Source: Isurus oxyrinchus (Eukaryota). Taken from it: a stretch of 64,000 nucleotides of DNA. The stretch's first letter is position 1. Each line of letters begins with the position of its first letter. The notes beneath the pieces are model-generated. The model searched no databases, was not told the DNA's origin, and saw only the letters and a list, made by a program, of their open reading frames with translations. Where the stretch lies: the NCBI GenBank assembly GCA_026770705.1, contig JANJGN010000034.1:4030001-4094000 (forward strand), written 5' to 3'. Position numbers and translations under genes: made by a program. Shown here in pieces: positions 1-64,000 of this stretch.

Positions 1-125
1 GGACCACGGTCTCCCAGAGGGAACGTTCCCTATGGAATGCCGAAATTTGGGGTAAAGGGAAAGGTGTGTTTGGTGGTGGCATCATGCGGGAGTTGGCAGA
101 AATGGCGGAGGATGACCGTTTAAAT
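1..125 (-). mobile_element. Older fragment of the Neptune-type Penelope-like element (RT C-terminal region)
   Basis: Aligns by eye with 50500-50620 (e.g. GTGTTTGGTGGTGGCATCATGC..GAGTTGGC.GAAATGGCG) with many substitutions. Confidence 0.8.
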
Positions 126-309
126 TTGCAGGTTACTTGTGATTTCTTTTAAATCACTGGAATGAACGTCTGGTGAACGTGTTGTCCTATAACAGCTAAT
201 TGATGGAAAGTGCCTGTACTCTCTATTTAATAAACGAATGTCAGCTGACCTTATTGCAACTTTTAACATTTTCAGCGTGTTTTGCAACATCTACATTGAT
301 ACGTTATAG

Positions 310-805
310 CCATCGTTTGGCTTGATTGCAGCTCAGCATATATCAAGAAGCTCGAAACTATCTAAGACGATGCAGGCCACTTGATTGGCATCCCTTGTGC
401 ATGCATTCACTCCGACCACCACCTTGGTACTGCAGCAGCAGTGTTCACTATCTACAAGATGCATTGCAAAATCTAACGAAGGCTTTTTAGTCAACACCGT
501 TTAGAACCACGTGTGCAAGCAACTAGCAGGACAAGGGCTGCAGATACTTTTGAACAGAGCCAAATGTAGATCCTCCTCCAAGTTGCTCACCATGCTGACT
601 TCAAAATATATTGCCGTGCCGTCACTGTCACTGAAACAACATCCTGAAAAAAAACCTTCCTACAAGCATTGTGGGTTCACCTATGCCACACAGGCTGCAG
701 CGTTTCAAGATGTCAGCTCACCAACACCTTCCCAATGGAAGATATGGATTGGCAATTACTGATTGACCGCGGCCGTGATATTGACACCACAAGAATGAGT
801 AATAA
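310..805 (+). mobile_element. Decayed 3' end of a CR1-clade LINE (same family as 22200-24730)
   Basis: Shares motifs with 24280-24730 (GCAGCAGTGT..., TCACTGTC.CTG, GGCAATT...AAGAATGA tail). Confidence 0.6.
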
Positions 806-2406
806 AGCAGAGGGAGCCTAATGAAGTCAGGATGAGTGATCGTGAATTTCGAAGTGTGATTCGATGATATCTGTTCTCTCAAGTGGTGCTGTGTCTCCAT
901 TCATCTCCAGCACAGGCAGTTGTGAATGTGCATTCATTGAGTCCACTGAAGACTGAAATCGAATAACATTTGGGAACTTCGAGAATACAGGGAAATTTGA
1001 ATAGCATGGGAAATTTCTGTGGCCAACATTCAGTTCAGTCTGCACTTCCCAGCTACAGAACACATGTGACACAACCTCTTCATTTTGTTTTAATGAAGAA
1101 GACAATGATGAAGAAATAACCATCGGGGATTTAGAGTTCGGTGCACTGGAGATTGGAAAATGTCCAAGTACTATCTGGTGCTGTAAAATGCCGCATACCA
1201 TGGGCAATGAGGGTCGTTGTAGATTTTGAAAGTATAACTTTGTTTAATCAAACGTGTACAACACAATTCAGGGGTGCACTGATTGGGTAAACAAAAGTTG
1301 TCGCCAGTTCCATAACAGGCTGCAAATTTGCACTGATGTCGCAAGGTGATATCATAATGAGGAGAGCTCTGTAACAAGAATGGAGCGAAACTATGCATAT
1401 CCCAGTAAGGACCTGTATAATATCAGCATATCTTCATATTAAATGGTGTTCATCACCAGAAAATTCAGATTGATCTGGCCATTTTGTTATTTATTAAACG
1501 TTCTTTTCTATTTCATAGCTGAAGGGTTTTAAAACAAATACAGGAAGGTGAAAGTCACCTGTTTGCGGGCATCACCTAGCGTGGGGTTACAGTCAGATAA
1601 GAATTGTTACTTATTTAAATTGCCAAACTGGAGAATTAAGAAACAAATTCTTCCAATCAATTCGCCAGGAAGGTGTGAGACCTAATTTAAATTTAACTTG
1701 AGCAGAAGGTTTAGGGCGACTTTACAGCCATTTCATGCCTAGATGGTGTAATCCATAACAAAGGTCACAAGTTGTGTGGCAGCAGACAGCATAGTTTGGA
1801 TAGTATGCCCGCCATACTCCATAATGGTTTAACCATGAGAAGTGCACACTTTGCACAACCGCCAAATGCAACCCTCCACTCTTCCACCACATCTCTTCTA
1901 CCCACTTCATACTTCACCCATTCAATATTTCAATATCCTTAAACAAATACAGGATTAACAATAAGTAATTCATCGAATTCCTCCCTGGTCCTATCTTGTG
2001 ATCAGAAGAATTTTAATCACCCCTTTTCCTACATTAACATTAAAACATATTACATATTTGATACCAAATTTGCCCGATTCACCACCGTTGACGGCGCTAG
2101 AGGATGCATGCCAGAGGCTCATGAATCACTTGGAAAATATGGCCTGGCTACAAGCAGACCTTCCTATATTACGTGGCTTTGATCAATCTGTATTTTTCGT
2201 TGACACCTGTAAATTTGAGATGATATCTCCATGAGCACTTTAATGGGTCTATAGGACTGTATCAGCCCAAAAAAAGTTCAATTGAATTTCTAAGTAGTGT
2301 AGAATGTAAAGGGTTGTCTCACCCGAAATCAGCATCATACCCGTCAGTCGGTGTGGTTTGAAATTGAAGCTGTCAAACTTTATGCATTTTCACGTTTAAT
2401 TTGCAG

Positions 2407-2433
2407 AAAGGACACTGAATGAAACGAGTCCAG
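2407..2433 (+). CDS. Candidate 27-nt phase-1/phase-1 micro-exon, (E)RTLNETSP
   Basis: TTTAATTTGCAG acceptor and CAG|GTTAGA donor; only the phase-1 frame is open. Confidence 0.25.
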
Positions 2434-5049
2434 GTTAGATTTATTATGCCTTTGTTTTCATATTTATCCATGTTTGATTTTCCCTTGTGGTTGGCCTTAG
2501 ATGCTGAACATTAAATGCAAATGACAGAAACAGTGATTAAGTTAAATGGTATCGGTTAGATGCCACCATCCACACCCTATTCCTGGGTTGAGATGGGAAT
2601 TTCAGTCTTATCAGTTGCAAGTCTGCTCTCTACTCTGAATGCAAAACCTGGAAAGCGAACGAGGAATTGAGTCCTCACAAGATTGGGGAAAAATTAATTG
2701 CTCAATTTGTAAAGCGACGAGCCTTTTGTCTTATCAACATTCCATGAGATTACATGGCTAAAAAGTAACAGCTACAACAGCAACAAAAGACGACATTCGT
2801 TGACCTTAATATGTTATATCAGATATTAGCGTTGGTTACATTGTATGGAAATGGATGTCTAACAGAGTATATAACAGGTTTGAAAGCAATGCCAGCTTTT
2901 CAGTGTTATCGCCCGGGGACATTTTTTTATTTAACTTTTTATGTAACTGTTAGCTCTTGCAGTAGAAAATATAAAGGGAACGTTAGAGACCTTTTGCCTT
3001 GCACTGTTATTAATCTTTCATATAATTTTGCTTCAATTTACTGAAATCAGACTTTTTGATATTGTATTTCTGAAACTAATTTATCCAAAATTGCCTAATG
3101 AATGGAAAAAAAAATAAGAATGTTTTTTTTTTATTTTGTTAAAGCCTGCGATGTTCCATTGAGTGGCTGCTGTCAGTCCCTGGGAATAGTGTTGTTGTGG
3201 TATGTTAGTATTGACCTGACATTGTGTGTTGTCACTAGAGAAATGTTTTGCATATTAATTTGAACAATTTAAAAAATCGACTGCTTTCTAAGTTCCATGT
3301 ATGGCATATCAGGACGGGCATAGACTGAAATATGTGATGCCACATCTTATTTAGTAGAAATCGTCCAGTGCTACAGAAAAAAAAAACTAGAAATGCTGAG
3401 ATTGTCCTTCAAGCGCATGAAAGTTTCTGCTATGCCAGGTAATGCATTTAAAGATGCTAGAGATATTTTGGAGTAAATAGGTCGTAATTGGAAGCTGATC
3501 CATTGAAAATAAATCAACGATTTTAAATAATTGACACACTCACTTAAAATTACCAGCTGATAACTTCATAAAGCAGTGACTGTTAACAAAGGAACAGTCA
3601 ACCACAACGCTGGTTTATTTGGATGTCTGTTTTGAACTATGGAAATCTTCCTTGAATGCAGCTAATGTACGGTTAAGTGGCCTTCAAAGTGGCAATGCTG
3701 CCAGTAAGTGTTCATGCTGAGGGTGATTGCACGATTATGAGCCCCTTAAGCAACGTTTTTCGAATTGCATTCATTGCTTATAATGCATAGGCTCGGGGCA
3801 GCTTTTCTAAAATAGCTTATAATAGATTATTACCAATTGGTAGCAATCAAGAAATGGCTCGTTAAACAATAAGTTTAGGACACACGACGGTAAAATATTT
3901 CACTGAGATAAAAAAATCGTTCCGAATTACTTTTGGACATGAAGCTCACCCGAAAGAGCCCTGCTTCCAAACCTGAGGACTAATTGATGCTGTACTAATC
4001 CGCTAATTGTTGGCCCTCGCTCATTCTGTTTATGCGACCTGGATCATGAGAAAGAGTACAACAGGGAGAATGTGAAAAACATCATGCAGGAAAATAATGC
4101 GTCTTGTAAAGCAACACCAACAACAATAATAACATTGCATTTTGAGACTGAGTGTAAGTTATATAACACTACATAATTTCTCCGACGCAGAAATAGGTTA
4201 TCTGATGCAAGAGTGGCATGCTGGTGTTTATACTCCACTCGAGCAACCTCCCGCTCTTTCTCAGCTAAATGAATTATCATAATTATATTCCATACTTCCC
4301 AATTGTTTTGTCTGCATTCTCCTTACATTAAATTATTGTTTGCACCTCAACAAATTTGTACATGCACAGTCTCACCATCCTTTGTGTAAATACATGTCTA
4401 CAGAAGTGCCCTTTGGATTTTTTTGTTCACTTCATTAAGCGTGGCTTCACATTCTTTTAGAAAGCCTTTATTTTTGGTCTTCGCTACAACTGAAACTATC
4501 TTTGCTTATAATGTTCTCAAAGTGTCTATCTTAGTTTAAATACTTGTATTTCGTCACCGTCACCGATCCCTTTTCAAGAGAAAGTTCAATAGAGATGCAA
4601 GAATGAACATAAAGGGGATATTTCTGAATACACAGAACATGTACATTCCAATGAAACGGTAAACAATTCCAGTCGAGGACGCAACATCCGTGGTTAACTG
4701 TTTTTTTTTTAAAGTAAACAATGGTTTCAAACTTAAAGAAGACAATAACATATAATTGTGGAAAAATGAATGGCAGGTCAGAATATGGGACACAAGACAA
4801 GTAATTGCTGAAAGATCAATACTGACTGGGGAAAACGAGATTTTGAAAAAAAAGTTAGCTAGAAACATAAAAAACCTTTCATTCCATTAAAAAATAACAA
4901 AGTGAGCGTTCCTCCAATTGCAATTGAATTTCAGCAAATCAGAATGTTAAATAAAGGGATGACATATGAATGGCACAGGCATTTTTCATCATTGTTCTCA
5001 AAATAAGATTGAAATAACACCTCAGATGTAGCAACAAATCATGTGTTTG

Positions 5050-5165
5050 AAGAGAGGTAAGCAAGATATTTACAATTGCCAGGAAAGTGCTACTGATCAA
5101 ATTGTTGGAGCTGCAGGTTGACAATTCCCCGGGCTCCGATTGACGTCATACTCGTGTCTGAAAAT
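5050..5165 (+). mobile_element. CR1 ORF2 fragment
   Basis: Degenerate match to the KSPGPDGxHPRVLKE pre-RT motif (GACAATTCCCCGGGCTCCGATTGA...). Confidence 0.55.
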
Positions 5166-5199
5166 AAATGCCTGATGCAACAGTTGCTGCCTCTTGTCG

Positions 5200-6740
5200 C
5201 ATTGCCCTCTTCACAGCTTTCTTTTCTATCTATTTTTCAGTCATCAGCAAATTTTCCATCCTAATCTCGGCATCTTGACCCAGCCATTTTTATTAACTAT
5301 TTTCAAAATATACGTCCCAAGCATTGATTCCTGTCCCTGATCCCTGAACGCTTTTCGTCAAATAATTTGGTGCCACCGCGAATTCAGAACTTTTAGTTCT
5401 GATTCTAACGTCCAAAGTGTTCAGAAAATCATGATCGGCAGTTCGCCCTGCAAGTTAATTGCATAAGATTCCATGTCACATCCTGCCTGTCTGAATTGCA
5501 TCACTTTAAGTAGCTCACTGTTTTCTGTATCGAATGTATCTTCCAACTGGAATATATATGTGTTCACCCATGGAGTCTCACTCGTGTTTATTTCGTTCTT
5601 TCTTATCAGCAGGACGTTTTTTTTTTATTGGCTTTCTGCACTCTTGTGAATATGGGGATACGTGTGAACCCTGCTGTTTTACATTGCTGGTCGCCAATCC
5701 TTTGACCCATTTAATTTTCCCAAGTTCTATCCCAAGACGTTCAAATTCAGGGATCATCCATCCTGATGAATTAGTTTCAGTCATGCTTGTAACCTTTTAG
5801 TTTAACATCTTAAATCAGAAGATGACGATGTTGATTGATGGTGCTGATTTCATTGTAGTTGATGTTGATAACGTTTAGTATTATTATTGTTATTATTATT
5901 ATGTTTGCTTTGTTATTATTATTATTGTTATTATTATTTCTGTAAGTACTAGTTGTAGTAGTATCCGTTTGTCACTATTGTATAGTTTCCCCACACTTCT
6001 ATTTCTCTTGCCTGCTCTGGTCCATTTTCTATTCGTGTGTGCAAAAGCTCATCGCCACATTTAACATGCCATGTTAGAAAATATAGCTTTTCATATTTGA
6101 GTGATTATATTCCATTCTTCACATTTACCTATTACTTTTACTAATTAATATCGCGAATTTTGAAGCCCATAATAATTCTCTGCGCTTCAGTATATTCCAT
6201 TATTTGTCAGACTGCTGTTTTCCTCCACATTTAATTTTTATGTGGCCTGTTGATTGTGCACACTGTTCAGTTTGGACCTTGGTTACGATGAATTTGTTGC
6301 TGTTGATGAGGTTGATGACGTTAATGATGATGATGATGATTATTATTATTGTCATTTTTTCAATCCAAATGCTGTTCATATTTGCATTGCTGATAGCTGT
6401 GTCTTTGAAAGAAAAAAATTGATATCATTATTTTTTCCCAAATAGCTAAAGCGACTCCAATTCCTGTTTCTCCTTTTTTTCCCTCTCTGAGAATGCTGTA
6501 CCCGCAACATTTTTGTACTATTCCTCATTGTTTAAGGGAACATGTAAACCCCCAGCAGTCCTGATTCCCTCCAAAACGTAATTTCCCCCAGTTCCACTTT
6601 TCTACTGCAGTTTTTAGGAATTCCTCTGACGTTGTGTATAATCTCTTTTTAATACACTTGTTTTACCAAGCTATGCATTCCCTTTCTTTCAATTTCTTCC
6701 CCATCTTTATTCTTTCCTATGCTGTCGTTAAGTGCTTTAT
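5200..6740 (-). mobile_element. Very decayed CR1 ORF2 (endonuclease/linker) fragments interrupted by low-complexity DNA
   Basis: Remnant motifs on the minus strand (e.g. GGAAAATTAAATGGG, CTGGGGGAAATTACG) resembling other CR1 copies in this window. Confidence 0.4.
5850..5940. repeat. Degenerate (TAT/TGT)n microsatellite
   Basis: Seen directly. Confidence 0.85.
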
Positions 6741-7559
6741 CATTACTTAGTTATCATCTCTTTTGTTTATCACTGCCCCCATCCTGCATGTTTAAATAAT
6801 ATATAATCTTCGTATTTAATCATTTTTTTCGTTTGCACAAATGTCTCATAGTTCTATGCGGGAGGTCATGCTATGATTGCTGTTCCTCAAATTCCCGTAT
6901 CCAATGAAAACAAATTACTCTTTCCCACAAGTATCTTTTAGCCACTAGTTAATTATGCTGAACACTCCTTGAAATGCCAATTGTGACGTACCTTGGCAGT
7001 AATCCCATAGTCATTGAAACATAAACTACTCAATAGTCAGTTATCAAATATAAACATGGCTTAATATCTTGAAGAAATGCTGAAATATTGTAGCAGTCCC
7101 ATTTTGGGAGAAATGTCTATCCATTTATTGGCACGTCCCCATTAAAGCAGAAATGTTGAAGAAAAATTGGAGGTGGCTGCCACGCAATGCAATCGTCTCA
7201 TATATTCTGCCTTGTGTCTTGAAAATGCTGGTAATATTGAAGTCAACCAAACTGAACCTTTTATGTCGATACCTCGCCCTTTTCTAATTCCACATCCATT
7301 AAGATCGTGAATTTATATCTACAGCGTAGTGCCTGCATTCGTTAGAGGATAAGCCTCAGTTGTGAGTATTAGTTATGTGAATGTGAACCTCAGCAGTTGC
7401 GTGATTTTGACAGTAAGTGCATGAGGGAAGTTCTTGAACTGAAGTTTCCTAGGAGATGAACCCTCACAAAACATAAAAGTGCTGAGGGGAAGCGTTTAAA
7501 TTAAGCATGTGAAGAATGGAAATAGGAAACAAAAATTTGGCCAATAGTACTCAAAAGGG

Positions 7560-7810
7560 CAATTTATCGATGAACTTTTTTTTTGCAGGCACGATGCTTC
7601 AAGACTATTGTTTCTTTCGAGCTCTCTTTCTTAAAAGGTGGAATAACCTGTATATTTGAATCTTTTTTTTTATTGCCGGGGAGATATTTGAGGGTTATCG
7701 GGGCAACTTTCAATATGGGTATCTTGCTATAATCAGGTCATGCATCATCAGATTGAATTGTGGAACAGGATCGGGGACCCAAGTTGCTTACTCCTGCTCC
7801 TAATTAATAT
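7560..7810 (+). mobile_element. CR1 3' end
   Basis: Tail ...GAATTGTGGAACAGG...CTTACTCCTGCTCCTAATT resembles the CR1 3' ends at ~26000 and ~34980. Confidence 0.5.
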
Positions 7811-8164
7811 GTTCGTATCTAATACCTGCCCAATTTTAACTTTAATTCTTCTGAATGGAATATGGATGCAGGATATCCACCCTGGACACACGTGAAATAT
7901 TACATAAAAAGTTTGTGATTGAGGCTTAAATAAAATAAATTCCATTCATTGTGTCAGTTGGATTGATGCAATTATTGAAACTATAACAAAATTCACTTAT
8001 GTCAATAGGTGAGAATGTATTAATTACCCTATACGTGATCTGGAAGTATTTATCTCTGAATGTTCAGCTGTATTCAAGGCAAACTCCGCTAAATGCCGTA
8101 CAACTTCATTCATTATTTTCAAAGATTTCATTATCTGAATGCCATACAATGTGTCTTTTTTCAG

Positions 8165-8194
8165 GCAAGACTTCGTGTTGTTCCCTAGAAGCAG
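8165..8194 (+). CDS. Candidate 30-nt phase-1/phase-1 micro-exon, (G)KTSCCSLEA
   Basis: TGTCTTTTTTCAG|G acceptor, CAG|GTGACT donor, open frame, length divisible by 3. Confidence 0.35.
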
Positions 8195-9049
8195 GTGACT
8201 ATCTGTTATTTATCTTTATTAGCAAATGTTTTCCCTCTGCTTGGCAATTGCTGGCAAAATACTTAATATGCAAATAGCGCACACGCCTCAGACTGGGAAG
8301 TCATTTGCAATGTGCTATCAGTTTAATTGGAATAAAATGGGCGTGGGGCCGGAGTGGTGGTGGGGGGAGGTGGTGGGTTGGGAGCGGGTGGCGGTGGTTC
8401 TTGGGGGTGGAGGGAATGTGGGTTCGGGAAACATGATCAGTTTGCTGTGTAGAACAATGTTTTTGAAGGAAACCTTCTTTGCACAAAATAGCTTTCGGTG
8501 ATATCCTTCTTAGCGACATGTTCTGATTCAGTACTTTCATGTATTTTAGGAAACAACCACGATTGGGAAAATGTCATATATAAAGTTCACTTGCGAATAA
8601 ATGTTCATGTACATGATGAAAATGAGTAACTGATCTTCAGAGATAGCTGGGGCAGGCTATTGCTGGAAGAATGAATGACCTGATGCCCACAATAAAGTCA
8701 ATAGAAAACAAGATATCATTTACAAATTATGCAGAGAGTAAAAATGGGCATTATTCGTATGGAATGCAAAAATAAAATAGAAAAAAAATCTGATTGCAAT
8801 GAAAGCCCTTTCAAGTGTATAGAAATTGCAGCTCTTTGTAATAACTGACTGGGCTTTTATTCGCTAAGTACACGAATGGACATTATTTAAAACAAACATG
8901 GCGACATCGACTCCCTTCTAAACGAGATAATCTACAATTTATGTGTCTGAAGTGTTGATTTGAACATTTGGGTTCACCTGCCCATGCCATCCGCAGCTCA
9001 GTTTTAATTCCTGCACCCGCCGACTGACAATATAATCGCTGAAATTTCC

Positions 9050-9063
9050 ATTGCCATGGAAAC
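9050..9063. promoter_or_regulatory. RFX X-box-like palindrome ATTGCCATGGAAAC
   Basis: One mismatch to the GTTNCCATGGNAAC consensus, within a relatively CpG-rich non-repeat patch (8990-9310). Confidence 0.25.
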
Positions 9064-9689
9064 AAATTCACTGCCCTGCTCGACTGCAGACCTGCTGCAA
9101 TGTTGCCCTGCTGCCGGCATTGGCGTTAGGATTAAACACTCTGATGGTGATACACATTGGGTGTAAAAGCTAAAAAAAAGCCACGGCTCTATTTTGAAGA
9201 TTAATGTACGAGTATTTATCTGGAGCGTGATAACATCAATATTTAATATAAAACAGCTGCAATGCATTGCTGCTCGTTATAATGTTCCAGTCCGCTGCAC
9301 AATGGAGGGACAGGTGGATGCTTGGTTTCTTTCGTTTACAGCCCTGAGTAATATACGATATTAATATTTGTTTCAAAGGATTTTGCAGCTTCGAATTCTT
9401 TTTTTCTGTGTTTCCTGTGTGAAGTTTCACATTCAATTTTAAATCAGCCTTGCCTGAGGCGTGAGTGAAATGCAAGACTTATTTCATGTTGCGTTTGCAA
9501 TTTTGTCCCCCAAAACTTTAATCTACTGCATACTTTTAGAAATGATGAGTTTTGAAACAGAAGCTACTATTAAATGTTTTGCACCTGAAGTTAAGACGAA
9601 TGAGGATGCTGAAAAAATACTGGAATATGCACAGAAGTTAATGATAATTAATGGGGTGAATATTTATAGTTAGGATGCAGAACAAAACG

Positions 9690-11200
9690 GCTTGTGTTCA
9701 GAATAAATGCGTTACCTGGTCCGGATGGATTTTATCACAGACTGATAATTATCATGAATGTGGAGATAGCATAATTCCTTTCCCTAATTTATGGACTTCC
9801 CTGGTTATGGGCGAGGTTCTAGAACAGTGGATGGTGGCAAACATGATACTTTTGTTAAAAAAAAATCATTAAAGACAGTTTTGGAATATAATAAATGGCC
9901 AGTTTAACATATCTGGATGGTCATCATTGCGAAAGATAATCATGGAGAAAGCGACAAGCATTTGGATATGTTTGCATCAATTAACGTGTTGGGGCGAGGG
10001 GAGCAGAAAATCCAACAAAACAGCTTCTTCCTGGCAAAGCTAATTAAATTATTTACTCACACAACGTATAACTTACATGTAGCTGATGTTGTCTATATGC
10101 AACTTCAAGAGTGTTTGGAAAAAGCACCAACAAAAATGCTTGATTAACACAATTCAGCTGCACGGAAGAGGAAAGCAATTGTCAGCTTGGAGTGGGAAAA
10201 AAAACATTTTAACAAGAAAAAAGAGCGTACATTAGTTAACTGATTTTATTTTCCATGCCATTGTAGTAGACGATTGTGTTTAAGAAGGACCAGGGCCAGC
10301 ACTGGTGTTTTATGATGTACACTTGCTTCGTCGAATACAGAGTAAAATACAACATCTCCTGAACATTTCAAACGGGGTGATGTCGGAAAGAAGGAGGATG
10401 TTATGAATCGACTGCAACCCGAGTAATTGAATTAATAGAAATGTCCCAGATGGAAATTATCACGCAGAGGTTGACGTTGTGCACTTTGTCTGAAATGTTA
10501 GAGAAGGATAGCATAGACTAATTGATGGATTTATGAAGAGCTTGCAAGTACAATTGGAGCTAGGTGTTAGTTATGACAGACCTTTACAAGTGACAGAACA
10601 TATGGACCGAGTATTGGATGTTAACGATCACAGAGAGAGCCTTTCAAAGAAAATCAGGGGCTAAGTGCTGAAAATTATTATGTGCAATTTAGACTGCAGC
10701 ACAAAACTGTATAGTTACGTAAGCCACTGTTGAAAATTCAACAGAATATTTTAAAAACGGACGAATTTAAGAAGGGCATTTGCAAGAAGTGTTCCAGGAT
10801 TGAAGGCTTCAGCTAAAATGTTCCATCCTTGAAGAATCGGCTGCCTTTGTTGGAGCAAAGGAACTTAAAGTAGAGTTTGTAGAAGAGTGGTATTGAATAA
10901 CAGATTTGAAAAACTAAAGACAGAAATGTTGTTCCCATGAACAGATATCACAAGGGTTACGGGAGGTGGATTAAAAGTTTTGTCAAAAGTTGCTGTGTCA
11001 GTGCCTGAGGAAGATATGTTTTGGGCAGTATTTGTTAATGGATTCGAACTCGTACCAGTTGATGAAGCAGAGACACACACTGATTAAATAAGCAAATCCG
11101 ATAGCCGCATCTACTGGAATTTAGTTATAGTGACAGGCTACATAATTGTCTATGATTCTGCGCAGGAAGCTGGCAAGTACTCCATAGTTAGACAGCTTCC
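9690..11200 (+). mobile_element. Heavily decayed CR1 ORF2 (RT region to 3' end)
   Basis: Remnants such as VLEQWMVANMILLLKK (cf. VPEDWRxANVxPLFKK) and ADVVYMQLQECLEK (cf. VDVVYMDFQKAFDK) in the ORF track. Confidence 0.7.
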
Positions 11201-11949
11201 TTCGGTGCCATTACAACCCTGTCAATTTAGAACATAACTTTTGAACCTGCTTCCACCCCAGCTTCAGACAATAGCTATCCAGGTTTTCCAACATATGTTC
11301 TTCTCCTGACCTTCCACTGCTTTACAAATTGTTTTAAGTCGATGTTACTTGGTTATTATTGCACCTGTGACTGGAGGTAAACGCCGGAAATAAAATTGTT
11401 TAAGAAAAACAAACACGCACAACTGGCAGAGTATGCAATTGCCGGCAACAACATGACACGAATGCTCGAAATTGGAAGAAAAAGATTCGCAATTTTGTAA
11501 GGAGGTTTTGAATTGATTACTGCAACAGATGGATCATTATATCGAACAGTGCTGACGAGTTACCAACTTGAATCGTACATTTCCAGGATGATCCGAATAT
11601 ATTTCATCCAGCCATGTAACCGCAATTCTAACAGCCAGCAAGTTCAATTGCTATAAGTATTGAGCACGTCACTGAAAAATTGACTGAGAAAAAGGCAGGA
11701 ATCAGCAACTAATCTCTCGCTATAAAGTTCTCTGACATGTTCTGCAGAGTTGTTGTACACAGCTGGTGAAGTGACTCTACAGTGGTGTTGACATTTTGCA
11801 TCCAGATCTGAACTCCGGCGTTGTTCCCGAAACTCCGAATAGGCATTCTCACCGAACGTGATCAATTGTAATGCAATGTACTGACAACTGTAATAATTGT
11901 CAATGGGCTAACACAACCAGATAACGGCTAATCCAAAATGACTATTAAC

Positions 11950-12160
11950 CGGATTGGAGACATGGCACGTTTTAGAATGAGAAAATAAAATGTAGGATTA
12001 ATAAGAGGATGCTCTTGCACCCAGCACATGGTTTCCACTAGAGCACATCGATAAGAAATATCAAGAGTACAATGCACCCTTGGACCTATGCTTTATTGAC
12101 TTGAGCAATGCTTCTGAGAGACAAACTTCACCGTTAATCTGGAAAATGATCTCATCCTAT
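11950..12160 (+). mobile_element. RTE-like LINE RT fragment
   Basis: EYNAPLDLCFIDLSNAS at ~12065-12115 resembles the RTE motif E(Y/F)NxPLYxCFIDxxKAFD. Confidence 0.5.
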
Positions 12161-12199
12161 GAAGGATATAAGAGTAGAGGAGTGTCGGTAGATCTGTAT

Positions 12200-12800
12200 C
12201 TTCCTTCATGAAATTGCATCTGCAGTACTGAGTACAATTTTGTTCTTCTTACTTAGGAGGATGTTCGTAGAAAGTTCACCCGACAGATTCCTGGGATGAG
12301 GGGGGTTTCCTACGAGGAAATTTTGAACAGTTAGAGACTATAACCATTAAATTTAATTAAATGCGAGGTGATTCCACTGAAGAATGTTATATCCTGACAG
12401 CTATTGAAATGGGGGGTTGTAGCATTATGTTTCATCTTTTCGGGATTTTAGAACTAGGACATGTAGTTTTTTTTTTATATGGAAATAGGCTCACTTTGTA
12501 GGCTGGCACCTGTGTTATTTATTTGTCTGAGAGGGTAGTTAACCCGTGGAACCCTCTTGTGAAAAGAGCAGTGCAAGCTGGGTAAAATAATGCATGCAAG
12601 TCCGAATTATATGCAATATGGTACGGCAAGGGAGTCAAAGGTTAAGAGTGTAGACACAAAGGCGGGTGTGAAACCACAATTACATCGGGGGTGGTGTGGG
12701 TGTGGTGGGGGGGGGGGGGTGCGGGTGGGGGTTGCGGGGTGTTGGGGGACTGCCTCGATGTGCCCGAATGCCTACCCTAGTTTTGCATATTCATAGTGAA
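12200..12800 (+). mobile_element. CR1 3' region
   Basis: TACTGAGTACAATTTTG, AAGTTCACCCGACAGATTCCTGGGATGAGGGGG and GAGAGGGTAGTTAACCCGTGGAAC are typical CR1 ORF2 C-terminal remnants. Confidence 0.65.
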
Positions 12801-14210
12801 TGTTGTTTTTTGTGGACTGGGTGAGATAAGGTTGCTGCTTCTCTCCCCTTCCTTTCATTATCGCCATTTACTGGGTATTCTGGGTATTAAGTGTGTTAGC
12901 AAAGGATAATTCGTCTTGAAATGTATCAGTTATGGTAAACTAATGACGTTTTTGAAGACGCCATTGCACTGAGATACAGTACAACAGGTTTGCAGCAACT
13001 CAGCAACTCAACCAGTAGTGATGTTGATTGAATGAGAATCACTGCAAATTCCAAGGAAAAAATGACAACATGGTAATATTGAAGATAGCAAGCAACTAAA
13101 AGATACCTATGGCAATCGAGGGTTAGTTAATATTGGATGACAAAATTATCAGGCAGTCCCATTAATATCCAGGGAACCATGGACAAAAAAAAAAGAAACT
13201 GAAGCAGAAAATAGGTAAAACAACATTCCCTTTCAAACCTTTCGGAAAGAAAATAATGTAAAAGTGAATAGATTTCCATGAACTCAAATCTTACATTCTA
13301 CAGTGCAAATAGGCTCTTTACTCTCCAGAACAGTTAGGAGCCTTACAAAATGAAAGATTGTCAATTAATGAAACTGGCTGCCATTGCTGCCACACCTCCT
13401 GGAAGAATTGTATATGCACACAGGAGTGATTTTACATATAACCCGGAAGTAAGAAAACAAAAGAAAAGTCATAAGTTTAATTCATGATCTGTAAAATACT
13501 GTGCAGCTTTCATGGCCAAGGCACCCGATCTTCATCATTAAGGGCTGCAAATCAGGAAAGGTTCTGCCCTCTTGCTAGATTTAGAAGGAGGGTTTGCTAA
13601 AGTTGCACTTGATTGAGCCAAGAGTCGAGATTTCCATCTGGTCAACAGACCTGGAATATTTCTGTTGAGAAATCAATGTGGAAGGCATTCTCTGCCTTAA
13701 GAGTCCCTAGAGGCGGAGTCGTGTAAAGGATAAATGACCCTGTTGCACGAGTAAAACATCCTCCCTTAAACTATAAAAATATTCCATTATCCAGAACATC
13801 TCTGTAAAAAATCAGTTTTGCCTTTTCCGCTTTGAAATTACACATTCATATTGAGTCTGTGTCTCCTGGTAACAAAGACCTACCAGCCTTCGTATCGTTC
13901 CATGTAATCTCATTTAAAGCATCTGTATGTCTTTGACTATCATTGTTACTTTTGCTGCCCAGAAGTGTGTAGTAAACGCTTCAGATGGAACCTAACAAAT
14001 ATCTCGTAAAAAGATAATGTAACCCTTTTTTTTGTAACTGAGGCTGCTATGTTGAGAGGCAATAGTCCCCTATCGTTATCTTAGATTTCTGAAATGCATT
14101 TTTCTATGTAGTTCCGCCTCTAACCTCGTCAGAATTGCATAACTTAACTAATCAGTCATTCTGACTTCATTCCATAAATGTATTTATAAATGTCTACTTT
14201 TTTCCCCCAG

Positions 14211-14246
14211 AAATAAAGAACTATCTGAAAGCTTCAGCTGATGCAG
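14211..14246 (+). CDS. Candidate 36-nt phase-1/phase-1 micro-exon, (E)IKNYLKASADA
   Basis: Strong CTACTTTTTTCCCCCAG acceptor and CAG|GTAAAA donor, open frame. Confidence 0.45.
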
Positions 14247-16643
14247 GTAAAAGAAAAAAAATGTTTAGTTTGTTCAGTGCCAACAACGGTTGGTTTCACA
14301 CTTAATACTCTGGAATTTCGCTCCCATTACATAGCTTCTGTGAAATTATGTGTTTCTTCCATATCTATGTGGGCATACAATTCAGAGTTAAATATCACGC
14401 ATAGAAAACAGCACATTTTGAGCCAATGATTTGTCTGCATTGTTACTGGAAGTAGCGTCTGTTTTTTTTTAAGTTGTAGATGGACATGAAAGGAAATTTA
14501 TGGATTGGTTGAGATGCAACCAGGATTTCTGCCTATCCGGCTGTAGCATTTAGGCGCAGGGTGTGACTTTAAGGTGATTTTGCTGCGTCTTTATATCCGT
14601 GATAATTTTACATTAAGTTACAGAAGTCGCAGAGAATCCAATTCAAAGCAACCACATCAATGCAAGCACATCACTACTGTACAGCTGTGTACAGCTTGAA
14701 CCTAATATATACTCTGAGGTGATGATCATCAGTGATGGGCATTGCGTGTTCAAGGAAGAAACACTTCCATGTGTTCACGTCGAAGAGTGGGTATGGGATC
14801 CCAGTGTATCCTTGAATGACTTACCATAAATGCAGATATTGCTCCAACATATACTATATGAATCACTGAAAGGATAAATTAGAACCACCAGTGTGAAATT
14901 TATCTCTGTGGGCTACATAGGAAATAACCTAAATATGCAAAAAAGATTTTAAAGGAAAGGAACGTGCCTCAGAATGCAATACAATGACGAATTTAAAAGA
15001 TGATTCGTTATGGCCAAATTAATCCAGAAAGAAGCAGACGCCTCATTTTCCTGGTGTTTGTAGTTTTTCAATTCAGAATTTACTGAAAACACATTACAAT
15101 TAAAGTAACGTTGTTATTTTCTCCCCTGAAATGTGCAAACTGTTTTCATTTTCTTATACATGATTGCTCTTCACAACAGAGGCACAGTTGTCCATCCAAC
15201 TTAAATGTAACGGAAAACAAATCTTGTATAAATTGTTAGTGATCCACATAAATGACAACTTCTCTTGGGAATTATTCTGTAATTTTAAAAAATGGAACTA
15301 GTCCTTTGATTTGAATTGAATTTCCTGGATACGATTTAGAAATGGATGCCTGTTTTCTCTACCGCCCAATTTTATTCTCAATTTAGAGTAAGGTTAGATA
15401 TCATTGCATTCCGGTACTGCACTGGGTTATGTACACTTCAGAGCGAATGGGGGAGCTTTTATTTTACGCCATTTGTATGGACCTTTTGGGATAACATCTC
15501 CTGGAATCCACTGTTTTCTTCACAGCAGAGGATTGTGCAATGTTTGATAATCAATAACACGGAATGGTCTTCGGATATTTAGGGAACATGACTATACTAG
15601 GTGCAATTGGAAAAAAAAAACATTGAATAAATGTATATAAAGTAAAACTCCAGACTTTCATGAAAGGATTTCACAGAGATTTCATTGAAACATTTAGGGT
15701 GTGCATGTTTGTGTATGTGTGTGTGTCGGTGTATGTGTGTGCTTCACCCTGGAATTCAAGAAACATGATTGCAAGGAACACAGTTGTAATGATATCACAG
15801 AAGTTGACAAATCTAATTACTATAGCAATAGGAACGACGATGAGAATTGTTTTTTGATTTGCTGAATATTGCCGTATAACAACTGTCTCGATATAGATTC
15901 CTTTAACTATTCATTATCATTGACTTCAAAGCAAATAAATATCTCGCAGGCCACATAATGGGCAGAGTAAGCATGACAACACTTTCTTTCCTTTATTTCT
16001 TTACATGGTAGCGAGGACTCGAGCAATGAGGAGCGCTGAAAGTTTTTTTTAAATCATTTTTCGTTTCCTAATAAGCTGTTGTCTTCCAAATAATTTTCCC
16101 ACAAAAATGGAAAGACAGCGCAATAAGGAAATAATTGTGGTCATGAACATTTACTCAGATAGATAGTGTCAGGCCTATGAATTACGACCATTAACTTACT
16201 TTGTTTCTGCAAACCTTAAAACGTTGCTTTAAAACATTCCATGAGTCTCCAGTAGTGAATGTTTCAATTTAATTTACGTCGCCAAATTTTACTCAGAAAT
16301 TTGACATATCTGCTAACTTTTGCCTTATTCAGTTGTTCCTTACATAGTTGCTGAAGGAGGCATACTTATGGGTTTCTCTCATCTGGACCATAATGCTAAC
16401 ACACTTTAATGAAGGATATTACTTCAAGTCCAGGACAACAAAATACAAAAAAAAAAAACAACTAAGGATCAAAAACGGTATACCGAAATAGACATACTAT
16501 TAATATATGGCATCAGCAGCGCAGAATCGTTTTCAAATGTAAAATTGGTGGTAACTAAATAACGGTTGGAAAGAGAGAATTGCTATCAGCTGTTGATAAA
16601 TGAATTGTTGCTCCATGTAATTGCAAGTGACGTTGATTTCCAG

Positions 16644-16667
16644 AACTAAGAAGCTGCATAGAACTGA
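16644..16667 (+). CDS. Candidate 24-nt phase-1/phase-1 micro-exon, (E)LRSCIEL
   Basis: TTGATTTCCAG acceptor, A|GTGAGT donor, open frame. Confidence 0.3.
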
Positions 16668-17065
16668 GTGAGTAATACAGCAATGTGAATATAAAATATA
16701 CAAAAAAACCGTTGCTTTTGGTAAAAATTTCCATTTATGTTTCAGAGGTGATCTAGCATGAAATGAGTTGTTTCACATTCCCTGATTTAAAATTATTGAT
16801 ACCATACACACTGATAGAGTAGCAGCTCTTCATTGATGACACATAAACGTGTGAAAAATGGAAAAATATCCAGAGTGGGAAAGTGCTTTGTACATGTGCG
16901 TAAATACTGTTTCAACTGGGAGTGTTCCTGCCTGTGTAATACAACAGGAGAGTTGCTATCTCTGAAGCTGCGACAATGTAAACACACAGAGCTTTAAATA
17001 TTGTCCATCCCTGTTAAGCCTTCAGATTTGAGGTCTTAACTGAATTGATTGTCAATTTCAATCAG

Positions 17066-17095
17066 GTGTCAAGAAAAAAGCCCGAGTGAGAAGAG
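17066..17095 (+). CDS. Candidate 30-nt phase-1/phase-1 micro-exon, xVKKKARVRR
   Basis: TTTCAATCAG acceptor, GAG|GTAAGG donor, open polybasic frame. Confidence 0.4.
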
Positions 17096-18829
17096 GTAAG
17101 GAATGTACAAAAAAAACGGTGTTGCTTTATTCACGAAATACATGTCATGAATTGTGTCATTAGTTCTCCTCCTTTCTTTCTGTTTTGTTTCGCATTGAAA
17201 TAAAATAACAGGACTATTGTATCATATAGTTTCTATCATATTTTATGCATAAAACATGTTGACATGTGTTTACCTAACTTGCGACATTCACCACGGAGAA
17301 TATACTCCAAATGCTCATTTGGAATATTAGAATGACGCTAAGTGTTCTTGCCGCAAAGAGAAATGTAAGCATGCTTAGCTCAGCAGCAAAAGAGAGGAGT
17401 TGGGTGTTGAGTAGAAAGGAATTAGGGTCACATGCACGCAGGGAGGGATGTTGAATAGTTGATAAATAAACTCACCCAAATTAGAATATTATGAGCACGT
17501 TGGAGTTTATGAACTGTTACGGCACCTTCCCAGCCCCGTTTAACTGTTCGTGTTTTGCTCCCATTAGTTGATTTTAGTTCAGGTTTTCCACTTTGGTTAT
17601 AAATAGCAAACAGACAGTTTTTGAAAAGACAATGAAACGGGAGGCAAACGTCTCTACCTGTCTTCTGCAGAATTGTTTTCATCAGTATACCTCCAGGAAG
17701 CACGCAATTCTGGATCAGATTTTCGGGCAAAATGTGGGTGAAATGAATCAAATAACTTTTATGGGAAAGCTATAAAAAATCACATTCAGGTTACCATGTA
17801 CGTTAGCTATGGAAACTGGAAAGGCTTGTCAAGAAATGATTCTTTAAATGTCCAACTTAAATGGAGTAAGCACGTTAACGATGCAGGTGAGTGGGAATCA
17901 GAGTAACTGATCAATGGTCTGTCTTTAACAGCAAGAAGGATTGGGGAATGGGAGCAGTGTTGGTGGGGGTTACGGGCAAGGATATAATATAAATATCTCC
18001 ATCCATTATTACATAATTGTTGAAAGATGGAGGAGAATTAGGGTGCAATGACTTGGATAAGGTTCATTAAACAATTCCGAACTAGAAGAAAAATGGAAGA
18101 TTCATTGACAAAGTGAATACAAAATAACATCAACAAAGAACAAGTGTGAGAAGGGACTTTCAGCGCACGCAAATTTAAATTGCATCTTCGCTTATGGACA
18201 TAAAATAGTGTTTGAAAGGAAGAAAAGCAGAGTCAGAGTTATTAACGCATTTTCAGGCGATTTAGGATCGGAGGCATGGGAAATGAGTGACTTACCAAAT
18301 TAATTGTTTCAATTTGTTATTAAGGGTTGAATATTCCACCCAAATCGTAGTGAAACCGTCAGCTGAGACAAAGGATGACCAAAAACACAATGGTAAATAC
18401 GAGTTATTAGGAATGCTGTCTGTACGTAAGGTTTATAGTTCAACGTGTTCTATGCGAAGCGTGCAATTAATTAAACGCTGGAAAGACTGTTAATAATTTT
18501 CTAATCATCCTCAGTTGCAGCTCAGTGCTGGGGGAGAGAATGATCCGAAGTCTTCCAGCATTTGTTTGAGTGAAGAATAGTGGAAATGCAGGCCGGGGAT
18601 CTGGTGCACAGACGTTCGGTTTACGTTCAATGTTGGGAAAGATTTCAGTGACAATAATTTGAGACCAAAAAAAAACAGTTGATCGAACAAACATGAATAA
18701 AAGAAACAAATCAAGTAAAGGAATTCTATTATATCCTTTCAACAGCAAATCGATTTTACCTAGACTGCTTGAGATTTTGGATCTAGTTACAGGGGCGGTT
18801 GATCATATTTACACATTTTTTTTAAAGCG

Positions 18830-21420
18830 TAAAGGGAAGACATTTGGCCTATGATTTCTAAAACTGCCACCAGAATAAGCAATTCACTTATTGCAATTCT
18901 CCTGACCTCTACCAAATGACAGTCCATTATTATTTTCGATGCTTCAATTGAATGTTAATCCACCACACTCTAAGGCGGTGAATTCCAGACCTGAAGCACG
19001 TGCTTCCTAAAAGAAAGATAAAGCAACATATCGCATTTCTTCTTTACCAAATTAATTTACATTTTTGCCCTTTCGTTCTCTAACCACTTTAGAGTGGGGA
19101 CAGATTCTCCCTATCTCGTTGTCCAGAGAGCGCATGGTTTTCATTACTTCTATCAAGTCTCCTCTCAGCCTTTCTTCCTCAAGGAAAGCAAGGAACTTTT
19201 CCAATCTATCCTCCTAACTAAAGTTTCTGATTCCTTGAAACATTGTCGTCAATCTTTCTTTTCTTTTTCAGAGTTTATCCCAATGAGTCCATGTTCTTCC
19301 AAAAGTGTGGAGCACAGAACTGGACACAATTCTCCAGCTGAGGCCTAGTTAATGTTTGAAACATTTGCAACATATATTAGCTACATTAACTTCTTACTCT
19401 TGTAAATTATGTCTATGTGTCATAAAGTCTAGTGATACTGCTTGTTATTTTTAGCTCTTTTCCGAGACTGCCCTGCTGCTTTAAATGATGTGCATGTATA
19501 AAACAGAATCCATTTGTTCCTGAGGACCCTGAAATGTAGTTCCTTCGGGTTATATTGCCTTTCAACGTTTTCATTCACAAACTGAATCACTTCATATTTT
19601 TGAATATTTAATTTCATCTGCCACATGTCAGCCCATTCACCCAGCTTGTCTATGGCCTTTTTAAGTCTTCAAGGTGAGTGGCTTGGAGCGGAGATTCAAG
19701 GTTTCAAATTCCCATGTATCTACTGTCCTTGACCTTCTTGTTGTTAGTTGTCATTTCTTTGGCAGCTGCTGCCATAGGATGCTTGTTGAGTGTCTGCAAT
19801 GCTCCTTGTAAATTGTATGCACTGCTGCCACGATTTGTCGGCAATGGAGGTAATGACTATTTCGGGAAGGAAGGCCAATCAATCGGGTGGTGTTGTACTT
19901 GATGGTTACAAGCTTCTTGAGTGTTTCTGGAACTGCACTGATGCAGGCATGTGGTGAGTTTTCCATCAAATAACGGACCTGTGCTTTGTAGTCGGTGGTC
20001 AGGTGTTGGGAAGCAGGAGACGTGCTAGTCGCCGCATGTTTCCTTGACTTTGACCTGTTCTTGTAGCTATAGGGATGGCATGGCTTGTCCTGTTCAGCTT
20101 CTGCAAATCGTAATCCCCATGATGTGGACAATGGGGGATGTAACAATGGAAGTTCATTGAATATCAAGGTGCGATGCTTTGTTTTTCTCTTGTTGGAGAT
20201 TGCCATTGCCATTGCCAGGACACTGTTTGGTGTGAATGTTATTTGTCCCTTTTCAGCTGAAGCCTGGTAATGTCCAGGTCTTGCTGGGTTTGCTCAAGGG
20301 CTGTCCATTTCTTACAGATCAGTTCGTAACATTTTTAAATTTACTTCCCCTCGGTTATATATCTTTTAATCTGTATTGCACTTTGTCCTTTTCCGTGACT
20401 TTTGGAAAACATGGAATTCAATCATCGCTATGCACTAAATGTTCTTCATATGAAACTTGTTCCATTTTCCCGACCTCACACCCAAGAATCAAATCTAGCA
20501 CTGCCCATTTTTTTCTTGTTGAGGTGAAAATAAGCAGCTGCAGCAAATATTCATATATGCAGTCGAGGAATACTTTCCCCCTCTGTGCCCATTAAACACA
20601 TATTATCCCATTCTTTATTTGAGCAAGCATCAGCCCAGATATCCTTCTGGAACCTATCAATAATTTGCTTGCCATTCTGCCAATTTTTTTATCCTTTACT
20701 CTAGTTGGTGCCCTATGGAATACACAGCTAAGTTTGCTTATGCCTTTCTTGTCCATTACCTCAGGCCAAGTATATGAAGCCCTTGAACCCGCTGGACTCC
20801 AGCTTTCAGCAAGAGTGCAAACATATTCTAAATCAATACGGCCTGCTCTCCTCCTTTGCTTCCTTTCCGAACTTTCCTGAATACATTGTATACAGGAATA
20901 TAGCGTATGCATTATTGTATTTCATTGAGCCAGGTCTCTGTTATAGCCCTAATATAATTTTATAAATATTTCATTCACACCTGTAATTCAAAAATCACAT
21001 TTCCTCTTTTGTTGCATTCACATACATGCCCAATAGTCATCAATTAAGTTTGAACCCAACTGTTTTATTCGGACCCTACAATTAACATATTATTCAATAT
21101 TCTAACGTTATTTCCAGAGCACGATGAGCATTTTCTTCCCCTCTGATATCGTCATCTTGTTACCATAACTATCAAAGTAAATTTGAACCCTCCACAACAT
21201 CATCAGCAAAACGTGCTACAATTAACTCAATGCAGGCTTAATTTAGTTGCGCTCAATCTGGCCTACACAGTTCTCATCTCCACCACAACCTTTCTGGATA
21301 GATGAAGATTCTAAATGTATTCATACTGCACGATATTTTCTAGAACATATGCATCTACATATATCCACTTATTTACATGCAAATGCAAGGGATACTGGAA
21401 ATAAATGTGAGATTCCTAAT
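18830..21420 (-). mobile_element. Nested decayed CR1 fragments, with a second CR1-clade family at ~19670-20300
   Basis: ORF track WQMKLNIQKYEVIQF (cf. WQMxFNxxKCEVIHF). Segment 19670-20300 is the reverse complement of the family at 23900-24400. Confidence 0.65.
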
Positions 21421-22199
21421 TTCCAGTTTGGTTGCTAATTCTCGCCCCACCTCCCTCCCCACGCCCCACCCCCCACTCCATTCCCTAAGTTCTAAGTGCT
21501 ATACATCATCGATCTTCTTGCCCGTAATCTTACTACCAATGTGGCACATTAATACCAGTTGTTCACCACCCCAACTCTGTATGCTTTGTTGTAGCTTAGT
21601 TAAATCATTGATAATAATAACAGAGATGAACACACTATCCTGGATTCACATCTGCGCCTAGCTATTGTTGTAACTATCGAATTTCCTTTCTCTCTTGCTC
21701 TTTCCATCTTCCCTGTACCGCCCTGACCAGCTGTGCTACTTGTGGTGCTACAGGCGTTTCTCCGGCTGGACTCTCCAAGTAATCAACCAATGTCATCAAA
21801 ACTCGGAACTGACTCCTTTCTGGACATGGCGATGCAAACCACGCACTCCTGTATTATATTATCTTTTGGCTATTCATTGCCACTCTGCCTGCAAATTTTA
21901 AAGCTGACAGTGGACTGAATATATAAACGTAGATCTCCCCGCCACACTGGTGTATCGCAGTGACGTCAGCTGCACAGAAATATCTGAAACCGGCAGCTCA
22001 AAAAGGTGAAACTAATGACAACGACCTGGCCAAATAGTTGTGAATGCATGGGGGATGACGTGGATTTCCTACATAGCACCTGGTCTTTGAAACGCATGAC
22101 GTTACATTACATCAGGTGAAACTTGGGCAAAGAAACATTCAGCTGATAATTATGTACATTTTCCTTCTTAGTCTTCTGTAATCTTCAATGTTGAACCAT

Positions 22200-24730
22200 A
22201 CTTTGAGGAAGCATTGAGAGTGGCAAGGGCGTAGAGGTTACTTTGTGTAGTTGGGTTCAATCATCAAGATTCCCTCGGTAACACGAGTAAAGACCGAGGT
22301 GTTGAGTCCTAAAGGGCATAGCTGTTAGTCTGGTTCTGGGTAGGTGGTGACTGAACCAACAGGAGGGAGAAATAAACTTGACCTCACCTTCACCAACCTA
22401 CCTGCCACAGAAGTACCTGTCCATTAGCCTATTCGTCGCAGAGGCCACCTCAATATCCGTGTGGAGGCGAAATTCCAGTTTATCAATCAGGATTCCCTCC
22501 ATCGTGTTGCCTCACTCTACCACAATTCTAGGTAGCATATATTTCGAATAAACATTACACCTCATGAATGCACACCCATGAGCCGCTGTGGGCCACTACC
22601 CACAGAAGCAGAGATTTACTCAACTACAACCAGTGGACTCGTGGATCGGCATATTTACAACTATACCATTACCACATACCCTCCTGCATTTTTCCTTGAC
22701 CCCCGCTTGACCACTTGCAAGTGATCAAGCAGGGGTCAATGAAAAGTGCAGGAGGGTATGTCAGGAGCAGAACCAGGCATAATGCCAAAGATTAGGTGTC
22801 ATTCTGGTGAAGCAACAACACAAGAATACTTCAGTGCCAAGCAGCGTAAGCGGCCAGTGTCCTCAATTGCTGTGTGATTCAGCAGACAACAGAGCAGTTC
22901 AAAGCTCTGCAGCCCATTGCCATTCAGTCACGAATTGCTTTGGCCCATTAAACAACTCATGGAGGGGGAGACACCATATATGTCCCTACCCTAAAAGATG
23001 TGTTTGTTAGGGCAGTGGTGGAGAGGGAGCTCTTCAGTCAAAAAAAATGCCTGCAGCATAGTAAACATTCTTCAGTCAAAAATGTCGATTGGATGATCCA
23101 TTTAGCCACCCCAGTAGGTGTTCAGCTTCATGGATGCTGGACTTCAGCCCATTCGATTCACTCCACGGGATACCAAGAAACGGCACAAGGCAAAATATAC
23201 TGTAAAGGTTATGGGCACTGACAATATTCTGGCAATGCTCCTGAAGACTTGTGGTCCAGATCTTGCAACGCTCTTACCAAAGCTCTTCCAGTACATCTAC
23301 AACACTGGCATTTATGCGGAAATGTGCAAATAAGCCCAGTCAGCTTCTTTTTTATTAGATGCAGTGCAAAACAAACCGGACAATTAGGGCCACATCCTCC
23401 TGCTCTTGAAAATACGCAAAGTTTTGGAAGGGGTCATGTATACTCCGATAATGCGGCATTTACTTAAAAAAAACCTTCTCCCTGATGTTCAGTTTTGGTG
23501 CGCCTGAGCAACTCAGCTCCTGTCCTGATTGCACCCTTGGTTAAAACATCGACAAGAGTCTGAAAACCAGAGGCGAGGTGAGAGTATCTGCATTTGACAT
23601 CAAGAATCATTTAAGCTAATGTGCCATCAAGAAGCCCAAGTAAATCTGGAGTCAATGAGAATCAGGAGCCATGCCTTGCACACAGGATGATTGTATTGGT
23701 ACTTGGAGGTCAATCAACACAGTTCCTGAGTATCATTGCAGGATTTCCTAAGGTTGGGCTCTAGACCCAACCATCTTCAAATACTTCGTCAATGAGCTTT
23801 CTTCCATCCTAAAGTCAGACGTTCGTATGTTCACTCATGATTGCATAATGCTCAGCATCATTCAGAACTCGCATATATTGAAGCTGCCCATGTCCAAATG
23901 TGGTAAGTCCTGAACATTGTTCGAGAGTGAGCTGATAAGTAACTAGTGTCATTCCTGCCATTGAAACGCCAGGCAAAGGCCATCGCCACCAGCCGAGGCC
24001 ATAACTATCGCCTATTGATATTCAGTGGCATTAAAATCGCTGAAATTCAACGAACAACATCCTGGGGATTGCCATTGACCAACAACTGAAATAGACTAGC
24101 CACATAATTACTTAGCCAAAAGCAGAGGTCAGAGGTTTGCAATACTAATTCGATGTCTGAAATCTTGCACCCCCTTTCCCACACCTCCAAAAGCTGCCCA
24201 TCATCTACAATGCACATCCCAGGAATATGATGGAATACTGACCATATGACAGAATGAGTGCAGCTCTAAAAAGACCCAGGGATCTTGACATCATGTCACA
24301 TAAGGGCACCAACAAGACTGGCACCTTATTCACAAACATTATTGCCATCCACAAATGACACGTTTTAGCAGCAGTGTGCAACATATGCAATATGAGCTAT
24401 TAGAACTCAGCAAGTCTCGTTAGACATGATCTTCTGAACCCAAGACTGCTACCATTTAGATTGACCAGAACAGCAGATGGCTGGGACACTAGTACCTTGA
24501 TGTTCCCTCAGGTCGCTCAACACCCTGGCTTGTATATCTTTGTTGTCTCACTGTCGCTGAGTCAAATTCCTGGAACTCATGACCCCAATGCACTGTATGT
24601 GCAGCTCAAAGCATGCACTGCATTGGCTCAAGGATGCAGTTTATTAACACCTTCTCATGGGCAATTAGGGATGCAGAATCAATGCTGGTTTAACCAAGGA
24701 CGCCAACATTCCAAGAATGATTCTTTAAAA
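22200..24730 (+). mobile_element. Decayed CR1-clade LINE ORF2 (endonuclease remnant, RT, 3' UTR)
   Basis: KVMGTDNILAMLLKTCGPDLATLLPKLFQYIYNTGIY (ORF 23118-23333); SAFDIK and MFTHDC (degenerate FADD) RT motifs; family-typical 3' tail at ~24660-24730. Confidence 0.8.
22674..22761. repeat. 88-bp spacerless inverted repeat (44-bp arms, 40/44 matched)
   Basis: ACATACCCTCCTGCA...CACTTG|CAAGTG...TGCAGGAGGGTATGT, with the centre between 22717 and 22718. Confidence 0.95.
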
Positions 24731-25689
24731 ATAAAATCGCAGTTTTGTTTCAAGGCAAGGACTGGAGCTGCTTCCTGCCTCTTGCTTGTCCGAATCGCAA
24801 GTTACTCTTGTTAGTGACAGTTAACAAATCCTAAAGTAATGTCATACATGTGGCTTCCACTTCTGTCAGAGTGAGTAAATTTCTCTTCGCTGATGGATCG
24901 TGATGTCCTCACTGTCTACAACTGTTCAACAACTCTGAGTCGAACTTTCTCGAGATGAAGAAATTCACTACAGTTCTGCATGCATTGGATAGCATTACAA
25001 TCGCAAGTCTTCCACGTCCTGCACATCTGTTACGCTTCTGCTGCTCTCACAGACGGACTTTAATATTTTTATTAAAAATTGTTTTATACAGTTAATTTGT
25101 CAGGTTAATAGTTTTGTTCACGCTTAACTAATTCAATATCTAGCTAAAATGCTAAAAGTATAAATTATTAGAAAAATACATATCCCTGGCCATAGTGAAA
25201 ACAAAATACCAGCTGTATAAAACTTCTCGCTCTGCACCGAATTCCCCAGCCAAGAATGTCTCAGTTTCAATCTGCTTAGCAATCCAAGCAATTTTACTAG
25301 GCAATTCACTGCAGATTTATCAGGATATTTACCTCGCTACATACTTATTTCACTTGTATGAATAAATCCAATATCAAGAAGTTACTATGTAATATTGCCA
25401 TTGAGCTTCCAATGTGCTTTATGTGCTCCAATACCATTTTCCTAGGGTCATATATCCTGCATTCTTATTGTTTTACACGGAAGCTAATTAAAGATTACAT
25501 TTTCAAGTTTATAACTCACGGCAATTGTAATAGTAGCCTTCAGACGCAACCGCTCAAGACAACTTTTTAAAAATATTATTCTTAAACTCCAAATAAGCAT
25601 GCTACATTTTAGAATTTAGAATATTAAAGATGATGTATTTGAAGCATATTAGAACCAGAAGCAATTCGACAGTTCAAATACTAGCAGCA

Positions 25690-26020
25690 TGTTTCTACTT
25701 CTGCACAATCTATAGCCGGGGGGAAGATTACAACAAATAAGGGTCCTGTTTAAGACAGCGATGAGGAGATGGTACTTCTAAGGGAGGCTGTATGTATTTA
25801 GAATTATTTCCACTGAAAACATTGGAGGCTGATCAATGCGTACATTAAAGGCTTATCTTTTACTTTTGATTTTTGATTTTTGAACGATGAGGGATTCAGG
25901 TGTTATGGATGGGGATGATCAAAGTGCAGTAAAGGCCGCATGCAATTGCACCAACCGTCATCTTATTGAATTGTGAAGCAGGCTAGGTATTCCAAATGTA
26001 CCATTCTTGCTCCTGTTACT
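25690..26020 (+). mobile_element. CR1 3' end
   Basis: AAATAAGGGTCCTGTTTAAGACAGCGATGAGGAGA... through ...CATTCTTGCTCCTGTT, matching the CR1 3' end pattern. Confidence 0.65.
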
Positions 26021-29000
26021 TATATTCCTCCCAACGAAGAATAAAACGATAATTATAGGAGGACTTAAGATTTCTGTATTCTGATGCACGGTATAAATCT
26101 AAAAAAGTAAACAAATCCTGACTGCCATTTATAAGCCACATATTTGAATAATCTTTACCAGCATTGCCCCAACAACAGTCGCACAATAATTGGCTCACGA
26201 GCAACACTTCAATAGCAATTAAAATGTGCACTAAATAATAACCATCCTTGCTGCCTACATCGCACGAACAATATCAAAAATTAACTCCCAACTTAATATC
26301 ACCTGTTAACCACAATGAAATGTGTCCACGGTCACTGCCTGGAATTGCATATAATTTAGAGCACAAAAGCAAGTCTTTCCAACCAACCTATTTATGCTGC
26401 TTTCTCTAGGACATAAGAAACGTCTGCCAAGTTTTCATCACTGCATAGGCCCTTTTGCTCCCATTCAAGAATACGTAAGGAAAGCTGATTGACATCTGCC
26501 ACCCCTCGTCCAATGCAACACAGCCCCTTGATGATAAATACAATGTTTGAGAAGCAACAAAGCTGTCAACACTCATAATCTCCACCGGTTGGGAGACTTT
26601 TATGTCCATCAATGTTGTGTCATAGCACCCATACAGACAGTGGTAGCCAAGTCCAGATTGGCGAACCTTTTAGAATAGGCCTGCAACATGTTACAAAGTA
26701 GGGAACTATAGGGAAAAGCTTCATGGTCTCTCCATGACAGTAACAACATTGGTAAGAATGACCATGGAAGCGCAACTGCGATTATTAAGTCGACTATTCA
26801 CATTAACGAAACCCTCTATGCTATAACCATCTGCTAAATGTGAGGGATTTAAAACCCGTTTGGAAACTAAAGCAATCCAACCATGCAACACAGTCGATGA
26901 TTAGAAGCTACAGAATTATATTCAACCACCATATTCCGTTGCTTGCCCCAACATATCTCGCGCTTTGCCACAATCATCAAGTTTGTTTGGTCAGGTTGTT
27001 TCAAGGAAGAATGTAGCAATGCATGCCAGCAGCAGCAACGAGCATAACTATGACTCAGGTGACAAGCTGAAGGAGATACAATGCAGGAGTGAATGTTTGT
27101 CATTCTGAGCGGGCAAATCGTATGAGTATCGTCCTGAGGAACAGTGCATTTGATATTTCTCAATTCGAATTGCTCCGCCTGCCTGTAGAGAGGGAATACA
27201 ACAGTGTTTTCTGCACTCAGCTTACCTCGGATATGCTTGCCAAGATTTGCAGTCGTGGGTATAGAAGGATGTATTGGTTGTGGGGTGTTGTGTGGGAGCT
27301 AGTGGGGTCTGGTGTAGCAGACTTGTATCCTCTCGAGAATGTGAGATATACCCAACGATAATACATGTCTACAAGAAGTTGAATAATTGGATTTGATCCA
27401 CCGGTTCAGCACATCATTCAGCCCTCACTGTAATTTCCGAGATCAAAGGTAGTATATCTAGCAGATAGTCTTAGATCAAACGGTGCATCTCTCAGAGCTA
27501 TCAATGAGGTGGATGTCATCCAAAACACGTATACCTGTTGATTGGCAACATAACTGTCAATCCTTCTGCACCTGTGTGCAGAGGAAGCGGAGTGTTGCAG
27601 GACAACGTGCTCTCTAACAATTCTGAATGAGTCACCCTCCTACAAAAACAGGCAACCAGCAACCAGTACAACTTGGAAGCACAGGAGCTGCAATCATTAG
27701 AACATAATCATCTGCAAGCTATCCTCTAAACACATTCATTCCACACTTGGAACAATATTGTTCTGTATTCACGGTCACTTTTTTAAAAGCTGTAAATTCC
27801 TTCCTTGCTTTGCGTGTGCTTCACCACAGTAGTTGAAAGAGCCGTTGTTCACTAGATCCACCTCATGGACAGTTAGGGGTGAACAGAAAATCCCGACTTA
27901 TAATTACCCTACATGTACACGCACAAGAGAGTTAAATGAAAAATGAAATGTTATCTAACGAGCTACCAAGCCACAAATTATTAAACAGGGAGTAAGTATG
28001 ATTAGTCAGCAGAAAATCGCGATCAACAGCTACCACCCCCTTGATATTGTTACTTTGTTTCACAACTTTCCCGCGTTCACACATCTATACAGTGAAATAA
28101 TACAAAACGTTCTGCCAAACAGTGTGGGGGACGAGGTGGTGGCATTCAATGTCCAATTCGTCCTATTTCCAAAGTCATTTGGTCATTTATTGAATGGATT
28201 ATGAAAACATGAGCTCATTCTGTTTCCCAGCACCGTGACATGGCTTATTGTCCATGTTAGCCTCTTGCATTACGTTTTTACCTTAACTATGAGAAAATAA
28301 TTTCCCTTTGATCATCCACAATAGTATGACATCACATTGAATGTTTGGTATTACGAAAGTCATGTAATAACAATTTGATAACATTTAAAAATAAAATTGT
28401 CCCTTTATAGCAATTTGCGAATTTTGAAGCATAAATGAGATTAAACGTTACTCAGCAGTTATGAGTTAATGAGTCACAGTGTCTTAATTGGATTTTTCTA
28501 AGCTAATTTGGGAGTTATCATACTCTTCTACTCCTTGGAGAGAGAATAAAAATGAAGCAGTAAGTGCTAACATGACCGTACTTTCACCGAGACAAGGCTC
28601 AGGCTTTGCTCACGTTTCGGTCTACTAATCACTAACCTCACGCTTTCCTACTGCTAAGTTCATTATCAGTTCAGTTATTTTAGCACAACGAAGCATAATT
28701 GAAAAAGAGGTATGTATTTCATTTCATAATGGAACGATTCCAGATATAGCTCTATCTGATGTATTATTGTGCTTAAATTAGGTGGCCTTACATTTCTTTT
28801 GCTAGACATCAGTTAAGGTGCTTTGAAGACGTAACTATGGGAAGGGGTCTGTAATGGCTGGCTGTGTTTTCTATAATTTCCTATGATAATTTCATTGAAA
28901 ACAATCAGCCGGATTAGCATTTATTTTTAATATAGTTTTCGAACACTTGCACAACTATTTCTTTATAAACTGAATTGTGAAGGAGACGGCACAACAATCT

Positions 29001-29149
29001 CTCAGGTTTACAGAAAGAACAGGGCAAGAATAGGTTATACTAAAGTAACGCTTATGACTTAACAAAATATCCCAAGGAGGTTACCATCATTATTCTTACT
29101 TTTTTATCATTTATGCTGCACTCCTGTCCTTAGATTGTCTGCACTTTCC

Positions 29150-30480
29150 TGTCACACGTTGATTATTACTCGCCTTCTCACTACCCAGGTCCTAAGGTGA
29201 CTTTGTTCCTTTTCTTGATTTTTCAACGTCCCTTCAATTCTTCCCTCTACCGAGAAATTAATTATTTTACATTCAAATCTACAACCCAAGTTATAAGATT
29301 CGACAGGGCACTGGCCCCAGCATGGTGCAAATGAGGCCCCGCCCAACGTAAGATCTCCCTCCTTCCCCAATACTGGTGCCTGTAATCCTTGGAAAGGAAC
29401 CAGTATCTCACGGAATAATGTTAGAACCACGAATTTACCCCTCTAATCTTATTTACCCTACCCCAGTTTGCAAATGGTTCAGCTAGTAATCTGCAGTGTA
29501 TTACCTTTGTGTTTCTGCTTTTAATTTAATCAGCTGCTGCTCATAGTCCCTCAGCAGAAACTCCTTCCTACTCCTAGCTATGTTGTAGGTACACACGGGC
29601 ACCACAAAAACTGGATCCTTTCAATTGCAATCAAAGTTCCTCTCCAGCCCAGAAGAGGTGTCCTTTACCTTCGCAGCAGTTAGACAACACAGCCTTCAAT
29701 AAACTCTGACTGTGGTAAAAAGAAAAATACCTGTTTACCAAACTGTACTACCCCCTGTAACAGTTAGATGAATGTTTGATCCCACACTTGAATGGAGCTT
29801 AGTCCCACATTTCTGTGGTCCTTCGCTTATCCGCTGCAGACTGTGCCCTCGTGCAGACCAGAAGCAAGAAGCTCGTGCATATTGCAGAAGAGAGCCGGCT
29901 GAGGATCCCCCAATAATATATTTTGGATCCCCATACCTGTCTTACTCACAGTCGAACCATCCTATCCCTGACCACGGGCCAAACTTTAAAAATTAGTATC
30001 AAGAATGTGACTGCCTCCTTAAACACAATATCCAGGTAATCCTAACATTCACTGATGTGTGGCAATGTCCGCAAATCAGACTCCAGCTCATCAAAACTGT
30101 GCTAAAGTTCCTCGAGAAGGCAACACTTGCTGAAGACATGGTCACGGTGGATAGCACCGGCGCAACCATGACCCACATATCGCAGGTGCAACACATCGCC
30201 TGCCCAGCCTCCTCCATTCTTCTTAATTAATTAATGTGGATGTTAAATTTTGAAAAGTGAATTTCTTAACTGCATTTTTCAACTGTAAACGATGTCTCCT
30301 CATATAAATCACTTGGACAAAAAATAGAAATGGAATATGTACACACTAAACACCTACCTGTTCTCCTGTAGTGTCACATTTATGCTCTGAAAGGGAGAGA
30401 AAGTTCTATACGGCCAGTTTTTAATGTACATCTGCCTACACTTCACATGCAGGTCCGATCTCTATGTTTTCCCGTCTTTC
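29150..30480 (-). mobile_element. CR1 5' region with decayed ORF1 (Cys-rich N-terminus plus esterase-like domain)
   Basis: ORF 29999-30217 begins MEEAGQAMCCTCDMW, resembling the CR1 ORF1 start (CxxCxMW); downstream esterase-like remnants around 29300-29700. Confidence 0.75.
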
Positions 30481-30607
30481 CTCTGCTGTTTTAAACTGTG
30501 AAACTCTTGGCTCTCCTCTCACCGTTTTAAACTGTGAAAATCCCACTACCCTGTATCTCTTTCGAAATGTCAATATCCCTTGTCTCCTTTTGCTGATGTA
30601 ATATGAA

Positions 30608-30685
30608 GAGAGAGAAAGACAGAGAGAGATAGAGAGAGAGAGAGAGAAGAAGAGAGAGGGAGAGACACAGAGAGAGAGTGAGAGT
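30608..30685. repeat. (GA)n microsatellite
   Basis: Seen directly. Confidence 0.9.
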
Positions 30686-31039
30686 TAGGGAGGTTTGTAG
30701 AAGAGTCTGCATGAGCAAGTTAGCATAAAATGTGTTGATAGCAATCCATTACGAAGTTATGATGAAACCTGAGGCTGCAACTTGAAATTGAAGATAAAAC
30801 TTTTGCCTTCGTTCTAATTGTCCCTCGACAGATCAGCCCTTTGGCATATTCCAGCTAGCACACATCTGAATTGAAACATATTCAAGTCAGTGAATTTTTC
30901 TAATGTTACAGCTTTAGCTGTGGACAAAGTCAGCAGGTGGAGTACAGCTACATTATTAGGGAAAGGAATTTATCTTGCATTGAATCTTTTCATCAGAAAC
31001 GTGTAGAATTGGTGGGGTCAACTTAAGCAGGGGTAAAAA

Positions 31040-31090
31040 TAAAAAAAAGAAAAACTGCGGATGCTGGAAATCCAAAGGGATTCAGCAGGG
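31040..31090 (-). mobile_element. Short 3'-terminal fragment of the Neptune-type PLE
   Basis: AAAACTGCGGATGCTGGAAATCCAAA is identical to the left-arm tip at ~49526-49551. Confidence 0.75.
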
Positions 31091-31989
31091 AGTTCTGTGA
31101 CAGTATTTAACCTGATCAGTTTCAATCCGCATAGGAATAGTGGCATCAAGGTCTCCTTGTGTGACCGTGCTAATCCTCCGATGGCACAGGGATTCATCTG
31201 CCATTGATGGACCCACACAGAAATGAATAATTCAAGCTGCGTTCATAAACATCAAGATTTCATGTGAGATTTTTGAACAGGTCACATTCTGTAAGGCACA
31301 TTTCGCCAATTTCATGTAGCATCAACATCTCTGAATTATCCATCCACCGTTTTTGATTTGTTTCAATCTCCTTTACTTGTTCGATATCATTATTGCATCA
31401 ACATTCAGCAGCAATATGATAGTTGCAATTTAGCTATTTCAAGTACATGGCAGAATGATAATGCTACTTCAAAAGTCTACAATGTATTCCTATCGTTTCA
31501 CTCGTAACTGCTACATCCCATTTCGATGCAAACTTACATCAGCTTCGTTTTGATCAAACTAGCCAGCTGTATGTAAAAACTTTAGTGATTTCTATACGAA
31601 TAAAAGCAAATCTGCTTGATACATATCCATAATCAATGACGTCAAAAGTCATTGCACAACCCTGTCCAAACTTTAGTCCTAATGCCCTATTCTATCAAAG
31701 CGCTTGATTAATCTATAATCAATCTTACTACACCTTTCAAACTAAGCCAAGATGTGAATTTATTAATGGGCCTATTCCTGGAACTAGGCAAAACATTTAA
31801 CACTACAAAATTAGCATCCGCTCCCAATATACTCAAAAGAACTCTGTAATTTATGAATGCTAACTCCAATATTGCAATCAATTCTAATGCGTCGACCACT
31901 TAAATAAAAGAACTTTTCTGCTCGGCTCCGTCATTCAGGAACATACTAAAAATGCAGCCACATTTTCACTACATATCCCTGTTTGAATT

Positions 31990-32700
31990 GAATAATGTTC
32001 CAAATTAGCAAACACGACTGGGTAGTAATGGGGGATCTGGCCATGTTAGTGGCCTTGAATGTAAAGGATAAAATGTTGGATTGTCTCTTGTTGGAAATGG
32101 CCATTGCCTGGGATTCAGTCGCACTAGTGTGACTTGCCACTTATTAGCCACAGCCTGAAAGTTCTTCAATACTTCTTGCATATGAGTAATGACCACTTCA
32201 AAATCTGAGAAGTCAGCAAGTATTGTATGCATTGTTCAATCATAAGGAAACCTCATTAATTCTGCCTTTATAATGCAGGGAAGATAATTGAAGAACAACA
32301 TGAAATGGCTAGGCATCGGATCCTGCTATGAGGAACTGCCGCAGCGATGAGCTGGAACTGATATGATTTACATCTAACAGCGGCAACCATCTTCCTCTAT
32401 GCTATATGAATGCAACCAATAGAGAGACTTCTCCCTGGGTTACATTGACTCCAGTGTTGCTCGGGGTCCTTGTCGCCATTCTAGGCCTTGATGTCAAGGG
32501 TAGTCACTTTCACCTCACTGCTTAATTCCAGTTCAATTGTCATGTTTCAGTCAGGGCTGCAATGAGGTTAGAAAATACGTGGCCCTATCCGACCGTAAAT
32601 TGAACGCTAGTGTTCTGGTTATTACTAAGAAAATGTAATTTGACAGGACTTTCGGCGGCACATTACATCCTGTGAGACTAGGTTGATGGGTGGCAATTGG
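31990..32700 (-). mobile_element. CR1-clade LINE RT fragment (family of 22200-24730)
   Basis: ORF track AVANKWQVTLV and QAMAISNKRQSN, parallel to 23930-24010. Confidence 0.7.
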
Positions 32701-32759
32701 GTTGGTGAGCATTTGCTCGGCTGTTAAGTATGAACATAATAAAATATGAAAGTATAGGA

Positions 32760-34990
32760 GGGCAAAGTTGGCTATGCTGGCTGGGAATGTTTATGAAAAC
32801 GATGGGAGACAGACAATTTTTAGACATTAAAAAAGCATTACATGGCCTCAGTGAAAATGACTGTTCCGCATAGTCACATAAGGCAACGGGAAAGATGGAT
32901 CAAGCATGGCTAAAAAATTACCTTGAATTCCGTTAGATGTAATGAAGAAACCTATAAAACTGCCAGCAAATTTGGTAAGCCCGAGGACTGGGAGTGAAAT
33001 AAATTCCAGTAAACGAGGGCGAAGGAACAGGAAAATGAATGGGAAAAAATAATATGAATCCAAGCCGTCCAGAAACAAAAATGGAAATGGAATAGCTTAT
33101 TTAGGTATGTATAGGAACGATTAGCAAAGACACATGTGGTAACATTGCATTCGGAGACAGAAGAATTAATAATGGAAAGTAGGGAAATAATGGAGAAACT
33201 ATACGATCACTTTTTGACTGTGTTTATAAAGGAAGATACAGCAAACTCCCAGAAATACTGGGGATCCAAGGTAATTGTTAGAACAAGTTGCTAAATGAAA
33301 TTGATGGCAAGGAAGAAGCAATACTCGCAAAAATAATTTGAATGAAGTGCCATGAATCCTTTGGAACTGATGTATTACGTCAGAGAGTATAGATGGTGGT
33401 GGCTGTTGAGATAATGCATGCGTTGGTGATATAGTTCATAAGTCTATTGCTTCTGTATAGGCTGCTCCAGAATGCAAAATAGCAAAAGTATGTACACTGT
33501 TTAGGAAAGGGTGGCGGGGCAGGAAGAGGGATGGGGGCAAGGAAATGGAGAGATGCAGACATGTTAGTTCGACATCACAATCCGGGAAACTGTTAGAATC
33601 TATTCAAACAGGTATGGTAACGAAACATTGTTTGTGGTGGGCTGGGTGGGGGGTCCGTGAAATAAACGTTATTTCGTAATGCCAACATGAATTTATGAAC
33701 GAGGAACCATGTATGACAAACCAGTTGGAGGTTTTTCAGGGCGTTACGTTTAGCAAAGATTTAGGAGTAACAGTGGGTGTGGTGCATTTCGTTTTTCAAA
33801 AGGCTTTTGACAAGTGCTGGCTTAGCAAGTTATAAGACATTATTTGAGCAATTGGAATTCAAATTAATATAGGAGTGTTCAATGATACTTGGTTAACAGG
33901 CGGAGAACAGAGAGAAGAGATTAAATGGAAGGAAGGCTGTTACTGGTGGTATACTGAAAAATAAGTTCAAGCGCTACTGATTTTCTCAAAATTTACAAAT
34001 TATTTGGATGCAGGAACCAAACATAATTATTCCAACCTCTCTGTTGACGCAAACGAACGTGGGACTGTATGTTACAATAAGGTTGCATGGAGACCTTAAA
34101 GGGATTTTCACAGGCAAAGTGAGTCTGCAAGGACATGGCAGTTAGATTATCAGTCAATGGGTTTCATGTCATTGACTTCGCAGAAACAATCAGAATTGCA
34201 GGTTATTTCTTAAATGTTGAAGCACTGAGAAGCGTTGACGTCCAACGGGTCTCCAGCGATCTTGTTCTTGGTTCACAAAAAGCTAGCATGCAGGTGCACT
34301 GAGCAAATTGGAAAGCAAACAGAATGTTGGCGTTCACCACAATCAGATTGGAATGCAGCTTTAATTATTTACATAGCCTGACCGAAGACCAATGAAGTTC
34401 CTTTGCACCCTTCTATGGAGTAGAGTGGTCGATCAGCAGAAGTCTGAAGTCTTGTCGGGATCGCACTTGGGATATTATGCATTGTTTTGTTCGCCATACA
34501 AAAGAAGGATATACTTTCAAGAGACATAGTTCAATGGATGTTAACCTGGCAAATCCCTGGAATGGTGGCAACGTCTTCTAAGGAGGGCAAATTGGCACTG
34601 TCTTACCAGAATTTCGAAGAAAGAGAGGTGATTTCGTTTAAACTTACACAATTCTTACAGGGCGTGAAATAATAGATCTAAATTTGATCTTTCTCCTGGC
34701 TGCTAAATCTAGAGCCGGGGGCTCACTCTCAGAATAAGGAGAATGCCATTGAAGACTTTGATGAATAAAGACTTCATCGCTCAGGTGGTGGTGAATCTTA
34801 GGGATTATCTATGAGGTTTAACTTCAATCATAAAGCATGCTAATGACTTAGATAGATTGTTCTGACACCAACAAATACGGGATATTGTGGGAAAGTGGCG
34901 TTGAGTTAAATTATCAGCCATGATCTAAATTAGTGTCGAAGCAGACGTGATGTTGCAAATGACCAATTTCTGCTCCAATTCTCCTATGTT
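32760..34990 (+). mobile_element. Decayed CR1 ORF2 (linker, RT, 3' end)
   Basis: TTTCAAAAGGCTTTTGACAAG (FQKAFDK), GGACATGGCAG and the typical 3' tail ...GACCAATTTCTGCTCCAATTCTCCTATGTT. Confidence 0.85.
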
Positions 34991-35049
34991 CATATCTTCC
35001 TCGAGCTGCAAATAAGAGTGCGACATTCTTAGCATACACTGAAGGATGA

Positions 35050-36460
35050 AAACAAAATGTCTAATTTATCATTTGATGATTTCAAACAGCAGCCTGTCCG
35101 GTGGTAACTGATCCACCGACGTGGCACAATGGTCTGCCAGAGACACATTTTATCATCCTACAAAGTTGAAGGTTTCATCAAAATCGGTGAGCAGGGGAGC
35201 CACCTTCCAATGGCCTCAGTTGTAGGAAACTTAAGTTGAAGAAGCATAATATGTGCAGACGTTACAGCAACATCCAGTTGAAGAAACTCCGAAGACCATT
35301 TATTAATCTTCCTGGTGAATTAGGGGAATCGCCAGGCTTCAGAAACATGCTCAAATGAGTGTCAGGTGTATTAAGATAGTAAAGTGCTTGAGAAGATAAA
35401 ATGTAGCCAATAGTTGGCGCTCGCATGCTTTGAAGTTAATTTCGGATTTTGATTTGCACGGGTTCATACACAATTTGCAGCAGGTGTTTGCCTATCCGTT
35501 GAAACAATGATATTTTGTAACGAGTTTCAGTAGAGGGCACGTCCAGGTTCAATGGCCGCGAATGGCCTGGAGCCAATCGACTTGGCATGAATAACAGCCA
35601 ATCTTCTCCAAGTTCTGTGCTGCGTGATGTGTTTTGGTGGTCCAATCCTTGACTCTTTAATGAAGTCATTAAGCTGTTTGGCAACAAAGAACAATGCGGG
35701 ATAAAATTCCATTGAGAACTTAGCAATGCTACAAATATTTTCGCCTCTGGCGTTGCTGGCAGAATTGGACGCCTCTGCACGTTGGCTACTGCTTGTTGCA
35801 CACCGCTGAGAATAAGATGTATCACAGGCATTGGATGGAAAATGACATCCTCCTTCGCAGCTCTACCTTTTAAGTGATAAATTTAAGATCATATGCAGTC
35901 AGAGAGATGACAATTTACCTGAGAGGTTAACGGTCCATCAACAAATTCAGTGGCCAATGCAAGGTGATTCACCTACTGATGCAACACACTTCATTTCGGT
36001 GAATCTTTGAATTTTTAAACAGTGCGCTCTTGAAAACTAGTGGCAGATTTGTGAAAGGTTTGTGGCAAACGTGCATGAGTATCCTTGCCATTGAATGGTG
36101 AATGTAAATTGGTCGAGATCTTCCCTAGCTCCTAGAATCCCCCAAACACATTAGATCGATTGTTTTTTGGGGGGACGAACTATATTTTTTTATAGCAGAA
36201 ACGACAGCAGATGTAACAAGAATTGTTACTTCCGTTCGATGGCAACTTGCATAGGGGCAAATTTACTTATGACTCAGATAACTGATACGATGTCTCCACC
36301 AGTGACCTGGCATGCATATCAGCTACATACTGAATGCATCATAACATGTGTCTTCCGTGAAATACCTGCATCCAGTAAGGGATGAACAAATTATATAATA
36401 AAGGGCTTGCTTTCTTTAGGAATGGGAAATTGCGTGACTGTGGGCTCTCTTCAAATGCAA
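35050..36460 (-). mobile_element. Ancient LTR-retroelement/ERV pol relic (RT and connection region)
   Basis: Minus-strand motifs in the expected order: PTVTQFPIPKESKPFI..LLDAGI, DQFTFTI, RLPQTFHKSATSF (cf. RLPQGFxNSP), LHQ*VNHLALAT (decayed LQYVDDLLLA), WNFIP. Confidence 0.75.
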
Positions 36461-36959
36461 TAGGGAGGTTACTGATGCTCACGTAGTCCATTTAACATGA
36501 TATTTCTAATCGTTGAATAATGAGGGCATGCGCTGCCCAAATTCGTAAAATTCCCATTGTTACCTCAGCGGTAGCAAGGTATATTTTCCACTTCTACTCA
36601 TTACAACTTCAAGACATTGTCCTACTAATCGGTAGCTTTAAGGTTTGGAATCAGCAGTCGTTATTCTTTCTGGAGTTATTGTGGCACCTTAATTAACATG
36701 AAATGATTAGGAAATATATGCTAAATAAGACATTATGAATTAGGCATGGCGGATGAAGCATTGCGACTGCATAATATGTGTATTCGTGAACAACAGTTTG
36801 ATCCATGGCAAACCCACGTGCAGTAATTGCGATAGAATTCAGGAGCTTAGTCTCAGACTCATTGAATTGGAGGCATAGATGTAGACACTGGAATGCATCG
36901 GGGTGAGGGTGGGGCGGGCGCGGGCTGGGGGTTTCTAGTTATCTGGATGCTTTGTTCCA

Positions 36960-37750
36960 GGAAGCATACTGTCATCGGCACAAGTCAGCATGCTTTCACG
37001 AAAGAGGAATCCTGTTTAAGGAATATATTGACGTTTCTGAAAATGTAACGAAATTGCTAGATAAGGAGGATCCTTCCGCCATTTCCTTTTCACGTGTGTG
37101 TCCCATTGTTAGGTCTAATTTGCTGCATTCCAAAATAGATTTATTTCTTCAACGTTTGGTGGCCGCTCTGGACATGAGTCCACATTCTCTCCAAAGGGAA
37201 CTCATATTTATTGACCCCATTGTATGTTCTGACTCAATTATGCTGCTTGTAGTTCTGCGTGAGAGAGAACACATTTTAGCAGCAGTCAGTGTGCGTTACC
37301 AGTGATATTTCATTCACTACAATGGTTGAAATGGGTGAAGAGCTGCTATATTATTCTCTTCTAGGTTCTATTTCTTGAGAACGAGGGGAGGCTCTACTAG
37401 CTAAGGGGTTTCCGGATGGAAGCCTATACCGTTGGGCTCTGGACAATATTAATAATCATTATGAGGGCGAGCAGAGACAACAGATATTGTGCGCTATCAT
37501 AGGAGTAAAGCCTTTGGGAGCACCATTCATCTTTCAGTGATTGTGGAGCTAGAAGTAATGCAATCACTTCCGGCGAGCCTGGGAAAATCTTTCCCACTTC
37601 AGTGCCGGGGTCCTGAGACCATTAAGGAATGGCTACGGCCTCCAGACTCGTGTCGATGCGACTCAATTAATCCTGAATGCATTTAGGTAGTAATTGACAC
37701 TGTATTTGGTGCGTTTCGTGGAACGGGCTCTAAAATGATTCACGAGGTTA
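36960..37750 (-). mobile_element. Probable gag relic upstream of the pol relic, homologous to the tandem-array unit
   Basis: AGTCCACATTCTCTCCAAAGG (~37177) matches AGTCCACATTCCCTCCAAGG (~39292) with collinear flanks, and it lies 5' of pol on the same strand. The gag identity is inferred. Confidence 0.35.
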
Positions 37751-40497
37751 CCTTCAGCTTCTCTTAAATGTTGTTACAAAATGATTTGCTCTAAAACAAA
37801 TGCCTGGATATGGGTCGTCATTTTGTCTTCAGCCTACCTCGCGTTACCAATCTTTTTACTGTCAGAACCTTTTGGCAGCTCAAAGCAGCTGACTGCCTTA
37901 TAAAAAGGAGGGATAATGCGATATTTAAATATGATCAGGCAGGATGGACCGGGGAGTGTCGAGCGGACAGTCAACGTGGGAGTGCGGGTAGCCGTGTCAA
38001 CGATTTTTGGTGGGCATCAGTCAGTTTGTCATGATGCTAATCGAGTGCGGTGGATAGATCAGTGGCCAGGAAGCTTTTGTTCTATTCGGGTGGTGTTTGG
38101 CGACTGTGGTTGAGTTTCGGATAATTTCTGCGGTGGAAATGGAGAGTGGGCTGTATAGCCAGATGGACATAGCCTTGGGGTTCCGAGGTTCACCCGTGCT
38201 GTGGAATAGCAGCCAGTGTAAAGCTGGGGATGTTTGGGGGCGGGGGTAGTCAGCAGTGAGTACGTGTGCTTGATATTGTTGCGTTAACGGGATGATACAG
38301 AGGATATTTAAGGGAATTTCAGAACGAGGGAGGTGGAGGGTGGCGGTGGAAGTTGGAGTTACGTGGTTGTGGGAATTATTCGAGGCGTTCTTGGTTAGTA
38401 GTCACAGGTGTGGCGTTTCCCTGGGTGTGAAGAGATTCGACGCCTGGGACCGGAGATCTGGGTATTCGGTAGGGTGGGTGAAAGATTTCGGTTGGAGAGG
38501 TTTCGCAGTTAGTCATAGGGTGGAGGCTACGTTTGGGGTGGGAATAGTCAGAGCCGGAGAGAGCAGTCGGATGGTTAGAAGTGGAGTCGTTTTATGCAAT
38601 TGTGTGTCAGGCTGCACCATAGAACTGTAGTCATCTGCTGCTAGAAATGATTATTCTTCTCAATTTTCTTGGGTCGCGATCGCCTACACGTGTGGTTTGT
38701 ATTTAATCTTTGTAAACAAAAGTACGTCTTCCACTACAAAACAAATTCCTTGCAAAAAGTGCGTGATCTTTGCACCTCTGAGTGGAACAAGGGGACGACT
38801 GGGCATTAATAGTGCCTACGTTCGCACTAATTGGCTTCCTCTTTCGTCTACCTGATGACTATAAGCCTTTTGAACGTATATTCCATGCTGTGAGAAAGCT
38901 CATGTTACTTTGGGCAACTGATTCTCCCATTTCCCATTTAACAATACTGGGCACGATGATGAAAAGCAAACCCTGGATTTACAGTCTTCCAAACTTTCTC
39001 TGGGTTTATCCCTGCCCTGGTTTGATTAGTAACTGTACTGTAATGATATCCGAAGCAAGTAGGGTTGACTTGTCAGGTTTTTGTTTCTGATTAGACATGC
39101 TTCTGCAAATGTCCACTTTCCATAATCCAAGTTCATGTGTCATAAAGCCTCGGAATACTAATGTAGAGTCTTTTGTAAAATAGTATCTTACTCGGAGAAG
39201 GTGGTGCTAAAGTTAAACTGACCCTCTGCTATCAAAATGCCTTTTATTTTTCATCAAAGCATTCCCACACCTCAATATCGCTCTCAATATTAGTCCACAT
39301 TCCCTCCAAGGTTAAAGGGCCTTAGTTCACGAATGCTTTTTTTTACTGAACTATTCAAGTTGTGGTTTCCTCCATTTGATAATGGAGCAGATTTTGCCTT
39401 CTGCCACCGATATAGCATTTTATACTATGTTCATAAGGGTGCTCAGTTGCTGAGCATCTTTTTTCCTTGAATGGTTCATTATCCTGAAGATGAGAGCCGA
39501 TTGTGTTGACTACAGGATTTAGGGCTTGCAGCCCAGAATGGTCGGGTTAGTCCATTGGTTACAGCCATTACCAGGGCGAACTGGGAAAGCAGGTGCACTG
39601 ACCTCTTGCCATAGGAACCTCTGCTGGGGCATTGTTCAGCGCGTTATTGACTCCCGTGCTGGTTCTAATGCAGTCATATATGTGAGGCAGGTGAACTAAT
39701 TCCCTCATTGCTGGCATCATGATTCATTTGATGGTCATTCAGGATAACTCTGAGCGCCCTCCACGACTCAAGTTATGCTTAAGCAATTTATTTTGAATGG
39801 AACTACAGTTTATGAGTGGTATCTCTGAATGGACTCTTTCGTTGCCTTGAGTGCAAATTGGAGTTGTTGTTAAGTGTGGTTTCGAATTATGATGTTCTGC
39901 CTCAAAATCTTTGATATTGTGTCTCAAATTGAATTGAGCATTTGTCGCACTGCCATTACTTCCAGATTGTGAAGGTAGTTCATGGTGGCTGAATATGTAA
40001 GAATGCGGCTCGCTTTAATATTAGTGTAGTAAATGATACTTAGAAGGGATTTGCAAAAACGACGGTAAAGAACCAAATTCGTTCATCTTAGACAAGTATG
40101 ATACTCTATTTAGAAGGTGGTTAATACGATATCCCAAAACGGGAAACTGATTAATATAAATTCTATTATTACTAGATTCTCACACCCTTGCAATGGGGAG
40201 AGAGGGCGAGATAATGAGAGAGAGGGAGAGTGAGAGCGACAGATTGGAAGATAGAGACCGATAAAAAAGAGCGGAGCCATGATGAATGAAACTTCGAAGA
40301 ATATTAGCATAAATGTTGGCAATTAGACTGAACTAGCGTCCCAACTTGATTGTTTTCAAATGTTGTTTTTCACCTTCTTGACAACGAAGCGTCATGGGTA
40401 ATCCTTTGCTATTAGTCATGTCGCAAATTTACACTCAATGTTACTTACAGACACAATGATAAATGCTTCACAAGAATAATTTATTTTCCATTTTCAG

Positions 40498-40518
40498 ATT
40501 TAAAGAAGAAGGAAGAAG
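40498..40518 (+). CDS. 21-nt heptad micro-exon, (D)LKKKEE
   Basis: CCATTTTCAG|ATTTAAAGAAGAAGGAAGAAG|GTAAATGCAG; phase 1/1; conserved across three copies. Confidence 0.65.
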
Positions 40519-42689
40519 GTAAATGCAGAAATGAAGAAATCAAATCTGGAATTTAAATATGATTATTGACAAGATTGTATTTTGATGGCCACGGTATTAG
40601 GAACTGCTTCCGCTTAGGGTCACTGATTATGAAAAATGTGATGTGAATGTAATCTTTGTAAACATACGTACATCGTCCCCAACCATGAGAACCTGTTACA
40701 AAAGTTAGTGATCTTAGTGTCTCAGAGAGGAACATGGGGGAGACTCAACATTCATAATGCCTATTGGCGTACTCCCTGGCTTCCAATGTTGCCTAGCTAA
40801 TGGAAATAAGTCATTTGAACGTATATTCCATGCTCTGACAAATCTCAGGTATCCTGAAGGAAGTTATTTTGGGCTACTGATTTTCCCATTTCCCGTTAAA
40901 CCTTACTAGGCAAGCTCATGAGGAACTAAGTCTAAATTGCCAGTGTTCCCTTCCTTCATCTGGGCAAGTACATATGACATAACGCTTCGACTGCATAAGT
41001 ATCTTTTTGTTTTAATTGAAATAGCAGCTTACACTGATAACGACTTTAAATTTACATTCACGTGCTGCTATCAAAATGCATTTCTTTTTTCAGCAATTCT
41101 ATTTCACGCTTCATGATTATCCTCAAAAATAGTTCACATTATATACAAGGACACAGGACTTTCAATGAACTATTCTTTTTTTAACTATTCATGCTTGTGA
41201 TTTCTTTATGCCCAAATGTAGCAGAATTTACCTCCTGCCGCCAGTATTGCATTTTCTATTATGACTAAACGGGTAGTCAGCTGCAGCAGAGAATCTGTCC
41301 TTTGATTGCACTTTTTCCTCAGACTGAAAAGCGCTTTTAATTGGAAACGTGATTTTATTTTTGCAGTCTAACAACAGAGCATCGTGGGGCTAAGGCCATT
41401 GGTTACAGCCATTACCAGGGCGTAATGGGAAAGCTGTTGCAGTGACATATTCCGTCTGTGACTCCAGCTGTGTCATTTTTCAGCAAATTATTGACTGCAG
41501 TCTTGGATGTATTGGAGTCCTATATGTGAGACAGGTGAAATAATTCCCTGAGTGGAGAGATCTTGATTTCTTTGAAGAGCATTCACGACAACTCCGAACA
41601 ACCTCCACGTCTCCAGTAATCTTGAAGCAATTTAAATTGTCTAGACCTACAGATTATGGATGTGGTCGCTGAATGGACGCTTTTTTTTTACCTTGAGGAA
41701 GAATTGGATGTGTCGTGACTGTTGCTTTAAAATATCTTGACTTGTCGCAAGAACTTTGACATTGTAACACACGTTTTCTCGAGCATTTGTCACGATACTG
41801 AACTACATTACTACCCTGTGAAGAAGATTCATGGCGGCTAATTGCATATTTTCTGTTTGTAACCTTCGAACTTTTGTGGATAAGTGCAGAATTTGTTAAA
41901 GTTTACATTCAATCATATCATTTCCGTATTTACTTATCGGTTACGTGATGGTTTATTTGTATTTATAAAATAGTAAGAGGCAATTTAAGTTCTTTCGAAA
42001 TAAACTGGTCTTTTTCTTCAAAGATGACATCCTCATCCTGTGCATAGTCTCTAAACTCAGTGGACCCTCATCAATTTCCATTCAGCGCGATACTGGGAGC
42101 TTCCCAAATGTCCTGAATCAAAATTCTCAACGTAGAGTTGGAAACGGGCAAGCATTCATCCTGGAGAAATTGATGTTTTCCGTGTCACACTGCCTTTCCT
42201 GTTTCTCCAGTTCAGTCGATAACCAGTTCCTTCTTCACCCTTCTGAGATGTAGTTTTTCTCCCTCTAACTCAACATTACTTTCCACTAACCAGTTGCTAC
42301 TTTAAAACATAAACATATCCTCACGGTTTGTTGGGCTTGCTGTAGTTCTCACATCATTGGTTTTGTCTCTCTGAATCTAGCAGCTGTTGAAGAAAGGTTA
42401 CAAATTTGGTTCCATTAATTTTCACAACTGTTTCTTCCCCTGTGAAACAATCGTTTTAGCTTTTATATAACGGGATCACAAGTTATATAACAATGTGTCC
42501 TGCATCAAAAGTGAGGCCGTACAAGTTACAATCAATGGACAGAGTCAATTGGGGGCAATGATGCAGAAGTTTTTTTTTTGCACAAGAATGCTGCTCTATT
42601 TAGAATATGTTTGAAATGATATACCACAAGGGGGAACTTAATGAATATAAATTGCTATCATTTCTAGGATCACAAACTCTAACAATGAA

Positions 42690-42745
42690 CAGAGAGCTAG
42701 AGAGGGAGAGAGAGAGAGAGGGAGAGAGAGAGAGAGAGAGAGAGG
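42690..42745. repeat. (GA)n microsatellite (part of the array unit)
   Basis: Seen directly. Confidence 0.9.
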
Positions 42746-42971
42746 AGGCATGATGGGTGAATCCTGTGGAGACATTAGCATAAATACTCGCCTTTACATT
42801 GAAATTGCGTCCCTACGTGATTATTAGTAAACATCGTTTACCAACTTCTCAATAAGGAAGTGTCAGGGATGTTGCATTCCTATCAGTCAAGTCTTCATTT
42901 TTGACTCATAGTTACTTGCAGGCAGAAGCTAAATGTTTCGCAAGCACCATTTTATTTCTTACCATTTTCAG

Positions 42972-42992
42972 AATTAAAGGTGAAGGAAGAAG
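42972..42992 (+). CDS. 21-nt heptad micro-exon, (E)LKVKEE
   Basis: CCATTTTCAG|AATTAAAGGTGAAGGAAGAAG|GTAAATGCAG. Confidence 0.65.
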
Positions 42993-45310
42993 GTAAATGC
43001 AGAATTTAAGAAACCAAATCCAGGAATTAAGTCTGAATATAGACAAGGTTGTCTTTTTATGGGGATGGTAGTTAGAACTGTTTCTGCTGAGGATCGTTAA
43101 CTGCTGAATGTCTGGTGTGCATGTAACCTTGGAAACATAAATGCGTCTTCCACAACCATGATGAACTCTTGTGTTTTATTTTTGTTGTGTTCTATGTTTC
43201 TCTAAGAGGAAGAAGAAGAAGACTGGGCTTTCATAGTGCTTACAGTCGTACTACCTGGCTTCCACATTCACCTAGCTAATAGCTATAAGACATTCAAATG
43301 CATATTCTATGCTCTGAGAAATGTCATGTTTCTTGAAGGATGATATTTTGGGCTACTGATTCTTCAATTTGCCGTTTATCATTACTGGGCAAGTTTATGA
43401 AGAACTAAATCTAAGTTGAACGCATTCCATTCCTTCCACAGGGTTTATATGTGCCCTGGTTAGCAGTATTGCAAATCTGCCGGAAGAAAGAAGGGCTGCC
43501 TCGTCAGAAATTTGTTTCACCTTATCTTCTTCGGTTGAAACGTCCACGTTCCTTCTCCCAAGTGACTTTGAAATATTGCTTACTAGTGCATCCATATCGT
43601 TTTTTATAGATTTAAAATAGTAGCGTCCTCTGATAAGGTGGCCTTACTTTAGATAGATTTGTTGCTATCAAGTTGCATTATTTTTTTTCCACAAAGGTTT
43701 CTCAAATTTCATGGTCATACTTAAAATTGAGCCACAGTCTCCCCAAGGTGAAAATACCTTCATTCATTAATTCTTTTTTTTTAACTTAAGTACCCATACT
43801 TGTGGGTTCTACTTGCAATAATGGAACAAGTTTTACTTCTAGACGCCGATATCACGTTTTCAACTCTATTCACATGGATGGTCAGTTGCAGAAGGTCTTT
43901 CTTCAATCTATGGTTCCGTTCCCTGTGGCTGAGCAGCGGTTTTGTTCACTACCGGATTTTGGGTTTGCGGTTGAATCGAAGATTTTCGGGTTAAGGACAA
44001 TGGTTACGGTCTATAGCAGGGTAAACTAGGAAAGCAGGTGCAGAGAGCTTTTGGAGTACTATCCCTTGCTGTGGCACCGCTCAGCGAGTTATTGACTACA
44101 GTTCTCGTTGTTATGCACTCAAATAAGTTCAAAAGGTGAAATAGTGTCCTTATTGCGGAGATCGTGATCCTTTTGTCGGTCATTTACAGCAACTCCGAAC
44201 AGCATCCACACCGCAAGTTATCCTTCAGTTATTTAATTCCTGTACAACCACTGCTTTTGGGTGGTTTTGCAGAATGGAGCGTTCAGATTCTGGGCTTGCA
44301 AATTGGACGTGTCGTGGCTATTGAGGTTGTGATTCATTTCTTGAGTATTTATCATGCTTCCGGGCTTCATAACTGCCAGATTGTGAACGTGATTCATGGC
44401 GGCAGAAGGCGAGTATTCTGTTCAAAGCTCTATTACTTGCGTGGTTAAAGGTCGAATTTATTCAAGTTTATGTCCAACCCTTTCCTTTCTATGCTTAGCA
44501 ATTATTTCAGAGCATTTTTAAATCGTTTTATAAAATAGCCAGGGGCAATTTCTGTTCTGTCAAAATAACGTGTTCTCTTTGATGTCTTCTTCGTACTACG
44601 CGCAGTTTCTAAACGCAATCAACCCTCAGCAGTTTCCACTCAACGCGAACCTGAAAGCTCCACAAAATGTACTTAATCAAAACTCTCGATAGGGAGCCGG
44701 AAATGGACAACAAATTATTCCACAAAAATCGATGCCATCCACATCATAGTTGCTTTCCAGTCTTTACTGGAAATTCGATAACCAATTCCTTCTCTGTCTT
44801 TCATGTGAAGATATTTTATCCCGCCAACTCCACGTTTTTTGCCTGAACGAATTCCAATTTGAAATGTAAACATATTGTCACGGTTTCTTTGTGCTTGATG
44901 TCACTCTCACATTACGGAGATGGGGGTTCACCTCCCTGAATCTAGCGTTCAATGAGATTGCATACAAACATTAATTTTCTCTCTGCAATATTTGCTTTAG
45001 CACTTATATAACGAGACCCCAAGTTGGGCGGTGATTATGTAAGAATATGGTGCACATTCAATTTTAGAACCTACAAGGCATGCTCAAAGGGTTTGGTCAA
45101 TCAAAATGAAAGTCGCATCTATTAGTCAAGAATACTGTAAAATTTAGAGTGTGTTTAATATGATTTCCGTATTTGGAAACATACTGATCTAAAATGCTAT
45201 AATTAGTAGACTAAAAACTCTTATATTGGAGGAAGAGAGATAAAGAAAAAGAGAGAGAGAGAGAGCAAAGCCATGATGGGTAATCCTTTTGGGAATATTT
45301 TCATAAATGT

Positions 45311-45370
45311 TGACCTTCACATCGAACCTACGTCCCTTTTTGACCTTCACATCGAACCTACGTCCCTTTT
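45311..45370. repeat. Perfect 30-bp tandem duplication
   Basis: TGACCTTCACATCGAACCTACGTCCCTTTT occurs twice in tandem. Confidence 0.95.
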
Positions 45371-45520
45371 TGATTGTTAATAAACTTAGCTTTCCAACGT
45401 CTCGACAAAATAATGTTATCTGTGTCGTTTTCTCTCAGTCATGTTTAGATTTTCTCTGAATGTTACTTGCAGACAGAATGTTTAATGCTTCACAGGAACG
45501 ATTTCTTTTTCCATTTTCAG

Positions 45521-45541
45521 AATTAAAGAAGAAGGAAGAAG
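45521..45541 (+). CDS. 21-nt heptad micro-exon, (E)LKKKEE, with a GC donor
   Basis: CCATTTTCAG|AATTAAAGAAGAAGGAAGAAG|GCAAATGCAG. Confidence 0.55.
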
Positions 45542-45779
45542 GCAAATGCAGAATTGTAGAAAACAATCATTGAACTGAAATCTGGTTCTTGACAAAATTG
45601 TGTTTTGGTGGCGATGAAGGTGGGAACTTTTTCCGCCAAAGTTTTGCAACCATCTGTGCGCAACGGCAAATATTAGGATAAGTTGGAACAATTTCTACGC
45701 AGGCAAGAGCAAAAAAAAAGAAAACCCTGTGTTTGAATACTTGTCACGTTTCTTTTTGTTGAAACAGGGCTTTGGCTCA

Positions 45780-48000
45780 GGCCAAGGGATGCCTAAAACC
45801 CATGAAAACCTAAGGGGCGTGAATTCAAACATACAAAGTTTCAAATGGACAGACGGCAGGAATATGGTATTCATAGAAAAAAGCCAGACAAACAAAATAG
45901 ATATAATTAGAGGAACAGGGGCCAGATGGCACTTAGGAAGATTCGAATGCTACAAAGCATCGAGGAGTGCCACTGTTAATTAATTTTGGCACTACAACTT
46001 TAGGAAGGGATGATCTAAATTCAGGAACCCAAGATTTATAAGAGGTTTTGGTTTAGGTGAGAAAGAAAAATGACAGGAATCACTTGTGGTAATGACATAC
46101 CGCCCCCTCATTGTAACAACATCGTAGAACAGATGTTCAGACAAGTAATAAAGATAGATTCCCGATGGTGCAACAGTGATTATGGCAGATTTTCATCTAC
46201 ACATAGATTGGGAGAAACATGATGCACAAAGATAGCATTGATGCGAATTTCATTGAATGTTTGCCAGATAGTTACATGTAACAGCACCTTGTGGAGCCGA
46301 CCAGAGAACAGGATATACGAGGCCTGGCATTGAACATAGAATTTCATTAAATGTTAAATTACTAGGAAGGTACCCTTTGGTAACTGTTTACCTAGAGTGG
46401 ATGAATTTTACACTCATTTCGAGGTCGAAACAGAAGGTATTTTCAACCTAATAAGGACAACCGTAATGGCATGAAAGCAGTGCTCCCTAACCTGAACTGG
46501 CAAATGAAGTTAAAGGACATATCAGTGGAAGGCTCAGTAGCAGATCTTTGAAGGGGCATTTCTGAATACGCAGAATAGTTATGGAGAAAAAAAAAAAGTT
46601 CCAGAGAAAGTACCCACTATCCGTGGTTCAAGCATAATGTTAAATATGGTATCAAACGTAAAGGAAACACATTAGCTAAGTGGAATTTCTAGTGGAAGCT
46701 AAGGCGTTTGTAGTTAATTAAACTTGAACTTTGCTTCGAAATCACTATACAGTATACTATTAACCTCCTGGAAACAGCAGTAAAGCAGGAACAGCAAGGA
46801 AGGAAGGAACGAGGAATAATTATAATTAATCGGAAAGTGCTTTTGGGAAAATCAGTGTAGTTCCTTGCTAACAAACCTAAGGTCCACATGGCCTTCACCA
46901 TAATTTCTTGACATAAGTGACAATGAGATAGTTGATGTACTGGTTTAAATTTTTTCAAATTTCACTCGAATCGAGTAAAGTTACATTACAATGGAAAATA
47001 TCAAATGTAACCCATTTATTCATTAAGGGTGGGAGTCAGTAATTAGCAGCATATAAGCAAGTTAAGCTTAACATCTGTCCTAGTAGAAAATTATAGGTGA
47101 TATTATTAAATATGTTATAACCTGTCACGTAAAAAAAATGAAGACAGTTTGGCAGAGTAAACAGGTTTTTTGCGAAAGGGATATCACGTTTAACCACTTT
47201 TTGGTGTTTTTTGAAGGAGTCAATACTGCTTTGGAAAAGGGAAAAGGGTGGATGGCAATCTACTTTGTTTCTCAGACGTCATTTTTTAAGTGCTTCATGA
47301 AATTTTATTGCAGAAAATCTAATAAAAAAGCTCATTTTGCACTGGCTAATTTTTGCCACGATAGAAGACCGGGTAGCTAATAGGAATCAGAGAGTTTCTA
47401 TAAGTTGGTCAATTTAGAGGTTTGCAGGGTGGAACGTCTTCTGTCACCGGGATCAGGAATGGGCACTCAACAGTTTACAATTGATATACCCGGCTTGATT
47501 GAAGGGATGAACGAATGGATGCCTTATATACTGAAGGCTGAAAGAAAGGTAGGAATGCAAGTTGTGAGGAGGACGTATTGTATGTAAGAAGAGCGATACA
47601 TAAGGTTAGTGAGATGGCAAATATTTTGCAGATTGAGCATAATTTGAGAAACTGTGAACTTGTTCATTTTTCGAGTAAGAATAAAATTAAGGCGTGTTGC
47701 CTGAATGGTAAGAGATTTCACAGCACTGAGATTCAGATGTATCTGTGTCTACTAGTGCATGAATTATAAAAAAAAAGTTGTCAGCAAGCAGGAACGGCAG
47801 GTAATTCGGATTGCTAATATAATGTTATAATTTATTGTGAGGAGGATTGATTGAAAGATCACAGATGCTATGCTTCAATTTTACATGGCTTTGGTGAAGT
47901 CGCATTAGGGGTATGGTATGGATTACTGTTGTCCGTACTAAAACAAATATATCAATGAATTAGAAACTGTTCAGATAAGGTTTAGAACTGTGTTTTTATC
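45780..48000 (+). mobile_element. Decayed CR1 ORF2 (endonuclease to RT)
   Basis: Endonuclease remnants (TACCGCCCCC, GATTATGGCAGATTTT, GTGGAGCCGACCAGAGAACAG) and RT remnants (NLRNCELVHF). Confidence 0.8.
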
Positions 48001-48319
48001 GGAAGTCAAAGGCAATTGGTTTTGTCTTCCTAAGGGTATATCATTTCGTTGTAGAGGACATGTGTATTGTGGAAAAAAGGAAATGTCTAATCACTGACCT
48101 GGACATTCAGAAAAATACTAACCCTTGAGGAAATCGATAACTTATAGTGTATGTGAAGAGAATCGTGATTTTTTGGCAACTGTTATTGCAAGGAAAATGC
48201 ACCACTGATGGTGACTGACAGTTAGCTGCCAAGCATGGCTTGAAAGTTAAGCCAGCCAGCGTGATCCAGATGGTTCCAAGTCTTGCCCCGAGGAATGAAG
48301 CAGTGAATGATAATCACAG

Positions 48320-49280
48320 AATTACAGAATAACAGTGCATAAGAGGCCGTTCGGCCCATCGAGTCTACACTGACACGTGATAAACACCTGACCTACCTAT
48401 CTAATCCCACTTACCAGCACTTGACCTGTAGTATTGAATGTTATGACGTGACGAGTGCTCATTCAAGTACTTTTTCATATGGTGCGACACAACCCACTGC
48501 CAGCACCCTCCCTTGTAGTGCATTCCAGACAGTCACCACACTCTGGGTACAAAGGTTTTTCCTCACATTCTCCCTAAACGTCCTGCCCTTACCCTTATAT
48601 TTAGTCCCCCAGGTGACTGACCCTTCAACTAAGGAAAATAGGTGATCCCTATCGAACCTGTCCATGTCCCTCATAAACTTGTACACCTCGATTAGATCAC
48701 ACCTCTGTCTTCTCTGCTCCCACTGAAAGCTCAAGTCTATCGAACATTTCATCATAACTTAATTGTTTCAGCCCAGGCAACATCCTGATGAATCTCCTCT
48801 ACACCCCGTTCAATGCAACCCATCTTTCTTGTAATGTGGCGACCAGAACTGCATGTGGTACGCCTGCTGTGGCCTCACCAAGGTTCTATACAATTGCAAC
48901 ATTCCCCCCCTACTTTAATAATCTATGCCTCAATTGATAAAGTCACCTGTCCTATTGTCCTTTTGTACCACACCATTAACATGCCTCTCCACCTTAATGA
49001 GATGTATGGACACTCAGGTCAAGATCGTTTTCTTCCTCAGAACTTCCTATTGCCATACCGTTAACTGAATACTTCCTGGTAAAATTACTCCTTCCAAAGT
49101 GTATCACCTCACACTTTTTAGGGTTAAATTCCATCTACCACGTAACTGCCCCTTTGGCTCATTCAGTCTATATCTTCCCCTAGCCCAAGAAACCCAAGCT
49201 CACTGTTAACCACCCGGCCAGTCTTTGTGTCATCCAGAAACTTACTATCCATATTCCACACATAGCCATTTAAGTTGTTT
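48320..49280 (-). mobile_element. CR1 3' fragment
   Basis: ORF 48459-48755 EQRRQRCDLIEVYKFMRDMDR...TQSVVTVWNAL is a classic CR1 ORF2 C-terminus. Confidence 0.9.
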
Positions 49281-49500
49281 ATATATATCAAGCTTAATGC
49301 GGAGCAATGAAAGTACGTGACCGTCCTTTCTGCAAATCCATGGAAATAGGCCTCATTGCAAAACTAAATGACAAGCTCAAATTTAGAACCTGTATAAAGT
49401 TTAGCTCATTGCGTATTAATAAGGAAATGTTATGGAATTGCGGAATAATGTCTGATGTTGGACAATAGTTTTGCAGCTTTTGAACAATGACCTGGTGAGG

Positions 49501-49515
49501 TGCCATCTGTATCAT
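49501..49515 (+). repeat. Left 15-bp target-site duplication TGCCATCTGTATCAT
   Basis: Identical copy at 52865-52879, immediately flanking the palindrome. Confidence 0.95.
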
Positions 49516-49612
49516 AAAAACAAAGAAAACTGCGGATGCTGGAAATCCAAAACAAAAACAGAATTACCTGGAAAAACTCAGCAGGTCTGGCAGCATTGAG
49601 GGAGAAGAAAAG

Positions 49613-49651
49613 AGTTGACATTTCGAGTCCTCATGACCCTTCGACAGAACT
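49613..49651 (-). ncRNA. Minimal type-I hammerhead-like motif (left arm, CpG-decayed)
   Basis: Minus strand reads AGTT-CTGTCGA-A-GGGTC-atgag-GACTC-GAAATGTC-AACT. Confidence 0.45.
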
Positions 49652-50041
49652 TGATTTCGAGTCCAAGAAAGAGTTGAAATATAAGCTGGTTTAAGGTGTG
49701 TGTGTGGGGGGGCGGAGAGAGAGAGAGAGACAGAGGTGCTTGTGTAGACAAACAAGCAGTGATAGAAGCAGATCATCAAAAGATGTCAGTGACAATGGTA
49801 CAAAAGAACACATAGGTGTTAAAATTAAAGTTGGTGATATTATCTAAACGAATGTGCTAATTAAGAATGGATGGTAGGGCACTCAAGGTACAGCTCTAGT
49901 GGGGGTGGGGGGAGCATAAAAGATTTTAAAATATTTAAAAATAATGGAAATAGGTGGGAAAAGAAAAATCTATAAAATTTATAGGGAAAAAAAGGGGAAA
50001 AAAGGGGGAAACAGAAAGGGGGTGGGGATGGGGGAGGGAGC

Positions 50042-51178
50042 TCACGACCTAAAGTTATTGAATTCAATATTCAGACCGGAAGGCTGTAAGGTGCCTAGTC
50101 GGAAGATGAGGTGTTGTTCCTCCAGTTTGCGTTGGGCTTCACTGGAATAATGCAGTAAGCCAAGGACAGACATGTGGGCAAGAGAGCACGGTGGAGTGTT
50201 AAAATGGCAAGCGACAGGGAGGTTTGGGTCATTCTTGCGGACAGACCGCAGGTGTTCTGCAAAGCGGTCGCCCAGTTTACGTTTGGTCTCTCCAATGTAG
50301 AGGAGACCACATTGGGAGCAACGAATGCAGTAGACTAAGTTGGGGGAAATGCAAGTGAAATGCTGCTTCACTTGAAAGGAGTGTTTGGGCCCTTGGACGG
50401 TGAGGAGAGAGGAAGTGAAGGGGCAGGTGTTACATCTTTTGCGTGGGCATGGGGTGGTGCCATAGGAGGGGGTTGAGGACTAGGGGGTGATGGAGGAGTG
50501 GACCAGGGTGTCCCGGAGGGAGCGATCCCTACGGAATGCCGATAAGGGGGGTGAAGGGAAGATGTGTTTGGTGGTGGCATCATGCTGGAGTTGGCGGAAA
50601 TGGCGAAGGATGATCCTTTGAATGCGGAGGCTGGTGGGGTGATAAGTGAGGACAAGGGGGACCCTATCATGTTTCTGGGAGGGAGGAGAAGGCGTGAGGG
50701 CGGATGCGCGGGAGATGGGCCGGACACGGTTGAGGGCCCTGTCAACGACCATCGGTGGAAAACCTCGGTTAAGGAAGAAGGAGGACATGTCAGAGGAACC
50801 GTTTTTGAAGGTAGCATCATCGGAACAGATGCGACGAAGGCGAAGGAACTGGGAGAATGGGATGGAGTCCTTACAGGAAGCGGGGTGTGAGGAGCTGTAG
50901 TCGAGGTAGCTGTGGGAGTCGGTGGGTTTGTAATGGATATTGGTGGACAGTCTATCACCAGAGATTGAGACAGAGAGGTCAAGGAAGGGAAGGGAAGTGT
51001 CAGAGATGGACCACGTGAAAATGATGGAGGGGTGGAGATTGGAAGCAAAATTAATAAATTTTTCCAAGTCCAAACGAGAGCATGAAGCGGCACCGAAGTA
51101 ATCATCGATGTACCGGAGAAAAAGTTGTGGAAGGGGGCCGGGGTAGGACTGCAACAAGGAATGTTCCACATATCCCAT
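50042..51178 (-). pseudogene. PLE RT C-terminal half, Cys linker and GIY-YIG endonuclease, one in-frame TAG (50480-50482)
   Basis: FLRYIDDYF, LPFLDL, CPRKRCNTC, NLVYCIRCSQCGLLYIGET...EH...GLN; the two ORF-track pieces are in the same frame. Confidence 0.92.
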
Positions 51179-51209
51179 AAAGAGATATGACAGCTATGCC
51201 TGTCTCTTT

Positions 51210-52346
51210 ATGGGATATGTGGAACATTCCTTGTTGCAGTCCTACCCCGGCCCCCTTCCACAACTTTTTCTCCGGTACATCGATGATTACTTCGGTGCCG
51301 CTTCATGCTCTCGTCGGGACTTGGAAAAATTTATTAATTTTGCTTCCAATCTCCACCCCTCCATCATTTTCACGTGGTCCATCTCTGACACTTCCCTTCC
51401 CTTCCTTGACCTCTCTGTCTCAATCTCTGGTGATAGACTGTCCACCAATATCCATTACAAACCCACCGACTCCCACAGCTACCTCGACTACAGCTCCTCA
51501 CACCCCGCTTCCTGTAAGGACTCCATCCCATTCTCCCAGTTCCTTCACCTTCGTCGCATCTGTTCCGATGATGCTACCTTCAAAAACGGTTCCTCTGACA
51601 TGTCCTCCTTCTTCCTTAACCGAGGTTTTCCACCGATGGTCGTTGACAGGGCCCTCAACCGTGTCCGGCCCATCTCCCGCGCATCCGCCCTCACGCCTTC
51701 TCCTCCCTCCCAGAAACATGATAGGGTCCCCCTTGTCCTCACTTATCACCCCACCAGCCTCCGCATTCAAAGGATCATCCTCCGCCATTTCCGCCAACTC
51801 CAGCATGATGCCACCACCAAACACATCTTCCCTTCACCCACCTTATCGGCAATCCGTAGGGATCGCTCCCTCCGGGACACCCTGGTCCACTCCTCCATCA
51901 CCCCCTAGTCCTCAACCCCCTCCTATGGCACCACCCCATGCCCACGCAAAAGATGTAACACCTGCCCCTTCACTTCCTCTCTCCTCACCGTCCAAGGGCC
52001 CAAACACTCCTTTCAAGTGAAGCAGCATTTCACTTGCATTTCCCCCAACTTAGTCTACTGCATTCGTTGCTCCCAATGTGGTCTCCTCTACATTGGAGAG
52101 ACCAAACGTAAACTGGGCGACCGCTTTGCAGAACACCTGCGGTCTGTCCGCAAGAATGACCCAAACCTCCCTGTCGCTTGCCATTTTAACACTCCACCGT
52201 GCTCTCTTGCCCACATGTCTGTCCTTGGCTTACTGCATTGTTCCAGTGAAGCCCAACGCAAACTGGAGGAACAACACCTCATCTTCCGACTAGGCACCTT
52301 ACAGCCTTCCGGTCTGAATATTGAATTCAATAACTTTAGGTCGTGA
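51210..52346 (+). pseudogene. PLE RT C-terminal half, Cys linker and GIY-YIG endonuclease, one in-frame TAG (51906-51908)
   Basis: Same motifs as the left arm; 52017-51210 = 807 nt, so both ORFs share a frame. Confidence 0.92.
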
Positions 52347-52767
52347 GCTCCCTCCCCCATCCCCACCCCCTTTCTGTTTCCCCCTTTTTTCCCCCTTTTT
52401 TTCCCTATAAATTTTATAGATTTTTCTTTTCCCACCTATTTCCATTATTTTTAAATATTTTAAAATCTTTTATGCTCCCCCCACCCCCACTAGAGCTGTA
52501 CCTTGAGTGCCCTACCATCCATTCTTAATTAGCACATTCGTTTAGATAATATCACCAACTTTAATTTTAACACCTATGTGTTCTTTTGTACCATTGTCAC
52601 TGACATCTTTTGATGATCTGCTTCTATCACTGCTTGTTTGTCTACACAAGCACCTCTGTCTCTCTCTCTCTCTCCGCCCCCGCCCCCCCCCCCCCCCCCC
52701 CCCGCCCCCCCACACACACACACCTTAAACCAGCTTATATTTCAACTCTTTCTTGGACTCGAAATCA

Positions 52768-52806
52768 AGTTCTGTCGAAGGGTCATGAGGACCCGAAACG
52801 TCAACT
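52768..52806 (+). ncRNA. Minimal type-I hammerhead-like motif (right arm)
   Basis: Stem I AGTT/AACT, core CTGTCGA(A), stem II GGGTC/GACCC, then GAAACGTC with palindromic ACGT in place of helix III. Confidence 0.55.
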
Positions 52807-52864
52807 CTTTTCTTCTCTGCCGATGCTGCCAGACCTGCTGAGTTTTTCCAGGTAATTCTGTTTT

Positions 52865-52879
52865 TGCCATCTGTATCAT
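52865..52879 (+). repeat. Right 15-bp target-site duplication
   Basis: TGCCATCTGTATCAT, identical to 49501-49515. Confidence 0.95.
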
Positions 52880-52919
52880 GTCTGACATGAAAAGCACCTG
52901 TGAAATGTTGTTTACTAAA

Positions 52920-54560
52920 CAGAAAAAAAATAAACTCAGAGACCAGGAGCAGGATTCGGCCTTCGAGCCTTCTCTGCCATTCATATGATCCTGACTGATC
53001 CTCCAACTTAATAGCTTGTTCCCACTTTCTCCCCATACCGTTGGTTCCTTTCATCCCAAAAATATGTGGAACTACTCCTTGAAAGACTACAATATTTTGG
53101 TTTCAACGAATTTCTGTGGTACCGAATTCCTGATGCTCAGCACATTCTGTGTGAAGACATTTCTCTTCTTCTCTGAACTAAATGGCCAAATCCATATCTG
53201 CAGACTGTGGCACCTGCTTCTGGTCTTCCCCACCATCAGGACCTTCCTTCCTGCAATCAAACTGTCTGATCCTGTTAGAGGTTTCTACGTTTCTATGAGA
53301 CGCCCCCTCATTCTTCTGAACTATCTTGAATATAATACTAATCGACTGAATTTCTCCTGATACCTAAGTCCCGCCATCTCAGGAATCAATCGAGTAAACT
53401 TTCGCTGCACTCCCACGATAGCAAGTACATCCTTTCTCAGATAAGGAGACAAAATATGCAGGAAATATTACAGCTGTTGTCTCATCAAGCCCCTGTACAA
53501 TTGCAGAAAGACAATGCTATTCCTGTACTCGAATTATTTGTCTATGAAGGCCAACATATAATTGCCATCTTTACCGTCTCCTGAACCAGCATGCTTACGT
53601 TCAGCGATGGGTGTGCAAGGACACCCATATCTCTTTGCACATTTCCCTCTCTCAATTTATAGCCAATAAGATAATAAACTATCTTGCTGTTTTAGCTATC
53701 AAATGCATAACCTCACAGTTATCCACATTTTACTGCATCTCCCATGCATTTGCCCGCTCACTCAGTTTGTCCCGATCACACTGATGCATTTCTGCATCCT
53801 CCTCACTGCTCACCCTCCCACCTAGCCTTTTGTCATCTGCAAATGTGGAAATATTACATTTAATTCCCTTATCTAAATCATTAGTATATATTGTGAATAA
53901 CTGCCGTCTGGCACTGATCCATGCAGTAACCCATCAAAAACTGCCTGCCATTCGGATAAATATCTATTTATTCTCGCTCTTTCTTTGCAGTCTGCCGACC
54001 AGTTTTCTATGCATCTCAGTACAGTACCCCTAACCCAATGCTCTTTAGTGTTACACGCCAATCTCTTAATTGGGCCTTGGTCGAATGCCTTCTGAATGTC
54101 GATGTAAACCACATCCACTGGAACCCCCTCATCGACTCTAGCAATTACATCCTCAAAAATGTCCAGTGGATCAGTCATGCATGACTTTCCTGTCATACAT
54201 CGATGCTGACTCTGTCTGATTCTGCTGCTGTTTTCCACGTGCTCAGCTATTAATTATTTTACAATGGACTCCAGAATTTTTTCCCCACTACCGATACCAG
54301 GCCGTCTGGTCTATAATTCCCTTTTATATCTCTTCTTCCTTTTTTCTTAATCGGGGTTACATTTACTATCCTCCAATCATTAGGAGCTGTTCCAAAGTCT
54401 ATAGAATCACGGAAGATGCATCCCCTTTTTTCTACAGCCACTTCCTTAATTAGCCAGGGATGTAGATTATGAGCTCCTGGGGATTTATCGTCTTTCAAGC
54501 CCATCAATTTGACCAACACCAATTCCAAAGTAATAGTAATATCGTTCATTTCCTCCCCCT
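52920..54560 (-). mobile_element. CR1 ORF2 RT region to 3' end
   Basis: KSPGAHNLHPWLIKEVA, NDWRIVNVTPIKKKG, GNYRP, VDVVYIDIQKAFD in the ORF track. Confidence 0.92.
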
Positions 54561-54564
54561 CACG

Positions 54565-55560
54565 TTACGTTAACCCTTGAGATGTATCGCCTGCATACCT
54601 GGAATCATTCTGGTACTGATATTCATTAATAACCTTTTGCATTTTTGTAATTGGCAGAAAGTATTTTTGGCTCGATGGCAGCATTCTCTTAGTGGCGAAT
54701 GGCAGTCTAGGTGCTACTGCAATGTGGCAGCATGAAGCTGCTAACTTCATTTGTTGGTCCGAATTTTGAGATAACCTGAACTTCCAGTGGCATTTAGGCT
54801 AGATTGTGGCAGTTTCCCAGGCCAATACTGAAGGCCTTATGCTTGTACATGAGTTTGCGGGGTGAAACACCCGAAGTGATCTTATCAGGGTAACTATCAT
54901 CCTGCAGGTTGCCTTTGATGCGTAAAATTTCTGCATGAGGCTTGCAAGGTGAGCAAATGGTTTCTGGGCTATTTTATCAGGTGGCTGATATGTCTAATGA
55001 TGTAGGATGTGAAAGTGTAGGAATCCCAAAGCATATATTGACCAGCGAAGTTAGGCCTGCCCTAGACTGCCGTGGTGAATTGCCTGGCAGATTCTGAACT
55101 AAAACATCAAGGAATAGGAGTTATTTTGATTGCTCCGTTTCAATGGTGAATTTCAGCTTAGGATAGTGGCCTTTGTGAGATGACAGGAAATTGCAACATG
55201 AAGTGTGGATAGCCATGCAAGCCAACGAAGATGTTTGAGAGAGCTGGGACTCACGTGAATCCCATAGCAACCCGAGTTATTTGATCCTACATGGTGTATT
55301 TTAAACTGAACTCAAGAGCTGGAGTTACGGAGTGAATAAAAACAATAAACACTGATTTATGCAATTATGGCAGTTCAGTATGTCCATGATATCGTACTGA
55401 AACCAAAATATATATTGCGAAATTTACTGGGAAATTGGTGAAATGCCGAGCAATGTGACATTAGCAAATGGGCAGAACTGGCATTCACAAATGCGAAGCA
55501 CTTCTTCACCATGTTTGCGGAAAACTTGATGAGAACTGAATGTAGCATTTCGCCCAAGCA
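54565..55560 (-). mobile_element. Old Penelope-like element (Poseidon-type) RT/GIY-YIG relic
   Basis: LPITKMQKVINEYQYQNDSRYAGDTSQ (degenerate GIY-YIG); RT remnants paralogous to 60300-61250. Confidence 0.7.
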
Positions 55561-58124
55561 ATTGAGCTATTCATGTTGTGCATAAACGGTCACTGTTAAG
55601 ATAGGGCTTCAAGAGACATCACATTAGCTGGTCCTGGGCAGACCATGAATACATGGACATCGAAGATTGAGGATGAATGCCATTCTATCTATGAGGAGGT
55701 TGCTTTGTTATGTATATTTTCTTCAGCAATCCAAATAGTAAGAAATCTCAACTGTTCAATATCCGATGCAGGAAAATATGCGTCCAACTGATAATCAATG
55801 ATCAAGCAGGAAGTGTTCCACGTGATACAGTGCTATGGATTGTCATTATAACTGTGGACGAATTAAAAGGTACTTTATAGAAGTTTTCTTAAAAGCAGTG
55901 CATTATTCTGATAAGGGATTGTACCAAGTATAGAACTCTGGAGGCATCAGATGTTAAATTGCCTGAGAGAAGTCAACATTGGTGATACATTTGTCACGAC
56001 TGGGTGGGCAATGATGAAACTCTACCCCAATTCCGATCCAGCATTATGAAAATACGCTTAAAGAGGATGACCCATTATGTAAAGAGAGAAATTGTTTTGG
56101 TTCCTATTTCAGAGCATCGTAATATAAAATATTGTGAATTGTTTAAGCATAATAGTTTTACGATGGCAAGTGAGATAAATTGAAATTGGGCCTTAAATCC
56201 TTGAGTTCGTAGAAACATACATTTCGATTGGAAAGGGAACACCACAGTCCTTGGTGGAATTTGACACCTTGAGCTGAAATATCATTTAAATTTCGACGGA
56301 CTGAAGGTGAAGTGTTTTCTCCGGTCGGTGCAGTTCGCTCATTTGAGTGTAAAAAACACAACATTTGTGGTGTCATAACAATAAGTAATACAACTGAAGT
56401 CGGAGGCGAAATGGGAAATTGGACGATCGGCAATGACCGTGAATGCGCACATTGGGAAGACATTCAATCGTTTGTAATGGAAAAATAATATGCTGTAGCA
56501 ACTTTTGGAAAACCATTCAAAAATCCACATTTTAAATGAAAATTATGCATGGCAAGGGCTCCATGATTTAGAAAGAATGGTGGCCAGTCAAATTTCGCCA
56601 ACAAGTAGAATATTTGCTACTCTTGATGGAATTTAATAGAACATGTGAAACAGAAAACACCGGAGTGGAATCTCGACTCGAGCATAGTGTTATGCCCTTT
56701 AGCTCCTATGCCTTTCCTCCGGTATTCCAAAAACTCGAACTTCAGTATAGGGGGCGTCATACCCGAAAAACAAACAGATTCCAAGAATGCCAGATAACTC
56801 AGTATCTTGAAGACATGTATCCAGTCTATGTAGTTTCAACAGTACTTTAATTAAAACCTTAACATTGAATGAAATTTCGAAGGTAGCGGCCACAAGGACA
56901 ACTGATTCCTTGTAAAATCTTCCACTGCTAAAGTATCAAGGAAACTAGAGCAACGATTTAATAATCTGATAAAAATCCTGGATTTTCAGTGATGATTTAG
57001 GTGAATAATGCAATTAGTTTTTTTGACGTTGAAACATCAAATTGAAAGAGCTTTTTCAGATGATGCAGGAATACTTCTTCTGGTGTACGGTGACAAACAT
57101 ATATTTGAGACTCATGCAGTTTACCTTAACATAAGGGTCGTGCAGGACTATTTGCATAGATTGCCAAGTACGGTAGACAGCCATCTATTTTTGCCAACGC
57201 TGAATTACATTGACTGTCGATTCATATTATCTTGATATTAAATGTGTTTTTTTTATGTTGCAATTCGCTTTTAATTCACGTAAATGCTCTTTCAGATCGT
57301 TCTGCATTTAAAATTTTACTAAACGGGGCCAGTTATTTTCTAACTTACATTCCAATTGTTCCAAACTTGAAGTCAGTGTTTCATTTGTGGAGAACAGGAT
57401 GTGCCAACATATTTTCAAAAAATACATTTAGCATTCTTCATTATAAAGATTAGTCATAACAACACATCCAGACATCAGATCACTGACACAAATAAATGGC
57501 TAGTTGGCATTCATACCAGGCATTCATTGAACACACTCCTTGACGCAGTTATTGAAGATTCATCTTATTATGTGTACCACACCGAACAGTTGATGTTTTT
57601 GTTTACCTAGTTGGTCGCTTATATAACAGGAAACAACGCAACAGCACCCTCATCGTTCGAAAGTTTGACATATGCCAAACGCTGCTTTTGGGGAAATTGT
57701 GGTTTAACATTCATAACTACAGTGATTTAAGGGCCGATGATTCTCCACAATCTACAAACCATCTGACAAACTGTTAATGTTTACTGCCTTTGAATCCTTT
57801 TTGACTGAATTATTGTCCTCTAAGTGACAAATCATTCTGACCAATTGGATTGAATCCCTAATTGAGCATGTCAACTTGAAATGAGATGGCCTGTGATATC
57901 ACGAAAGTATATCTGAAACTTGTTCTGATATCAGGGTTATTTCGATTATTTATTCAAACGAGTGCACTGTGAACTCTCACAGAGCTGACAAAATACCAGG
58001 AAGTGACGGCATTAACTATGTGATTGCAATGCTATGCAAATGATATTGAACAGGCTGTATAGTAGATTTAGGAAAGGATGCAGGACACTCAGAAAAGAAG
58101 AAAAAAAAAACAAGAGAGAAATAG

Positions 58125-58147
58125 GGAGAGAGAGAGAGAGAGAGAGA
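58125..58147. repeat. (GA)n microsatellite
   Basis: Seen directly; another lies at ~58690-58730. Confidence 0.9.
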
Positions 58148-58919
58148 TAATTCCCTGCAGTGAAGCACTCTATTAATCATAGTTTTGGGAAACGGACGAA
58201 TTGTATCTTCAACTATAACCATGTGTTGTAAGCACACAATGCCTGCAAAAGTCAAGGTGTTAACAGCAAGGCTAACATCTACGGGGTTCCTTCTTTGGTT
58301 TTGGAGTTTACTGCAGACGTGCAGCTGCTGCTGCTGCTGTTGTGTAGCAGCTGTGATCCGCACAAATAAAGCACAAGATGGCCTAATGCCAGATGTGGGT
58401 TGATTAAAGGAGTTTGCAACCGTTCACCTAAATATGAAAAATTTTCAGAATTAGCTGAAGTTGTTGTTCGTTATGCCGGGTGATTGTTTAACAACAGGAA
58501 GAGACACACTAACAAAATATTTCAACAGAATGGCATATATCAAATGCCGCATTAGTTGAACATGATGCAACATGCATTATTAAAGTGACTACATCTCCCA
58601 GAACTGACAAAATGCCAGAAAGGTTGGGAAGCAACTTTGTGCTAGCTTTTCTATGCTAACGATTTATGATCAAGCCTTATGGTATTATTGAGAGAGAGAG
58701 AGAGACAGAGAGAGAGAGACAGAGAGGGAGACACATGTTGGAGGGGGGGGGGTGGTGGTAAGGCAGACGCATGGAGGGTGATTGAGATAGAGAGATATCA
58801 CTTTCCACCCACTTTAGAAAAAAGCGACAGATGGATGTGTTTGCCAGTGCTCGCCCATTGTTTTCTTTTTACCTAAGATTCTTCATGAAGGCTACAAATT
58901 TATAAACTCCTTGCTCTTG

Positions 58920-59530
58920 CATTCCATAGAATAAAAGAGCAGAGAGCTTATGCTGGACCTGTATAAAACGCTAGCTAGGCCACAGCTGCAGTACTGCATA
59001 CAGTCTTGGTGAACTTAAAATGGAAATAATGTGTCAGCGCGCGAGAGAGCGCGGAGGAGACTTACCTGGATGCTGCCAGGGCTGGAGGATTTGAGCTACG
59101 ACGCAGGATTCGATAGCCTGATGTTATTTTCATTGGTGCAACAGAGGTTCGGAGGGGTCCCAATCGATGTTCATAAGATAATGCAGGTAATAGATTAAGT
59201 TGGTTGGAAGGCATTTTCCCATTAGTGGAGGGGTCAATAATTATGGGTCAAGACTAAATGTAAGTGTTAAAAGGATAGGAGGGAATTGAGGACATATATT
59301 TTTCACCCTGAAGTTGGTTGGAGCCTGGAACTCACTGCCAGAAAGGATGGTTGAGTCAGACTGTGTCGTAACATTTATGTAGGTTTCAGATAGTCGATTG
59401 CTTTGACATTGACGCCAGGGCTACGGCCCAAATTCCGGAAAATGGGATTAGTATTGCGATATTGTTGTAGGCCGGCTTGAGCAAGATGGGCCGAATAGCC
59501 TGCTTTTGGATGGAAACGTCTATGAGTCCA
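58920..59530 (+). mobile_element. CR1 3' fragment
   Basis: TATAAAACGCTAGCTAGGCCACAGCTGCAGTACTGC (YKTLxRPQLxYC), GGAACTCACTGCCAGAAAGG and a CTATGAGT-type tail. Confidence 0.88.
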
Positions 59531-59989
59531 TGAGTCTATAACAACACAAGGAATTGGACCGCGAAGTTCCATGAAAGCATAGCCCCGAGTTTGTTCCTGC
59601 TGCTGATGGTGTGGGAATTTGTCATTCCCAATAAATATGGGTGGTAATAGCTTTATTTTTATTCTCTACAAGAACTGAGCATTGAAGATGAAAGGAGATG
59701 GACAGGGCATAGATTTTTTAGAAGAATTAGATATGCATAAAGACGGTTGCAGAGCAATCCCCTTCTAATTGTGCATTATTCACTTTGATGAATGACATTC
59801 AAATATCTGGAATAGTATTTGTATTCGAGGTCAACCTCAACGCGTTTCCTCATCCTAATCATTAAACATTCGATGGTACAGATCTTGAGTATTTCTGAAG
59901 TAAAAAAATAAAAATATTGCTTTTTCCTCTAACACATATCAGGCCATTCGTAAGAATATCAATGACAGGGGGGAAATTACAATTTATAG

Positions 59990-61600
59990 ATGACGTGAAA
60001 CAATGCAAGTTGGTTGGAATGTGGTTTTGCCATGGAGGATTCACCACTGATGGCGACTGATATTTAACTTCCACGATTTGCTAGAAAATTAAGCCAGGTG
60101 TATTGACCCTGATTTGTAAAGGTCTGAGGAATGAATCAGCGAATCACTCTCTCTTATTTGGTTCAGCTGAAATTGGTGCAATGAATTTCAATTTAATTTC
60201 TATCTGCAATTATGAGGGCCTTGTGTATTTATATATATGGATGCAGTGCCTCAATTTCGAACATCAGATAGGCAATGAAATTCATCTACCACCTTACTGA
60301 TTTGTAGTATTGGCAGAAATGTGGTGTGGCTTGACAGCAGCATCTTCTTAGCTGCACTGAAAAGAAACAGCGTCAAACAGCTAACTTGACCCGTTTCTTA
60401 CATTTAACTCGTATGAAAACATAAAACAGAGTTGAGCCTTTTCAGGACCGAAACTGATTGCCTTAAGCACGTTCAGGAGTTTCCGTGATATACAGCAAGA
60501 AATAATCTGATCCGTCTTATCATCATTTAGTGGGACTCCTTTAATGCTTCTTAGTTTAACTCCAAGTGTGCATGCTGAGCAAATGGTTCCTGCTCTATTT
60601 ACAAGGGTACCAATAAGACCAATCTTCTATCATGAGAAATTGTAAGAACCTCAAGTCTATATTGACGATTGAAGCTAATTTGTTAAGACAGTGTTAGAGA
60701 ATTCTGAAGCAGATTTGTCATAGGCAGATCACAGGAAAGGCTGTCATTTGAGTTCTCCAATTCAAATATGAATTTGGGCTCAAGACGGAATCCTTTAACA
60801 CGTGTAAGGAATATTTCACAGGTGTTTCCTGGTCAAAATATCGCCAACTTAAGATCTACATACCGGAAATGTGTGAGGGATGGAAAATTTAGTGCCATTC
60901 CATGGAAGACGTTTCCCATGGAATCTGACAAAGTTGTTTGCGAGCATTGGGCCCAGAGGGGATTACATGACAACACCATTTATTTGAGCATACATGGTGT
61001 CATTAAAACTGCTCTCCACAGCAACCTAAGTTGATATGTTAATGGACTACTCGTGCGAGCAATGGCTCCGGCCTTGATGGTGTAGATATAGTTCTGCAGC
61101 GCAAAAAAACTATGCCTTCCTTAAATGAGAGGATGGCTAAAAAGCTAGAAATGCCAAATAAAAAAATGGCAGGAGCATTTCCAGCGATTTTCAAATCTTC
61201 TATGGCCTTTGCAAATGTGAAAGAATCTTTCACTGTCTATGTAGAGAAAATAGTCAAAAATTGTTGCAGCACATTCATTTTGTGCACAAACCATCACTGA
61301 TAACCTGAGGCATAGAGGGGTCTGGCTTTCGAGTACCTTGGGCAGCCTACAAACACATCTTGAAAACGAACTCGAGAATGAAAGCTTTCATAGTTATCAC
61401 AGAGTAACTTAGAGAAGTCTCTTTTGGAAGCAATCCCACTGATAATTGCAAGAAATTTCTGCTCGTCAATATCCGATATAGGGAAGTATTCTTGCAACTG
61501 ACAAGCAATGGTGAAGAATGGAGATGTGGACCTAATATAGAGCTGTGGATCGTCAAAATTACTGTGGATGAAGCGACTGCTAATTCATGTAACATTTTTG
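59990..61600 (-). mobile_element. Old Penelope-like element (Poseidon-type) relic: RT, GIY-YIG, 3' UTR
   Basis: TVKDSFTFAKAI, SFNDTMYAQINGVVM*SPLGPMLAN (PLE RT motif, cf. QxxGxAMGSPLxP) and KVVDEFHC; its 3' UTR segment (~60030-60150) recurs at ~48190-48310. Confidence 0.78.
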
Positions 61601-64000
61601 AACAGCATAAAGTAAGCCAGATAAGGACCAACTTCAGACCTTCGGAGACATCTGAGGTAAGGCTGCTTGAATTTGAAGGAAAACTAATGCTCGTTACTTA
61701 TGCGCTACAACTGGGTGGACAAAGAGAATAATCATGCGCAATTCAGCTCAAACATAATGAATGAAGATCATCTGTTTAATTTGTAAATAAGGGAATTGCT
61801 TTTTTTATTTTCCCCCCTCCCTTTCCCAGCCGCGTTATTTTAAATTGTGTGCCGTTTTCAAGCAGCCTTTTACTATGATGTGAACTGAGATTAAGTGAAT
61901 GTAGGACTTAAAGCCCGGGGCTAATAGATTGTAGATGCAACAACACTGCCTTTGGTGCAAGACGGTGCATGGGGTTGAAATAACATTTGCTGTTTAGAAG
62001 TAACTGACAAATTAAGTGTTTGTTCTTGCTTGGGGCCATTGGTTTAAAAACGCGTGAGTAATCGAACAGAAATTCTATTGACATGGCTATTAAAAATGCA
62101 ATGGTTGTCCGAAACTGGCCGGGAAATTGGAAGGTCTGGTATGGCGAGGATCGGATATAAAGTTTTGGAAAATCAATCAAAATTCCTTATTTAATGCGAA
62201 AGAGATACCTAGTAATAGCTCCATGATTTAGAGAGAACGGGAGCCTATCAAACATTCATCAAACATGGCAATATATTTTAGCAGTGATGGACTTTAACAG
62301 AGAATATGGAACAGAAAAAACGTGAGACCACACTGGACTCCTGCCTTGCTCTATGCCGTTCTGCTTGCGTGGGTACCGCCAGAAGTCCCAAACGCACGTT
62401 TCTCTGTAATGCAAATGTCATTCCTAACATGCAAATTAATCTCCAGAAAACCAAGAGAATTCCGAACATCAAATACACTATCTAGGATATTCTGCTTGAA
62501 CAGTGCTTTTTTGAGCCCATTAAAATTCAGAGCATTCACGACACAACAATCATCAGGTTACTTGATCGGTTGCAAATGCTCTCACGACAACCATTTGAAA
62601 AACGAAGGACACATTTAAGCAACCAGAAAAATCAGAATTGAGGTCATGATTTAGGCTGTTAATGCAATTTTTAATTTTGATCTCCAGAGACCAAGGAACA
62701 GAGTTTTTTTTTCAATTTATGTCATAATAATTATTCAGGTGTAATGTGGCAAATATTTATTTTGGACGTATGCATTGGAATTTGATGGAATGGCATTGAA
62801 TGGCTATTTGCAACACGATTGCCACGTTCTGGTATTTGAATTTAGTGAGCTAGGCTGACATGTATGTTTGATCCCGCTGATTTGCAATCGCTGTCATTCA
62901 GAAAAGCTTGATTTTTAAGGTGTAATTCCAGTTCCCAAACCTTATTTTATTCGCTTCAACGGTCTTTTACATTCTCATCCCTTTAGAATTTTAGAGAAAT
63001 TGGGTGGCTCGTTTCCAAAACAATATTGAATTCTCGCCACCTTGTGTCCAAATTTCAACTGCTATAGCAGAATGTGTAAACATATTCTCAGAAATTCATT
63101 TATCATTCTGCTTTTCAAAGACTGATCAACTAGACAAATAATGGACTAGTTGACTTGATGTAGGATCTTGTTTTTTGCAATCCCTGAATGATTTTGGGAA
63201 GGTTCACCTTACTGTGAATAACATTCATTCCGATTTGATATTGTTGTTGTTCTACATGAATGATTCCATAACAACAAACAACAAATACTCAAATACGTCC
63301 AATGTTTTGCATTTATCAAACTGTGAACTGTGGGAATTATGATGCAAAACACGTTACTAAGTTTATGAAAAGCATAAAAATTCTCCAGATCATCCAATTA
63401 TCGGCCATTTTATTGAAGATTCCTCCCTTTCAAACTTTTTTGACTGAATATTATCATTGTTTATCCAAATCATTTTTACAGCTCTACAAAATGGACGAAG
63501 CTGTGTCTGTGAATGATGCTCTGTCTGGGAGTGTCAACGGGATATGAAACGGCGAGCGGCCTTGCCAAATTGTACGTGAAATATGGGTTAGTTTTCAGGA
63601 CGATTTGGATATTCAGAAGTATAAAGTTGACTCTGGCAGAACTGACAAAATGCAAGGAATGTAAAGCTATACCTTTGTGCTTTTATTTCTATATACTTGT
63701 CTTTCTTAAGCTTTGGGAGAAATTGAGAGATAGTCTGAGATGAAACAATGAGCGAGGCAGACAGAAAGAGAGTGAGAATGTTGGATTACAAAGGGGTGAA
63801 TTGGAAGGAGTTTGATGGGGAGAGAAATCTTCGCCAGGATGAAGCGATTGCCAATATTGGACAATTGGCTTTCAGTGAAGTCACATCATAACCAATTTGA
63901 TGTGTCATCTCATCAAACGAGTGCCCTGGGACTGTTTGTACTTTTGATGCTGTGCTAATTGTTCAGTTAAAGTTAAATGTTTAGAGAAATACACGTTTTA

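Follow-up and report, generated by a model that had tools for sequence, protein, structure and literature searches.

Introduction

Can a gene lengthen a coiled coil one heptad at a time by duplicating 21-nt exons? The question is raised by a window of 64,000 nt from the shark Isurus oxyrinchus. A preliminary description found three nearly unchanged 21-nt segments there in an otherwise diverged tandem array. It took them for heptad micro-exons of a host gene multiplied by duplication, and likened them to the cytoplasmic tails of butyrophilins (BTNs) and chicken BG proteins. We asked what these segments are, how far the gene extends, and what kind of protein it may encode.

Results

Three 21-nt segments with conserved cores

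The three segments lie where they had been placed, bounded by AG and GT (or GC), and translate in phase 1 into the peptides claimed for them. They belong to the following array.

40498..40518, + strand: 21-nt K-type heptad micro-exon 1 (DLKKKEE), GT donor, donor side GTAAAT
42972..42992, + strand: 21-nt K-type heptad micro-exon 2 (ELKVKEE), GT donor, donor side GTAAAT
45521..45541, + strand: 21-nt K-type heptad micro-exon 3 (ELKKKEE), GC donor, donor side GCAAAT
40092..45636, + strand: tandem units of ~2.5 kb, each made of a (GA)n tract, ~250 nt, exon and intron
38691..39990, + strand: fourth array unit, 5′-truncated, with the 3′ intronic part only and no exon; 67–69% identical to units 1 and 2 by self-BLAST

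Upstream of each segment is a pyrimidine tract followed by CAG. The donors in the window are mediocre (A at +5, one GC), and splicing of the exon at 45521, which combines the GC donor with A at +5, may be weak. The interval 40092..45636 is a K-only triplication: the HMM of the K upstream flank matches 3/3 units and that of the T upstream flank none. The identity peak expected between units of a conserved exon is present. In each of the two pairwise comparisons, units agree at 93% over the 43-nt core but at 65% and 64% over their full length; the best 43-nt window outside the core reaches 86% and 84%. The flanks of the three units are 64–79% identical, and the peak does not extend beyond the exon with its splice sites. 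Aligning all three units leaves 39 of the 43 core columns unchanged, versus 256 of the 473 gap-free columns in the flanks (binomial P = 2.5e-7). Over 264 kb, 21-nt segments bounded by AG and GT/GC number 20 on the + strand versus 3 on the − strand; other segment lengths in the same scan give 1–11 each on the + strand. The three segments are very likely exons of a host gene, each a phase-1 heptad micro-exon that tandem duplication has multiplied.

Further micro-exons occur in the window:

1..64000, + strand: the whole window, inside the gene model described below
2407..2433, + strand: 27-nt phase-1 micro-exon candidate (ERTLNETSP), PWM score 21.4, AG/GT ends
14211..14246, + strand: 36-nt phase-1 micro-exon (EIKNYLKASADA), acceptor 7.8, donor 3.0, PWM 21.3
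57983..58003, + strand: decayed 21-nt T-type copy (ELTKYQE), donor dead, reading TG
58602..58622, + strand: 21-nt T-type micro-exon (ELTKCQK), weak donor
63640..63660, + strand: 21-nt T-type micro-exon (ELTKCKE)

The candidate at 2407..2433 is less certain because another 27-nt exon precedes it, and the 36-nt exon is the final micro-exon detected ahead of the 21-nt zone. The truncated fourth unit, the further 21-nt copies, the 36-nt exon and the 27-nt candidate are absent from the preliminary description. Ig-like motifs at 55734 and 61444 were rejected as exons, being interrupted by stops and having no Pfam match.

A micro-exon run of 818 kb

Beyond the window the same pattern continues, and the gene model is delimited by these features:

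C34 ~3,998.4–3,998.6 kb (G000:C34:3,998,400): putative non-coding first exon, start of the gene model
C34:4,005,537–4,005,647: 111-nt exon with ATG
C34:4,816,507–4,817,027: B30.2 exon, end of the gene model

Within its 818 kb the model counts 239 micro-exons that are intact and in phase 1: 114 have 27 nt, 89 have 36 nt and 36 have 21 nt. Its longest introns measure 26 kb, and all exons lie on one strand and in one phase. The 21-nt zone covers 125 kb, opens with the three window segments and ends at ~C34:4,194,800, beyond which 36- and 27-nt exons mostly alternate. It holds 63 copies (32 T, 31 K), 36 of them intact; 27/63 are decayed versus 38/241 of the 27/36-nt copies, with detection differing by class. 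The idea of host-gene heptad exons multiplied by duplication is very likely right; the 21-nt exons, however, occupy only a local zone of the gene, which is mostly built of alternating 36- and 27-nt exons.

Without a peptide filter, segments of 21, 27 and 36 nt number 23, 32 and 60 on the sense strand of the gene span, versus 0–10 for other lengths; the antisense strand gives 9, 3 and 4. Matrices for 36- and 27-nt exons trained on the neighbouring paralog only (threshold 14) match 90 sense and 0 antisense sites at 36 nt, and 93 sense and 3 antisense sites at 27 nt. Among 246 copies with AG/GT(GC) ends, 7 carry a stop in phase 1; in the remaining two frames 165 and 104 do, a comparison that is partly circular, the seeds having been open-frame. 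Beyond position 380,000 lie 151 intact exons, and 129 of the 150 steps between them alternate 27 with 36 nt (mean of shuffles 75; 0/10,000 shuffles reach 129). Over all intact exons, 43/238 steps break the simple register rule (34 27-to-27, 8 36-to-36 and one 36-to-21, at 14211–40498). The inventory must therefore contain false or alternative exons or lack true ones, and it gives the protein length only approximately.

Coil register and substitution pattern

A 36- and 27-nt pair encodes 12 + 9 residues, or three heptads, and a 21-nt exon encodes one. Hydrophobic periodicity peaks at 3.5, and 17/22 windows peak near 3.5 or 7. Intact 21-nt copies have a pN/pS of 0.41 against their type consensus, with decayed copies not far above at 0.58. 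No stop codon occurs in the 36 intact copies, and L/I/V/M occupies position 2 in 34/36 intact versus 20/27 decayed ones (P = 0.03). In their intron flanks, T and K exons show no match to 27/36-nt exons, so that a derivation of the former from the latter would have peptide similarity as its single ground. In the 36-nt exons, position 5 is most often Cys (34/89). Cys at core positions is also compatible with an extracellular, disulphide-linked coil.

The terminal B30.2 exon and its relatives

The terminal B30.2/SPRY exon is intact and open (Pfam SPRY E 2.8e-14), with PRY undetected by Pfam. Its best solved-structure match is the B30.2 of BTN3A1, the PDB match covering query residues 3–160, and ESM Atlas matches are to generic SPRY, BTN and TRIM clusters only. 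An AlphaFold model from the single sequence (pLDDT 36) was set aside. Related B30.2 exons were found five times on this contig and twice on the butyrophilin-bearing contig C21, each behind such micro-exons; a PRY search had missed the family genes because their PRY is divergent, and a protein query found them. In a tree of 30 rows, the nine family B30.2 sequences group together with 100/100 support, on a long branch with midpoint rooting. Resolution among the BTN and TRIM rows of this tree is itself poor, and the family clade stands separate, outside the sampled TRIM rows. Between the gene start and paralog B there is a single B30.2 exon of the clade. Contigs from four small RNA runs cover, in the 10 kb around the exon, essentially nothing but a repeat, and have no bearing on expression.

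Two other identities for the end of the gene were discarded. A coiled-coil-like ORF (L034:3960-4320) is broken by stops, and a C-type lectin (type II receptor) was rejected, since the terminal exon is B30.2 and a search for C-type lectin domains placed no row of this contig among the 150 scored of 616 candidates.

The 5′ end

The preliminary description had also suggested looking in the flanks for Ig-V/Ig-C, transmembrane (TM) or B30.2 exons. The B30.2 exon is there, at the gene model's end; ORF and TM scans returned neither Ig nor a convincing TM exon. Pfam gave no Ig or RING/B-box match in 134 + strand ORFs of at least 88 aa between −100 kb and +164 kb, nor in 93 ORFs of at least 62 aa filling the interval before paralog B, and no RING/B-box motif was found on the coding strand upstream of the gene. 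Head ORFs scanned were 150/263, that is, all 93 for paralog B, 57/65 for C and 0/105 for D. BTN-type C2 matches fall mostly on C21, and none is near the locus. The TM-exon scan finds strong sites in 4/4 shark butyrophilin controls and no convincing exon in five gene heads, which give 1–4 weak, unshared candidates each (3/120 in the head of the window's gene).

The opening exons are kept in paralog B and recur once only, directly after the B30.2 exon of the window's gene. A 5′ donor region is common to three paralogs, and no ATG or reading frame is conserved within the shared upstream exon. The 111-nt exon opens with a hydrophobic, codon-conserved stretch that precedes the ATG of the window's gene (VILALEVAK vs VMLAIEVAR in paralog B). 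The 5′ end is assigned tentatively, with conservation as the sole basis.

Paralogs and other sharks

The next paralog extends over ~1.55 Mb, and eight 10-kb samples of it contain 21 intact micro-exons. T–K pairs with homologous flanks occur also in paralog E; therefore the 21-nt zone is old. In catsharks, Scyliorhinus canicula XP_038668997.1 (358 aa) has a B30.2 72% identical to that of the neighbouring paralog and matches four of its late micro-exons in the same order, and S. torazame GCB73088.1 (190 aa) is 61% identical to a paralog. Both fall in the same B30.2 clade as the window's gene but are short models without the long coil, and the annotation calls the catshark relative TRIM39-like. 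Part of the XP_038668997.1 N-terminus looks retroelement-derived, as expected if annotation misses micro-exons. A homologue search covering proteins up to 2,000 aa returned no full-length one, and no description of the family was found in the literature, mostly open papers without supplements; gene tables of shark genomes could list members.

Discussion

What the DNA shows directly is the segments with their order, strand, reading frame and splice ends, together with the B30.2 exon that closes the run; we infer that the micro-exons are spliced together. In our view the 818-kb run is probably a single giant shark gene. Its predicted product is a soluble coiled-coil rod, ~2,500 residues long, that bears a B30.2 binding head. 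A non-coding first exon (C34 ~3,998.4–3,998.6 kb) would be spliced to the 111-nt ATG exon. Alternating 36- and 27-nt exons would then add three heptads per pair, with Leu at one core position and Cys, Leu or Lys at the other. The 21-nt T and K exons resemble such a pair minus exactly one heptad, and gain, loss or skipping of a single 21-nt exon would leave the register unshifted. We propose that the 21-nt zone duplicates and decays fastest because its single exons are register-neutral; in the window, one K exon appears to have been triplicated together with its 2.5-kb intron. The rise of a coiled coil is 0.15 nm per residue, and two paired chains would form a rod of up to ~350 nm carrying two B30.2 heads. 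In the cytosol, such a rod may act as a long spacer or tether that holds B30.2 out to a putative ligand, like a butyrophilin tail without the membrane part.

Alternatively, the same exons may belong to a membrane-bound or secreted protein whose upstream signal or TM exon was missed. It would then be a receptor of BG/butyrophilin type whose tail is enormous, or else a disulphide-linked stalk outside the cell. The hydrophobic opening of the 111-nt exon, the prevalence of Cys at position 5 of the 36-nt exons, and the 27-nt exons and Trp exon that precede B30.2 in both the family and true butyrophilins are consistent with this. Nevertheless, the Pfam and TM searches argue against it, the latter being strong in every butyrophilin control. 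The ATG of paralog B lies at codon 2 of the hydrophobic stretch, which explains its conservation without an upstream coding exon, and the shared upstream exon conserves neither ATG nor frame. We regard such a protein as rather unlikely.

The gene may also be real while most of its 21-nt zone, with the three window exons, is skipped or dying; the cores would then be conserved as recent or converted duplicates. Greater decay of the 21-nt copies (subject to the class difference in detection), the mediocre window donors and the 36-to-21 entry step, which violates the register rule, point this way; the confinement of the identity peak to exon and splice sites, the lack of stops in intact copies and the age of the zone implied by paralog E make it improbable. 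Splitting the span into a series of shorter genes or pseudogenes that encode coil only, followed by a short B30.2 gene, would suit the short database relatives and the long introns, but is hardly credible: a single clade B30.2 exon lies before paralog B, the opening exons recur only right behind it, strand and phase are common to all exons, and the partly retroelement-like N-terminus of the catshark model is what missed micro-exons would produce.

BTNs are described with IgV, IgC, TM and few heptads (PMC4046983, PMC12841164). Like them, the shark gene has coil micro-exons in phase 1 and, behind these, a B30.2 exon at its end. Of the shark BTNs on C21, one carries eleven 27-nt tail exons recognised by the matrix of the window's gene, and a last 27-nt exon that has Trp at position 2 as in that gene. 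In contrast, a 36-nt coil exon was found in 0/5 shark BTNs sampled, and the window's gene has 89 intact. For chicken BG, one account gives a coil of many 21-nt exons with the first codon split, 13–36 per gene, and a zipper protein that is a soluble BG tail and regulates actin–myosin (PMC4046983); others report splice variation that shortens tails (PMC5938342), and signal, Ig-V and TM exons with an end lacking B30.2 (PMC8813856). Both genes share many 21-nt heptad exons, here 36/239 intact micro-exons, whereas the shark gene carries B30.2, yielded no Ig or TM exon, and has ~240 micro-exons over 818 kb, mostly of 27/36 nt. The proposed link to butyrophilin/BG tails is thus retained in the B30.2 end and the 27-nt phase-1 tail exons of shark BTNs; the gene would not itself encode a BG or butyrophilin tail, because no Ig-V, Ig-C or convincing TM exon was found upstream. 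TRIM–B30.2 proteins (A33/NF7/TRIM39-like) similarly join a cytosolic coiled coil to B30.2, but the shark gene has no RING/B-box found and a coil more than 10× longer, in micro-exons. Schistosome MEGs are described with mainly symmetric exons of ≤36 bp, skippable in frame (PMC8293314). They encode host-exposed parasite proteins, and homology to the shark gene is not expected. In the shark gene, unlike in MEGs, exon lengths are tied to the heptad register, and ordered inclusion is therefore favoured.

If spliced as predicted, this gene would be among the most exon-rich vertebrate genes and largely missed by annotation. By extrapolation, the next paralog would have ~400 exons, above the 363 of titin (PMC9142044). 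With evenly balanced confidence we extend the reading to sharks at large, which may carry a family of at least seven so far undescribed, megabase-scale genes composed almost wholly of 21-, 27- and 36-nt exons, with lengths locked to the coil register, encoding soluble rods of at least 2,500 aa with B30.2 heads and using the 21-nt zone as a register-neutral length tuner. The butyrophilin/BG heptad-exon mechanism would here be carried ten times further, apparently without the Ig and membrane parts, which bears on the origin of BG-type tails and of orphan B30.2 proteins. The family would also offer a natural test of the ordered splicing of hundreds of 21–36-nt exons, and of whether register limits which duplications survive, single 21-nt exons being neutral and single 27/36-nt exons not.

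The putative 21-nt exons and the gene predicted around them

Three putative 21-nt exons of the K type, one of two types of 21-nt exon in the gene, lie in the window (C34:4,030,001-4,094,000) within tandem units of ~2.5 kb. Each is preceded by AG:

40498, + strand, K exon followed by GT
42972, + strand, K exon followed by GT
45521, + strand, K exon followed by GC
38691-39990, fourth array unit, without an exon

The preliminary description had proposed an identity peak at the exon as a check, and the peak is there. Between units, a 43-nt core reaches 93% identity as against 65% and 64% overall; it is the top-scoring 43-nt window in both unit-to-unit comparisons, and has 39 of 43 columns invariant in the three-way alignment versus 256 of 473 in the flank (P = 2.5e-7). 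Two patterns for such exons give five matches apiece in the 5-Gb genome, every one at the window locus. The feature is genuine. A perfect 30-nt tandem duplication (45310-45373) lies ~150 nt 5′ of the third exon.

The predicted gene spans 818 kb with a median intron of 1.9 kb. Outside the 21-nt zone, 27- and 36-nt phase-1 segments run on the + strand from -19,734 to 784,251 (window numbering, negative upstream). Over this span, a length spectrum taken without a peptide filter peaks in sense at 21, 27 and 36 nt (23, 32 and 60 segments), with 0-10 at other lengths and 9, 3 and 4 at the same three lengths on the opposite strand. Matrices trained solely on a divergent neighbour gene yielded 90 sense and 0 antisense 36-nt matches. 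The inventory holds 239 intact micro-exons (114 of 27 nt, 89 of 36 nt and 36 of 21 nt) coding 2,346 aa, on top of which come 65 decayed copies. The run is bounded by two exons:

-24,463, start of run, 111-nt exon with a Kozak-type ATG
C34:4,816,507-4,817,027, + strand, end of run, B30.2 exon with open frame (Pfam SPRY, E 2.8e-14)

The 111-nt exon has one paralogous copy 42 kb past the B30.2 exon, whose best PDB match is BTN3A1. Further upstream, a stretch of ~210 nt with a donor at its end (-31,373) shows ~60% conservation among three paralogs. They share neither ATG nor frame there, and the stretch is read as a putative non-coding first exon.

Several other elements were seen. A 31-nt segment (5026-5056), spotted by eye, lies between a CAG acceptor and a strong donor, GTAAG; its inclusion would shift the frame, and it is possibly a poison exon or chance. 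A broken Q/E-rich, coiled-coil-like frame lies in an intron (L034:3960-4320). Two near-identical, inverted retroelement ORF sets occupy 50042-52346, one frame matching GIY-YIG; we take this element to be probably young and Penelope-like. Older intronic duplicate blocks of 70-72% pair 55734-55862 with 61444-61572 and 56500-56660 with 62160-62321, and no conserved open frame was found in them.

The heptad register

In 36-nt exons the hydrophobic positions are 2, 5, 9 and 12, in 27-nt exons 4, and in 21-nt exons 2 and 5, so that Leu every seventh residue is kept by 36-to-27, 27-to-36, 27-to-21, 21-to-21 and 21-to-36 steps. This rule is obeyed in 195 of 238 steps between intact exons, and the strongest period of the conceptual product is 3.5. 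Among the 151 intact 27/36-nt exons past position 380,000, the two sizes alternate in 129 of 150 steps, versus 75 in shuffles. The 43 steps that break the rule, among them the entry from 14211 to 40498, imply that the inventory is imperfect or that some exons are alternative.

The 21-nt copies were found on the + strand from 40498 to ~164,800 in a 464-kb matrix scan, in which no minus-strand match scored >8. They number 63, 36 intact and 27 decayed. An upstream GA tract marks 15 of 31 K copies (ELKKKEE-like) and 2 of 32 T copies (ELTKCQE-like). T-K pairs with members 160-520 nt apart are frequent; the three at 40498, 42972 and 45521 are a triplicated K without a T partner. The closest counterpart of T peptides is the first seven residues of 36-nt exons (mean BLOSUM 6.1; runner-up 1.4), and that of K peptides the final seven of 27-nt exons (5.2; runner-up 1.8), which makes a T+K pair equal to 36+27 less one heptad. 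Descent from 36+27 received no confirmation from the intron flanks. Such pairs also occur in paralog E, a further family member, where the T models recognise their flanks (best E 5.5e-7); the zone is thus older than the paralog E duplication.

Family and paralogs

Five related B30.2 exons lie on contig C34, at 2.709 (-), 3.474 (-), 4.817 (+), 6.396 (+) and 7.496 (+) Mb, the other four having 44-45% identity to the query at 4.817 Mb; two more distant ones lie on C21. In sampled DNA, micro-exons of the same kind precede every one. The C21 genes, near 89.72 and 91.35 Mb (L166, L167, L173-L182) on this butyrophilin/TRIM-rich contig, were followed short of their 5′ ends. Paralog B, the next related gene downstream on C34 (~1.55 Mb), showed 21 intact micro-exons and 0 antisense in eight 10-kb samples, which extrapolates to ~400 exons on the assumption of a single gene; the count for titin is 363 (PMC9142044).

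The closest protein matches are from Scyliorhinus, and on them rests the reading of the genome as a shark's. In a tree of 30 B30.2 rows, the family and two catshark proteins form a 100/100 clade separate from the butyrophilin (BTN) and TRIM rows, whose mutual relations the tree leaves unresolved. One catshark protein, XP_038668997.1 (automatic annotation), has, ahead of its B30.2 and in unchanged order, matches to four micro-exons from the late part of the neighbouring paralog. No description of this B30.2 micro-exon family was found in the literature searched. Elsewhere, multi-exon genes for C-type lectin domains form a very large cluster on C43 and small contigs, with at least ~100 exon matches among the 150 scored of 616 candidates.

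Relation to butyrophilins and alternative readings

In the passages cited, butyrophilins comprise IgV, IgC, TM, few heptads and B30.2, and chicken BG genes Ig-V and TM along with numerous 21-nt exons (PMC4046983, PMC5938342, PMC8813856, PMC12841164). The butyrophilin/BG-like tail first proposed holds in its BTN-tail-like build and terminal B30.2; the Ig and TM parts were not found in our scans. Ig, RING and B-box gave no Pfam match in three sets of 134, 144 and 150 ORFs. A TM scan that recovered 4/4 shark BTN TM exons returned just weak candidates in five gene heads (5′ parts), none common to them. The gene is therefore not filed as BTN, BG or TRIM. A missed membrane or signal exon is unlikely.

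That the 21-nt zone is largely skipped is less likely still. Decay is more frequent there (27/63) than among 27/36-nt copies (38/241), as register neutrality predicts, yet young copies are easier to detect. Against their own type consensus, intact copies have a pN/pS of 0.41 and decayed ones 0.58; stops occur in 0/36 and 2/27, and position 2 is hydrophobic in 34/36 versus 20/27 (P = 0.03). Several separate genes rather than one would be the most improbable reading of the run.

BTNs of this genome likewise carry tail exons of 27 nt in phase 1, which score under the gene's matrix. One with IgC, TM and B30.2 (C21:107,595,001-107,621,000; L196-L198) has eleven; lengthening of the tail has thus taken place in a true BTN as well. 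In 4/5 BTNs and 4/5 C34 genes, a 27-nt exon close before B30.2 has Trp as its second residue. Corvid butyrophilin-like proteins (P0003-P0006) measure 647-900 aa, and in the longest a repeated ~42-aa coil separates TM from B30.2, which amounts to a parallel expansion of the tail in birds. Schistosome MEGs have a comparable micro-exon build (PMC8293314) but lack the register constraint of the gene.

We regard the gene, its splicing being predicted, as a new variation on the heptad-exon tail. Its product would most likely be a cytosolic parallel coiled-coil dimer, a rod reaching ~350 nm at most with two B30.2 heads at the end. The nearest functional precedent is a soluble BG tail regulating actin-myosin, in the passage cited of PMC4046983. 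The rod would act in ligand binding, as a spacer or tether.

Follow-up and report, generated by a model that had tools for sequence, protein, structure and literature searches.

Layout of the locus

In the window, the 64-kb stretch of DNA that was analysed, two copies of the same 5'-truncated Penelope-like element (PLE) lie head-to-head between the two copies of a 15-bp target site duplication (TSD). The TSD, TGCCATCTGTATCAT, occupies 49501-49515 and 52865-52879 and has no third occurrence within the 64-kb window. By comparison, the longest word common to random pairs of 30-nt zones never exceeded 10 nt (n = 4,987 pairs). The insert between the TSD copies (49516-52864) is 3,349 nt long, and the left flank (49313-49454) is single-copy as judged from read depth. 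The locus comprises the following features.

49501..49515, + strand: left TSD copy, 15 bp (sequence comparison)
49516..51185, - strand: left arm, a 5'-truncated PLE with the end of reverse transcriptase (RT) motif 4, thumb, Cys linker, GIY-YIG, 3' UTR, hammerhead-like motif and tail
49516..49552, - strand: PLE tail, 37 nt, left arm only (arm alignment, read ends)
49553..49626, - strand: distal 74 nt of the region common to both arms, with 6 of the 14 arm substitutions; likely copied, along with the tail, from a second template
49608..49651, - strand: minimal hammerhead-like motif of the left arm, with core CUGUCGA and a decayed CpG after GAAA (sequence, fold)
50480..50482, - strand: in-frame stop between RT and endonuclease, present in both arms; about 97% of family reads have another letter at 50480
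51186..51190: five extra central bases on the left side of the hairpin, their register being ambiguous within 51184-51190
51189..51204: central hairpin with a stem of 5 bp, of which 3 bp (CAG/CTG) are encoded by the family and 2 bp are not family sense, and a 6-nt loop at 51194-51199
51191..52866, + strand: right arm, the same 5'-truncated PLE, from the Ser of the GPSYA motif to a tail-less 3' end
51909..52346, + strand: frame of the Cys linker (CX4CX2C) and GIY-YIG endonuclease (Pfam PF01541, motifs)
52768..52805, + strand: minimal hammerhead-like motif of the right arm (sequence, fold)
52865..52879, + strand: right TSD copy, 15 bp (sequence comparison)

The original prediction described a head-to-head palindrome inside one 15-bp TSD, with 37 extra 3' nucleotides on the left arm and a TG microhomology between the right arm and the TSD. 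The sequence bears out each of these points, including the TG by which the 3' end of the right arm overlaps the TSD. The locus holds an inverted 5'-truncated copy and a one-sided tail in the 30-40-nt range within a TSD, a combination described for endonuclease-bearing PLEs. A direct pseudo-LTR, the partial tandem that is common but not obligatory in PLEs, is absent at this locus. Since there is one TSD, since the arms have two rare letters in common, and since both outer ends are of the 3' type, the palindrome very probably arose in one integration event, and the original proposal to that effect is well supported by the same three observations.

The arms carry part of an endonuclease-bearing element

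The coding sequence of each arm covers the second half of an RT, followed by a CX4CX2C linker and a GIY-YIG domain. The PLE-type RT and the C-terminal GIY-YIG occupy one frame that is interrupted by one stop, and the 5' truncation of the arms cuts within the GPSYA motif. The GIY-YIG domain is matched by Pfam PF01541 at 23.6 bits against a cut-off of 22.6. Two cysteines of a CCHH motif lie between the GIY and YIG parts (VYCIRCSQCGLLYIG), and we infer that the histidines found downstream, at frame positions 76 and 92, belong to the same motif. A Pfam search of the RT fragment returned no family match, and the identity of the RT therefore rests on homologues: the motifs SYA..YIDD are present, and identity to the RT proteins of homologues is 53-68%. 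The best 7 of 162 longer homologues are 59-67% identical over 93-99% of the RT-thumb fragment, and their hosts are whale shark, zebra shark, rays and bamboo shark (Rhincodon, Stegostoma, Mobula, Hypanus, Chiloscyllium). These elasmobranch PLE-type proteins have GPSYA and YIDD motifs like those of the arms but come from other species and families. Given these best matches, the host of the insert is itself likely an elasmobranch. Judged from its sequence, the element is a 5'-truncated, endonuclease-bearing PLE.

The CPRKRCNTC linker of the element had been said to fit the Neptune clade. The linker is indeed present, and a like linker occurs in 72 of the 75 homologues that have the endonuclease core (among 120 homologues). 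A CX2-5CxxC linker upstream of GIY-YIG is described as common to Neptune and Nematis, however, and Neptune itself as paraphyletic (PMC8557442). The linker makes membership of Neptune plausible but does not by itself place the element there.

The core of a canonical hammerhead ribozyme is CUGANGA, from which the core in the arms (CUGUCGA) deviates. Stem I and stem II of the hammerhead-like motif are predicted, and the GAAA and the GUC site are in place, with fold z-scores that are not significant; an Rfam search gave no hammerhead match at E up to 5. In each arm the motif adjoins the tail on its upstream side, and a minimal hammerhead motif just upstream of the tail is reported as usual in PLEs (PMC6155905). 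Rfam matches to microRNAs and snoRNAs were all below threshold, including the highest-scoring one, which fell on the central hairpin, and were dismissed as chance.

The family in sequencing reads

Reads were compared with the left flank, left arm and spacer (49100-51202) in 4 of 18 listed runs, namely two contig sets of one sample, which may be the source of the assembly, together with two raw Illumina runs from a second sample (X5 and X6), of which about 4% was read. Depth was about 10,000-22,000 over the ORF and about 66,000 in the tail region, against 0-1 in the flank (in the second sample, about 1 in X5 and 0 in X6, which is too low to reveal an empty allele). The family has very roughly 22,000-46,000 ORF copies if a genome of 3-6 Gb is assumed. 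Exact pattern scans for the 3' end of the family were negative in both metagenome contigs and viral contigs (0 loci each).

Among the joints listed, opposite-strand joints recur in the 3' region of the family in both raw reads and contigs. Those at 49596 and 49650/49651 are each backed by 55-92 reads per entry and run, and three of the four entries also appear in contigs. We infer that these joints near the 3' end probably stem from short copies of related subfamilies that are themselves palindromic; go-back joints in contigs hint at direct tandems elsewhere in the family. A joint at the centre of the palindrome (51185-51203) is absent among the best-supported 15 of 1,134 joints.

Family 3' ends fall into two classes. 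Counting the best six entries per run, ends with the tail, near 49526, are represented by 22,542 reads in X5 and 22,374 in X6, and tail-less ends, near 49549/49551, by 7,100 and 4,708 reads in X5 (11,808 together) and 7,216 and 4,717 in X6 (11,933 together). Both classes run on into unlike, low-agreement sequence. The right arm stops at the equivalent of 49553, and the tail-less read ends map 2-4 nt from that point rather than exactly at it. Because family reads end both with and without the tail, the 37-nt asymmetry is the known PLE tail. The original prediction, which argued from this asymmetry, was right that it is present; it is not a peculiarity of the locus, since the family ends both ways. 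The PLE tail is described as an optional 30-40-bp extension, often found at one end only and attributed to endonuclease resolution (PMC8557442), and Pen2a of Adineta has a 31-bp tail on one inverted pseudo-LTR together with a 9-bp TSD (PMC3846280). In the in vitro work reported with a purified PLE protein, both target strands were nicked and extended, and two adjacent RT start sites bounded the tail (PMC11167929). In the predicted fold, the tail of the present family base-pairs with the bases immediately before it and leaves the tail-less end in the loop; this fold is not better than shuffles (z = -0.40).

The centre of the palindrome

The 17 unpaired bases at the centre are TATGA followed by CAGCTATGCCTG. 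The last 12 match the upstream sequence of the family in reads, which agrees with the original description of the spacer as TATGA plus 12 nt of element sequence. In about 6,000 reads per raw run, the family continues past 51185 with CAG, then the complement of the loop, then GGGG (agreement 0.95). Because the reads continue past 51185 with CAG, the family sense sequence of the right arm starts at 51191. The CAG at 51191-51193 belongs to both arms, opening the right one and prolonging the left one along the family sequence. The 12-nt gap that had been noted between the truncation points is therefore present as an offset, but its meaning depends on how the centre is drawn, with CAG serving both arms.

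The stem of the central hairpin is GACAG/CTGTC, in which the GA at 51189-51190, which is not family sense sequence, is complementary to the TC at 51203-51204. For a right-arm cDNA that ends at 51191, the predicted fold is exactly the 3-bp family-encoded part of this hairpin. As a terminal 3-bp hairpin is offered by 7.7% of ORF truncation points, its occurrence here lends modest support to fold-back. With the centre read as a hairpin plus five inserted bases, an offset of 12 nt is the expected result of fold-back. The five extra bases, taken with one neighbour, recur as a 6-mer at 51214-51219 (chance about 0.05), which weakly suggests a templated slip as their source. Because the bottom strand carries the loop in antisense orientation, the tail-less arm would be the one that folded, barring a later crossover between the arms; such a crossover would flip the loop and weaken the argument from polarity. 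A stem of 3 bp is weak, and an intermolecular join fits the centre equally well.

Differences between the arms

Between 49553-51185 (-) and 51203-52866 (+), the arms differ by 14 substitutions in 1,633 aligned columns (99.1% identity), one of which falls in a microsatellite. Further differences are one of 30 nt in a C-rich microsatellite and a 1-nt indel. Six of the substitutions lie in the distal 74 nt (8.1%), against eight in the remaining 1,559 (0.5%), a cluster that was noticed post hoc. An end-anchored change-point test gave p = 0.00016 with all 14 substitutions, p = 0.0001 with 13 (the microsatellite site dropped) and p = 0.0006 with 11 events (that site dropped and doublets merged); an unanchored scan gave p = 0.0007-0.007. 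A divergence of 8% fits the spread among family reads, most of which are 90-99% similar to the window.

The left arm has the non-majority letter at eight of the arm differences (51073, 51072, 50606, 50148, 49620, 49600, 49599 and 49597). At five others, the left-arm position is absent among the best 40 of 204 read differences, and at these the right arm is presumably the non-majority one. The letters at 50189 and 50480 are common to both arms and rare in the family: about 98% and 97% of reads differ there (8,321 of 8,475 and 4,236 of 4,358 first-mate-plus reads of run X5). Their rarity equals that of the left-only changes at 50148 and 50606. Since both arms carry these rare letters, the inner arms would derive from one recent source.

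The distal 74 nt, unlike the inner arms, perhaps came from a second template. The cluster could instead reflect later ectopic gene conversion by one of the many short copies of the family. Local hypermutability could also account for it: CpG density is alike in the distal and inner arm (3 per 87 nt and 45 per 1,144 nt), but two of three distal CpGs differ between the arms compared with 2 of 50 inner ones (p = 0.013). Gene conversion from arm to arm is disfavoured as the cause of the cluster. It spreads mutations between the arms, yet does so without lowering their distance from the family majority, and that distance is also lower inside. This argument is soft, since it is mainly other, shorter subfamilies that set the distal majority. 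Two 12-nt matches in the window to the distal letters of the left arm, at 3693 and 30562, proved on inspection not to be element copies.

Origin of the palindrome

What mechanism placed two copies of one 3' segment head-to-head within a single TSD? The reading that we favour, with a probability of roughly 0.5, is a single insertion, with reverse transcription primed from both nicked target strands and fold-back of the longer cDNA on itself. Two primings are suggested because both outer ends of the insert are 3' ends at or near the two recurrent ends of the family. As pieced together from this one locus, the endonuclease of the element would nick both strands 15 nt apart. The 3'-OH of the bottom strand would prime at the internal, tail-less start site, helped by the 2-nt TG match, and yield a cDNA of about 1.67 kb that corresponds to the right arm. 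This cDNA would stop in RT motif 4, snap back through CTG/CAG around the 6-nt loop, gain five bases by slip and copy itself, which would generate the inner left arm. The 3'-OH of the top strand would prime at the tail end on another RNA or a pseudo-LTR, producing a cDNA of at least 111 nt (the tail plus 74 nt). The two complementary strands may then anneal, with fill-in and ligation completing the insertion. The stop codon common to both arms was likely already in the source copy, or may have arisen in the first cDNA; in either case the insert would have been dead on arrival. The original prediction had suggested a hybrid route of this kind, with priming at both target nicks plus fold-back of a hairpin. 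The hairpin at the centre and the distal cluster fit that route but do not prove it. The common rare letters are not specific to fold-back, since a single source locus or conversion between the arms could also have supplied them.

An alternative is that priming occurred once, with a cDNA started at the tail end (or templated by antisense RNA) folding back and the second arm being cut or stopped at the tail boundary and joined through the 2-nt microhomology. This explanation, which we consider unlikely, resembles published ideas of self-priming and endonuclease resolution. Junction palindromes have been interpreted as the outcome of self-priming on an antisense template (PMC3846280), and the tail has been ascribed to resolution by the endonuclease (PMC8557442). 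A single priming accounts for the hairpin and the common rare letters, and the predicted pairing of the tail, though no better than that of shuffled sequences, puts the tail-less end in a loop. On sense RNA, however, a single priming would give the opposite loop polarity unless the loop was flipped later, and the distal cluster is not predicted. Moreover, both tail boundaries are RT start sites in the reported in vitro reactions, in which both strands are extended (PMC11167929). Quite unlikely, in our estimation, is that two long cDNAs, one from each nick, ended near the same point (at an RNA 5' end or a pause) and were joined through CAG/CTG microhomology with a 5-nt insertion and mutual templating. 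Two such cDNAs would explain why both outer ends are of the 3' type and match the two family ends, and one RNA or source locus would account for the common letters. The centre also resembles microhomology end joining with a short insert, possibly templated (chance about 0.05). The weakness is that two stops within about 10 nt are required, and that uniform identity or uniform divergence is expected rather than 0.5% in the inner arms and 8% in the distal part.

The palindrome might also predate this insertion or postdate it, having been transcribed from a palindromic master and copied whole, having formed by a later inverted duplication, or having resulted from two insertions at one spot. The common rare letters fit a single source, and low-copy siblings of a master are possible, given that the joints listed are the best-supported ones; even so, no joint at 51185-51203 is among them. 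A later inverted duplication would add no tail and should take flank along, and two insertions should leave two TSDs and unrelated truncation points. We regard this group of explanations as very unlikely. That the structure is an artefact of assembly or of fold-back in a read is hardly credible. Although a read or contig that spans the centre is absent among the matches listed, an artefact does not sit well with 14 arm differences, changes on both arms (on the right arm presumably), a one-sided tail, unlike flanks and a TSD. A contig of run X2 also matches 49207-49537 without a difference. It reaches only 22 nt into the element, short of the required 31 nt, and X2 possibly represents the sample from which the assembly was made.

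Significance and comparison with known systems

The insert is young. Its structure is ordinary for PLEs, and its value lies in recording, in a young and clean form, a step not yet settled, namely second-strand synthesis. A near-perfect palindrome of 3.3 kb is also a potential fragile site and a potential source of double-stranded RNA. We tentatively propose, as a possibility that we hold with less confidence than the origin of this insert, that head-to-head PLE insertions are two-template chimeras, in which a tail-less cDNA folds back to produce its own second strand, and a short second priming, at the opposite nick and on a different RNA or pseudo-LTR, leaves the tail as its scar. If this is true, it accounts jointly for the one-sided tail, the intact TSD and the presence of an inverted copy without an antisense template, and the present locus records it in the polarity of the loop and in the distal 74-nt mosaic. 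These two features are what is new here, and they lead to a countable prediction, although their mechanistic value is modest. The tens of thousands of near-identical copies of the family allow two counts to be made: which arm the loop belongs to relative to the tail, and whether differences gather near the tail. Our literature search found no description of the hybrid route in PLEs; older PLE papers may hold one.

The locus shows the simplest form of the canonical PLE insertion unit, an architecture that is already known. The inverted pseudo-LTR structures that the original prediction had noted for PLEs are a published pattern (PMC3846280, PMC8557442). Against the general architecture as outlined for Penelope/Poseidon, Neptune, Nematis and Naiad elements (PMC8557442), the difference at this locus is that it has no partial tandem.

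Twin priming and foldbacks of L1 elements offer a parallel from another class of retrotransposon. According to the account of these events in PMC11702581, both target 3' ends can prime, the TSD is kept, the junction shows microhomology and cDNA may self-anneal, all of which resemble what we propose here. L1 twin priming, however, joins adjacent and largely non-overlapping parts of the RNA, whereas both arms here are the same 3' segment. The palindrome therefore falls outside the definition of L1 twin priming. The L1 foldbacks in that account are chromosomal rearrangements rather than inserts bounded by a TSD (PMC11702581).

Closer relatives of the structure are Pen2a_Av and the Pen2 derivatives of Adineta vaga, for which inverted 5'-truncated copies, a TSD, a one-sided tail and self-priming junction palindromes are described (PMC3846280). 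As in Adineta, the copies at our locus are head-to-head at the 5' end, one TSD surrounds the unit (8-10 bp there) and the frame carries an in-frame stop. At our locus, by contrast, the inverted arm measures 1.67 kb and takes in half of the ORF, a direct pseudo-LTR tandem is lacking, the TSD has 15 bp and the hairpin has only 3 family-encoded bp. In the portions of PMC3846280 available to us, head-to-head junctions are explained only by way of an antisense template, which two primings plus fold-back do not need.

The nearest biochemical counterpart is the Poseidon element of Anolis carolinensis. It represents a different clade, as Penelope/Poseidon elements are described as being without the Cys linker (PMC8557442). 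The report on its activity, in the portions available to us, offers no validation of second-strand synthesis and does not cover inverted products (PMC11167929). What the Anolis protein does in vitro and what the reads from the present family show are nevertheless alike in one respect, in that the tail lies between two RT start sites in the former (PMC11167929) and separates two classes of 3' ends in the latter.

Short and truncated relatives of the PLE family

The left arm of the head-to-head pair is a 5'-truncated copy of an abundant endonuclease-bearing Penelope-like element (PLE) family. In its tail (an optional 37-nt 3' extension) and hammerhead region, at 49526-49651, read depth exceeds the ORF depth several-fold, and loose read ends at 49596 and 49651 lead into other subfamilies that have only this 3' end in common. 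Together, the depth and the loose ends suggest that short or non-autonomous elements are numerous in the genome.

Two further PLE sequences were observed in the window:

1-125 (-), older PLE copy, 85% identical to the thumb/linker region of this PLE
31031-31076 (-), lone PLE tail, its first 26 nt matching the left-arm tail exactly, followed by a T-rich end

The older copy is a member of the same family as the head-to-head pair or of a sister family; its 5' truncation falls at ~125 and its other end lies beyond the window start. The lone tail may have arisen as a minimal insertion for which priming took place at the tail end. In its flanks lies a candidate 10-bp duplication whose copies differ at one base (CCCTGCTGAA / CCCTGCTTAA), 4 nt from the 5' end.

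Between the arms of the pair, adjacent-base double substitutions occur at 51072-51073 and 49599-49600 (n = 2 only), both on the left arm, which is the putative copied strand.

Other repeats and flanking frames

The remaining features are as follows:

22674-22761, spacer-free palindrome of 88 nt, arms 91% complementary
38691-45636, several direct repeats that overlap, 0.3-2.2 kb each and 62-75% identical
45310-45373, perfect tandem duplication of 30 bp
48459-48758 (-), decayed frame
53873-54253 (-), decayed frame

The palindrome has no match to this PLE. The direct repeats, which contain no open frames of at least 170 aa, are probably decayed tandem copies of a repeat. A Pfam search of the two decayed frames flanking the insert returned no match; we take them to resemble LINE RT fragments.
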